Below, one piece after another: positions 1 through 64,000 of a DNA stretch of 64,000 nucleotides. A model generated the notes under the pieces. The model made no database searches. It had not been told where the DNA came from and was given only the letters and a program-made list of their open reading frames with translations. The stretch is from Eledone cirrhosa (taxonomy: Eukaryota). Where the stretch lies: assembly GCA_964016885.1 (NCBI GenBank), contig OZ024740.1, positions 82,026,001 through 82,090,000 on the forward strand, written 5' to 3'. How positions within the stretch are numbered: position 1 is the stretch's first letter; each line of letters opens with the position of its first letter. A program made the position numbers and the translations under genes.

Positions 1-1029
1 TACCTTCAGTTTTACTGCTATGTTATTGATATAGGACACGTTCCAATATTTCCAATATGGTGAAAAGCAGGGAGGAGGGTATACTGCAGCAGAAGATCTC
101 ACTCAATTGCTTCCAACAGATGTCCATTTTCTAATGTCGTCCATGGGGCAAATAGTAGTTTTCAATAGTGCGAGGAAATACAACTACCACCCTAGTAGGT
201 TACATTGGGATTTGAAATTAGAATAGAAACAGCCGAAACAGAATTGACAGAAATTTCATCCGTTACAATAACATAGTATCACATTTACTTCCCCCATTGT
301 TAATGAATACGAATATATATATATTTAGTAGCTTCATCAACACAGGAAAATGTGTACTAAAACCACACGAACTCTCTCAAAGAAAGTGTTAATAATATTC
401 AGCTACACTATTTTAATTATCTCATGTTAGTGGTAAGTGTATTGTTCTCTTAGATCTGTGCATAGGAATTATTTGGATAAGTTAAATAGATTTCCATAAC
501 AACGAAAGGGGTTCTCATGTCAAATCAATCATGAGATAGCAAAATTAAACAATATATCTTCTACTGCGCAGTATTAATCTATAATAATTCAGGATATATT
601 TAGATGATGTCATGCACCTCCACACCAAAGCAGGAGCAACACCAATTATGTATTCTAAACCGTATCTGTCGAAATGACTATGCACTCATTACTGCTATTA
701 ATAAATGTGATGGTTTTATTACTGAACTGATTCATCAATAATGAAAACACTATATCAACATCTATGGTATGAAATAATCAGATATTTAAAGCAATCTTAT
801 ATGTGATAATATAAATAACGAATATCAGATTACGTTACACGCCATCTGATGTTATTGATGTTCATTGCTATCTTAAATGTCTTTCTATGTATATATGCAG
901 ATGGTGTATACATAATAATAAGCGCCTATCCTTTAATTTCTACTTCACAATATCATGCAAATTACACGTTTTGTAAATTTAATTTTGAATAACGTATATT
1001 GATCTCACCAAATTGGTGATATTCATACA

Positions 1030-1800
1030 GGTTTGAAGCCTAGGGCAAAGCCGTTTACTTATTGTAGTGTTCTTGTTGTTTAGTGTCAGCTCACATGTGA
1101 CTGGATATATTTATGTTCGAAAACAAGCTACGGCTATCCCATCTTTGTGCGTGACTGGCATCACGTAGTTCAACGCATGCGATATTACGGCTTTCCTGCT
1201 TTCATTTGCCCACCAGGCCAATTTAACGTGTAGAATTCTCAGTATTATTGAGTAAGAGATGTACAAGTTTGAGACAGGAGAAGATGTGGTTGAACAGCAA
1301 CATCAGAAGATCCCTACATAGTTGATGGTTAAAGAATAAAAGAAGATACATGTTGTGCCATTTTATCAACTATATAAGCGTGTTGCTCAAAGAGTCCTTG
1401 CGAATAAGGTTAATTATTTGGGGCTTGTCGAGAATGGTTATGTATGTGGATGTAAACTTTATGAGTAATACTCTAAACTTCGTAGAATGTTATCACATCT
1501 ACCTAGTTTAGGTGTCTAGTATGATGGGAGTCTATGAAACGGCGAAAGATGTGGGTAATATCTATTTCAAGGTAATTATCAAGATTTAAAAAAATATGTG
1601 TGTACAGCATAAATACGGTGAGAGATAATGACGTGACTGAGCAAGAACCGTGTATATATCCATTGAGAACGAGAAGATAATCAAAATAATAACAAATGAA
1701 ATTGTTTATGAGTTATTGGGAGTGGAGATTACATAGTGGTTATTTAGAATGCTCGGCAGGTTATTTTTGTGGGCAAGAGATATATCCATTGTCTGTTTCC
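1030..1800 (-). mobile_element. Highly degraded PLE remnant (RT thumb/GIY-YIG region)
   Basis: Broken minus-strand frames give scraps (PSILNNH, YVG, LNNKNTTISK) in the same order as the C-terminal half of the intact PLE at 51313-52512; many stops and frameshifts. Confidence 0.3.
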
Positions 1801-1958
1801 ATCGACCCTATTCATGTGGCCATGAAATGTCTGCTGGCTGTTTTTAAGCAATGGAAATGACGTTGGCCTGATCATTTTGTTCACTTAAATTATAAAAGGT
1901 TCTGTAACATGTCATATATATAATTATAATTATAAATATAAGCTATCGCCGTATTTTG

Positions 1959-1990
1959 AGATGAGTATTGACGTACGTCAATACTCATCT
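1959..1990. repeat. Perfect 32-bp palindrome within a dispersed repeat
   Basis: agatgagtattgacgt|acgtcaatactcatct; its right half plus downstream sequence recurs at about 32517-32575. Confidence 0.8.
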
Positions 1991-2605
1991 TTTTCCATTT
2001 CTCCGAGGATTCTTAACCCCACTATCAGACTAAATAATTTCTTTAATTTCTTTAGTCATAATACAGCGATAGATTATATTTATAATTTCAAATTCGCTCG
2101 CTGTTTCGAAAATATTCTTACTTGACATATATATATCACGATACATTAACGGAGCCATAGATTCTCGCCGTTCCCTATAAATAATGTACTCAAAGGAGAG
2201 GAAATCATGGGCACTTTAGAATACAATATGTTGAAAAGGTAACACATATATATATATATATATGTATATTATTGACTGTATTTCGGTTTGGAGAAGTGTC
2301 ATCCCTGGACATATGTATCTCACTTGAGTGGCACGACTATGACCTTTTAGCCTTTTCAAGATCGTAGATTCCTCTCTGCATATCCTGCAGAGAATGAAAA
2401 ACGAAAACGCAATGCTAATAGACATTGTATAGATCAAGTGATGGCTGTACTTGAAGATTTATTACCATGGGCCAATCCCACTCTGCACAATGGTGACAGA
2501 TATGCAAAAGGGTGAGCAGAGTTTTCCTTTTAGGATGATTTGCTAACAAGAAATATAACTCTCTCAGTAACCGCTCCCTTTGACATCACCCCGAGTATTT
2601 CCCCG

Positions 2606-2640
<35 letters not shown>

Positions 2641-2650
<10 letters not shown>

Positions 2651-4462
2651 GAAATGACAGGAGGCTGGATTTGTGTAAATCATTGAAAGGTTTATCATAC
2701 TATGATCATTTCAATGACCGGGTTTCGTATGAATCCGGTGATAATATCAGGTATTCGAAATATAATAAGTGAATGTAATAGATAAAATCCATGGGGCTGA
2801 AAATCAAAGACCCGAGGACGACCGCCATCCACCATCTTCCACCTTTGCCGGTCGCCCTCAAGTGACGTGGCTAAAGCTTACAGTGTGCTACTACCGGTCA
2901 AATAAAGGAAAACACAAAGGGATAGGAACACGGCGCATAGGCCTTCCTTGAGTGCTTGGAAAAATAAATTTCCCCTTCTTTCGGTAAATGAAACTACTCG
3001 GAGTGGCTTGAATCGCCCCAGGGGCCCGGCCGCAGCCGGTTTTTTGACCGCCATATAGCACCTTTAAATTACAGATCTAATCATAACTATTAAATGTATC
3101 ACGCCTCCCTCTACTTAAGCAAATCCCCATCCTGGGTAAAGGAATTGTACTGGTTTTGTACAAGAATGGCCTAACGATGCGGGCTGACTTCCTGCTGACG
3201 CACCTGAAGCTTGTTATACGTTCCTAGAGTTCTCAGAAAAATCGATTTCCATATCTTTCGCTAGGTGATATCACTCGGTGTGGATGTGCTGCCCAAGCTT
3301 GTAGTCGCCGCATGCTGTTTGACGGCTAAACAAAGACAATCTTTACTCTATAATAAAATTTAAGTTTCTTCATAAAATACTCTTTCTTTGCTTAAACCTC
3401 GCAACCTTAAAAATGTCAAACTGTTTAACTTTCAATTTTCTAGTTTCTTTAATTTTACAATGTTAATATTAAATATTAATTTTTTAACTTCATCCTATAA
3501 ATATAAACAAAAATGTAACGTTCCAATCTTCTGCTCACACATTATAACATACAGACGCCCACTATATTTACCTCTGATAAGATACGGGTCCCTTTAAAAA
3601 TATTTTTTTCGCGCCATTCCTGGCCTGACTGTAGTCTGACATTAATATCGACCTCTCTTCCTCTTTCTTTCTATCTTTCTTCTTGTAGCCATTAACCCTG
3701 ACTTTTCTTCTTCCTTTTCTTCCTTCTCTTCCCCCTTCTTTCTGTATTTCTCCTTGTGGCATGATATTAACGCTGACTTATCTTCCACCCCGTTTTTGTT
3801 TGCCTATATTTGACCGGTAGTAGTTGTTAAGATACGGGTACCTTAGAATGAATTTGTTTCGCTACATTCCTGGCCTGACTGTAATACCGACCTTTCCTCC
3901 TCTTTATTTATGTCTTTCTTCTTATAGCTGACATTAACACTGACTTCCCTTCTTCTTCCTTGTCTTCCCTCCCCCTTCTTCTCTCTTCTTTCTTTCTTTC
4001 TTTTTTCTTGTGGCATGATACTAACGCTGACTTATGTTCCTATCCCTTTCTGTTTTCCTTTATTTGACCGGTAGTAGCACACTGTAAGCTTTAGCCACGC
4101 CACTTGAGGGCGACCGGCAAAGGTGGAAGATGCTGGATGGCGGTCGTCCTCGGGTCTTTGATTTTCAGCCCCATGGATTTTATCTATTACATTCACTTAT
4201 TATATTTCGAATACCTGATGATATCACCGGATTCATACGGAACCCGGTCATTGAAATGATCATAGTATAATAAACCTTTCAAGGATTTACACAAGTCCAG
4301 TCTCCGTCATTTCATTATAATATTTAACTACATACTAGCACCACTAACTACAAAAACAAAGACGGTTAAACTGCTTTACGTTGAGTACTCTCCATATTAT
4401 TACATTACGATTGACCATACGGAATTGATCAGCTCTAACCAGTGGTGAACCTCAAACCTGAA
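2641..4462 (+). mobile_element. PLE-type fold-back insertion in (TA)n: inverted terminal segment, decayed body, pLTR
   Basis: 2641-2930 is the reverse complement of 4035-4323; an internal direct duplication of about 250 bp lies at 3579-4078; microsatellite on both sides; HHR in the arm. Confidence 0.8.
4211..4268 (+). ncRNA. Type I hammerhead ribozyme
   Basis: atac-CTGATGA-stem II (accgg..ccggt)-GAAA-tgatca-TA-gtat, followed by AATAAA; the mirror copy at about 2697-2755 has a mutated core. Confidence 0.8.
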
Positions 4463-4463
4463 T

Positions 4464-4560
<97 letters not shown>

Positions 4561-6438
4561 TTTAATCTTCTGAATATTCTCCCCAGATTTTATCTGTAAT
4601 CCCAATTGAATTTACACGTCCAACTACCTTATCTCTTTTATATCATATCAGCTACTTTGTTGGTCACATGTTGCGGATATCGTATGTCCCACCCTTGAAG
4701 AAAGCGTTTATAACGGTTAAAATATTTTAATATTATTCTATAGAATTTATTTGACATTGAAACTAGTAATTTCATTTTACATACGATTTCGTTGCCCTCC
4801 GTATATATGCCACCCTCTCTCTTACACTCATGGACCTTCCCCTTAGAATACACAAATATAAGGAGAATTATGTTTTTAAACAAGGCAACATTAAATTAAA
4901 TCTGTTAATGTTAGTTTTGCTTTCTCAATATTATATTGAAATAATCAACAATTCTATTTCATGATTCCTTTTAGGACGCCGATGCCTTGAATTCACTTTA
5001 GTTTGTGTGAAAGAAAGGGATTTTGTATGCATACGGAGCATAAGAGTTTTCATTCTACTAGCGTACCCATAAACCACGACACAAATAAAGGAGAAAATGG
5101 GTGTTTTTTTAATGAATCTATACGTATACATATGACCTTCGATGTGTATATATTCAGGAAAACATACTAATGTACTAATTCTTTCAATATCCTTATCTTT
5201 GTGTCGTTATTATTCTGCTTCCTCGGTTGTATGCTTACCAGTATAACAACTTAATCCTTGCGTGATCACGTCACACTTCCAACCACTTTGGTAATGCTTT
5301 CAACTTTATTTACTACCGTCCGACCAGCGTTCCCATATTTCTTCTCAGTGGCAGGGATCTGACCAAATTACTACAAAACTACGTATTTTCATCACACGGA
5401 ATCAACATATGATGGCATGTCTTTTTCTGGTTAAGAGGTTTACACCATAACTACGTGGTTACCGTTGAAATTATAGTGAGTGATTAATAATACGAGTGTC
5501 CTCTGCCATAATTCAAACCGTCTGAAACCATACTATTCAGATTGTTTCGGGAATATTCATATGGTTTAACACTAAGGTATATTCCTTTGGAGATTTAAGA
5601 GGTGTCAAATCTTTTACAAGTATTCGGATCTTGTTAGTAAACTTAGGATATTTTTGTCCCTTGAAGGTTCTGAATATATTCAAATATGCTGCGTTTTCTC
5701 ACTTGGTAATATCATAAGTAATAGAAAAAAGAATTCTTTAAATGAGGCAGACAATTTTAGTATCTGATAGTTACACAAGCATATACTATGAATTTTCAAG
5801 GAACGGTGCGGGGAAAGGGAAGGCGGAGCAGATAGAGGAAGCGGTGGACAGACAACATAGCTAAATGGACAGGAAAGAACTTTGCCACAACCCAAACACT
5901 AACCCATAACTCCCAGGATGAAATCAGCGTGTGTGGTGTTCAGCACTGCAATGTCCCAATGACCCCCGAAATGGGTCAAGGAACCATGATTATAATGATG
6001 ATGATAATACTATACATATCACTCGAAGACCAATCTAATCACGGCGTTATTGTGAAATTCGAAGATATGTCCACATGTTTTTTGTTTTGTTTTCGTTTAA
6101 AGATTCTGTTTTCTGCTATAGAGTAAGAGTGACAGATATTTAAAGTATGTAATATTATACTGCGAGTAGTGGGGTTGAACAACTGACATATAATTTTTAC
6201 TCATTACAGTGGAGGATGAATAAAGAGAAAGGTTGATGTAGCAAGTATCAACATGAAGATTAGGAAACAACCAACGCATTTGGCTCACAATATAAACATT
6301 TCTAAATGGAAATATGTATCCTTGGTGATACATTCTATGATGTTCAAATAATTGTCTTAATTATTTTCATGATTACAAATTCGTAAATAGAATTTATTCT
6401 TTCATGTCAAATAATGAGATATTAATTAGAGGAAACAA

Positions 6439-6625
6439 GGGGCGGCGGATTGGCAGTATCGGTAGAGGGTCGGACGCCATGCTTTCCACCATAGTTACGT
6501 CCATTTATGATCTGAGTTCAAATCCCGCCGCGGTTAACTTTGCCTTTCATTATTACGGGGTCGATAAAATAAAGTACCAGTAATGCACTGGGATAATTGC
6601 TGGCCTTGTGCCTAAAGTAGAAACA
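6439..6625 (+). mobile_element. tRNA-derived SINE with 18-bp TSD
   Basis: A-box-like tggcagtatcgg, B box gagttcaaatcc, central ttgcctttcat..ggggtcgataaaataaagtacc; TSD attaattagaggaaacaa at 6421-6438 and 6626-6643. Confidence 0.9.
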
Positions 6626-7000
6626 ATTAATTAGAGGAAACAATAGTTTCCTCTAATTAATATCTGATTATTCGCGTTTTCGTTTTCTCCTTCTATATTC
6701 ATTCAGAATAGCTATTTTTATTTCTTAAAATTGATGTTATTTTCTTTCGGACTGCCATGATTTCTTCTAGGGTTTTCACTCTTAAGAGAAAAGGATATCC
6801 TTCAGAGGGAAATACATTTATTTTTATACAATATATATAACATTTTCTTTAATATCATATTATATACTTTGACTAATTTCGTTTGATAGCCTAATTTCGT
6901 TTGATAGCGTTTGATAGCGTTTGATAGCGTATTACTGACATCGTTACAATTGTGTAATTTGCGATGCAGCTTATACATAACTAATATTATTTATGGGATA

Positions 7001-7380
7001 AGGCGATGGATTGGCAGTATCGGTGTAGAGTCGGACGCCATGCTTTCCAGCATTGTTACGTCCCTCTACGGTCTCAGTTCAAATCCCGCCGAGGTTCACT
7101 TTGCCTTTCATCCTTACGTGGAAGATAATATAAAGTACCAGTAATGCACTGGTTATTTGCTGGCCTTTTGCTAAAAGTAGAAACAATTATTTGTTGGATT
7201 GGCAGTATCGGTAGAAGGACGGACGCCATGCTTTGGAGCATAGAGTTACGTCCCTTTTTAGTCTGAGTTCAAATCCCACCGAAATTCACTTTGCCTTTTA
7301 TCCTTACGTTGTTGATAAAATAAAGTACCAGTAATTTACTGGAATAATTGCTGGCATTGTGCCAAAAGTAGAAACAATTA
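7001..7380 (+). mobile_element. Two tandem copies of the same SINE
   Basis: Copies at about 7001-7187 and 7196-7380; the second is flanked by attatttgtt (7186-7195 and 7377-7386), so it inserted at the tail of the first. Confidence 0.9.
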
Positions 7381-9799
7381 TTTGTTAATGTATGACGTAA
7401 ACAAAGACCGCTAATAAACCAACTTATATGACCTTCCGTCTCATAACACATTCCGTTTTATTTCTCATATTCAATTTGGTCGGTTACGAAGATAATCTAT
7501 TAAACGCGGTGGTGGTTGGCTTCAGAAAGGAAATATAGGCAAATACACCCAGCTAAGTATTTCGTACTTTGAACTTTTGAAATATAGAAAGCGAAATTTC
7601 CAATCAAACAAGCTAGGAATTCGACACTGACAAAAAGGCTACGCATTGAAATATATATATTGCAAATATTGTCAATGTTCAGCATGCTATAAAATAACAG
7701 ATGCGACAAGAAGAAACAGAATATAAGCTAACGATATAAAGAATGTGAATAACACCACGACGGCAAAATGTAGGACACCATGCTTAATTCAAATAGAAAT
7801 TGTGGTGGGGGGGCACACTAAACACATAACTAAAGGGCCTGAAAACCAAAATTCAACACCGTAGAAGAAAAGTGTAATTAATAAATATGTGCCTTGACTT
7901 CTTATTGGGCAAATGCTGTTTCTAATATGCATACACACATTTGAGGAGACTAACATAAACACGAATCAGTAAAATGCAAAGCATATTCAAAATTGAAGCT
8001 CTGCAAATCTTCGAATTATACATTCAACTAGAAAGCCTTTCCAAAAGAATATTTATTTCGTCATTAATTTGGATTTTTTAAAACAGTTCGATAGATTGGA
8101 ATTGCTAAACATTCCTTAACACATTAAAATGGTAACATGGTGAATTGAATAACTTCGACAACAAAATTAAACTGAGTAAACGAGAACTACCAGGAGATCT
8201 TCATTGTATAAAATAATGAGCAGGCACGAATTTCCACTTGAAATCACATGAAAACCTCAATAGATGTTGCAACACAGCAATTTTCTTTGCTTTATTAGGA
8301 ACCAATTCATCTCAAGGTTCAGAAATTTGGCAGCATCGATTGTATGTATATAGCTATATCCATCAACTCATGAGCAATATATATACTGTTGAATTTGAAT
8401 CTCGGACATTTGCTAAAACTGTTGTACTTCATTCAAATCTGACAAGTGATATTATATTACAGAATCATCATATTGAAACGTGCATCCTTCAAATTAAACC
8501 TAATTTCATTGGGATCGTTCAGAAAAATAATGTTTATGATTTTGCTCGTAGGATGTTGGTAGAATTGGAAAGCAAACATATTAATCAAATATCAAAACAG
8601 AATATTCCATCGGAAGCAATTATCACTCCACAGCTGTGTACGACATAGCAAAGGCATTTAGAAATAGATTTGTACATGTTTTCGAAAATATGTTTCATTT
8701 TCAAAAATGGCTTTGCCATCGAATTCTGCAACCTCGTCTCATTAATTTGAAACTACTGATGCTCAATCCAAATTTAATTGCGACAGAATTACCAATTCCT
8801 TATTGAGAAATAGACTGATAACCATGATTAAAATGAATATTAATCATAGACTGATTGTCACAAATAAATGTAGTAATATTTTATTTTTACAATGCAAGTT
8901 TTCCAAAGCAATAGGGAAATGAGTAACTGCATGATAGGAAATCATTACAGCACTGTGATAGACATCTTTACCCATGTGGAATATCAGAAAGGATATCCCT
9001 GATTGGACATGTATCTGCCAGTACATGATTTCGCAAACAATATTTCTAGAATCTGAAAGTTATATCAGAAAATGCTCCATGAATTCCATGTCTATATTCT
9101 GAAATTTTTAATGTCATATATATTTACCCCTACTTCCGGTACATCGATCTATATTGGAATTATAAATTAATACATTCAGTGGGAAACATCTTCAGACAAA
9201 TCATATATTATTGTATGTGTGATCACATAATGAAAGGAATTGTTAAGGTTTGTTCCTAATTTAATGAATTCCACGAAGGTAGATAAACGCATGTTAATAT
9301 TCAGATTATATTATACATATAATATACAGTTACTGAATTAGACAATATAGACAATGTAATATAGGGAATAAGGATATCTATAAAGTGAGAGTGCTCTTTA
9401 CAAAAGAGTTTCGAAATGCATGTTTCATTATAAGAGTGGTAATTTACACTCATATGCAGCATGAATGTGTTGATGTTTTCCTTAAAGAATTCACATAATA
9501 GGCTGTAGCAAATGTTCACGGATATGCATAGACGACGCCCTAGTGCCAGAGTAACAATTGGCAACAATACGGTTCAGTACGTATAAGTTGTTTTTTGCAA
9601 CATATATTTCAACTTCAGTTCTATTATCATATCATCATAGAAGAAAATTGAATAAAATAAAGATTTACTTATATATAAAAGTACTAATATTGTTCGATTT
9701 AACACATTCATAATTAATGAAGAATTGTTCATCATGTTTCAACAATGTTTCAATGTCAGGTGCATTAAAGACGTGCTTCGTTCACGAATAACCATAGGG

Positions 9800-10100
9800 T
9801 TTAGTACCGAGCAAGTTTCCCTCCGATGCACAATTGCGGGCGAATTGTTTTTTAGGAAAACCAGCAGTCTTTTCTGCATACCAGCGCCCTCCCCCTCCAC
9901 ATCAACGATGTCGTCCAAGGGAAAAGCGAAGGCTAAGACAACTTGGCAACGGAAACGTCGCAACTCATTTCTTCATGTGATTGAACTGGGACAACGTAAG
10001 ATAAAGTGTCTTGTACAAAGAAACAATACATCCTCGGTTAGAGAATCGAAATCACAACCTCTTCACGATTGTGAATCTGACTATCTAACAACTAAGCCAC
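9800..10100 (-). mobile_element. Older tRNA-derived SINE of a different family
   Basis: Minus strand starts gtggcttagttgttag..gatttcgattc (A/B-box-like), then ctttgtacaagacactttatcttacgttgtcccagttca, a typical SINE core; 3' limit uncertain. Confidence 0.55.
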
Positions 10101-11039
10101 TTGACATCTCTATGCATTAATATTTATAAAATAATGCTCATCTTCTATACAACATGAAGGCGTGCAAATGTAGGTAAAGAAAACGGCGTGGATTTCCTTG
10201 ATAGAAATGAAAGGGAAGTATTAAAAGCTACTTATCGTACATGATGATGTAATAACCCTTAAGATGTACTTCAGCATTCTTATATTTCAGACAATCTGAC
10301 TCCAGCATTGAAACCAGGAATTTGCGGCTTTGGTAAAACTACTTTTAAGAATAATCAATTTCAATCCTCGAATTTCTGAAAGATTCCTTTGCAGAATATT
10401 ATAGAACATAAAAGGAAATACTAGATCTTGGTGTCTGTATATAGTGGATGAGAATGTCTATGCCAATTTAAAAGAGAGTTTGTTCTAAGAAATATCATCA
10501 ACGATAAAAATGTTTGTCATATTATGTTCGATACATATTCCAAACAGCACACCACCGCCATATCAGCAATTTGAAAATATAATAGACTTTAACATTAACC
10601 AAAGCGTATGAAAAAGCCAAGTCTCTGGAATATATACTATAATGAATGTATGTATTAACAACCTTCATTAATATATAGTGGTTGAAGAATATATAACTGG
10701 ATACACTACTAACGACAAACATGAAGAAGTAGCATGAGTAGTTTCAATAAGGGTAATTCAAGAAATATTTTATTGGATCATTTTTCAGGTGCTACTTCAA
10801 CAGCAAACCCCTCTATTGCTTTGGTTTAACGAACAATGTATATTGGACATTGCTCTCAAAACTTAAATCAAAATGACTGTGATGTTGCATCACACCTACG
10901 TTACTTTAGCTTTGAGTAAGATTTATAGACAGGTACACGATAATGGAAGCTCCACAGGCCTCGATTCTGTGTGTATATATGTGTGTATGTGTGTGTTATA
11001 TGTATGTCTATATGTATGTATATATGTATATATATATAT

Positions 11040-11076
<37 letters not shown>

Positions 11077-11092
11077 ATATGTATATATATTG

Positions 11093-11124
<32 letters not shown>

Positions 11125-11126
<2 letters not shown>

Positions 11127-11326
11127 ACAAAGAAATCTGGCAAGGGACCAGATGGACCATAACGCAGCAGAATGCTCAATATTTAGGGTAGTAGAGTGGG
11201 AAATAGAAAAATGTATGACCCCGACGGCAGAGCTCAAGCCGTTTCGACGGCTATTTCTGGACTTGTAGTTCAGAAATAGCTGTCGAAACGGCTTGAGCTC
11301 TGCCGTCGGGATCATACTTTTTCCTA

Positions 11327-11330
<4 letters not shown>
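11125..11330. mobile_element. Short fold-back PLE terminus with the 3' half of an HHR; other copies at 29083-29272 and 31106-31167
   Basis: Arms at about 11195-11260 and 11269-11330; GAAAC-ggc..gcc-GTC-ggg is GAAA box, stem III and cleavage triplet; flanked by (TA)n. Confidence 0.75.
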
Positions 11331-11372
<42 letters not shown>

Positions 11373-11379
<7 letters not shown>

Positions 11380-11848
11380 AGGATAAAGAGGACGATTGAT
11401 TATTCCTTCATTGCATTTATTGATAGGTGACGCGCGTTTCGCCACTGATCAGCTCAAGGTTCGATATATATCGATCCTACCCGACTCAATAATCCGCAGC
11501 TCAACGGACCCTCTTAAAATGCTATAAGAAAAAAACAAAATTTTTTTTTTTTCTTATAAGAAAAAACAAATTTTTCTTTTTTTTTTCTTATAGCATTTTA
11601 AGAGGGTCCGTAATGCTGCGGATTATTGATCGGGTAGGATCGATATAGATCGAACCTTGAGCTGATCACTGGCGAAACGCGCGTCACCTATCAATAAATG
11701 CAATGAAGGAATAATCAATCGTCCTTTTTATCATTTCTATATATTACACTCTGTATAGCTCTACACATCATCACAGAAGTGAATCTAATCTAAACATCGA
11801 GTGCTCTCCCGGGTGAACCTGCAGTAACTCCTAGTTACACCCCCTGGA
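11373..11848. mobile_element. Fold-back PLE terminus with variant HHR (11426-11510, minus)
   Basis: Arms 11373-11545 and 11580-11742; minus strand reads ggt-CCGTTGA-gctg..tggc-GAAA-cgcgcg-TC-acc. Confidence 0.7.
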
Positions 11849-12109
11849 TATATATTAATATATATATATATATATATATATACAAGGGAGTATTGGAGTT
11901 TGCTTGAAGCATTGTGGAACAATAAGTAAATATCTTTAAGTCGTTTGGAAGCCTCAACAATGCAAATGGGTAAATCTCCGGGTAACAAGGTCCGGTGGTG
12001 GAGAGAGAGATATAAGTGGGTGTACGTTGAGATGCGTGGTGTGTATAAGATGTGTGAGATGTGTAGAATGAAGGGAAGCGTATAAAGGATAAATAAAAGC
12101 CTATCATGA

Positions 12110-13105
12110 GTGCTAGCGATCTCTTACATGGACAACCTCGAACGCAAGGCACTCAACGCCTGCCACCCCAACGCCGTAGCCCTTTTCTCAACGTACGTGG
12201 ACGATATCCTCATCCTCACATCTTCCCAAGACAAGGCGAACAGAATCTATGAGACGTTCAACAACACGGTCCAGAACATTGACTTCAGTGTTGAACACCC
12301 CAACGAAGACGAGTCATTTGCCCTCCTCGACTTCCGAATCAACATCACGGAACAGGGAAGGATCCACTGCAACTTCTACCGAAAGGCAGCCTGCAGAGAC
12401 CTATTCGTTCACTACAAGTCCGCCCTACCTAACAGTGCCAAAAGAGGATACATCACGAACAAGATCGCACGAATCAAAAACAGATGCAGCGATCCCGCGA
12501 GTGGTGTCACTCATACCAAGCGATTCCTCGAGGTGCTGGAGACGAACGGGTACCCTACCTCGATCGCAGACAGAATAGGAGACACCAGACGCAAGAGACA
12601 GAGAAGCACCCAAGGCAAGTGCTTCCTTAAAATGCCACACCTGGGCGAGAAAACCACCAACGCTATCCGCAAGGCTATACGGAGGGAGGGCCTCGACATC
12701 CACCTGGCCCACTCGGGCCCCTCCCTACGAAGATGCCTCTCCAGGAAACCCGAAAAATCTACTGACGCATGCTCACTCAGAGACTGCCCGATACGCCATG
12801 CGAACTGATGCTTACGCACATACGTCGTGTATAAGATAGAATGTGACACGTGCAACCAATACTACATAGGTAGCACAATTCGACCTTTGCACATCCGGAT
12901 CAAGGAACACATTAAAACCAGGACCTCGTCTTTCCGGAAACACATAGACAAATGCGGAAACAAAGACGGAAGGCCCATTGTCTCAATTCTAGCGACTGAA
13001 AGAAACGTCGGCACGTTACGTATCAAGGAAGCGCTTTTTATCAAACGACTGCAATCGCAAATAAACAACCGATCAGAGAGAAGCGAAATGAGATGGCTGG
13101 TTTAA
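12110..13105 (+). pseudogene. PLE RT C-terminal half and GIY-YIG endonuclease, one in-frame TGA
   Basis: YVDD, LLDF, FYRK, FVHYKSALP; then CPIRHAN*CLRTYVVYKIECDTCNQYYIGSTIRPLHIRIKEH..IKEALFI..IN. The TGA at 12806-12808 joins two in-frame ORFs. Confidence 0.92.
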
Positions 13106-13504
13106 GTTAAAAAGCGATGCAACAACACACAACACACGCACACACGCAAACGAGACAACTACACACACACACGCACAAACACAGTAGCATTCCACCATAC
13201 GAACATACTACACTGCCAATACAGAGGAACAAGGAAACAACACACGCACACACACACACACTCTCAAGCGAGACAACAACACACGCACACACACACACAG
13301 TAACATTTAACAAACAGGCAGAGAATGGACTGACAGCTAGCGCCATCCCACTCCCTCATTCGGCCGCTGACCTCTGTACGACCGACCCCATTTCACGCGC
13401 ACGCGCGCTCTGCCGAATACCTCAGATATTCAAAACAACAAACAGCGAAGGACGCGTTCCGGACTTGTCCGACAGACAACCTTTTCCCCCACCCCGGAAA
13501 AAAA

Positions 13505-13540
13505 CCCCAGTTGATGGATGTGAATCCGAAATATATAGGG
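13505..13540 (+). ncRNA. Minimal HHR with variant core CAGUUGA
   Basis: ccc-CAGTTGA-t-ggat gtga atcc-GAAA-tata-TA-ggg; identical copies at 31646-31681 (+) and 31450-31485 (-). Confidence 0.65.
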
Positions 13541-13754
13541 ACTATTAAATCTCTCCCAAGGTAACTCTCACTTGTGTTGTTATTTTTATTTTATCCTTTA
13601 TACTCTTCCCTTCATTCTACACATCTCACACATCTTATACACACCACGCATCTCAACGTACACCCACTTACATCTCTCTCTCCACCACCGGACCTTGTTA
13701 CCCGGAGATTTACCCATTTGCATTGTCGAGGCTTCCAAACGACTTAAAGATATT

Positions 13755-13813
<59 letters not shown>

Positions 13814-13866
13814 GTAAATAAATATACACAGGTGTGTATGATTGTGTATAGAAGATTATATTAATA

Positions 13867-14862
13867 AAAGGAATTCCAATTTTGTCTGATTAACTCGTTT
13901 TATTTACATTCCTTTAAAATTATAATGATATTATAATAAACTAGTATTGTAGAATATTAAATGTTAATTGTTAATAAAGTACCAGTAATACACTGGAATA
14001 ATTGCTGGCCTTGTGCCAAAAGTAGAAACAATTAAATGTTAATTGTTAATTGAACACGTACTTTCATGCTCTCGCAATCTTCAGGTTCCTATTCAGTGGT
14101 GACAGTCAAGTTTGCAATTTTCGACTGTAATGAGATGGCTAAAATGTGTGCCTTATATACAGTAAAAACGGGCTACAGGATGCTAAGTTTTGCAAACTGT
14201 ATTTTCACCAATCGGTGTGTGGTTTCACTAGATTACTAAAGATGATTGGCTTACGCGTCACGGTTGGTTGAGCATGTCTAAAATTAAAGAAAGGAATTTT
14301 ATTGATAAATTCCAACCCAAGCTAAATGAACAATAATAATACTTAGGGGTATTACTTCTGCTATGGCTACGCCTACGACCATGTCGACTACCACCACTAA
14401 CAACAACAACAACAATAATAATAATAAAAGTGATGTTGATAGTGATGATTACTGAAGATTTTTTATAAAAACCCTAGAAAATGCTATTTTCATCATTTCT
14501 AAAATATCAGATTTGGATACGGTCAAATATAAGTCGTTAGACATGCTCAACCAACCGTGACGCCTAAACCGATCAGCTTTAGTAATCTAGTGAAACCACA
14601 CACCGATTGGTCGAAATACAGTTTGCAAAACTTAGCATTCTATATCCCCTTTTTACTGTATATAAGGCACAAATTTTAACCATCTCATTACAGTCGAAAA
14701 TTGCAAACTTGACTGTCACCACTGAATATGAAGCTGAAGATTTCGAAAGCATGAAAGTACTTGTTCAATTAACATTTAATATTCTACAATACTATTTCAT
14801 TATAATATTATTATAGTTTTAAAGGATTTTTTAAGTTAATCAGACAAAGTTGAAATTCCTAT
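13867..14862 (+). mobile_element. Fold-back PLE end with GIY-YIG tail in the spacer and HHR at 14729-14767
   Basis: Arms about 13867-14281 and 14537-14862; the spacer encodes KIKERNFIDKFQPKLNEQ*; CTGAAGA..GAAA-gtac-TT-gttca. Confidence 0.8.
13976..14030 (+). mobile_element. 5'-truncated SINE tail with 20-bp TSD
   Basis: SINE 3' end between attaaatgttaattgttaat at 13956-13975 and 14031-14050; absent from the opposite arm. Confidence 0.85.
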
Positions 14863-15120
14863 AATAATGTACATATATATATACATATAGACATACATAT
14901 AACACACACATACACACATATATGTATATATCAAGGCCTGTGGAGCTTCCATTATCATGTACCTGTATATCAATCTTAATCAAGCTAAAGTAACGTAGGT
15001 GTGATGCAACATCACAGTCATTTTGATTTAAGTTTTAAGAGCAATGTCCAATATACATTGTTCGTTAAACCAAATAATAGATGGGGGTGCTGTCGAAGTA
15101 GCACATGAAAAATGATCCAA

Positions 15121-16022
15121 TCCACCCACGTTGTATATGCCCTCCGGTGTTCCCTTTGCGGGTCTTTATATATTGTACAAACGGGACGCCGTATGCCGGA
15201 CCGTTTTGCCGAACATTTGAAGGATATACGACCCGGTTTGGATACTCCTGTCGCCCGTAATTTCTGTTCTCCTGGTCATTCTTCCGTACATGTTTCACTC
15301 CTGGGTGTCCTTTTACATCATGGATCACAGGCCTCGCGCACCAGGACTGAACAAAGTCTGATTCACCGTCTTGTGTCCTCTTCCCCTCTTGGACTCAACT
15401 CACTTCCCCAATTTCTCTAATACCCCGTCTATTATCACACCTCTTGATTCCTATCGCTTTCTCTTGATCATTAGCAGCTTCCCTTACTACTAATACATGC
15501 CGATTCACACCCTTATAATAACATACTTTTGCTCATAGCTTCGTACTTACTTGCACACACACTCTTTTACACACGTATACACACACATTTCTTCTTAGCT
15601 TCGTACTGACCTATAATAACACACACACACACACACACACATACACATACACGCACTAACTCGTCTTTAGGCACGTGCTCAAGTATAGCTCTTTTTACAA
15701 AATGGGTTTTTTTCCATTCCAGGTAGACGCCTGCCATCAACCACTTTTCTAAAAAACAAATCATACACAAAACGCCATCACCAACAGTTTTGCATGCGGT
15801 GTTAACATGAATGAACCTGTTATTTTTATCTAAAGATAAATTTTATCTAAAGATAAATTCCAACCCGCCCGTCCCCTCAATCTATTTTATTTCTTATTCT
15901 TTCTTCTGATGAAGGACTAGCGTTCGAAACATTAAAACCCTCTTCTTGCTATATCAAGCCGTAACCTAATATATACCTTCCATATACTGTACCGATTGTG
16001 TTGTTATTTCTGTTTACCTTTT
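15121..16022 (+). mobile_element. PLE 3' fragment: GIY-YIG and pLTR with degenerate HHR (about 15901-15938)
   Basis: HVVYALRCSLCGSLYIVQTGRRMPDRFAEHLKDIR..EQSLIHRL..PLGLN; ctgatga..cgaaac. Confidence 0.85.
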
Positions 16023-16145
<123 letters not shown>

Positions 16146-16166
16146 AGTATATATATATATATATAT

Positions 16167-16596
16167 AAGGAAAAAAGATGAAATCGAAAGTGCAACTGGG
16201 GTCTTTTTAAAATTATATATATATTTATTTGGTTCCTTTACCGGTTACGCAGTTCTTTTGCTTTTCAAAAGTAGAATTCAGATAAAGGGTTTGTGGTTTT
16301 TCTCGCATCTGGTTGGTGTTCGAATATTACTTCTGTTTTATATGGAAAAAAGTGGCTCAAAATGCTAGATTTTTAGAAAAGTAATTTGGTTGGTTGATGC
16401 AGTCACTTGAATAAGCACATCAACTTTCGCGCCAGTTTGTGTTTGAATTTCTTTTTACTTAAAAAAGTGGCTCACGAAGGCTTTTTTTCATAAATGTAAT
16501 TTGATTGGTTATAAATGAAATATAATACTCTAAAACATTAGCATGTTAAGGTGTATTGACGTATGTTAAGGTTTATTTAGCTCTGGTTTTAGAAGG

Positions 16597-16680
<84 letters not shown>

Positions 16681-19600
16681 CGTGCTGCTTTCAATGAGGT
16701 GAGTGAATGTTCCACAAGAGCGACCACATTTTTGACAGTTGGTTGTGGGTTTGTGGTAGGTAATTTGCTATTCGGGAGTAACGTTTTTAGTGATTTCTGT
16801 TGTCTTTTGCTTTTGATTATTTTGTGTGTTTCAAGGGATTTTTTCATGCCTAGGTCTTGTTTCAATAGTTGTCAATAATGTTGTAAGCTACCACATATCT
16901 TGGGTTGTGTATTGAGATATATGATAGAATATTGGACGTACATTGAATCTGTTTATGTTTTCGTAATTCATCAATGCCTATTGTTTTAGCCCTTTCTATT
17001 CCATTATTTATTAGTAATGGTACGTATTATCTTTCGAGCAGAATTTCCTTTAATTTTTGAAGTCTTTCATTTCGCGTTTCATAATTGGAGACAATTGTGC
17101 AAATTATTCTTGCTAGGTTAAAAGGATGTTCGTCTTTGTGTGCTTTGGATGGTTGGAGGTGAATAGCAGATATTGTTTGGAATCTGTTGTTTTGTAGTGT
17201 ACGTCAGTCTCAATATTCGTGTCCTTTTTATAATTAAGACGTCCAGAAATGGGAGTTGATCTTGGCTGTATTCCATTGTGAATTGGATGTGGTTTTTGAT
17301 GCCGTTATTAAATTTATGAAATCATTTAGTTGGTCGAGTGTGTGAGACCAAAGAATAAGACAATCATCCAAGTAGCGTTTCCAATTCTCTGATAAATATT
17401 TGTGGAATTTCAATTCGTATTTTGATTTGAACTGTTCATATATCTGTACTTACTAGAATGCCATGACTAAGTTGGCATAAGTTGGAGCGACTTTTGTACC
17501 CATCGAAGTCCCCGATATTTGCTTGTAAGTACTGTCATCGAAATAAAAAAAGTTGTTCTGTAAAACAAATTTTAATCCCTCGGTGATGAAGCTTTTTTCT
17601 AATCTGTCAGGTATCTCATTGGGATATTTCTTTAACCAATATCTTATTGCTTCTGGTCCGTATTGGTATGGGATCGTTGGGTAGAGATTCACTACATCGA
17701 AAGACACAATAATAGTGTCGTTTTTGCCATGTTTGGGGAGGTGTTTTAAGAGGTCCAGATCGTCTCTTACAAGGCTTGGTATGTGTTTGAGAATTGGTTT
17801 TAGTAGTATGTCTATAAAGTTACTTAGTCTATGTGTTTCACATTGTGGGCCCGCTACAATTGGTCTTAATTTAAGATCAGTGGGGTATTGTGTGTTCACG
17901 CAGGTTGGGGTGGATTCTTTACAGGCATCGCTAATTATTTTACACTTCTGGATCTTCGGAAGTCCGTAAACATTGCTGGTTTGGTATTCAAAATGTGTTA
18001 AATAATGACGTTCCTTTTTAGTTAAATCTTCCTGATGTCGACAAATGAATGTGTTTAAACTGGTCATCGTTTTTGATTGCTGGTAGTTTTTTACTCTTTC
18101 ATAGTAGTTAGTGTCTCGTAAGAGAGAGAACATAGAATTTTTATATTGTTCAGCATCCATAATGATGACAGTACTTCCCTTGTCCGCTTTCTTAATTACA
18201 ATGTCAGTATTGTTTTATAGTTCATGGATAATCTCCCATTCCCTTCGACCCCTGTTGGTTTGGGTTTAGGTTGCGGTAGTTCATGGTATGGGAAAGTTGC
18301 TATGTGGTCACACAATTTGTCCAGAACTCTGTGCCTACCCTTTGTTGGGTTGTAGCTCCTTTTATTCCGTACAATTGAGTGGTCGTTATTCTCCTTGTCA
18401 AAAAGTTCCTCTGTGAGACGTAATATTCTACATAAGTGTGAGATATTATCATTTATCTCATTGAGGTTAGAGCCTTGTGGTGTTGGTGTGAATTTCAGTC
18501 CTTTGGAGAGACTTTTAATTTGTTGGGCTGAGAAGTTTGTATTTGAAAGATTGATAATTTTCAGTTTTTCAAAATCGTTTTGTGCCACCGGGTGTCGTGG
18601 GTTCTGTAGCCTTGGTCTAAAAAATGATCTTTCTGAATAGTTTTTTCATGGGTATTATTATATCTAATGGTATTTCCCCTGTTGTTGTGTGGTCTTGTAT
18701 AGAAGTTTCGGACGTATTGAGGTTCGGTTTGTTGATTGTCTGGGTTGCAAATTTTGTTCCTTTGTGTTGGTTGGGATCTACGATTGGGGAAAAGGTTCTG
18801 TTTTGGTTGGGGTCTACGGTTTTGGAATAGGTTTTGTGTGGGTTCTTGATCCGTTAATCGGGTCTTGTCTTGTGTTGGGGGACATTCGATTTTTTAGTAG
18901 GGTTCTAGTTTTGTCTATAGGTTCTGGGATTATCGTCATAGTTTTGCTGGGGTATGTTGGACGTTTTGTTACTTTATTTGTTATTTGTTGTGAGTGTGGC
19001 CTGTGAGTTTTAGTTTGTTTTAAAAATCGGTTACCTGTATGTTGTTCATTTTTGAAATCCATTTCGTAGTTGTTGAAACAGGTGGCGTTTTTTTCCCATC
19101 GCTGGAGGGATGTTAGTTCTTCATCCTCACAATTTTCTTTCCAAAGTTTTAAGGTTTTCTCATTGAGCAGAGCTTCAGAGTGCCTTGAGACTTTTGTTTC
19201 CATCTGTTGGTTGAGTGACTTGAATTTTTATTCGTTGGAGTAGGCTCTTAACCGCAACAATTCTATTTCTATTTTAAACTTTTCTAATGCCATCTTTTCA
19301 TTAAGCCTTTGTTGGTTTTCTGGTTCATTCGGGATGGGTTTTATTTGGAGTTTTTTGGGGAGGATGATTGGGGTAGAGTTTAGCCATTATTTTTTTAGGA
19401 GATTCCAAAAGACGAATTTGCGGACTGTGAGCTTTTGAGTCCATATATTGATTAGGGGTTTTTTCACTGAGTGGACATCTCGTAGATTAGGTTCTAATGG
19501 TTGTTCCAGCTTTTGGAGCATTGCTGTTTCAATAGTTTTGATTAGTTTAGTTAAGGCTGGAGTAATATTCGTCTCTTGGCTATTTTTTCCTTCTTCATGG

Positions 19601-19715
19601 GGTCCTTTTTTATAGATATGTATTTGATCCACTTTGTTGGTCAAAATTGAAAGTTTGGAGGATATCTCTTTGAGTTCATTTAATATGTGCTGGTTCAGTG
19701 AATTGTCGTTTTATT
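16167..19715 (-). mobile_element. Decayed PLE with RT; GIY-YIG apparently deleted
   Basis: INLS..KGLKFTPTP (18196-18588), KKADKG, YGLPKI, LRPIV, SFDVVNLY, GTSMGTKVAPTYANL (17453-18160), WKRYLDD at about 17365-17383; stops and frameshifts; variant HHR at 16236-16271. Confidence 0.92.
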
Positions 19716-19744
19716 GAGACTTTGGTGGCAATTTCGGTCTTATA

Positions 19745-21031
19745 TATTGCCGGCTTTTAGAGGTTGGGAGGCAGATATTACGTTCTGCCCATCTGTTACT
19801 AAAATATTTTGTTTAGTAACAGATGGGCAGAACGTAATATCTGCCTCCCAACCACTAAATGGGAGACGGATATTACACAATCCACCTGTACTGCTATCAC
19901 AACCTATCCATAGTATACCCGCTACCCATAACAAAGAATGTAACTGCCATCTACTTGAAAGATGTCCATTGAAGAATGAATGCCTAAAGTCCAACATTGT
20001 TTACCAATGCATGGTTGAATCGAACGACCAGAAATGGTATTATATCGGATCTACCACCACCTCGTTTAAATCTCGCTGGTACCGTCATCGATTCTCAATC
20101 AAACATCCTAATCACCGTTTTGTGACCACGCTCGCCAACAAGACCTGGCAACTCCGTGAACGCAACCAACAGTTCACCTTAAAATGGGATATACTTTCCA
20201 GCGCAAGTGCATATCGGAGTTGATTGAAGTACTGTAGGTTATGTAACCTTGAACTCGTTTACATATTAAAATCCAAAAACAAACTACTTAACGATAGAAT
20301 TGAACGATCATTATACTGCAACCACAAACTAAAAGCTAAATTCTCTCACTATAAAATAACTTAACATTCGAACCCGTAACTATAACATCGCTTTCTAGCT
20401 AACCACCTTCTCTTCCCCCACACTACAAGACAATACACTGCTTATCACTATAAATGGTATCTCAATGCAATTCGCAGATTACTACTACGAACCCAAAGTT
20501 CACTCACCACATAGACTTCGTGTGTCCCCTCTCTATCTCTCTCTCTCTCTCTACATCCATTACACTCTCTCTCTCTCGCCTTTGGCCTACCTCCCTCCCT
20601 CTCCACATCTATGAACCTACCCTCTGGGGCAATAAATAATTCCGACTTTAACTATCAACGCATCTCTCCAAAAGTAACCAGTATAATAAAACACCTACCA
20701 TAACATTTTGATTAAGATATCTACAAACCACTCTCTCCTATTTCTCCAACCCCTGCATATCTTTCTCTCTCTCTCTCTCCCTCTCCCCTGCTTTTCTCTC
20801 TTCCTTTTCTACTCTATCTTCTCCAACAGCCCCACTTAAGGGTATTTACATTGTACATTTTAACCATTCTGCTCTGAGGATACAGTGGTCACAGCATTCG
20901 ATATTTCAGTTCTGCAAATAGTTGTAAATTTGCACATAGCATAACTAGGCTGTAGTACCACCGCGGAAACATTTGTAAGCACACGGAATAAATTACCTTT
21001 TTATGATGTCTACCTGTTATTATTCATTTTT

Positions 21032-21032
<1 letters not shown>
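19745..21032 (+). mobile_element. 5'-truncated PLE with 5' hairpin, GIY-YIG and pLTR
   Basis: Near-perfect hairpin at 19757-19858; CNC..CPLKNECLKSNIVYQC..YYIGSTTTSFKSRWYRH..YRS*LKYCRLC..LLN..CNH ending at about 20363. Confidence 0.9.
20870..20981 (+). ncRNA. Type I HHR with long stem II
   Basis: tgct-CTGAGGA-tacagtggt..accaccgcg-GAAAC-attt-GTA-agca. Confidence 0.75.
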
Positions 21033-21070
<38 letters not shown>

Positions 21071-21071
<1 letters not shown>

Positions 21072-22933
21072 TTAGGGTAAATATTGATGCAATTCAAATC
21101 AAGCACTCAACGTACTTATTCCACATAGGAGTGACGGAGGAAATATCGAATAAGGAAAAGCTAAGTAGTTTCAGATGTTCAAGTATTTTAATAATAATGC
21201 TGTGATATATATTTCAATGGCGAAAGTGGCCACACTGTTCTGTGCGCCAGTCTCGCGACATCGTCAGACAGCTTGTTACATAATAAGGTTATGTTTCCGA
21301 GGCAATCCAAAATGAATCGACATGGGAACGGACGAAGTATGTGCTTTTGGGTTCTTCCCCCGTTCCCCTGTGAGTACCAATTCACCCCCACTGGTCTGCA
21401 CAGGCGCAGGTCCAGGGGGGAAGTTGACCATTACCTACCGCTGATTTAAACGAAATTCGCTTAGTCAGTTCCCTCTCTCAGCCAGACAATGACCCATTCA
21501 AGCCGGCACCATAGTTTACTGCTACCCATCCCATCTGTGGCAGTCAGCCGAAAGCCAGTGGGGATGGGAGAGTGTTAGTATTTACAGGTCTCTATACTAC
21601 CTCTCACTAATCATGTACAGTATAACTGACCATCAACCCCTAAGAGTATATATTTTTAATTCTATGTATCATAGTTTCATATTGGAAGTTATAAGTGAAA
21701 TTAGAACTAAAAATTACAATTTAAAATCGAAAATCCTAAATCAAGTATCAGAAATTATAAATTAAAAAATTAACAATTAGAAATTACACAATTAAAGATT
21801 TTTCAAGTGAGAATCCGGATTGAGGTGATTAAAAAAAATATAGATTGAAGTGGGTAAATAATATGCAGAGAGATGTTTAAGTAAGAAGTTCTGAAAGGGG
21901 TCCTATGTGACAGTTACACTATCTACATACTGAACGATGGTGCCGTACAGTAGAATTGACGGTAAATTACAGTATTACGAGTAGTAGTCAATCGGGTACA
22001 TAGTCGTAATTTCCATCACATGGAACAAAACCAACCAAAACATATATAAAGTACACAAAAGAAAGAACCAATGAATGAATGAATGAGTGAATGAGTGAAT
22101 GAATGAATGCAAAAACACAGAGTACATATATGCAAAATGATCCATACTATTGTCAATTTGTCCATGTATAGGCTGAATTCTGTTCAAATGCGATTTGGTG
22201 CAGAAAAATAGGGGTTTATCTTTGTTTCCGCGTATTTATCCTGCCAGTGTCTGGGGTTTCCATCCCATAGTAGAGGGAATTTCCAGGGATGGCTCATGGT
22301 TGGTTCCTGAGGAACCAACTATGAGCTACCCCTGGTAATTCTGATACTTGATTTAGGATTTTCGATTTTAATTTGTAATTTTCAGTTCTAATTTCACTTA
22401 TAACTTCCAATATGAAACTATGATACATAGAATTAAAAATATATACTCTTAGGGGTTGATGGTCAGTTATACTGTCCATGATTAGTGAGAGGTAGTATAA
22501 ATACTAACACTCTCCCATCCCCACTGGCTTTCGGCTGACTGCCACAGATGGGATGGGTAGCAGTAAACTATGGTGCCGGCTTGAATGGGTCATTGTCTGG
22601 CTGAGAGAGGGACTGACTAAGCGAATTTCGTTTAAATCAGCGGTAGGTAATGGTCAACTTCTCCCTGGACCTGCGCCTGCGCAGACCAGTGGGGGTGAAT
22701 TGGTACTCACAGGGGAACGGGGGAAGAACCCAAAAGCACATACTTCGTCCGTTCCCATGTCGATTCAATTTGGATTGCCTCGGAAACATAACCCTATTAT
22801 GTAACAAGCTGTCTGACGATGTCGCGAGACTGGCGCACAGAACAGTGTGGCCACTTTCGCCATTGAAATATATATCACAGCATTATTATTAAAGGACTTG
22901 AACATCTGAAACTACTTCGCTTTTCCTTATTCT
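21071..22933. mobile_element. Fold-back of non-coding PLE terminal family F
   Basis: Arms about 21147-21755 and 22336-22933; related copies at 34800-35744 (fold-back) and 39364-39652 (single arm, minus). Confidence 0.9.
22808..22881 (+). ncRNA. Type I HHR (family F)
   Basis: gctgt-CTGACGA-long stem II-GAAA-tatata-TC-acagc; also at 21199-21272 (-), about 34928-35002 (-), 35638-35712 (+) and 39395-39470 (-). Confidence 0.85.
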
Positions 22934-23153
22934 ATATATATATATATATATATACCCCCACACACACGTGTATATATATACATATATATATATATCGCCT
23001 TCGTCAAACCATATATATATATATATATATATATATGGATTGACGAACGTGATGTTGTGTGGTTACAGGTAACGAGTGTTAGAAGGTAAGGCGACGCAAA
23101 CAAGAGATGGATAGTTTCCCTTCGTCAGCTGTTTACTACGGATCATGGATGTT

Positions 23154-23207
<54 letters not shown>

Positions 23208-23211
<4 letters not shown>

Positions 23212-23320
23212 TATCCCGAGTTCAAATCGGGGGTAACCACAGTAAGTAAATTACTCAATACATAGTAGAGTATAAATATTCAATATAGAATTGGCTTCTA
23301 CAATACTAGAACTGTTTCAT
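23208..23320 (-). mobile_element. Diverged terminal fragment of the PLE family seen at 48-59 kb
   Basis: Aligns with about 53503-53613 (ggtaaccacagtaagtaa..tactcaatacatag..ctagaactgtttcatt); truncated inside the HHR. Confidence 0.8.
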
Positions 23321-24993
23321 TTATAAGAAAAAAAATTACGAATATACAACACAGGAAAACGACGCTGTACAATATATAAATATATTAGTTTAACGCGTGA
23401 CATAATACGAAATACGCCTAACATAAAGATAGAGAGAGAATAAGAAAGAAAATAAATCGTGAGAGAGGCGTGAGTAAAAAGTGGAAGAGATGGAAACATG
23501 GAGGGGAGAAACTCGTTGCGTGTTTAGTTAAACTTCTTGGAAAAGTGTCAAGATTACTCAGTTGCGCTGGATTCGAAATTGTATCGAATATTGAATATAC
23601 ACTGCAAACGTTATCGATAAACTAGTTGTAATATTGTAGCAGCTAGAACAGCGATTCCTTTATGCATATTCACCATTATTTCCAGCAAACTGTTCTCTCA
23701 TCTACAAATATATTTTTACAATTTTCAGTTGAATGTGTGTATGATTACGAAGAAACACCCCATCACTAAATCCCAATATTTCTTTGTATAACTATGCCAT
23801 GTGTGATCATGGAAGTATCCAATAATATAAGTGAGCTTTGTTGGTATCTTCTGTAACGACGTCTTTAATTATCACTAGATCTCATATTTTCGCCTTGGAG
23901 ATTATTTCTTATACATAATTAGATGGACCATTACACTTGTTTAATTTTATCGCCCCAAAATCTCAGTCAAATTTCGACTGTGCTTACATATACTTCAGAA
24001 TTTTTGAGAAATAAATAGCACATACTTATTAAGCAACCAATTAACTATATTTAGTGGGTCTGATTAAATTAATTGATATTTGTTGCTTTCGGTGTCTATA
24101 AATATATACAAACACAAGTATGTTGAATAAGTGGTGGTATGTGATCTCGTTTTTTGTGTTCTGAGTTCAAATAACGACTGCTCGAAAAATCGTGGACGGT
24201 CCTGAAAATGTTTTATCGTGGGAAGCAATTAACGTAAAAAAGTGAAATTCATTATTCAGATTTAATTGAGAGAATGATTAGAAACAGCAATTTCATGGAA
24301 CAGACGATAAATACAGTTCCATTTTCAATCGGAGATAATTTTTCAGTTTTGTCTGCTGGGTGCAAAGCCTATAATCCTCTCCCCCTCTCACTTCAGTGGC
24401 CTTGCCTTTTTTCCTACTTTTCCTTTCATTTACGAAATTTATAGTCCTTTACCCTACTTTCCTATACAGGCAGATCTGCCCTTATTTACCCCGTCCCCGT
24501 CTTTGCAATACTTAATTTTGTTTTTATTTTTTTCAATTTTCATAATATATCGACTTAATTAATTTAAAGAAAACCAATATATAATCAATCATACACACTG
24601 TGTATTTCAGATATTGATAGACTCACAGCGATATAAAGACTGCCTATAATCTCTTTTTTGAAATAGAAATGTGTGTATGTGTATGCCACTTGAAATAGGT
24701 AAGACAGATCCTGCAAGGAATTAAAATATAATCTGATCATTAAAATATTCCCTTAGTTAATACATAATTATATGTCATGATTTTGTTATATTACTCTAAA
24801 TATCAAAAGCATAAACTGTTTGATTTGTAGGTGAGGCATACATATTTTTCCGATCAGCTTACACAAACTAAATTTTGATTACGTTTATATAAAAGAGACG
24901 ACTAAAAAAATATTTTCAACTTTGTTGATTTTCTATAATGACATTTTCTTATATGAATGAAAAAAGAAAAAAAAACATTAATTATTGTATATT

Positions 24994-25195
24994 AATAATT
25001 GTTTCTACTTTAGGCACAAGGCCAGCAATTAACCAGTGCATTACTGGTACTTTATTTTATCGACCCGGTAAGGATGAAAGGCAAAGTCAACCTAGGCGGG
25101 ATTTAAACTCAGATCGTAAAGGGACGTAACTATGCTGGAAAGCATGGCGTCCGACCCTCTATCGATACTGCTAATCTACCAATACTGCCAATCCA
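24994..25195 (-). mobile_element. tRNA-derived SINE (same family as 6439)
   Basis: Reverse complement of the SINE at 6439. Confidence 0.9.
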
Positions 25196-25499
25196 ATAAT
25201 GCATACTGTTAGAATTAGTAGTTCTAAAAACGAAAGGATTATCACTACTATGTATTGATGTCATTAAACAGAAATATGTCACAAACAATCATGAACAGGA
25301 CAATGAATACAAATGAAGGTACTCACATAAATGGGGTTTTAATGGACGTAAAATGCTTAATGTTATATTTACACTATCGTAGAGCTAAAGTAATGTTAAG
25401 TAATATGACAATATTCATTCAAAGAATACTTTGAAGTAGAAATATCAATATTAAATAAACATAAACATATTGATATACCGTAATTGGTGCAACTGAACA

Positions 25500-27970
25500 T
25501 GTTATAGAAACAGTACACTGCAAGTGGAAATCAGGAAGCAAAAATGAAAGAGAAGGTAAATGAAGAAAAAGAAAAGTAAAATTAAGTAATGAAAGAAAGA
25601 CAAAAGTGGAGAGACTGACATATTCTACAACCCATTCTGGGTGGTATCTTTCAGCTGCGCTCTTTGGAAAATATGATGATGGATTATCCGCGAAGCATGT
25701 CCAGTTATCTGATTTTACGGCGGAAACTACCTTTTGGGAATCATAGACACATGAGATTTGGACTTAGACAGGTGCTTTCCGAGGTTGCGGGTAACCTGAC
25801 GAGATTATAAGTGGAGATAGAGTTGCAGCATGTAGGTTCCTAGAATATGAATTTACCTTGTTCGAATTCGAAGAGAGTTCTCCTTTCTCACCATACCCAC
25901 GACCGAGGCCACTCCGATATGAATGCATTCATTTCCAAGATAGGTACCGATTGGTGAGCAGGACTTCAAATTGAACCCCACGTCAATATTTGGCTGTGAC
26001 AATTTTCAATCTCAATCGCCACCATCTATTTTGATGCCCAAAGATTCTATGATGAAGCAGGTCTTCGATAATAGAGTCATTAGCTGTGTATATATTCTAT
26101 GATACAGCACACCATTTTATAAAAGGGTAGTTTACATTTCAGGGTAAATTAGCAGCAATTTTCAGCATGCACATTGAATAATTAGAGGCGTCTTCGATGT
26201 ACCCAATATTCCATTAATATACATGAGATTCTATTCGGAAATCCTCTATTTAGAGAATTGTAATTGTTGGATTCGATGTAATCTCATATTCATCAAAGCG
26301 AATATTATATAGCTTCATAAGCAATTCTCTAACTCACGCTGCTGTGAAGTTCTAAATAGAGATGAACTCTCCCAATCTGGAGTAATCATATTTCACACTG
26401 CTGTCACTATAATTTCCTGGAACGGATGGCAAAATACAATTGCACTTTCACTTAGGGATATCAGTGACATTGATTTATTGGTTTCTGCAATAAGGATTAT
26501 ATTTTAATCAGTGTTAACTAATTCATCTTGGTACTCTAATCTTTTTGAAAGTTACATGTAACATAACCTTACCGGACCATATCCTTGTGGTTGTGTTCAT
26601 TATCTAGAGAGTTCATTCTATTAGTCAGTAGGGATTAAGTTAACGTATAATTTGTACTTCACAAAACCTTACCGAAAGCCTAATGACTAAGTAAGAATTA
26701 AAGAGAAGTCGGAAAAGTCCTGAAAGTTTAACAAACGACAATGTCCAGAGTTTGTTGCTTGCTAACGATTCTTATAATATATATTACAGTATTTTTTCAT
26801 ATCCAGTGGTTTTCTTCTGCAACATTTATTAAAATTCATTTGAAAGAACGCACCGTAAAATCCCTAACATTCACTTTCTATTCATAATTTATTTTATCAA
26901 TTAAACGTATGCTCTTTTTTGTGCATCGGTCTGTAAGACTCTCCTCTGAGTACCAATGTTAAACATATCTTTTAAATCATTGATATATTACTTACTACAT
27001 TGGAAATCTGATGGAAATAAAATTGCGATAAGTATACTTATCCCTATGGCAAGTGAATAATGTGTTGATGTATACCTTACGGAATAGTTAAATTTCTGTA
27101 ATATACTATCATTATCTTCCATAAGTTGCACCATCATATTATCTACACATTCTGAAGTATTCCTAATATAAACAATATTTTCCATTATGCAACTTATGTA
27201 GAATTTCTTTCGATTCAGTTTTCTGATGAAGAAACTGCTTCAAATATAAACAACTTACAACAAAGCATTCAAGGCAGCGATGCGAAGCATTTACAAATAA
27301 AAGAAGATGCTCTTGTGGTTCTTACCACTACAAACATAGAAGTATCATATTTTAGGTGATATAAATTATCGTTGAAAATTTGTTGTAGGTGTAAACCAAA
27401 ATGGCACGCAAATTCTGGAGGAGTTACGTATGAAGTAAAGTAGGACAAGCACGTGGAATATAGGCTGTGTCAATATATGTAACCAAGATACAGAACATTA
27501 AGTATATTAATAGAATATTAGTGGTTATGCCTGTATATGTAACAGTAACCAAGGTAGACAAGTTTTGTAAACGTGAGTACATTCCTGTTTGCAGAGTCTC
27601 ATATAAATTACTGGAATACATGTAGGCTAGGGTTCGAAAGAGAAGATATATTAGTGAAGGCATATTTTGTGGACAACCTCTTCAAATATATCTCATAACA
27701 GTCTGTTCGGTTAGGACCAATACAATATATAATCGAATCGCAGGAGATATCTCATAACAGTCTGTTCGTTTAGGACCAATACAATATATAATCGAATCGC
27801 AGGAGATAGGAACGCAAAGCGAACACTTCCGTATACTAGTCCAAAGACAAGTACAGGAAGTTAACGTAATCTGAGATGCATGATAATTTACTGATAATGG
27901 CTGAGTATCGCTCGTTCCGTTTATCATGTGTTCAATGGAAGTACGATTTACTCAATAGTGTCTTCGTCTG
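25500..27970 (-). pseudogene. Probable decayed leucine-rich-repeat transmembrane protein gene
   Basis: Acceptor tttcag at about 27968; Cys-rich start, then YAFTNISSL and, after a frameshift, RTLAYMYSSNLYETLQTGMYSRLQNLSTL (LRR-like); FICKC; hydrophobic SLAIGISILIAILF; donor GTAAGT at about 26993; then short AG..GT-bounded segments. Multiple stops and a 59-bp duplication. Confidence 0.4.
27688..27808. repeat. 59-bp tandem duplication
   Basis: tctcataacagtctgttcg..gcaggagata twice, one mismatch. Confidence 0.95.
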
Positions 27971-28389
27971 AAAGATCTATAAGATATTAAAGTATAAAAA
28001 ATGGATTTAAAACCTAATTTTAACATCAAAATAATCATAAATAAAATATATAATTATACACTATCATTTTATTGCATTTCCACATTAATTTTACTCTGAT
28101 ATTTTTAACCAGAAAAACCCTTTAATCATAGATACAAAATTGATATTTTACATCGACTTTAAAAAAAAAAAATCTGCATAATTATATTTTGAAAAACGAA
28201 TTAAACATGAGACGAATGCAGAAAAGAAATAAACAAATTGTTTACATTCGGTGACTGTATAGTATTATGTATTACAAGTGGGTTAATGAACATAATTAAT
28301 TATAGAATATCGATAAATATAGGTGTTGAATTCAGATATAGAGAAATACACGAAGAAAACCTATATCTGTCCAGAAAAACACACACACA

Positions 28390-29058
<669 letters not shown>

Positions 29059-29302
29059 GTATATATATATATATATATATATAACGGAGTTGTGGTAATG
29101 AACCAGATGGACCATAACGCACCAGAGTACTCAATACTTAGGGTAGTAGAGTGGGTAATAGAAAAATGTATGACCCCGACGGCAGAGCTCAAGCCGTTTT
29201 GACGGCTATTTCTGGACTCAGAAATAGCCGTCGAAACGGCTTGAGTTCTGCCGTCGGGGTCATAGATTCTCCTATATATATATAAATAATATATACACTA
29301 TA

Positions 29303-29335
29303 TACAGGGTGTCCCAAAAATGTATACTCTCTTTG
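29303..29335. mobile_element. Possible Tc1/mariner terminal inverted repeat remnant
   Basis: TA|cagggtgtcccaaaaatgtat resembles a mariner/Tc1 end; no partner end found. Confidence 0.3.
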
Positions 29336-29789
29336 ATTAGAACGCTGTTGAAGTGTGTATACATTTGGGAGGTGGGGGCACTCTGTATATGCGCGTAGGT
29401 ATAGATATGTAGAGTGAGTTTCCGTGCTATTGATATTGTTACAAATATACACTATGCTACTGTGAACATAATTATATAAGGATATTGGCAAGAAACAAAG
29501 AGATGTAAAACTAGAGTTATTAAAATAATTATAAACAGACCGTTCATATTACGGAGTGTTTCAAAAGTTAATTCAAATGTAACAGGGGACACATGATATA
29601 TCTATATAAAGGATTCATTTAAACTGAGTAGTAGGGCACTTCTACATTAATAGCAGTGAGCTACTTTTACACGTAATACAGCACCAAGTGTTTAAAATTG
29701 TGAATAGAATAAACTATACAATACGTACACAATGTATAAGTATTACGTTCCATACACAAATTTAGAGTTCATGGAAAATAATGTATACA

Positions 29790-30000
29790 TTTCACAATCA
29801 ATTTTTCGATCTTTGAAAAATCCGGAGATTACGGCCTTGAAGTATATTGTTGGTTGAAAAGTCAGACGACCTGCTGTGGAAGGTTCAGAGTGAGTATGCG
29901 ATCGATGGACAGCTTCTTCTTGTTCTGAGGTCTTTATACGAATGCTCAAGTATGTGTGTTTGTATAAATGGTACTAAGACGAAAGTATTCAATGTGAGAA
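29790..30000 (+). mobile_element. LINE reverse transcriptase fragment (RTE/L2-like)
   Basis: DLLWKVQSEYAIDGQLLLVLRSLYECSSMCVCINGTKTKVFNV matches the segment after RT motif 3 in non-LTR elements. Confidence 0.75.
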
Positions 30001-30002
30001 TT

Positions 30003-31072
30003 ATGTTATATATAGATGTACCGTTACTAGCCACAATAGTGTCAACTATTACACTTCTTCGCCGTTCAAGACTAGATTTCGAGAGCATCTCCACTCTTTT
30101 AGGAATAGGAGGCTAAGATACTCTACAACCCTCGCCAATTACATCACCGGATTAAACGACGCTAGCATTAGCTTCTCCACTTATTGGTAAATTGTCAACC
30201 AAGCAACACCCTAACAACTTCAAGAAAAACTGCCAGCTCTGTCTCATGGAGCTGTACTATATAGTGCAAGCACGCCCTGATCTCAACAACAGTCATGCTA
30301 AATCCGTCATCAATCAGTCGTTCTACAGATGGACCCCGGATAATACTCAAACACCATAGCACCAGGGCCTTTTACACCGCGCCCTGGCATGTCTTAAAAC
30401 GGTGGACTAAACATTAAACATCTGTGAACAAAACTATTATCCAGCCCCCGTCATCCCTCAGGGGTGTTGCACTACGTACGTCCAGACCTGATTACCTCGC
30501 CGTATTCCTCCACACTAACGGAATATATCTTGAGTATCTCTGCAGAATCAATGATTGTACCATTTAAACACCATGGATGTATAATCATGTAACTGTGCAG
30601 GGCCTGACGTTTATGACTTTACACTTCTCGACGTTTAAACCTATGTTGAAATTGCAGCTTCATACTAATTTAAACCGGTGCATAATTTCATAGACCTTAA
30701 TATTATTGAACACTCACATTCATACCTTAACTGTGCCTCTTTGAATTGGCTTGACAAAGCATAATTAAATTATCACGTAGTAACTAGAAGTAGGGGAATA
30801 AATAAATATTTTGTAATAGTGGAATGTAATTTAGCAGATAATTCCAAGTAGCACAGGAATTACTCCACTTTGTTCACAAACATAAACATTTAACTTTGTA
30901 AAAACGAGACATGAATTTCGATGTTAAAATCGTACTCATACCTATTGAGGGTGCTTTATTAGATCCTTTATTTTCATGTAAACCTCTGAGGAACCCAACA
31001 TGGGCGTAACATGTGTAAGAGCTTCTTATGAATATATTTTAACGGCTTGCTTCTCTTTCATCAATTTCTTCG
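30003..31072 (+). mobile_element. Decayed PLE 3' end: GIY-YIG and pLTR with mutated HHR (30983-31021)
   Basis: YRCTVTSH..FKTRFREHLHSFRN..STTLANYI..W*IV..CQLCLME; CTGAGGA-a ccca aca tggg c-GTAAC..GTA. Confidence 0.8.
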
Positions 31073-31165
31073 ATTATATATATATATATATATATATACA
31101 TACATAGGGAGTTAGGAACTAGCTGTCGAGACGGCCGGAGCTCTGCCGTGTGGTCCTGACTTTTT

Positions 31166-31217
<52 letters not shown>

Positions 31218-31233
31218 CACATATATATATATA

Positions 31234-31940
31234 TAAATATCTTTAAGTCGTTTGGAAGCCTCGACAATGCAAATGGGTAAATATCCGGGTAACAAGGTCC
31301 GGTGGTGGAGAGAGAGATGTAAGTGGGTGTACGTTGAGATGCGTGGTGTGTATAAGATGTGTGAGATGTGTAGAATGAAGGGAAGAATATAAAGGATAAA
31401 ATAGAAATAACAACACAAGAGAGAGTTACCTTGGGAGAGATTTAATAGTCCCTATATATTTCGGATTCACATCCATCAACTGGGGTTTTTTCCGGGGTGG
31501 GGGAAAAGGTTGTCTGTCGGACAAGTCCGGAACGCGTCCTTCGCTGTTTGTTGTTTTGAATATGTCGATATTCAAAACAACAAACAGCGAAGGACGCGTT
31601 CCGGACTTGTCCGACAGACAACCTTTTCCCCCACCCCGGAAAAAACCCCAGTTGATGGATGTGAATCCGAAATATATAGGGACTATTAAATCTCTCCCAA
31701 GGTAACTCTCTCTTGTGTTGTTATTTCTATTTTATCCTTTATACTCTTCCCTTCATTCTACACACCTCACATATCTTATACACACCACGAATCTCAACGT
31801 ACACCCACTTACATCTCTCTCCCCACAACCGGACCTTGTTACCCGGAGATTTACCCATTTGCATTGTCGAGGCTTCCAAACGAGTTAAAGATATTTACTT
31901 ATTGTTCCACAATGCTTCAAGCAAACTTCAATACTCTCTT
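31234..31940. mobile_element. Near-perfect palindrome of the terminus of the PLE at 11883-13757
   Basis: Arms 31234-31563 and 31568-31897 with a 4-nt loop (gtcg); extension to 31940. Confidence 0.95.
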
Positions 31941-31953
31941 ATATATATATATA

Positions 31954-32050
<97 letters not shown>

Positions 32051-32067
32051 GTATATATATATATACA

Positions 32068-32167
<100 letters not shown>

Positions 32168-32617
32168 CAAGTTTAAAGGTTATATACGAAATTATCAACT
32201 GAGAAACTATTAGCATCTATTCTGTACAAATATACAGTATAAATAATATGCGCGGGAATATACTTAATTCAAGGTGGTAAAAAGCCTAAACCATTTAAAC
32301 AGATCTGTTTCATAAAACAGCAGAAAAAAACCCAAACCATCAAATTTAGCAACCAGTAACATTCACCACTATCAATTGTGTTAATTAGCATTTCAAACCA
32401 GGGTTTTAATCATCGGTAAGTTTCAGTTTTTCTCTACAGATCTCACTGGGCATAAATTACTAGTTACCAATAAAAGGCTGAAATTTGAAATATTCTCCAG
32501 ATAGTCAGAGCAAGTATGTACGTCAATATTCATCTTTTTTCCATTTTTAGTGTTCTAACCCCCACTTTCAGGCTAGATTTTCTCTATTCAAAAATACGGT
32601 GAAAGCTTCTATTGCTA

Positions 32618-32690
32618 ATATATTGGGTCGTCAAGTATGAAATGTGTAGAACCCTCCCCCCAGATTTCTACAAATGTCATACTTGACGAC

Positions 32691-32698
<8 letters not shown>
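32618..32698. repeat. Hairpin abutting (TA)n
   Basis: tatattgggtcgtcaagtatga..tgtagaa pairs with ttctaca..tcatacttgacgacccaatata. Confidence 0.85.
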
Positions 32699-32747
<49 letters not shown>

Positions 32748-32844
32748 TATAATAACAGATTAAAGTTTAAGCAAAGAATCCGTGCTTTCACCCTTAACGG
32801 GATCTTCTGAAACTAACAAAGTCAATATATATATATATATATAT

Positions 32845-33222
32845 TGCATTGTTTTATTGTAGCAACAATGCAAATATCCGATAAGTAGCACTACACAATT
32901 TATAGGACTGGAGTATACATAATATAAGATCAAAAGATGGTTAAAGGAGTTCCAAGTATTTTTATTATGCGCATTTCAAAAACAAGTATCATCATGGGAT
33001 GATATTTGCGTTCTCATCAGATAAAATAGGGAAACATGATATGAAGCTTAAAAAACACTTGTGAGCAGTGAAGTTTTAAACTGCTCACAAGTGTTTTTTA
33101 AGCTTCATATCATGTTTCCCTATTTTATCTGATGAGAACACAAATATCATCCCATGATGATACTTCTTTTTGAAATGCGCATAATAAAATACTTGGAACT
33201 ATTTTAACCATCTTTTGATCTC
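32845..33222. mobile_element. Fold-back PLE terminus with HHR at 33124-33188 (+) and about 32960-33025 (-)
   Basis: Arms about 32924-33069 and 33080-33222; ttat-CTGATGA..GAAA-tgcgca-TA-ataa. Confidence 0.88.
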
Positions 33223-34137
33223 ATATATATATATATATATATATGGACGGTCTCTTGAACTCTATTTCAGATTTTGCAGGAATCGTGATGTCTCTTACGT
33301 CAGCGGGAAAGAGATATCAATGATTTTCATTCGTAATACACACACAACCATATGCGCGGAAACACGTTTAGTTACTCTTTAATCAACTAAATATTTACTT
33401 TTAACTAACCACTTATATTGGAAGAATATCGATCCACTTAAATCATAAATGTATACTTTTCACAATAATTTCTATTTTTTCTTAATTTATTTTTCTTAAG
33501 CTATGTACCGTTATATTTACTTCAGCTCTCTCATTTTTATAATCCTGTATATTTGTATAACATCTATCGTCTCTACATTTGTCACCATCACGCTATGATG
33601 GTTTTCGGCCAGAGTCTGCTACTACAAAATATTTAGCAATCCCGATCTGTCTGAATGGTAGATGAATAGTTCTAATTAATAGCTTAGAATTTTCTGGGGA
33701 CAGCAGAAACTCTGTCGTCACCAGGCAAGTTCTACCATCCTAGGTCACGCCTAAATACCCGCTATGCTTAGCATTGCTGAGTTTGTGCCATTCGGATGCG
33801 AGTCGTCACAACAATAAAGGAGAATGGCGTGCTGTGTCCGTAACTGATTACCTAATCTTTGGATTTTACACGTGAAAAAGTCTTGTGTAAGGAGCTAATG
33901 ATGTAACCGTGACATAGAAATAGGTGTTGTGATTTTGCGACATACAAAGATTATTTTTTAAACCGGTACCTACCACGAGATACCACATCTACGATGGGTG
34001 ATTCCCCAATGTTGAGTGCTTTAGCGTATTACATCCAATAACATTAACCGGAATGGCTAGATCTACCCATTAGTTAAGCCATCCAAATTAGATGGTACAC
34101 ACACACACATATATATACATGTATATATATTTATATA

Positions 34138-34423
34138 TAATTGGTGTTGTATGCTTAGAGCGTCCGTATGCGGTAGGCCGTTTGAGCAGTCGATGATCTC
34201 ACAGAGCAGAGTATGATCTCACAAAAATAAATGAAACAAATTTTTTATATTTTTTTTTTTAGAAAATCTGGTTCGTAGAATCAAGACGTATCTGAGGACC
34301 TTGCGATTTTCAGAATCAGCTTCGATCATCACATCGATCATGCCTCGAGCTGGTCGCCAGAGAAACGATTGTAATATGTCCAATAAATCCCATTTGTCGC
34401 AACACTGATTCTCTTTCCTTATG

Positions 34424-34502
<79 letters not shown>

Positions 34503-34788
34503 TACACTTCTACATACATATGTATATACATATATTTATATTTATATATATATATATATATACATATATACACACTTACATACATATGCACACATACACA
34601 CAACATATTATAGATAACGAGGAATCAGGATCTGTTACAGATCGTGCCTTGGGCTGGGCGTCGGGGAAACATATGTAATATGTTAATACATTGTGTTTTG
34701 ATGCATCACTGCTCTGCGCGAGCGAGAATCGAGTGCTCAAATGGCATATCGCCTACGGACGCATTTATTGCAACCATACATCAACTAT
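34138..34788. mobile_element. Old MITE-like element with diverged terminal inverted repeats of about 80 bp
   Basis: gcgtccgtatgcggtaggccgtttgagcagtcgat versus the inverse atcgagtgctcaaatggcatatcgcctacggacgc; TA context; no HHR seen. Confidence 0.55.
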
Positions 34789-34799
34789 ATATATATATA

Positions 34800-35743
34800 C
34801 TTAAGGTAAACATTGATGCAATTTCTTTCGAACACTCAACGTACTTTTTCCACATAGGAGTGACGGAGTATATATCGAATAAGAAAAAGCGAAGTAGTTT
34901 CAGATGTTAAAGTCCTTTAATGATAATGCTGTGATACATATTTTAATGACGACAGTGGCCACACGCTCCGGTGTGCCCAGTGCCGTGACATCATCAGACA
35001 GCTTCTAACATAATAAGGTTATGTTTCCCAAGCAATTCAAATTGAATTGACTTAGGAACGGACAAAGCGTGTGCTCTTGAATTCTTCGCCCGTTCCCCTG
35101 TGACTCCCAATTCACCCCCACCGGTCTGCGCAGGTGCAAGTTCGAAGGAAGTTGACCATCAACTACTCCAAAGTTCTACGAAACTCGCCTGGACAGGCCC
35201 CCCTCTCAACCAAACAATCACCCCATCCAGGTCTGTAATATGATAAGGTTATAGTTTACTGCTAGTCACCCTGCCCGTGGCAGTTGGCCGAAAGCTAGTG
35301 GGGGTGGGAGACCTATTGAAACTCATATTCTCCCACCCTCACTAGCTTTCGGCCAACTACTACTGGCAGGGTGACTAGCAGTAAACTATAACTGTGTCAT
35401 ATTACAGACCTGGATGGGGTGATTGTTTAGTTGAGAGGGGGGCCTGCCTAGGCGAGTTTCGTAGAACTTTGGGGTAGTTGACGGTCAACTTCCTTCGGAC
35501 TTGCGCCTGCGCAGACCGGTGGGGGTGAATTTGGACTCAGAGGGGAACGAGCGAAGAATTCAAGAGCACACGCTTTGTCCGTTCCCATGTCGATTCAATT
35601 TGGATTGCCTGGGAAACATATCCTTATTACGTAAGAAGCTGTCTGATGATGTCACGCCACTGGGCACACCGAAGTGTGTGGCCACTGTCGTCCTTGAAAT
35701 ATGTATCAAAGAATTATCATTAAAGAACTTTAACATCTGAAAC

Positions 35744-35744
<1 letters not shown>
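34800..35744. mobile_element. Fold-back of family F
   Basis: Arms about 34893-35310 and 35330-35744; similar to 21071-22933. Confidence 0.9.
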
Positions 35745-35836
<92 letters not shown>

Positions 35837-35839
<3 letters not shown>

Positions 35840-36152
35840 GAAAGGTATAGAAATTGTTTTAGCGAGAAGCTAACAGTATTTCAGAACATATATGCGACTA
35901 TGGCGTCAAGATGGGAAAAATAGTTAACGTAAGAAGTAGGAAAAATAATTCAGACTCATCTCAACAGAGAATCAGGATATAAATTCATCCACAGAAATCA
36001 ATAGAGCATTAACTCATGATAAAATAAAGTCAAAAATACTTATCCTTCAATTTAGAAAAACATCAAATGCTCTGTCCAGTGTTAAAGACTATTTCATGAA
36101 AACTTTCAGTGGAGATGGTCACGGTTGGTTTTCAATCGTCAGCAGAGCTAAA

Positions 36153-36157
<5 letters not shown>
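35837..36157 (-). mobile_element. PLE-type terminus with HHR (36069-36148), cleavage triplet mutated
   Basis: gctctg-CTGACGA-ttgaaaac..gttttcat-GAAA-tagt..actg-GA-cagagc. Confidence 0.7.
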
Positions 36158-36194
<37 letters not shown>

Positions 36195-36197
<3 letters not shown>

Positions 36198-36825
36198 CAA
36201 AGATCGGAATTAAGAGTATTCCGCAGTTCCCAGTAATAATAATAATATTAGCTCAAAGAAGAATAGACCATTTTCTTCTAAAATGCAAATATATTACAAA
36301 AACAGAAGTGTGTTACACACTGAGATGTGTATAAGGAATTATTACAAGTGAGTTTTACCGTTAGTGTATAGAGAACAATATCTACAGGTTTAGCAATTAA
36401 ATAGAAACAAAACTAAGTCAGAATCAAATCGCTGAATTAGAGTTTTAAATTACCAACCTTATAACTATAAGTTTGCTGAAACGAATCCCATTCGTTCCCC
36501 ACCTATATGTGCAGGATCCTCAGTCAGCAAATCTGATTCTTTTCACGACACATCTAACCTCATGGATAGCGAGGAAGCTAATATACACGCTGCCCAGAGT
36601 AGGGCGAAATCACGTGTTATTTGCATCAAATAACGGCTCTCATGGATTGGGGAAGATGCTAGAGAGGGCAGCCCAACCAGATTTGATTCTGACTTAGTTT
36701 TTTTCTATTTAATTGCTAAACCTGTAGATAGTGTTCCTATACAGTAACGGTAAAACTCACTTGTAATAAATCTTTACACACATCTCACTGTGTAACACAC
36801 TTCTCTTTGTGTAATATATTTGTAT
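36195..36825. mobile_element. Fold-back insert in (TA)n
   Basis: Arms about 36283-36430 and 36679-36824. Confidence 0.8.
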
Positions 36826-37137
36826 ATATATATATATATATATAAAAACAAATAACGAAACGAAATTAAATTTCGTTTCGTTTGTAACTCACTTTTGTAT
36901 GACTGACGCTTAAACAATTAAGTTAAAAATGTACATCTACATATGCATACTGAAATACTAGTGTGCATATGAATACACACACGTATACATATGTAGGTGT
37001 AACAAGTCTTTCACTGGTTGCTTTACTGTGAGCAACCCAGCTATTCTGTATGTAAACACACAGACAAACCGGTTTTTAGAGTCATACTGGTTTACGAGGG
37101 AACACCTTCCCTCTATTCTCCAGAAAGCCAGACAAGG

Positions 37138-37182
37138 AATATTGAACTAGTTTCGTTGTTGTTACAACTCATCAGCAATATT
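37138..37182 (-). ncRNA. Canonical minimal type I HHR; second copy at 37605-37649
   Basis: aatattg-CTGATGA-gttgt aaca acaac-GAAA-ctag-TT-caatatt. Confidence 0.9.
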
Positions 37183-37227
37183 TACCTATCTACAGGCCCT
37201 TCTGGAGAATTGTAAAAGCACATATCG

Positions 37228-37275
37228 TTATATGATTTTTCTATGAAAATTAGTAGTGGGCAGACCAATTTGCAT
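37228..37275 (-). promoter_or_regulatory. Putative snRNA-type promoter module (octamer, PSE-like segment, TATA)
   Basis: ATGCAAAT with TATAA starting 43 nt later; same spacing at 47920-47969 (+) and, at 42 nt, at 40941-40988 (-). Confidence 0.5.
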
Positions 37276-38217
37276 AGAGTGTGAGTACGCACCGGTTCAG
37301 CGGAGACGATAAAAACAAATAACGAAACGAAATTAAATTTCGTTTCGTTTGTAACTCACTTTTGTATGACTGACGCTTAAACAATTAAGTTAAAAATGTA
37401 CATCTACATATGCATACTGAAATACTAGTGTGCATATGAATACACACACGTATACATATATAGGTGTAACAAGTCTTTCACTGGTTGCTTTACTGTGAGC
37501 AACCCAGCTATTCTGTATGTAAACACACAGACAAACCGGTTCTTAGAGTCATACTGGTTTACGAGGGAACACCTTCCCTCTATTCTCCAGAAAGCCAGAC
37601 AAGGAATATTGAACTAGTTTCGTTGTTGTTACAACTCATCAGCAATATTTACCTATCTACCGGCCCTTCTGGAGAATTGTAAAAGCACATATCGTTATAT
37701 GCTTTTCCTATGAAAATTAGTAGTGGGCAGACCAATTTGCATAGAGTGTGAGTACGCACCGGTTCAGCGGAGACGATAAAAACAAATAACGAAACGAAAT
37801 TAAATTTCGTTTCGTTTGTAACTCACTTTTGTATGACTGACGCTTAAACAATTAAGTTAAAAATGTACATCTACATATGCATACTGAAATACTAGTGTGC
37901 ATATGAATACACACACGTATACATATGTAGGTGTAACAAGTCTTTCACTGGTTGCTTTACTGTGAGCAACCCAGCTATTCCTTGTCTGGCTTTCTGGAGA
38001 ATAGAGGGAAGGTGTTCCCTCGTAAACCAGTATGACTCTAAAAACCGGTTTGTCTGTGTGTTTACATACAGAATAGCTGGGTTGCTCACAGTAAAGCAAC
38101 CAGTGAAAGACTTGTTACACCTACATATGTATACGTGTGTGTATTCATATGCACACTAGTATTTCAGTAAGCATATGTAGATGTACATTTTTAACTTAAT
38201 TGTATATATATATATAT

Positions 38218-38367
38218 ACGATATTAATAAATGGAAACTATATTTATAAAACCATATTTATTTCATTATACATATTTCAGGGATTCCAAATTAAATTATG
38301 GTATGCCTACATCAGTTGTAAAAATGTTTATTTGTTGTATCCCAACAATTTTAAATAGAACTTTTGC

Positions 38368-38370
<3 letters not shown>
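38218..38370 (-). mobile_element. PLE-type terminus with degenerate HHR; second copy at about 46622-46725
   Basis: The two copies align; cores read ctgatgt and ccgatga, followed by GAAA-tatgta-TA. Confidence 0.65.
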
Positions 38371-38409
<39 letters not shown>

Positions 38410-38411
<2 letters not shown>

Positions 38412-40599
38412 TTATGAAAATAACAGATTAAAGTTTAAGCAAAGAATCGCTGCTTTCACCCTTAACGGGATCTTCTGAAACTAACAAAGTCAATTTGTAA
38501 ACGCAGAAGTGGATATTTCAAAAAACGTTGCAACCGGAGGAAGACAGGAAGACGATACTTTCGTTCGTGGTAACGTTCGCTGGCAAAGAACGGGAAAAAA
38601 CGAATATAATACGTCATTAATAGGAGCGGTGAAAAACAATTACGCGCAAAGACAGAACCACGTTTATGGTATAAAAGCGGTCGTAGACTAATGTTCTCCT
38701 AGGTGGTTCATAGAGACGTTCTCTGGTAATGAACGAAGATAATACGTCATATGTGGAGCGTGGAGAACAATAGCACGCAAAGACAAAACCACGTAAATGG
38801 TATAACAGATGTCGTAGACTAAAATTCTAACTAGGAGACCGAATGATTCTCCGCTACAGAGTTAAGAACAAAGTAAATAAATACATTAGTCTTTGCGTGC
38901 TATTGTTCTCCACGCTCCACATATGACGTATTATCTTCGTTCATTGCCAGAGAACGTCTCTATGAACCACCTAAGAGAACATTAGTCTACGATCTCTTTT
39001 ATACCATAAACGTGGTTCTGTCTTTGCGCGTAATTGTTTTTCACAGCTCCTATTAATGACGTATAATATTCATTTTTTCCCGTTCTTTGCCAGCGAACGT
39101 TTCCACGAACCAAAGTATCGTCTTCCTGTCTTCCTCCGGTTACAATGTTTTTTGAAATATCCACTTCTGCGTTTAAAGATTGACTTTGTTAGTTTCAGAA
39201 GATCCCGTTAAGGGTGAAAGCAGCGGTTCTTTGCTTAACCTTTAATCTGTTATTTTAATAAATATTTGCTCTACAGTTCTTATATATTTGATATATATTT
39301 ATCCTTATCAAGCCCTTTTTGGATTTTAATCTTCAAATTTATTATTATTACATATATATATATAGTTTCAGATGTTAAGGTCCTGTAATGATAATGCTGT
39401 GATACATATTTCAATGACGACAGTAGCCACACACTTCGGTGTGCCCAGTGCCGTGACATCATCAGACAGCTTCTTACATAATAAGGTTATGTTTCCCAGG
39501 CAATCCAAATTGACATGGGAACGGACAAAGCGTGTGCTCCTGAATTCTTCGCCCGTTCCCCTCTGAGTCCAAATTCACCCCCACCGGTCTGCGCAGGCGC
39601 AAGTCCGAAGGAAGTTGATCGTCAACTACCACAAAGTTCTACGAAACTCGCCTATATATATATACACACACATATATATATATATATATACCTATATATA
39701 TATATATATATATTTATTAAATAACAGATTAAAGTTTAAGCAAAGTATCGCTGCTTTCACCCTTAACGGGATCTTCTGAAACTAACAAAGTCAATCTGTA
39801 AACGAAGAACTGGATATTTCAAAAAACGTTGCAACTGGAGGAAGACAGGAAGACGATACTTTGGTTCGTGGAAACGTTCGCTGGCTGAGAACGGGAAAAA
39901 ACGAATATGATACGTCATTAATAGGAGCGGTGAAAAACAATTACGCGCAAAGACAGAACCACGTTTATGGTATAAAAGAGGTCGTAGACTAATGTTCTCT
40001 TAGGTGTTGGATAGAGACGTTCTCTGGCAATGAACGAAAAATACGAAGATAATACGTCATATGTGGAGCGTGGAGAACAATAGCACGCAAAGACAAAACC
40101 ACGTAAATGGTATAGCAGAAGTCGTAGATTAAATTCGAACTAGGAGACCGAATGAATCTCCGCTACGGAGTTCAGAACAAAGTAAATAAATACAATACGG
40201 GAAGTAATAGAAATAATAAATACATACACGCAAACAAAACCGTACATACACAAGCACACGCAAAAACTTACCATAGGTAAACAAAACCACGCACATATAA
40301 ATATTTAATGACGTATTATATTCTTTTTTTCCCGTTCTTAGCCAGCGAACGTTTCCACGAACCAAAGTATCATCTTCCTGTCTTCCTCCGGTTGCAACGT
40401 TTTTTGAAATATCCAGTTCTGCCTTTACAGAGTGACTTTGTTAGTTTCAGAAGATCCCGTTAAGGGTGAAAGCAGCGATTCTTTGCTTAACCTTTAATCT
40501 GTTATTTAATAAATATTTGCTCTACGGTTCTTATATATTTGATATATATTTATCCTTATCGAGCCCTCTTTGGATTTTAGTCTTCAAATTTATTATTAT

Positions 40600-40600
<1 letters not shown>
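38410..40600. mobile_element. Two fold-backs of PLE terminal family G (38410-39350 and 39713-40600) with a family F arm between them
   Basis: Arms match the 3' end of the PLE at 41824-43432; HHR agttt-CAGAAGA-tccc gttaa gggt-GAAA-gca..tgc-TT-aa(a/c)ct at 39191-39241 and 40443-40493, with minus-strand mirrors; also a fragment at 32745-32824. Confidence 0.9.
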
Positions 40601-40658
<58 letters not shown>

Positions 40659-40660
<2 letters not shown>

Positions 40661-41208
40661 TATGTATACGTACATACATATATGTATATGGACGTACAGT
40701 AGTATGTATATATATATACATACATGCACACATTTATATATGTACGTATGGATTTACCGATCATTTATTATAATGCTCGGTGTGTTTGTAAACAAACATC
40801 CCGAATTAACCCGTACAGTGTTTAGCAACCATCGTTGCCCTTTCGTTCAACACTGACACAGGAACGATGTACTAGTTTCAAGCCTATTAGCTATCGTCAG
40901 CACCGTATACCTTCCTGCTAAATGATTGAACGTCTGAATGTATATACTTTCCTTATGCATATTAACGACTGAGTAGCTTACTTTGCATATCGAGTGAGTT
41001 AATCGGCCGGGCGCACCGAAAACGATAAACGGAAAAAAATGAAACGAAATATCATTTCTCACGCTTAGTACGGCTGTTACTTAAATATGAGTATGTATAC
41101 GTACATACATATATGTATACGGACGTACAGTAGAATGTATACATATATATACATACATGCACACATATATATATATATGTACGTATGGATTTACCGAACA
41201 TTTATTAT
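40659..41208 (-). mobile_element. 431-bp terminally redundant retrozyme-like unit; HHR at 40864-40906
   Basis: Direct repeat at 40659-40772 and 41090-41208; acggtg-CTGACGA-tagct aata ggctt-GAAA-ctag-TA-catcgt; shares blocks with the 467-bp unit. Confidence 0.85.
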
Positions 41209-41224
41209 ATATATATATATATAT

Positions 41225-41824
41225 ATACATTTAAAGTATATGATAAACACGAAATGTGTTTACATTGCAACAGACAAAGTTAGCTATTAATGAAATAAAC
41301 TAATAAAAGTGAATACAATTTGTCTGTCTCGATACAGGTCAATAAAGACAAGCTTATATTGGCAATGGCCATGATTCCTGGACATATTTAAATTTCAAAA
41401 TTCAAACCTGTTCTGTAGACGAATTTGAACCTCGAAACCCAAATAAGTTTCGCAACGGTGGAATGTGAATTGAAAAATAAAGAGAATCGAAATGGAAATA
41501 GAAATAAAATAGTGAAATATCCAAATCTTCTGTGCTTATCAACAGGAATCCAGTAAAATTAGTCTATCTCACATCAAAAATGTTGCAGGTCTGACTACAC
41601 GTGCGTAGGCAGGCCAAAACTAGCTGTCCCACATTCACGGTGCTAGAAATAACAGCCGCTTATGCAGGATTAAGGATCAGCTCTTACAATAAAGGAGCTA
41701 TACATTATATTATATTTTGAGAATAAACTCTCAGTCGTTTACAATAATTAAGCTCCAGGAAGGGGCTCTTCCGAGCAGTTAAATACATTTAAAGTATATG
41801 ATAAACACGAAATGTGTTTACATT
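41225..41824 (-). mobile_element. 558-bp terminally redundant retrozyme-like unit; extended HHR at 41373-41550
   Basis: 42-bp direct repeat at 41225-41266 and 41783-41824; gattcctg-TTGATAA-gca..tgc-GAAAC-long stem III-GTC-caggaatc. Confidence 0.75.
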
Positions 41825-43429
41825 TGCTCTACGGTTCTTATATATTTGATATATATCTATCCTTTCTATACGGCTTTCTATACGGGTAATACAACCCATT
41901 CAATAAATTGAGGGTAACTATTAATATTTCTTACTCTACGACTCCTAACATTGCACATAACATCACAGCTTCCAATTTAGATAAACTACCTAGCCGTAGG
42001 AACACGTGCAACCCTCTAGTTAGTAGGAATCGGGCTGATTGCCCCCTATCCGGGAAATGCCTCTCTAGTAACATTGTCTACAAATGTAAGGTTGTAACAC
42101 CCACGTCCCGTAGGGCCTACATAGGGTTAACCGCCAATAGTTTCAAGCAGCGTCTTTACATGCATACCCATTCTTTTCGTTACCCTCTAAGAAGGAATAT
42201 GACGTCACTTTCAGCTTATATCTGGAGTCTAAAAGACAACCACACCCAATATAAGTTACACTGGGAGATCCTAGCTAGGGCTAGATCGTATAACGGAAAT
42301 AAATGACCATGTGACCTCTGCGACGCTGAACCCTGGAAATACTCTACGCCACAGACCACACCTTAAACAAAAAATCTGAGGCAATTTCGGCTTGTAAACA
42401 TAAATTTCACAAAACTTTCCTGTATTACAGCCCCACGTTATACACTAACGGATAGTACGATCCATACGTGGATATTTTACGTCTTGATGTGGGAGCTAAG
42501 TATATATTTTGTTTATTCCTTTACTTATTTGCATAGATAAGTATATATTACCCGTATGTTTTGTGAAAGTACGTATACCTTCTCGTACGTTTATTTGATT
42601 GTAGTTTTTTATATATTCTGGTACATAGGTTTTGGCTATGTGTATACGGCAGTTTTGCGTCTGTGTGAGTATGCAGGTTCGTACGTATGGTGGGTGTGTG
42701 TATATGTGTATTTCTGGTTTTAGTTGACTTATGTCTCCGAACATTCGCGTATTTATATGTAGGTATGTGTGTGCGTTTGTTATATACGCATGTATTTATT
42801 TAAATACGTTTATATAATTATTTATTTGTATACACGCATACACACACACATATTTATATGTTTGTGGTTTTGTATACCTATGGTAAGGTTTTGCGTATGC
42901 TTGTGTATGTACGTATTTGTTTGCGTGTATGTATTTATTTATTTCTATTACTTCGGTATGTATTTACTTTGTTCTTAACTCTGTAGTGGAGATTCATTTG
43001 GTCTCCTAGTTAGAATTTTAGTCTACGACTTCTGCTATTCCATTTACGTGGTTTTGTCTTTGCGTGCTATTGTTCTCCACGCTCCACATTGACGTATTAT
43101 CCTCGTGTTTTCGTTCATTGCCAGAGAACGTCTCTATGCACCACCTAAGAGAACATTAGTCTACGACCTCTTTTATACCATAAACGTGGTTCTGTCTTTG
43201 CGCGGAATTGTTTTTCACCGCTCCTATTAATGACATATTATTCGTTTTTTCCTCTTCTTTGCCAGCGAACGTTCCCACGAACCAAAGTATCGTCTTCCTG
43301 TCTTCCTCCGGTTGCAACGTTTTTTGAAATATCCACTTCTGCGTTTACAGATTCACTTTGTTAGTTTCAGAAGATGCCGTTAAGGGTGAAAGCAGCGATT
43401 CTTTGCTTAAACTTTAATCTGTTATTTTA

Positions 43430-43432
<3 letters not shown>
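41824..43432 (+). mobile_element. Internally deleted family G PLE: GIY-YIG remnant and pLTR with HHR (43363-43413)
   Basis: ISYSTTPNIAHNI..CPLSGKCLSSNIVYKCKV..AYIGLTANSFKQRLYMH..WEILARARSY (41908-42306); begins with a short direct copy of the sequence that follows the HHR in other family G copies. Confidence 0.9.
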
Positions 43433-43491
<59 letters not shown>

Positions 43492-43520
43492 ACATCGTCG
43501 TACATAACAACTAAAATTAT

Positions 43521-43629
43521 ATAATTGTTTCTATTTTAGGCACAAGGCCAGCAATTAACCAGTACAGTACTGGTACTTTATTTTATTGACCCCGTAAGGA
43601 TGAAAGGCAAAGTTAACCTCGGCAGGATT
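43521..43629 (-). mobile_element. 5'-truncated SINE
   Basis: 3' half of the 6439 SINE family. Confidence 0.85.
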
Positions 43630-44218
43630 ATATAATGATATTATTTCATTGGCTGTATAATCAAAAGGACGGCATTTGTTTCTCAAATTGCAAACTGAAT
43701 TGAAACCTGGAAATATTTTGTCAAATTGATTCTAAATTAATCCAACTGACTACATTGTAAACTCTCATTAAAATATAAACTAACTATATATCTTATCATT
43801 CCGTATATTATGGCCCATTAATAGTTACTATAAACATATAATATTCTCTTTAATAAGAACTTTTAAACGAAAGCTATTGAAAATGAGTCAAATTTTTTAC
43901 AGATAAATTTTGTGAAATGAAATTTATTGAGTTATTAATTAAATACTTAATACTATAATAACCAATTATATATCAACGTATATAAAATGATAATTGTGAG
44001 CAATGTGCATTGAATACAATTTGTTTAATTGCGTAGTATTGAAAGCCAGCCAATTCACATACTGAATGAGGATTCATTGTGGCAAATATAATTATAGATG
44101 AGACAATTAAATTTTCACAGTCAACAATCTTCAATTACATATAGAACATTTTTGGAAATGAACAAAGCATTGTCTGTAATTTTTGTCAATGTTTCTCGGA
44201 AATCAATAATCTTTTTCA

Positions 44219-44576
44219 TAATAATTGTTTCTACTTTTAGGCACAAGGCCAGCAATTACTCAGTGCAATACTGGTACTTTATTTTATCGACCCTGTAAGG
44301 ATGAAAGGCAAAGTCAACCTCGGCGGGATTTGAACTCAGATTGTAAAGGGACGTAACTATGCTGGAATGTATGGTGTCCGACCCTCTACCGATAATAATT
44401 GTTTCTACTTTAGGCACAAGGCCAGCAATTAACCAGTGCATTACTGGTACTTTATTTTATCGACCCCGTAAGGATGAAAGGCAAAGTCAACCTCGGCGGG
44501 ATGTGAACTCAGATTGTAAAGGGACGTAACTATGCTGGAAAGCATGGCGTCCGACCCTCTACCGATACTGCCAACC
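44219..44576 (-). mobile_element. Two tandem SINE copies
   Basis: Copies at 44219-44391 and 44392-44576. Confidence 0.9.
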
Positions 44577-44683
44577 ACAATGACTATATAACTGTATACA
44601 TACATATGTACTCATACATACATGTATATATATATACATATATAAATATATATATAAATAGTATATATATAAACACACGCACG

Positions 44684-44727
<44 letters not shown>

Positions 44728-45176
44728 TATATATATACATATATATATGTATATATATATAAACATATATGTATATATATATATATCTTCCACTCACTCA
44801 CTCTCTGTTTCACCCCTTCTCATTTCCTTCGTTCGTTAGTAGTGAGATTCTTTCTTTCTCACATCTCATTCACGTCGGACGGTCTGTTTTCTGTCCGCTC
44901 ATGAAATTCACCCAGATAGGCAGATCGGATAAACATCATGTTGCTTGCTTTTTTCCTACCTTCGGTTTGCTTTTCCTTCTACGTTGTTTACTTGTCTCAC
45001 TCGCTTTACGCGATTCACTTGTCCCAATAGCTTATTTTAGTTATTGCTCGCACCAACCTGAGGTATATGATTTTTAATGCGATGAAATACCAATGATGGT
45101 TGGCAAATCACTGATGAGGGACTAATTTTATAATATGTAACCCATGTGCAACCACGCAGTTTTCCTCTTTCTTCCC

Positions 45177-45225
<49 letters not shown>

Positions 45226-45230
<5 letters not shown>

Positions 45231-45919
45231 ATATTGAGAAACACACAGATACATGCGGACACATACATATACATGAATATATCCACATCCATCTTTGAGT
45301 TAATAGTGCCAACCTTAACCGATGTTGCTCTATGAATAACTGACAAACCAATCCGAATGGATTAGACTGAACCAGTATCAGAGGTAAAGGTACATTATGA
45401 AGAGAGAAGAAACATTTAGATATAATTAGTAATAAGATGTATCATACCTAAACTGCTTCTAGATTCCTCGACTACGTAGTTTCGTGGCATAATCAAAAAC
45501 AATACATCATAGAGATATAGAGCCTTTGTGAGATCTGCCGACTTATCAAGAGGATACCTCATTTTACTAGCTTCAAAGAACACCTATTCTACGGCCTCGA
45601 TATAAATACCCCCTCCGCCTCCGTGGTATTTTTTTCAGGGTTATAAGGGGCTTAGCTATGTTTCTTGAACGTCGTATCACGTGATTGACTCCCCCTCCGC
45701 CTTTTCGGATTCTATCTCACATCTTATAGACGTTCTCTTTGATGCTAGTAAAATGAGGTATCCTCTTGATAAGTCGGCAGACTCGCAAAGGCTCTATATC
45801 TCTATGATGTATTGTTTTTGATTATGCCACGAAACTACGTAGTCGAGGAATCTAGAAGCAGTTTAGGTATGATACATCTTATTACTAATTATATCTAAAT
45901 GTTTCTTCTCTTTTCATAA

Positions 45920-45920
<1 letters not shown>
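45226..45920. mobile_element. Fold-back PLE-type terminus with U3-A8 HHR at 45761-45849 (+) and 45465-45554 (-)
   Basis: Arms about 45394-45571 and 45744-45920; tcctc-TTGATAA-gtcggca..tgccac-GAAA-ctacgtag-TC-gagga. Confidence 0.88.
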
Positions 45921-46010
<90 letters not shown>

Positions 46011-46574
46011 GTTTATATCTGCATATATATATATAAACAACAAACCGGGCGATGTGCGAGCAACTTAAGGTAAGAACATTCAAGACCACAGCGATAAGAG
46101 AACTTAAGTTCAAGAGCGTGTGGGCGATCGAAAAGACACACGTCTGACGCCAGCGAGATGTAAGTGAGAAAAGGACTATTACAGGGTCAGGCGAGGGAGA
46201 CAATGAGGTGGCGAGCACAGAGAGGATGAGTGAAAGTGAGAGGGAGAAAAGGAGAGGAAGAAAGTGAGGTAGGATTAGATAGTGACCAAATAGGTAGGTA
46301 GAAAGAGAGAGAATACTAGTAGAGAGGATGAGTGAAAGTGAGATGTAGAAAGGGAGAGGAAGAAAGATGCGTGAGAGAAGATAGTAACGAAATAGATAGG
46401 TAGAAGGAGAGAGAAGACTGGTCACCACGAAAGATGATAAAATATATGGAGAATAGGATTGGCCGTGTAGTTACTATTTAAGGTAGCTTAAAATTGAGTG
46501 AGAATAAGAAAAAAGTAAGAACGGGGGGCAATTTTCCTCATCAGTTGTCTACTGGGGTCTCGGATATTTCCACG

Positions 46575-46624
<50 letters not shown>

Positions 46625-46859
46625 GATATTAACAAATGGAAACTATATTTATAAAACCATATTTATTTCATTATACATATTTCAAGGACACCAAGTTAAA
46701 TTATGGTGTGCTTTCATCGGACAAAATATAATATAGATCAGTTTTATAAATACATATTGACATACCCTTCAAAAATGCAACCATTACTGTTGGAAGCTTC
46801 CGGATAGTGGAGTTGTTTACTTATATTATTATTAGTATTGGATATTTTTATTTTTAAAA

Positions 46860-47330
46860 TAAGCCGTTGGGTTACTAAACCAGCAATCCTCCCAAGCATC
46901 CTTGGAGTGGTGGATGATTGTGGACACCCTACCGGATCAAAGACAAAATCCATCATAAGGCGGAGAAACTCAAGAGAGTCAACGCCCATCTAGTAAACTA
47001 TTTTTTTATTGTGGAACGTGCGACCCTTAGTCTTTATTAATAAATATGTCTAACAGATGGTCACTTTGATATAAAACCTGCGACTTCGTTTGTACCCAAT
47101 GATGTAGACTAGTTCTTCTTTTTCGTTAAATGCATTCGATGAGTGGGATTGCCTTTCCTCACATAAAAAAGATTCAAGGACCAGCATCGCTTATATGTGA
47201 TATTTGTTGGCGATACTTGGCATTGCTGACTATAGGCAAGTCCCTCTCTAGACTAAAAGCCACGTCCTTGATGGTAATGCTTAACTATCAAGTGAGGGCT
47301 TGACTAGTAATGGATTGCAGCCTTCAGGTT
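46860..47330 (+). repeat. Old dispersed repeat, possibly a LINE 5' UTR; related copy at about 62940-63480
   Basis: Collinear shared blocks agtcaacg.ccatc, gatataaaacctgcg, gatgt.ga, agtgggattg. Confidence 0.45.
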
Positions 47331-47361
47331 TTGTAGTATCAAACTAATATATATATATATA

Positions 47362-48165
47362 TAAAAGCAATAAGATTTTGCTTCAAGCATAGCTTTATAC
47401 AAAAATGTATAGAAATTTCGTATTTCTAAAGAAATACGGTTTTAGGAAGCCGTAGCTATGCAAACACCGTGGGCTAACGCCCTCTGGTGGTGTCCAGCCG
47501 AAGCAAGAGGGACAACAGTCTATGCATTTCATGCTTGACTGGCCTTCTTCAGGACGGTCCCTCCCACCGCTTGCTACTGCTGGACTTGAAAACAGTCGAG
47601 AATATATAGTTTTCTCGTCTGTGTAAATGAGGTGATTAATCTCATTTGCATATGAAGCTGCATAAGTTGGTTCAACATATAATAGAAAGGAAATAAGATT
47701 TCGCTTCAAGCATGGCTTTATACAAAATGTATAGACATTTCGTATTTCTTCTGGACACCACCAGAGGGCGTTAGCCCCCGGTGTTTGCATAGCTACGGCT
47801 TCCTAACACCATGTTTCTTTAGAAATACGAAATTTCTATACATTTTTGTATAAATCTATGCTTGAAGCGAAATCTCAATTCTTTTCTATTATAAGTCGAG
47901 TAAACTTATGCAACTTCATATGCAAATGAGATTAATCACCTCATTTACACAGGTGAGAAAACTATATATTCTCGACTGTTTTGAAGTCCAGCAGTAGCAA
48001 GCGGTTGGAAGGACCGCCTTGAAGAAGGCCAGTCAAGCCTGAAATGCATAGACGGTTGTCCCCCTTGCTTCTGCAGGACACTACTAGAGGGCGTTAGGCC
48101 CCAGTGTTTGCATAGCTACGGCTTCCTAAAACCGTGTTTCTTTAGAAATACGTAATTTCTATAGA
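47362..48165. mobile_element. 323-bp retrozyme-like unit inserted as a palindrome, each arm longer than one unit
   Basis: Left arm 47362-47750 repeats at 47369 and 47692; right arm 47751-48165 is inverted; HHR consensus accgtc-CTGAAGA-aggc..gcct-GAAA-tgca-TA-gacggt at 47515-47558 (-) and 48013-48056 (+). Confidence 0.9.
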
Positions 48166-48174
48166 TATTTATAA

Positions 48175-48206
<32 letters not shown>

Positions 48207-48980
48207 TTTTAATATAGATGAGATTCTACAGGACTAGAACTGTTTCATTCATTAGAAATCATCAGGAATCTGGGTATCAAAAAATAAATATGGTATTTAT
48301 AGGTCTCTACAAGTGGTAGGAGAGGGTGGGGAGTGGGATGGGTGCAGGTCATTGGTTGATAGAAAAGGGAATTCATTAAAAGCTAATTCTACAAAGCTAT
48401 AGTTAATTTTTATTTTTATTTATATTTATTTATGTTTTTAGAGTAACAAAGGCAGACAGGATTCTATAAACAGGTTCCGGATGGCATACCATTCCTTGTC
48501 AATAAGTTTCTCTTAAGCTAACAGATGTCTATAAAATCAGTGGGGGGTCAGTCATGCTCGATAGAATTAAAGAAAAGGGAGATGCTTTAAAAGCTAAAGT
48601 CATTAAGGTTCTACTAAGTGACAAAGGTCTAGAGAATTCTGCAGACAGATTCAAAATACTGAGTGCATATCTTACTATTATCTTCGAACTTCTCTTAAAC
48701 TAATCAACAATATGCCAAAATCAACAGACACATTCACAAAAAAACAAAAAAACAAAAAACCAAAAAAACAGAAAAACAAAAAAACACACATAAAAAACAA
48801 AAAAACACACATACTCACACACTTACGCGCAACCATAAACACACACACAAACACATATACTCACATAAAAATACACACACATATATAAAAAATATATAAA
48901 TATGTATTCATGTACACACACATACATACACACATACATACATACATACATATAGAATACATATACACATATACATACGC

Positions 48981-49027
<47 letters not shown>

Positions 49028-49132
49028 TATACATATATATACATACATATATATATACATATACAAACATATATACATATATATACATACAAATATACAT
49101 ATACACACATACACACACACACATATATATAC

Positions 49133-49225
<93 letters not shown>

Positions 49226-49394
49226 GATACACACACACATACACATACATACACACACACACACATATATATACACAAATAAATACACTCACACGCATAC
49301 AAACAAACACGAGTATACATATGTATAAATATACACACATACACACACACACACATATATACGTATATATATATATACATATACATATATATAT

Positions 49395-49455
<61 letters not shown>

Positions 49456-49674
49456 GATACACACACACACATACACATACATACACACACACACACATAT
49501 ATATACACAAATAAATACACTCACACGCATACAAACAAACACGAGTATACATATGTATAAATATCTATACACACACACATACACACATATATATATATAT
49601 ATACACACGCATACACATATATATATATATATATACATATATATATACACATATATATACATACATATACATAC

Positions 49675-49706
<32 letters not shown>

Positions 49707-49726
49707 CTATACACACACATATACAA

Positions 49727-49770
<44 letters not shown>

Positions 49771-49926
49771 CCATACATACACAAAACATACACATACATA
49801 CACAGACCTATACATAAATATACACATATATATACAGACATATAACGCACATATACACACACATATACATACACATATATACATATATATATACATATAC
49901 ATACATATATATATATACCTATATAC

Positions 49927-49961
<35 letters not shown>

Positions 49962-50090
49962 CATATATACACATACATACATATACACATACACATACAT
50001 ATATATACACATATACACACACACGCGCGCATACACACATACACACACCGACACACAAAATATATATACACACACACTCTCTATCTCATG

Positions 50091-50175
<85 letters not shown>

Positions 50176-50245
50176 GCACACACATACATTCATACATACA
50201 CACACACACATACATATACATATATACAAATGCACACTTATACAC

Positions 50246-50330
<85 letters not shown>

Positions 50331-50371
50331 CACACATACATACATACACACATACATACATATACATGCAT

Positions 50372-50410
<39 letters not shown>

Positions 50411-50419
50411 CACATACAC

Positions 50420-50474
<55 letters not shown>

Positions 50475-50597
50475 CATATACACATATATATACACACATA
50501 TACACACACATACATACACACATACACATACATATACATAAACATACACACACACATACACACGTATACATACATACATACATACACATACATACGC

Positions 50598-50705
<108 letters not shown>

Positions 50706-50844
50706 ATACATATACACAAACACATACATACATATACATACATAAATATACACACATAAAACACATATACACACAAACATATATATATACACACATATAT
50801 ATATACATAAAAATACATATACACACACATACATATATACATAC

Positions 50845-50903
<59 letters not shown>

Positions 50904-51045
50904 CATATACACACACATACACATATACATACATACATACATATACACAAACACATACATACATATACCTACATAAATATACACACATAAAACACATATA
51001 CACACAAACATATATATATACACATACATATACACACACATACAT

Positions 51046-51094
<49 letters not shown>

Positions 51095-51312
51095 TACACA
51101 TATACACATATACAAACAAATATATACACAAACAAGTAAATAGGTACTCAATAAATATACGCATATACACAGGCACTTAAAGACACCTCTACAGGCAGAA
51201 AATGTAGATACGAAAGAGGTACTCACATGACCATAGTGGCCGTATTTCAGGTTGAGGAGGGGTGGGAGTAGGGTGGGGAGGAGGTAAAGGGGCCAATAGG
51301 GGGAGGTCGTTT

Positions 51313-53550
51313 CTAGCCATCGGGCTTTAACACTGGCTTAAAGTGTTTGAATGTTGCAAAGTTCTTGTGCATGCAGTTCGGGCAGTGTTCAGAGAGTTTG
51401 TTCAGTAGCGGGCCCTTGGCGAATAAAATTTCGTAGCTCTCTGAAATACAAAGGTCGCAGCCCTTGTGTCCTCCGTTGTAAGAGCGCGCTTTCTGGAGTA
51501 TTTTCCAATTAAGCGTGAAGGGGGTGGAGTTCCTTTTGAGGTCCCAAACGTAGGAGGCGAGTGTTGTTTGATTAGATTTATCCGGTCTTCTGAAGGAGTG
51601 GGTATGGGCATACCAGCGGGTCTTAAAGGTGTTGGAGGTTATGCCGATGTAAGTTTTTTTGCAATCCTCGGTGCCCGAGATGACATCGCATTTGTATACG
51701 ATGTCATTTGTGAGGCATTTGTTTTCTAGTGGGCATGCTTCCTTATTAAGGCAATTACATAGAGCCCCAGTCCGGGGATTGGTTTCGGAGGTGGTTGGCT
51801 TATTTAGTTTAGAGTTGTGGTTGGCTATATTCCTAGCTAGGTTAGGTGTGGTGGAGTAAGACAGTCTTATAGTGTTCTTATTAAAGATGGTGTAGTACCT
51901 ATGTTGTATGGGGAAGTGTAATTTCAGTAAAGTGAAGAAAATCCTAGCTATCGGAGTAGATACCTCTCTATTGAAGGGAGGGTTGTACCAGCTAATCTGC
52001 CTATGTCTATTCCTCCTCTGCAATTTTGCGGTGGTTTCTAGGTAAGTTATCTTATCTTTAAATCCGCTACGGGCTAGGGCGTCATTGTAGTAGGAGGCAG
52101 ATGCATTAAAAATATCTTTGTTGGCGGAGAGGCCAGATATTCTAATAGAGACGCTTTTTACTAGGTTATCAGTAATGTTTTGGGGGTGGTTTGAATTAAC
52201 ATTAATATATTTAAGGGACTCGTTAGGTTTGTGGTACGGGTAATAGAGGGAAGTATCTAGGTCGAGAGTGACATCTAAAAAGTTGGCCCTAGTCAAATTA
52301 GAATCTATAGTTATACTAAATCCTAGATTAGAGAAGAAAGAGCTTAAGTTTTTCCGAAACCCATCGGTGGTTCTGGGGCTAACCTTATGCAGGGCGAAGA
52401 GGCCGTCGTCTCGGTATAAACCTCCAGTTAGGCCGGTAAAGAGGTTCTTCAGGTTATGTAGGATGTACAGGCCCACAAGGTCGCTAATTTCAGCCGAGTC
52501 ACTCGCCCCCATGCTAACGTCAAATGGGGTCTGAGATTTCTTGTTGATCCAGTAAGATCCATCGTGTTATAGAAAGGTCTTACGAGCGTGGAGGATAACA
52601 ACTTGCTCGGCATCGGTAATGGTGGTAAAATTCCTGGCAAAGTTAATTGCGTCCTTCAGGAGGGGCTCCGAGATAGAGGCATAGTAGTTTTCTATGTCGA
52701 GTTGCAGGAAGCGAGTGTGGTGTTTATCAGGTAATTCTTGGAACCATGATATTGCCTCAGATGTTCTACTCCAGAGTGGAAGTGGTGAGGCTGCCCGCAA
52801 TAATGGTAGAACTCTATCCAGGATCTTCTTACTGATAGAGCCGATGTCAGAACGAGTGGGGTTGATAAGTCTGACTGATGGTTTGTTGAGGAAATTTCCC
52901 TTATGGTCCTTCAGGGTAAAGTGCGGGGTCTTTACCCTTAAAAGTTCGGTTCGGTCATGTAATTTAAGGGACTTGGCGATTTCTTTTCCGGCCGCGTTTG
53001 TCTCAGTCAGCGCCCTCTCTATTACCTTTTTGTAGGTGGTCGTGATGGTATTTTTTGCCAGCTTATTGTAGGTCTGTGGGTCTACCTCATAAACGTTTTT
53101 GGTTTTATCGGAGGAGACATAAAGATTAGGGGATTTATTTATATTCCGTAATTCGGCATTTAAGTAGGCCTGGAATGGTGTTGTGGCTCTACGGAATTTA
53201 ATATCCTTGATCATCTTGAAGAGGTCTTCCTCAAATGGTTGGAGTAGGCTGTTGGTGGGTGGTGTCTTATTCGTTTTGAAGCCGAACTTCTCATCATTGG
53301 TAGATGCTACATCAGGGTTGTCGAGGAAGAAGGCCCTCCATCTAATTCGCTTGATGAACTCGTCGGTACGTCTGATGAGTGTTTTTAAGTATAGTTTCCT
53401 TGGAGGGATAGGGATGTTCTTCAAGGAAATATCAAGGTCGAGTTTGGTCAGCATGGTTTCTTGATGATGGTTATAAGGGGCACAGAGAGTGCTAAAATGT
53501 ACGTTATTCCGGGTTGAATCGGAGGTAACCACAGTAAGTAAGGTACTCAA
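51313..53550 (-). pseudogene. PLE polyprotein (RT + GIY-YIG), 745 codons, single in-frame TAA at 52567-52569
   Basis: SLKNIPIP, WRAFF, DKT, TLKDHK..RLINP, LDIENYYASI, FDVSMG..DSAE, LYRDDG, FLDVTL, SNHP, WYNPPF, CNC..CPL..CL..IVYKC..YIG..FKTRWYAH, CDLC..E, LLNK..CMH. The two listed ORFs are in frame (KTFL*HDGSYW). Confidence 0.95.
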
Positions 53551-54350
53551 TACATAGCAGAGTATAACAGTTTTAATATAGATGAGATTCTACAGGACTA
53601 GAACTGTTTCATTCATTAGAAATCATCAGGAATCTGGGTATCAAAAAATAAATATGGTATTTATAGTTCTCTACAAGTGGTAGGAGAGGGTGGGGAGTGG
53701 GATGGGTGCAGGTCATTGGTTGATAGAAAAGGGAATTCATTAAAAGCTAATTCTACAAAGCTATAGTTAATTTTTATTTTTATTTATATTTATTTATGTT
53801 TTTAGAGTAACAAAGGCAGACAGGATTCTATAAACAGGTTCCGGATGGCATACCATTCCTTGTCAATAAGTTTCTCTTAAGCTAACAGATGTCTATAAAA
53901 TCAGTGGGGGGTCAGTCATGCTCGATAGAATTAAAGAAAAGGGAGATGCTTTAAAAGCTAAAGTCATTAAGGTTCTACTAAGTGACAAAGGTCTAGAGAA
54001 TTCTGCAGACAGATTCAAAATACTGAGTGCATATCTTACTATTATCTTCGAACTTCTCTTAAACTAATCAACAATATGCCAAAATCAACAGACACATTCA
54101 CAAACCCCCCCCCCAAAATAAACCCCAAAAAACAGAAAAACAAAAAAACACACATAAAAAATAAAAAAACACACATACTCACTCACACACTTACGCGCAA
54201 CCATAAACACACACACAAACACATATACTCACATAAAAACACACACACATATATAAAAAATATATAAATATATATTCATGTACACACACATACATACACA
54301 CATACATACATACATACATATATAATACATATACACATATACATACGCAC

Positions 54351-54397
<47 letters not shown>

Positions 54398-54466
54398 TAT
54401 ACATATATATACATACATATATATATACATATACAAACATATATACATATATATACATACAAATAT

Positions 54467-54523
54467 CGGTGCCCCAGCATGGCCTCAGCCGGATGGCTGA
54501 AACAGGTAAAAGAGTAAAAGAGT
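54467..54523 (+). mobile_element. Short 3' tail of an RTE-like LINE or partner SINE inserted in one pLTR copy
   Basis: ccagcatggcctcagccggatggctgaaacaggtaaaagagtaaaagag; absent from the other two pLTR copies. Confidence 0.65.
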
Positions 54524-54555
54524 ATACACACATACACACACACACACATATATAC

Positions 54556-54652
<97 letters not shown>

Positions 54653-54811
54653 GATACACACACACATACACATACATACACACACACACACATATATATA
54701 CACAAATAAATACACTCACACGCATACAAACAAACACGAGTATACATATGTATAAATATACACACATACACACACACACACATATATACGTATATATATA
54801 TATACATATAC

Positions 54812-54926
<115 letters not shown>

Positions 54927-55139
54927 GATACACACACACATACACATACATACACACACACACATATATATACACAAATAAATACACTCACACGCATACA
55001 AACAAACACGAGTATACATATGTATAAATATCTATACACACACACATACACACATATATATATATACACACACATACACATATATATATATATATATATA
55101 CATATATATATACACATATATATACATACATATACATAC

Positions 55140-55195
<56 letters not shown>

Positions 55196-55197
55196 AT

Positions 55198-56430
55198 ACT
55201 AGGATTTAGTATAACTATAGATTCTAATTTGACTAGGGCCAACCTCTTAGATGTCACTCTCGACCTAGATACTTCCCTCTATTACCCGTACCACAAACCT
55301 AACGAGTCCCTTAAATATATTAATGTTAATTCAAACCACCCACAAAACATTACTGATAACCTAGTAAAAAGCGTCTCTATTAGAATATCTGGCCTCTCCG
55401 CCAACAAAGATATTTTTAATGCATCTGCCTCCTACTACAATGACGCCCTAGCCCGTAGCGGATTTAAAGATAAGATAACTTACCTAGAAACCACCGCAAA
55501 ATTGCAGAGGAGGAATAGACATAGGCAGATTAGCTGGTACAACCCTCCCTTCAATAGAGAGGTATCTACTCCGATAGCTAGGATTTTCTTCACTTTACTG
55601 AAATTACACTTCCCCATACAACATAGGTACTACACCATCTTTAATAAGAACACTATAAGACTGTCTTACTCCACCACACCTAACCTAGCTAGGAATATAG
55701 CCAACCACAACTCTAAACTAAATAAGCCAACCACCTCCGAAACCAATCCCCGGACTGGGGCTCTATGTAATTGCCTTAATAAGGAAGCATGCCCACTAGA
55801 AAACAAATGCCTCACAAATGACATCGTATACAAATGCGATGTCATCTCGGGCACCGAGGATTGCAAAAAAACTTACATCGGCATGACCTCCAACACCTTT
55901 AAGACCCGCTGGTATGCCCATACCCACTCCTTCAGAAGACCGGATAAATCTAATCAAACAACACTCGCCTCCTACGTTTGGGACCTCAAAAGGAACTCCA
56001 CCCCCTTCACGCTTAATTGGAAAATACTCCAGAAAGCGCGCTCTTACAACGGAGGACACAAGGGCTGCGACCTTTGTATTTCAGAGAGCTACGAAATTTT
56101 ATTCGCCAAGGGCCCGCTACTGAACAAACTCTCTGAACACTGCCCGAACTGCATGCACAAGAACTTTGCAACATTCAAACACTTTAAGCCAGTGTTAAAG
56201 CCCGATGGCTAGAAACGACCTCCCCCTATTGGCCCCTTTACCTCCTCCCCACCCTACTCCCACCCCTCCTCAACCTGAAATACGGCCACTATGGTCATGT
56301 GAGTACCTCTTTCGTATCTACATTTTCTGCCTGTAGAGGTGTCTTTATGTGCCTGTGTATATGCGTATATTTATTGGGTACCTATTTACTTGTTTGTGTA
56401 TATATTTGTTTGTATATGTGTATATGTGTA

Positions 56431-56479
<49 letters not shown>

Positions 56480-56621
56480 ATGTATGTGTGTGTATATGTA
56501 TGTGTATATATATATGTTTGTGTGTATATGTGTTTTATGTGTGTATATTTATGTAGGTATATGTATGTATGTGTTTGTGTATATGTATGTATGTATGTAT
56601 ATGTGTATGTGTGTGTATATG

Positions 56622-56666
<45 letters not shown>

Positions 56667-56819
56667 GTATATATATATATGTATATATATATATATGTGT
56701 GTGTATATGTATTTTTATGTATATATATATGTGTGTATATATATATGTTTGTGTGTATATGTGTTTTATGTGTGTATATTTATGTATGTATATGTATGTA
56801 TGTGTTTGTGTATATGTAT

Positions 56820-56893
<74 letters not shown>

Positions 56894-57065
56894 GTATATT
56901 TATATATATATATATATATGTATGTGCGTATGTATGTGTATTGTATGTATGTATGTATACGTGTGTATGTGTGTGTGTATGTTTATGTATGATATGTATG
57001 TGTAGTGTGTGTATGTATGTGTGTGTATATGTGTGTATATATATGTGTATATGTATGTGTATATA

Positions 57066-57109
<44 letters not shown>

Positions 57110-57125
57110 GTGTATGTGTATGTGT

Positions 57126-57158
<33 letters not shown>

Positions 57159-57218
57159 ATGCATGTATATGTATGTATGTGTGTATGTATGTATGTGTGT
57201 ATATATATATATATGTAT

Positions 57219-57284
<66 letters not shown>

Positions 57285-57374
57285 GTGTATAAGTGTGCAT
57301 TTGTATATATGTATATGTATGTGTGTGTGTGTATGTATGAATGTATGTGTGTGCGTGTGTGTGTGTGTGTATAT

Positions 57375-57422
<48 letters not shown>

Positions 57423-57566
57423 ATATATATATATGTGCATGAGATAGAGAGTGTGTGTGTATATATATTTTGTGTGTCGGTGTGTGTATGTGTGTATGCG
57501 CGCGTGTGTGTGTATATGTGTATATATATGTATGTGTATGTGTATATGTATGTATGTGTATATATG

Positions 57567-57601
<35 letters not shown>

Positions 57602-57755
57602 GTATATATGTATATATATATATGTATGTATATGTATATATATATGTATATATGTGTATGTATATGTGTGTGTATATGTGCGTTATATGTCTGTATATAT
57701 ATGTGTATATTTATGTATAGGTCTGTGTATGTATGTGTATGTTTTGTGTATGTAT

Positions 57756-57801
<46 letters not shown>

Positions 57802-57821
57802 TTGTATATGTGTGTGTATAG

Positions 57822-57853
<32 letters not shown>

Positions 57854-58296
57854 GTATGTATATGTATGTATATATATGTGTATATATATATGTATATATA
57901 TATATATATATGTGTATGCGTGTGTATATATATATATATATGTGTGTATGTGTGTGTGTATAGATATTTATACATATGTATACTCGTGTTTGTTTGTATG
58001 CGTGTGAGTGTATTTATTTGTGTATATATATGTGTGTGTGTGTGTATGTATGTGTATGTGTGTGTGTGTATCTGTGTGTGTGTATATATATTATATATAT
58101 ATATATATTTTATACTATATTGTGTGTATATATATATGTATATGTATATATATATATACGTATATATGTGTGTGTGTGTGTATGTGTGTATATTTATACA
58201 TATGTATACTCGTGTTTGTTTGTATGCGTGTGAGTGTATTTATTTGTGTATATATATGTGTGTGTGTGTGTATGTATGTGTATGTGTGTGTGTATC

Positions 58297-58387
<91 letters not shown>

Positions 58388-58492
58388 GTATATATGTGTG
58401 TGTGTGTGTATGTGTGTATATGTATATTTGTATGTATATATATGTATATATGTTTGTATATGTATATATATATGTATGTATATATATGTATA

Positions 58493-58535
<43 letters not shown>

Positions 58536-59383
58536 GTGCGTATGTATATGTGTATATGTATTATATATGTATGTATGTATGTATGTGTGTATGTATGTGT
58601 GTGTACATGAATATATATTTATATATTTTTTATATATGTGTGTGTGTTTTTATGTGAGTATATGTGTTTGTGTGTGTGTTTATGGTTGCGCGTAAGTGTG
58701 TGAGTGAGTATGTGTGTTTTTTTGTTTTTTATGTGTGTTTTTTTGTTTTTCTGTTTTTTTGGTTTTTTGTTTTTTTGTTTTTTTGTGAATGTGTCTGTTG
58801 ATTTTGGCATATTGTTGATTAGTTTAAGAGAAGTTCGAAGATAATAGTAAGATATGCACTCAGTATTTTGAATCTGTCTGCAGAATTCTCTAGACCTTTG
58901 TCACTTAGTAGAACCTTAATGACTTTAGCTTTTAAAGAATCTCCCTTTTCTTTAATTCTATCGAGCATGACTGACCCCCCACTGATTTTATAGACATCTG
59001 TTAGCTTAAGAGAAACTTATTGACAAGGAATGGTATGCCATCCGGAACCTGTTTATAGAATTCTGTCTGCCTTTGTTACTCTAAAAACATAAATAAATAT
59101 AAATAAAAATAAAAATTAACTATAGCTTTGTAGAATTAGCTTTTAATGAATTCCCTTTTCTATCAACCAATGACCTGCACCCATCCCACTCCCCACCCTC
59201 TCCTACCACTTGTAGAGACCTATAAATACCATATTTATTTTTTGATACCCAGATTCCTGATGATTTCTAATGAATGAAACAGTTCTAGTCCTGTAGAATC
59301 TCATCTATATTAAAACTGTTATAATCTGCTATGTATTGAGTACCTTACTTACTGTGGTTACCTCCGATTCAACCCGGAATAAC

Positions 59384-59385
<2 letters not shown>
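55198..59385 (+). mobile_element. 5'-truncated inverted copy of the same PLE
   Basis: 55229-56212 differs from the matching part of the minus-strand ORF at 2 residues; 3' region mirrors 48205-51312. Confidence 0.95.
59251..59301 (+). ncRNA. Canonical type I HHR of the young PLE
   Basis: agattc-CTGATGA-tttc taat gaat-GAA-acag ttctagtc ctgt-A-gaatct, with a GUA cleavage triplet. Confidence 0.9.
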
Positions 59386-59441
<56 letters not shown>

Positions 59442-59446
<5 letters not shown>

Positions 59447-59633
59447 TAAACAGAATAGAAAATGCTGACAAATTGTTCACAGTGAAAAATAGTTTAATTA
59501 GGAATAAGTGAGAATTAGTAATTCTATTGTTTAGTATTCAGTTTTGGTTTTAAGTTTTACCGGTTGCGCATTTCTAATGCATTTCAAAAATAATTTTGAG
59601 ATAGAGCGTCCGTGATGTTTGCTCTGATCTGTG
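59442..59633 (-). mobile_element. PLE terminus related to the end at 16167, variant HHR-like motif at 59555-59590
   Basis: ttt-TTGAAAT-gcatt aga aatgc-GCAA-ccgg-TA-aaa parallels 16236-16271. Confidence 0.55.
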
Positions 59634-59689
59634 TATATATATATATTACTAGACTTAATAAAATAATTTCAGTTTGCATTATACCCAAA

Positions 59690-60610
59690 ATTACTGATAT
59701 GGCACCTTTACCCTCGATGAATAATTCTTTCACAGGGATTCATTGGTTCTAGAGCATACGTAACCACGAACACTCACGCTACATCCAATTCCACATCCAC
59801 TGCTACCACTCTTTCATAAAGCCCTAAACTTATTAACTTCACCAAAAGGGTTCAAATGTATAAGCTTTTCGAAGTTGATGTCATTTTAAATGCTCGTAAT
59901 TTCGTAATAAATTTCGACTATTTTATTTGGTTTCTAAAAATCAAATAGAACCACTCTCGACATGAGCAAGGGCGTCAGCGTTTCGGCTGTGGTGAAAGCC
60001 TTATTGGTCTAGGTGTACGTCGGTTGTCTGTACTGTGATGATGGTATTTTAAGTATGGCTAAATATGGTCCCCAAGCTATTAATAGGTTCAGATATGAGC
60101 TTATCACTTTTTTTAACAACTTAATTTCCTGTTGAACTACATAAGTAACAACCTGTTAAAAACACCAAACGCGCTTCATTATGGTTCATCCGTTTATCAG
60201 GTAACGAGGATATATTCACTGATCAACTTAAATGCGCGTAAGTCTGTGATAAAGTTTGACAACTCTATTTAAAAACATCAAATATTATCCCTTTTGACGT
60301 GATCATGTGTGTCACTTATTCGGCGGAGGTCAAATGCCTTATTTGTCTCTTTTTGCATTTCATCATCATCTTTTGTATCTGACTAAATATGGGGCCCCAG
60401 CTATTAGTAGGTTTAGAAAGGAGCTTATCACAATCTTTAAAATTTTCAACTTTTACATTCTTGTTGAGGCGATTGTATCGTTGGTGAATTTCTTCGATGT
60501 GACATTCAATATGTTGAACATCATCTACTACCCGTATATAAAGGCTAATGACTCATTAAATTACGTTAACAAGCTGCAATGGCTCTTTCCGATCGAGTGC
60601 CAGAAAATTC
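59690..60610 (+). mobile_element. Decayed PLE RT fragments
   Basis: LYCDDG; SRFRKELITIFK..VNFFDVTFN..YYPYIKANDSLNYVN; a block is duplicated at about 60058 and 60382. Confidence 0.75.
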
Positions 60611-60649
60611 TCGTCTCCATATAGATCACCTGATATGATAATATATTTT

Positions 60650-61060
60650 TATCCTTGACGTCCCAGACCAGGTCGGTCAGTCGTGTGTGTGAGCGCTTGG
60701 ATCTGTTGTTGATGTAGCTTCAATGTTTGTGTAATCACACCTTAAATATTCTTGAACCGGTGCCGATGTATGTTAGTCACAATACCACACTGGTACACTA
60801 TGTTCTTATTGAGGCTCTCATTTACCAGTGGACACTCCTCTCTTCATTTGCAATTGCATCTTTGCATCCTCGTCTCAGTGAAGTCTTGTTGATGCTTTTA
60901 CTCTATATCTGCTAAAAAGTTTGTATTTGTGTGTCGGTGGAAATGATACATGAAGCGCATGAAGAAGTTTCCGGAAACATTAGTAGCGACGTATCTCGAG
61001 TGCTGGGCGTTGTGCCAAGTCACTGTTCGACTTCTGGTTTAGTTTCTTCCTTCGCCATCT
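60650..61060 (-). mobile_element. Decayed PLE linker and GIY-YIG fragment
   Basis: RTVTWHN, CNCK*REECPL..NKNIVYQC, YIGT..FK, LVWDVK. Confidence 0.75.
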
Positions 61061-61563
61061 AAAAAACATATTTTCTCCGCCCTATCATTTGTACCAAATC
61101 CACAGATACACACTGAAACTTACACCAGAACACACACGTTGTGCAGCAATTAACATACACCGTCAACATGTAAGATTACAATAAAACGGGAGAAAACATA
61201 TTAGTATCGCTCATGATGCCATAGTTGTGTGCGAAAGATCTTTTAGAGACTATATGTATATATATTAATATCTACATTTATAACTGTTAGTCAATCAATG
61301 ATAAATTACCTATTGGAATATGAAATATACAGAAGCGAAAACCAACCAAATCCAAACTGTGAGTGTCTTATATATTTCTGACAATATTTTAACATGACCC
61401 TCCCCAAATATAACAATATTTTTCTCATCACGCGATTACATATAAAAAACATTGCAAAACAAATTCATCGCCATATACACACACACGTGCACACACACAC
61501 ACCCACACACGCACACACACATATACACACACACATACACACACATATGTATGAGCATGTTTT

Positions 61564-62729
61564 TCTGGCATGACACCTATAATTTTGATTTAGATTAAAT
61601 TCATTTGATTTATCTTAATTTTGAATATAGATATATAAATACGGGTCCTTAATTGTAGAGCTAACTCTGTTGAATGGAGTCGACTGCTGTTTCTAGTTGT
61701 CGATAACCCTATTCACGCCACTGGGACGAAGCTAGTATGATGTGTGTATTTCTAGTAAGTATAGCACGTGCTGCTGGCCAGTCGCTGATTTGAACTTGAA
61801 GTGTAAACACTGATCGCGGTAACTTCTTCCTTGTTGAAAATCCAAGTCTCCACTTCCGTGGTTTGCCAGCCGATTAATTGGTGAAATATATTTCTTTAAT
61901 GGAATATATACAGGGAAGATTAAGCATATTATAAGGTATCTATTTTTGAAGTTCTGGTCAACTTTATTTAATTCCCTACCTAGCTATGTGTGGTTACACA
62001 CTTGTAAAAATTATCTCCTGTGATTATTCATGTTTATTTATATGTTAATCAATTTCTAGTTATTATAAAATGCTCGGATCTACACGTTACAATCTTAGAG
62101 CTTATTTTGCGGGTGATATAGCACCTGTTGGTCTGGCATGACACCAATGATTTTGATTTAGATTAAATTCATTTGATTTATCTTAATTTGGGATATAGAT
62201 ATATAAATACGGCTCCTTAATTGTAGAGCTAACTCTGTTGAATGGACTCGACTGCTGTTTCTAGTTGTCGATAACCCTATTCACGCCACTGGGACGAAGC
62301 TAGTATGGTGTGTGTAATTCTAGTAAGTATAGCACGTGCTGCTGGCCAGTCGCTGATTTGAACTTGAAGTGTAAACACGCATCGCTGGAATTTCTTCCTT
62401 GTTGAAAATCCAAGTCTCCACTTCCGTGGTTTACCATCCGATTAATTGGTGAAATATATTTCTTTAATGGAATATATACAGGGAAGATTAATCATATTAT
62501 AAAGTATATATTTTTGAAGTTCTGGTCAACTTTATTTAGTTACCTACCTAGCTATGTGTGGTTACACACTTGTAAAAAATGTCTCCTGTGATTATTCATG
62601 TTTATTTATATGTTAATCAATTTCTAGTTATTATAAAACGCTCGGACCTACTCGTTAGAATCTTAGAGCTTATTTTGCGGGTGATATGGCGCATTTTGAT
62701 TAAATTCATTTGATTTATCTTAATTTTGG

Positions 62730-62730
<1 letters not shown>
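61564..62730 (+). mobile_element. 568-bp tandem retrozyme-like array (about 2 units); HHRs at 61826-61918 and 62394-62486
   Basis: Units start at 61564 and 62132; cttccttg-TTGAAAA-tcca..tggt-GAAA-tatatt..aatata-TA-cagggaag in both; non-coding; ends in (TA)n. Confidence 0.88.
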
Positions 62731-62784
<54 letters not shown>

Positions 62785-62785
62785 T

Positions 62786-62856
<71 letters not shown>

Positions 62857-63596
62857 TATGTATATATATATAGGTGTGTGTGTATAATGTATACATATAT
62901 ATTTTTTTTTTTTCTGTATATATGTATGTATGTGTGTATGTGCCTGCAGGGTATCCAAAATCCTCCTCCTCGCCAAGTAAACATGGTGAGGTTGCCGGTA
63001 TAGTCGCGACGACCCGACCATGCGACAGGTTGTACTGCGTTACCTGTTACCTATAGCACTCAAGATTGACCCGACATAATGAGGGTGATTTGGGACACCT
63101 GCAGAACAAAAATACAAAATCTGACAACGGGCGGAACACCACATATAAGTCAACGGCCATCCCAAAGGTTGTAAATATGTATATACACATGTACATATGT
63201 ATGTATACGTGTATATGCAGGGGTGGATGTGTATGTATATGCGCGAGGACAGAAATAGTCGGGCTGGACACCCGATCGCGCGGTTAAACCAGTGGGAGTG
63301 AAGGATCCCTAGCCTTAGTCACGGCATTCTTCTAGAAGTGAACTCAGGAAATTGGGATAACTCCGATATAAAACCTGCGGCTCAGTAGTTACCGATGATG
63401 TTGATCTTTTCTTATTTTCGAGTTATAGCTACTGTCGCTCAGAAAGTGGGATTGGCTCAGTGCACAGTCTTCCGCCACTTTAAATAATATCTTCACGCAC
63501 AGGCATTGCACGATAGAATTAATTAATAATTATTAATAATGGTATATCGTGCAACGGCCATACTCGATAACGAGGGGCAGCCGTCATATGTGTATG

Positions 63597-63660
<64 letters not shown>

Positions 63661-64000
63661 TATATATTGAAAGGATAACATATACATATATATAGTATAT
63701 ATATATATATACTATACTTATGTATGCGTGCGTGTATTTATTATTAGCTACTTAGCAACTTCTGATCTCTTAAATAGACCTGTCCTATAATATATATCCG
63801 TAGAGAAAAGGAAATTGAACGGATATTTTATGTAAATCTAATAACAGAGGCACTACTAAATTCGTTATTGCATACTGCTGTATAGATATATTTCGTTCAC
63901 TATCTGATTACCTATTTTAAAAGACGATCATCTTTTTATAATTTTATATGCTCACTGTTGTACCCAAAATGCAGTCACAACCACACATCTAGAAGCACGT

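Follow-up and report, generated by a model that had tools for sequence, protein, structure and literature searches.

Putative internal snRNA-type promoters in hammerhead retrozyme families of the Eledone cirrhosa genome

Hammerhead repeats and their promoters

Non-LTR retrozymes are known in metazoans from coral, mussel and axolotl (Cervera and de la Pena 2020, PMC7229834), and animal retrozyme circRNAs are among the most abundant reported in their hosts (PMC7229834). No promoter is described for them in the Discussion of PMC7229834, and a 2020 review, according to which metazoan retrozymes seem to be devoid of promoters, attributes their transcription to read-through because none was seen. 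As summarized in PMC2220036, Pol II uses a snRNA-type promoter that lies within newt satellite 2 (Coats, Zhang and Epstein 1994), and the schistosome Sm-alpha hammerhead satellite has an internal Pol III promoter of its own (Ferbeyre 1998). The plant retrozyme NbRZ1 also has its own promoter (PMC9695139, PMC12029980, PMC11722881); the passages on it in these sources concern an LTR element whose ribozyme is of type III and whose helper belongs to another class, and describe no snRNA-type promoter. The Dolichopoda paper contains no text on a promoter or an octamer, and PMC10886601 yielded nothing of relevance.

The units described here resemble published metazoan retrozymes in being short, AT-rich, non-coding tandems with type I hammerheads and self-paired predicted circles, and in coexisting with Penelope-like elements. 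Published units measure about 170-400 bp and their circular RNA has been demonstrated, whereas ours reach 484 bp and their circles are predicted. The newt promoter reportedly holds an octamer, and that of Sm-alpha is said to be of tRNA type. So far as the secondary account goes, our units resemble newt satellite 2 in pairing a hammerhead with a snRNA-type promoter inside the repeat. That satellite is a single vertebrate family studied experimentally, whereas nine families of an invertebrate-type genome are considered here by sequence inference, and they are set apart by their TATA, by the occurrence of two promoter versions and by a hybrid layout. Sm-alpha, in the same account, differs by its Pol III promoter from the upstream-type snRNA elements found here.

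Retrozyme units in the window and their insertion

The window (the whole 64,000-nt stretch analysed) holds units of 467, 431 and 323 bp. Each is a non-LTR retrozyme, a type I hammerhead repeat that has an octamer and a TATA, and a Penelope-like element complex lies nearby.

36842..37980, minus strand: array of 2.4 family A retrozyme units of 467 bp, copies 99% identical; 3' end adjoins (TA)n
37735..37742, minus: octamer ATGCAAAT of the upstream A promoter
37722..37726, minus: PSE-like core CCACT, weak host-matrix match, 27 nt 5' of TATA
37693..37699, minus: TATA-like box of the upstream A promoter; predicted +1 about 29-30 nt 3'
37605..37649, minus: type I hammerhead with a palindrome (ACUAGU) as helix III; cleavage predicted 3' of GUU
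37268..37275, minus: octamer of the second A promoter (core 37255-37259, TATA 37226-37232)
37138..37182, minus: second type I hammerhead of the array
37976..38206, plus: inverted 5'-truncated family A arm, a Penelope-type insertion signature
40651..41209, minus: 1.3 units of the 431-bp family B retrozyme, single ribozyme
40981..40988, minus: octamer variant ATGCAAAG, family B
40968..40972, minus: TCAGT, identical to the core of host Pol II snRNA genes (p=1e-4), 26 nt 5' of TATA (40940-40946)
40864..40906, minus: family B type I hammerhead, cleavage predicted 3' of GUA
47362..47750, minus: family C copy (323-bp unit), forming an inverted pair with the plus-strand copy
47644-47651, 47631-47635 and 47602-47608, minus: octamer, TCACC and TATA of this copy
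47515-47558, minus: its hammerhead, helix II damaged
47751..48173, plus: inverted family C copy
47920-47927, 47936-47940 and 47963-47969, plus: octamer, TCACC and TATA of this copy
48013-48056, plus: its hammerhead, core changed to UUGAAGA
48207..59389: Penelope-like element complex, an example of the likely helper class
51313-53589, minus: Penelope-like ORF with one in-frame TAA
53629: the Penelope-like element's own hammerhead, with CCAAT and TATAAATA upstream and no octamer

The octamer precedes TATA by 43, 42 and 43 nt and the CUGANGA core by 100, 88 and 99 nt in the 467-, 431- and 323-bp units, as a first-pass annotation of the window had claimed. The octamers it quoted are correctly placed, but that of the 431-bp copy is a variant, the other family B copies listed reading ATGCAAAT. 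Its third spacer was taken from the plus-strand 323-bp copy with the UUGAAGA core; helix II is broken in the minus copy. It had also found the 323-bp unit unlike the others, and we see after the ribozyme a weak, inconsistent likeness between families C and B (z of 5.7 for one subfamily and -0.7 for another).

Each unit has one predicted type I hammerhead, damaged in both family C copies of the window. Among the window units, only the 467-bp array has a same-strand ribozyme pair 3' of a promoter, and these two hammerheads would together release a 467-nt monomer. Rfam HH9 matches the ribozymes of this array (E=3e-6, under the gathering score), and no Rfam hammerhead match to the 431- or 323-bp units occurs among the 150 of 180 matches listed. 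Rfam miRNA matches on microsatellites and inverted repeats, with scores under gathering, were rejected as artefacts. Head-to-tail short repeats were found with units of 467, 430, 484 and 310 bp, extending above the published size range, and GC content is 36-37% in the A, B and B2 units. The longest sense ATG ORFs of A, B and K (19, 68 and 30 aa) indicate that the units are non-coding. Monomers of A, B and B2 are predicted to form circles that are 67-69% paired, with the A and B folds branched and alike.

The insertions display partial tandems, an inverted 5'-truncated arm, a one-sided tail and a microsatellite target, all hallmarks of Penelope elements. An inverted arm is present at 14/24 family A loci and (TA)n adjoins 20/24, in agreement with the arms and targets described for Penelope-like elements and with the Penelope link suggested earlier. 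Penelope pseudo-LTRs (bioRxiv 10.1101/2021.04.23.441226) likewise combine a hammerhead near TATA with partial tandems, an inverted arm, a one-sided tail and (TA)n targets. They differ from the units in flanking an RT-GIY-YIG ORF, in having neither the octamer nor the 26-27 nt core in this genome, and in a one-sided extension of 30-40 nt as against about 70 nt. Several Penelope-like families are present in the genome, and the GIY-YIG Pfam match in the element of the window is weak (E=0.009). Penelope-element enzymes likely reinsert the retrozymes. Because the 3' ends of family A insertions are fixed at two unit positions (~135 or ~204), monomer release would need an insertion of ~1.8-1.9 units, and only insertions of this length or more would be productive; the notion that anything longer than one unit expresses itself has to be given up.

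Promoter elements of the host and of the units

In host Pol II snRNA genes (U1, U2, U4 and U5), YCAGY at -55 to -58 and AATTA 32-34 nt 5' of this core were each found in 16/16, and a TATA-like box lies 25-28 nt 3' of the core, near -30. Host U12 fits this layout (CCAGC at -58, TATA at -31). The octamer was found at -70 to -80 in 0/16 of these genes, whereas 7/8 host Pol III type 3 (U6-type) genes have TATGCAAATKAG 46-48 nt 5' of TATA. In the host, then, U6-type Pol III genes use the octamer as their proximal element, and it is not part of Pol II snRNA promoters. This corrects the first-pass annotation, which had taken octamer plus PSE to define snRNA-type promoters and had favoured Pol II. Host Pol III genes terminate in T5-T10; that of RNase P ends in T10, has TCAGT and has a core-TATA distance of 32 nt.

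In the retrozymes, TATGCAAAT-NAG is followed 16 nt on by a YCA core, 26-27 nt after the core by TATA, and 45-57 nt 3' of TATA by the ribozyme. YCA stands 26-27 nt 5' of TATA in 11/11 representatives (from nine families, singleton H (L159) left out, with the TATA register of D and E chosen by the analyst), versus 0/6 Penelope-type leaders with TATA. A TATGCAAATKAG-like element is present in A-E, G and I, 40-45 nt from TATA in A-E and 47-48 nt in G and I; the spacing thus spans 40-48 nt among families and is not the fixed one that had been proposed. Nor is the octamer a general feature of such units. It is absent from J and K, which have a U1-type layout, with YCAGT and TATA spaced as in host snRNA genes, and read AATTT or AATTG 33 nt 5' of the core, versus AATTA in the host. 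AATTA was not found 32-34 nt 5' of the core in A-E, G or I, and inspection by eye revealed no host distal element TTACCTCCCTTG in the units.

The core is an exact YCAGY in B, D, E, I, J and K, TCAGA in G and YCACY in A and C. Its host-matrix p values are 1e-4 to 0.004 in B, 1e-4 to 0.003 in D and 0.03 in G, and are not significant singly in A (0.09-0.17), C (0.08-0.18), E (0.11-0.24) and I (0.06). The earlier suggestion that the spacer holds the place of a PSE gains from the host Pol II core standing there at host spacing, but among window units the match is significant for the 431-bp unit only. Units and host U6-/U1-type promoters have in common the TATGCAAATKAG element, the YCAGY core and a TATA some 30 nt 5' of the predicted start, a match that supports the annotation's proposal of retrozymes with an internal snRNA-type promoter. 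As the octamer belongs to host U6-type Pol III genes, the putative promoter of families A-E is a hybrid, in which a U6-type octamer element is joined to Pol II-type core spacing. This layout was seen in none of 11 host gene classes, and no gene with it turned up among U1, U2, U3, U4, U5, U11, U12, U6, U6atac, MRP, RNase P and tRNA-Sec. Families A-E further differ from host snRNA genes in having no 3' box, the best score being 0.6-6.3 in seven units versus 11-20.7 in 15 host genes.

Immunoglobulin and H2B genes have octamer+TATA promoters, and the units might carry an mRNA-type Pol II promoter of this kind, comparable to the CCAAT+TATA of Penelope pseudo-LTRs, with no role for SNAPc and with YCA shared by descent. 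The weak core match in A, C and E would suit it, as would Penelope leaders, in which an activator box and TATA lie 5' of the element's own ribozyme. Yet J and K, which have no octamer, retain both YCAGT and TATA at the distance seen in host snRNA genes, and the octamer shifts by 5-6 nt among families while the core-TATA distance stays constant at 26-27 nt. We regard this reading as very unlikely.

Genome-wide, octamer plus hammerhead core gave 32,489 matches versus 114 for the control (the reversed pattern, with repeat families not corrected for). The 310-bp family without octamer, of plain U1-type layout, gave 17,686 versus 8 with a pattern composed after the J/K sequences had been seen. Family A yielded 2,206 first-look candidates, and its scored full-length matches are 97-100% identical. 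In 400 kb of random genome the density of ATGCAAA is 1.0e-4 per base; among 34 random octamers with no hammerhead core after them, 4 have TATA at +40-45 and 4 have YCASY at +16. Two of 100 listed matches to the octamer plus hammerhead pattern (L196 and L197), which lack TATA and core, were treated as chance. A wider octamer-to-core window (2,218 versus 1) was rejected, its matches being mostly a repeat without TATA or ribozyme fold. By eye, this repeat resembles a LINE ORF.

Families that can barely be aligned elsewhere have in common T-1, G+10 and CA+17/18, which the search did not require, and an octamer + TCAGY module is present three times in family D with a 33-nt period. As the families are probably related to one another, the 11 representatives do not count as independent. 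In family G, 24 aligned copies with 76-84% identity to the query decay fairly evenly, leaving within-family conservation without power there. In A, B and C (24, 19 and 6 variants) the promoter is less variable than the leader among copies that are partly octamer-selected. Contigs from four runs of unknown kind, which are not independent, have 26 variable places in 461 bases; the octamer and the ribozyme core are free of them and the TATA box has one, in a single contig. This variation was too weak to be given weight.

The motifs could alternatively act as RNA elements, in helper-binding or circle-fold hairpins, or be relics, with transcription supplied by read-through from host promoters (PMC7761336). 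The octamer-spacer region folds as a hairpin (z of -3.0 in A, -4.6 in I and above -2 in six others), with the octamer in the 5' arm in most families, and A and B circles branch alike; moreover, the entire octamer-TATA stretch, not the motifs alone, varies little within families. Against such a role, the octamer does not vary although the arm it pairs with differs and forms mispairs, the J/K hairpin sits over TATA yet the motif spacing is unchanged, and in sequence, order, strand and spacing alike the motifs match the DNA of host promoters. We give this alternative little credence.

Polymerase choice and proposed cycle

Before the next ribozyme, two T5 runs are found in A, T6 in B and T7 in B2; family G has T6 just 3' of its ribozyme and family K T4 runs only. 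A prediction that U6-spaced families would be without T runs failed on G. These runs bear on whether the promoter is real but of Pol III type 3 (U6-like), in which case monomers would arise by leaky T-run read-through. TATGCAAATKAG plus TATA is indeed the layout of 7/8 host type 3 genes, the T10-ending RNase P gene has TCAGT too, G and I show U6 spacing with a predicted +1 nucleotide G, K has nothing longer than T4, and TATA selects Pol III in vertebrates (PMC1761439). However, the spacing in A-E is 40-45 nt rather than 46-48 nt, the core-TATA distance of 26-27 nt is that of Pol II genes rather than the 32 nt of RNase P, TATA occurs in host Pol II snRNA genes as well, T5-T7 runs lie inside A, B and B2, and in G a T6 run lies just after the ribozyme. 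Pol III transcription appears unlikely to us. Given the T5-T7 runs and the lack of a 3' box, Pol II is the favoured polymerase and probably the likelier one, as the first-pass annotation had also held.

Because the units match host snRNA promoter elements, they likely transcribe themselves. We find it reasonably probable that a host-snRNA-type promoter drives self-transcription by Pol II, with two-ribozyme monomer release, circularisation and Penelope-type reinsertion. SNAPc would bind the YCA core and a POU/Oct factor the octamer, and initiation by Pol II would fall ~30 nt 3' of TATA, on an A where the extended helix I has its foot. Meeting no 3' box, the polymerase would read on into the next unit, and the absence of the box is what such read-through requires. 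The ribozymes, with their palindromic helix III, would cut, probably as dimers, and the cut-to-cut monomer would then circularise; since it spans cut to cut, the next unit's whole upstream promoter would lie inside it. Reverse transcription round the circle would restore the promoter-before-ribozyme order. This circle route would solve the upstream-promoter loss suffered by retroposed snRNA copies.

More speculatively, and with considerable doubt, animal non-LTR retrozymes may form a SNAPc-run, SINE-like class with a captured snRNA promoter, ancestral from newt satellite 2 to the present units. Pol II and Pol III elements would have recombined into hybrids that no examined host gene uses, with possible polymerase switching between families, and the promoter would be kept because cutting and circularisation put it inside the RNA.

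What is likely new here is the promoter on retrozymes, counter to the published no-promoter view and with newt satellite 2 as precedent. The novelty claimed for molluscs does not extend to the circles, since mussel retrozyme circRNAs are known (PMC7229834); the promoter is its new part. In nine families, roughly 50,000 pattern matches contain elements of host snRNA promoters, and base-level predictions of start site, polymerase and mutable motifs make the promoter question directly testable. If true, the 1994 newt result would cease to be an oddity and become a possible rule, and retrozymes would exemplify a way for a retroposon to retain an upstream promoter.

Hammerhead repeats of the window and their genomic families

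We rechecked the octamers, TATA motifs and ribozyme cores of the three hammerhead repeats in the window (467 bp, family A; 431 bp, family B; 323 bp, family C), and their positions and spacings are those reported in the first-pass annotation. All the ribozymes are type I hammerheads whose helix III is short and palindromic, reading ACUAGU in the 467- and 431-bp units and AUGCAU in the 323-bp unit; the 467-bp ribozymes match Rfam HH9 with E=3e-6, under the gathering score. Among the window insertions, only the 467-bp array has two same-strand ribozymes behind the promoter. The 431-bp insertion has a single ribozyme, and the 323-bp insertion consists of two copies in inverted orientation, each with a damaged ribozyme. 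Monomers are predicted to fold as circles, 67-69% paired, with a layout alike in A and B. By sequence criteria, the window units classify as non-LTR retrozymes.

Searching the 3.0-Gb genome for an octamer followed after 76-96 nt by a hammerhead core gave 32,489 matches, versus 114 for the reversed pattern. Sorting by eye placed 98 of the 100 listed matches into five families, A (467 bp), B (430-484 bp), C (323 bp), D and E, and a wider octamer-to-core window added family G and the single copies H and I. The wider-window count (2,218 matches) was set aside as a retrozyme tally; it consists mostly of one repeat without a ribozyme fold, and reversed-pattern controls therefore do not correct for repeat families. 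Family G (L257-L281) is older, with units of about 345 bp and 2,147 first-look candidates. Although the search pattern left these positions free, T at -1, G at +10 and CA at +17/18 are the same in all of A-E. Outside promoter and ribozyme the families hardly align, yet some A-B, B-D and B-C signal is present, and they are therefore probably distant relatives rather than independent captures. The B-C signal qualifies the earlier description of the 323-bp unit as otherwise not visibly similar to the other two.

The genome is very ribozyme-dense. Our own descriptor found 72 hammerhead-like motifs (25 clusters) in 1 Mb of random genome sequence (100 stretches), versus 4 in a shuffle. Eight belong to the octamer families, four to a further family, K, and 60 to others, mostly Penelope-type by appearance; three clusters and one single match are directly followed by a Penelope ORF in the same orientation. 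Family K is a very young 310-bp tandem hammerhead family with relatives J (L346:3400-4800; L363-L391; L379, L381 for the two together), and has a helix-closing ATTCTC...GAGAAT in common with family A.

Host snRNA-type promoters and putative retrozyme promoter elements

Host genes were located with Rfam models, and each distinct locus or array is represented by a single copy; genes were assigned to polymerases from what is established for their classes and from their T-run or 3'-box ends.

Host snRNA-type gene sequences: L031-L088, L119, L127-L147, L238-L256, L392-L396

We excluded the promoterless, pseudogene-like U6 sequences L044 and L045, and likewise seven of the eight U6atac matches, together with U5 L130 and six copies from the U6 array that have acquired an upstream repeat. 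Of the 26 copies taken from the large U6 array, six (L037, L038, L040-L043) have a 173-bp repeat in place of the upstream element, and this repeat also occurs in the window at 44218-44567.

In all 16 Pol II genes (5 U1, 3 U2, 2 U4, 6 U5) YCAGY lies at -55 to -58 and AATTA precedes it by 32-34 nt, and no octamer was found at -70 to -80 of any. This set has a TATA-like box near -30, unlike the vertebrate genes. U12, retrieved once the matrix was complete, follows the same layout (CCAGC at -58, TATA at -31), and TCAT stands near the core place in two U11 and three U3 genes. Three U6 loci, U6atac, MRP and two tRNA-Sec genes carry the Pol III type 3 element, ATG(C/G)(A/T)AAT(T/G)AG at -76 to -79, 46-48 nt before TATA; RNase P, an exception ending in T10, has TCAGT 32 nt before TATA instead. 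Further upstream, several Pol II and Pol III host genes have a distal TTACCTCCCTTG-like element in common (measured positions about -270 to -290), and the host 3' box resembles AAAATCAGA.

In families A-E the U6-type element stands closer to TATA than in the host genes, at 40-45 nt, and the YCA core at +16 precedes TATA by 26-27 nt, which is the host Pol II spacing. In G and I (L179) the U6-type element precedes TATA by 47-48 nt and a YCAG core, once more, by 26 nt. K and J, found as an octamer-less cluster in the random sample, have AATT, 29 nt, YCAGT, with TATA 26-27 nt after the core start, a host U1-type layout without octamer; this pattern, written after the family was known, precedes a ribozyme core in 17,686 matches versus 8 in the control. 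All 11 representatives of nine retrozyme families (we picked the TATA register of D and E from two) have YCA 26-27 nt ahead of TATA, as against none of six Penelope-type leaders with TATA (two have it at 28; four of the ten leaders have no TATA). The constant is thus the core-TATA spacing, and the upstream element is exchangeable. Family D (L283-L301) has the octamer+TCAGY module three times at 33-nt spacing.

Compared with the 16-gene host matrix, the spacer, whose place in the window units was noted earlier as that of a PSE, resembles it in B (p=1e-4 to 0.004), D (1e-4 to 0.003) and G (0.03), with higher values in I (0.06), C (0.08-0.18), A (0.09-0.17) and E (0.11-0.24); five U6-type genes score -2.3 to 6.5 and left-out Pol II genes 7.1-23.6. 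The first-pass equation of octamer plus PSE with an snRNA-type promoter holds for the motifs, which match those of host genes, but the octamer-like element marks Pol III genes here. Judged by their motifs, the promoters of the window units would be hybrids strictly matching neither host class. Some internal promoter is very probably present in the units. A reverse-oriented octamer at 42527-42534, with a TATA-like run close after, lies downstream of another Penelope-like GIY-YIG ORF (41890-42306).

Polymerase and RNA constraint

The elements moderately favour a Pol II/SNAPc mechanism for the units, and for the window families Pol II is the probable enzyme. Core spacing is Pol II-like, and the predicted +1, at the foot of an extended helix I, is an A after C in B, its subfamily B2 and C, with a one-base shift in A. 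T5-T7 runs precede the next ribozyme in A, B and B2, and host Pol III genes end in T5-T10, which is in line with the earlier argument from sense-strand T runs. No 3' box was found in seven units (best scores 0.6-6.3 versus 11-20.7 in 15 host genes), which we counted for Pol II. Transcription by Pol III, less favoured, would suit the host association of the octamer, the U6 spacing of G and I, and K, which has T4 runs only; G and I are candidates for a different polymerase. Polymerase choice is set by PSE sequence in flies and by the TATA box in vertebrates, as summarized in PMC1761439.

Conservation as RNA structure would also account for an octamer-to-TATA stretch that varies little within families, and in most of them the octamer is part of a predicted hairpin's 5' arm (z -3.0 in A, -4.6 in I, weak in six others). 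However, the octamer is kept even where the arm it pairs with changes, and in J/K the fold covers TATA with the motif spacing unaltered. It is plausible that DNA and RNA constraint both act on the promoter stretch.

Insertion structure and proposed life cycle

Of 24 loci of family A, 14 carry an inverted arm and 20 adjoin (TA)n at one end or at both; the arms stop near unit position 135 or 204, and most inverted insertions have one end of each kind. Partial tandems, inverted arms and one-sided tails are also described as hallmarks of Penelope-like elements (bioRxiv 10.1101/2021.04.23.441226). With the octamer at position 238, the cut at about 369 and these fixed arm ends, 833-902 nt (1.8-1.9 units) is the computed requirement for a promoter and two ribozymes, so the suggestion that every reinsertion longer than one unit is self-expressing does not hold. 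Shorter copies would be transcribable yet release no monomer. The palindromic helix III suggests that the ribozymes may cleave as dimers, as described for newt and Penelope ribozymes (PMC6155905, PMC7761336). The window holds at 48207-59389 a large Penelope-like complex, in which the inverted arms are long and TA/CA microsatellites have expanded; its ORF has one in-frame TAA (52567-52569), and its pseudo-LTR has CCAAT and TATAAATA 36 nt before its hammerhead.

Retrozyme circles of mussel, coral and axolotl are described, with Penelope helpers proposed and no promoter named in the available part of PMC7229834, so that the earlier impression of no mollusc precedent stands only for the promoter: our search (few subscription journals, no Repbase) found no paper on cephalopod retrozymes and none describing an snRNA-type promoter in invertebrate ones. 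A plant LTR retrozyme promoter is already known (PMC11722881), and PMC2220036 cites a Pol III promoter for the schistosome satellite and, for newt satellite 2, an snRNA promoter used by Pol II. By analogy, the Eledone units most likely work like newt satellite 2.
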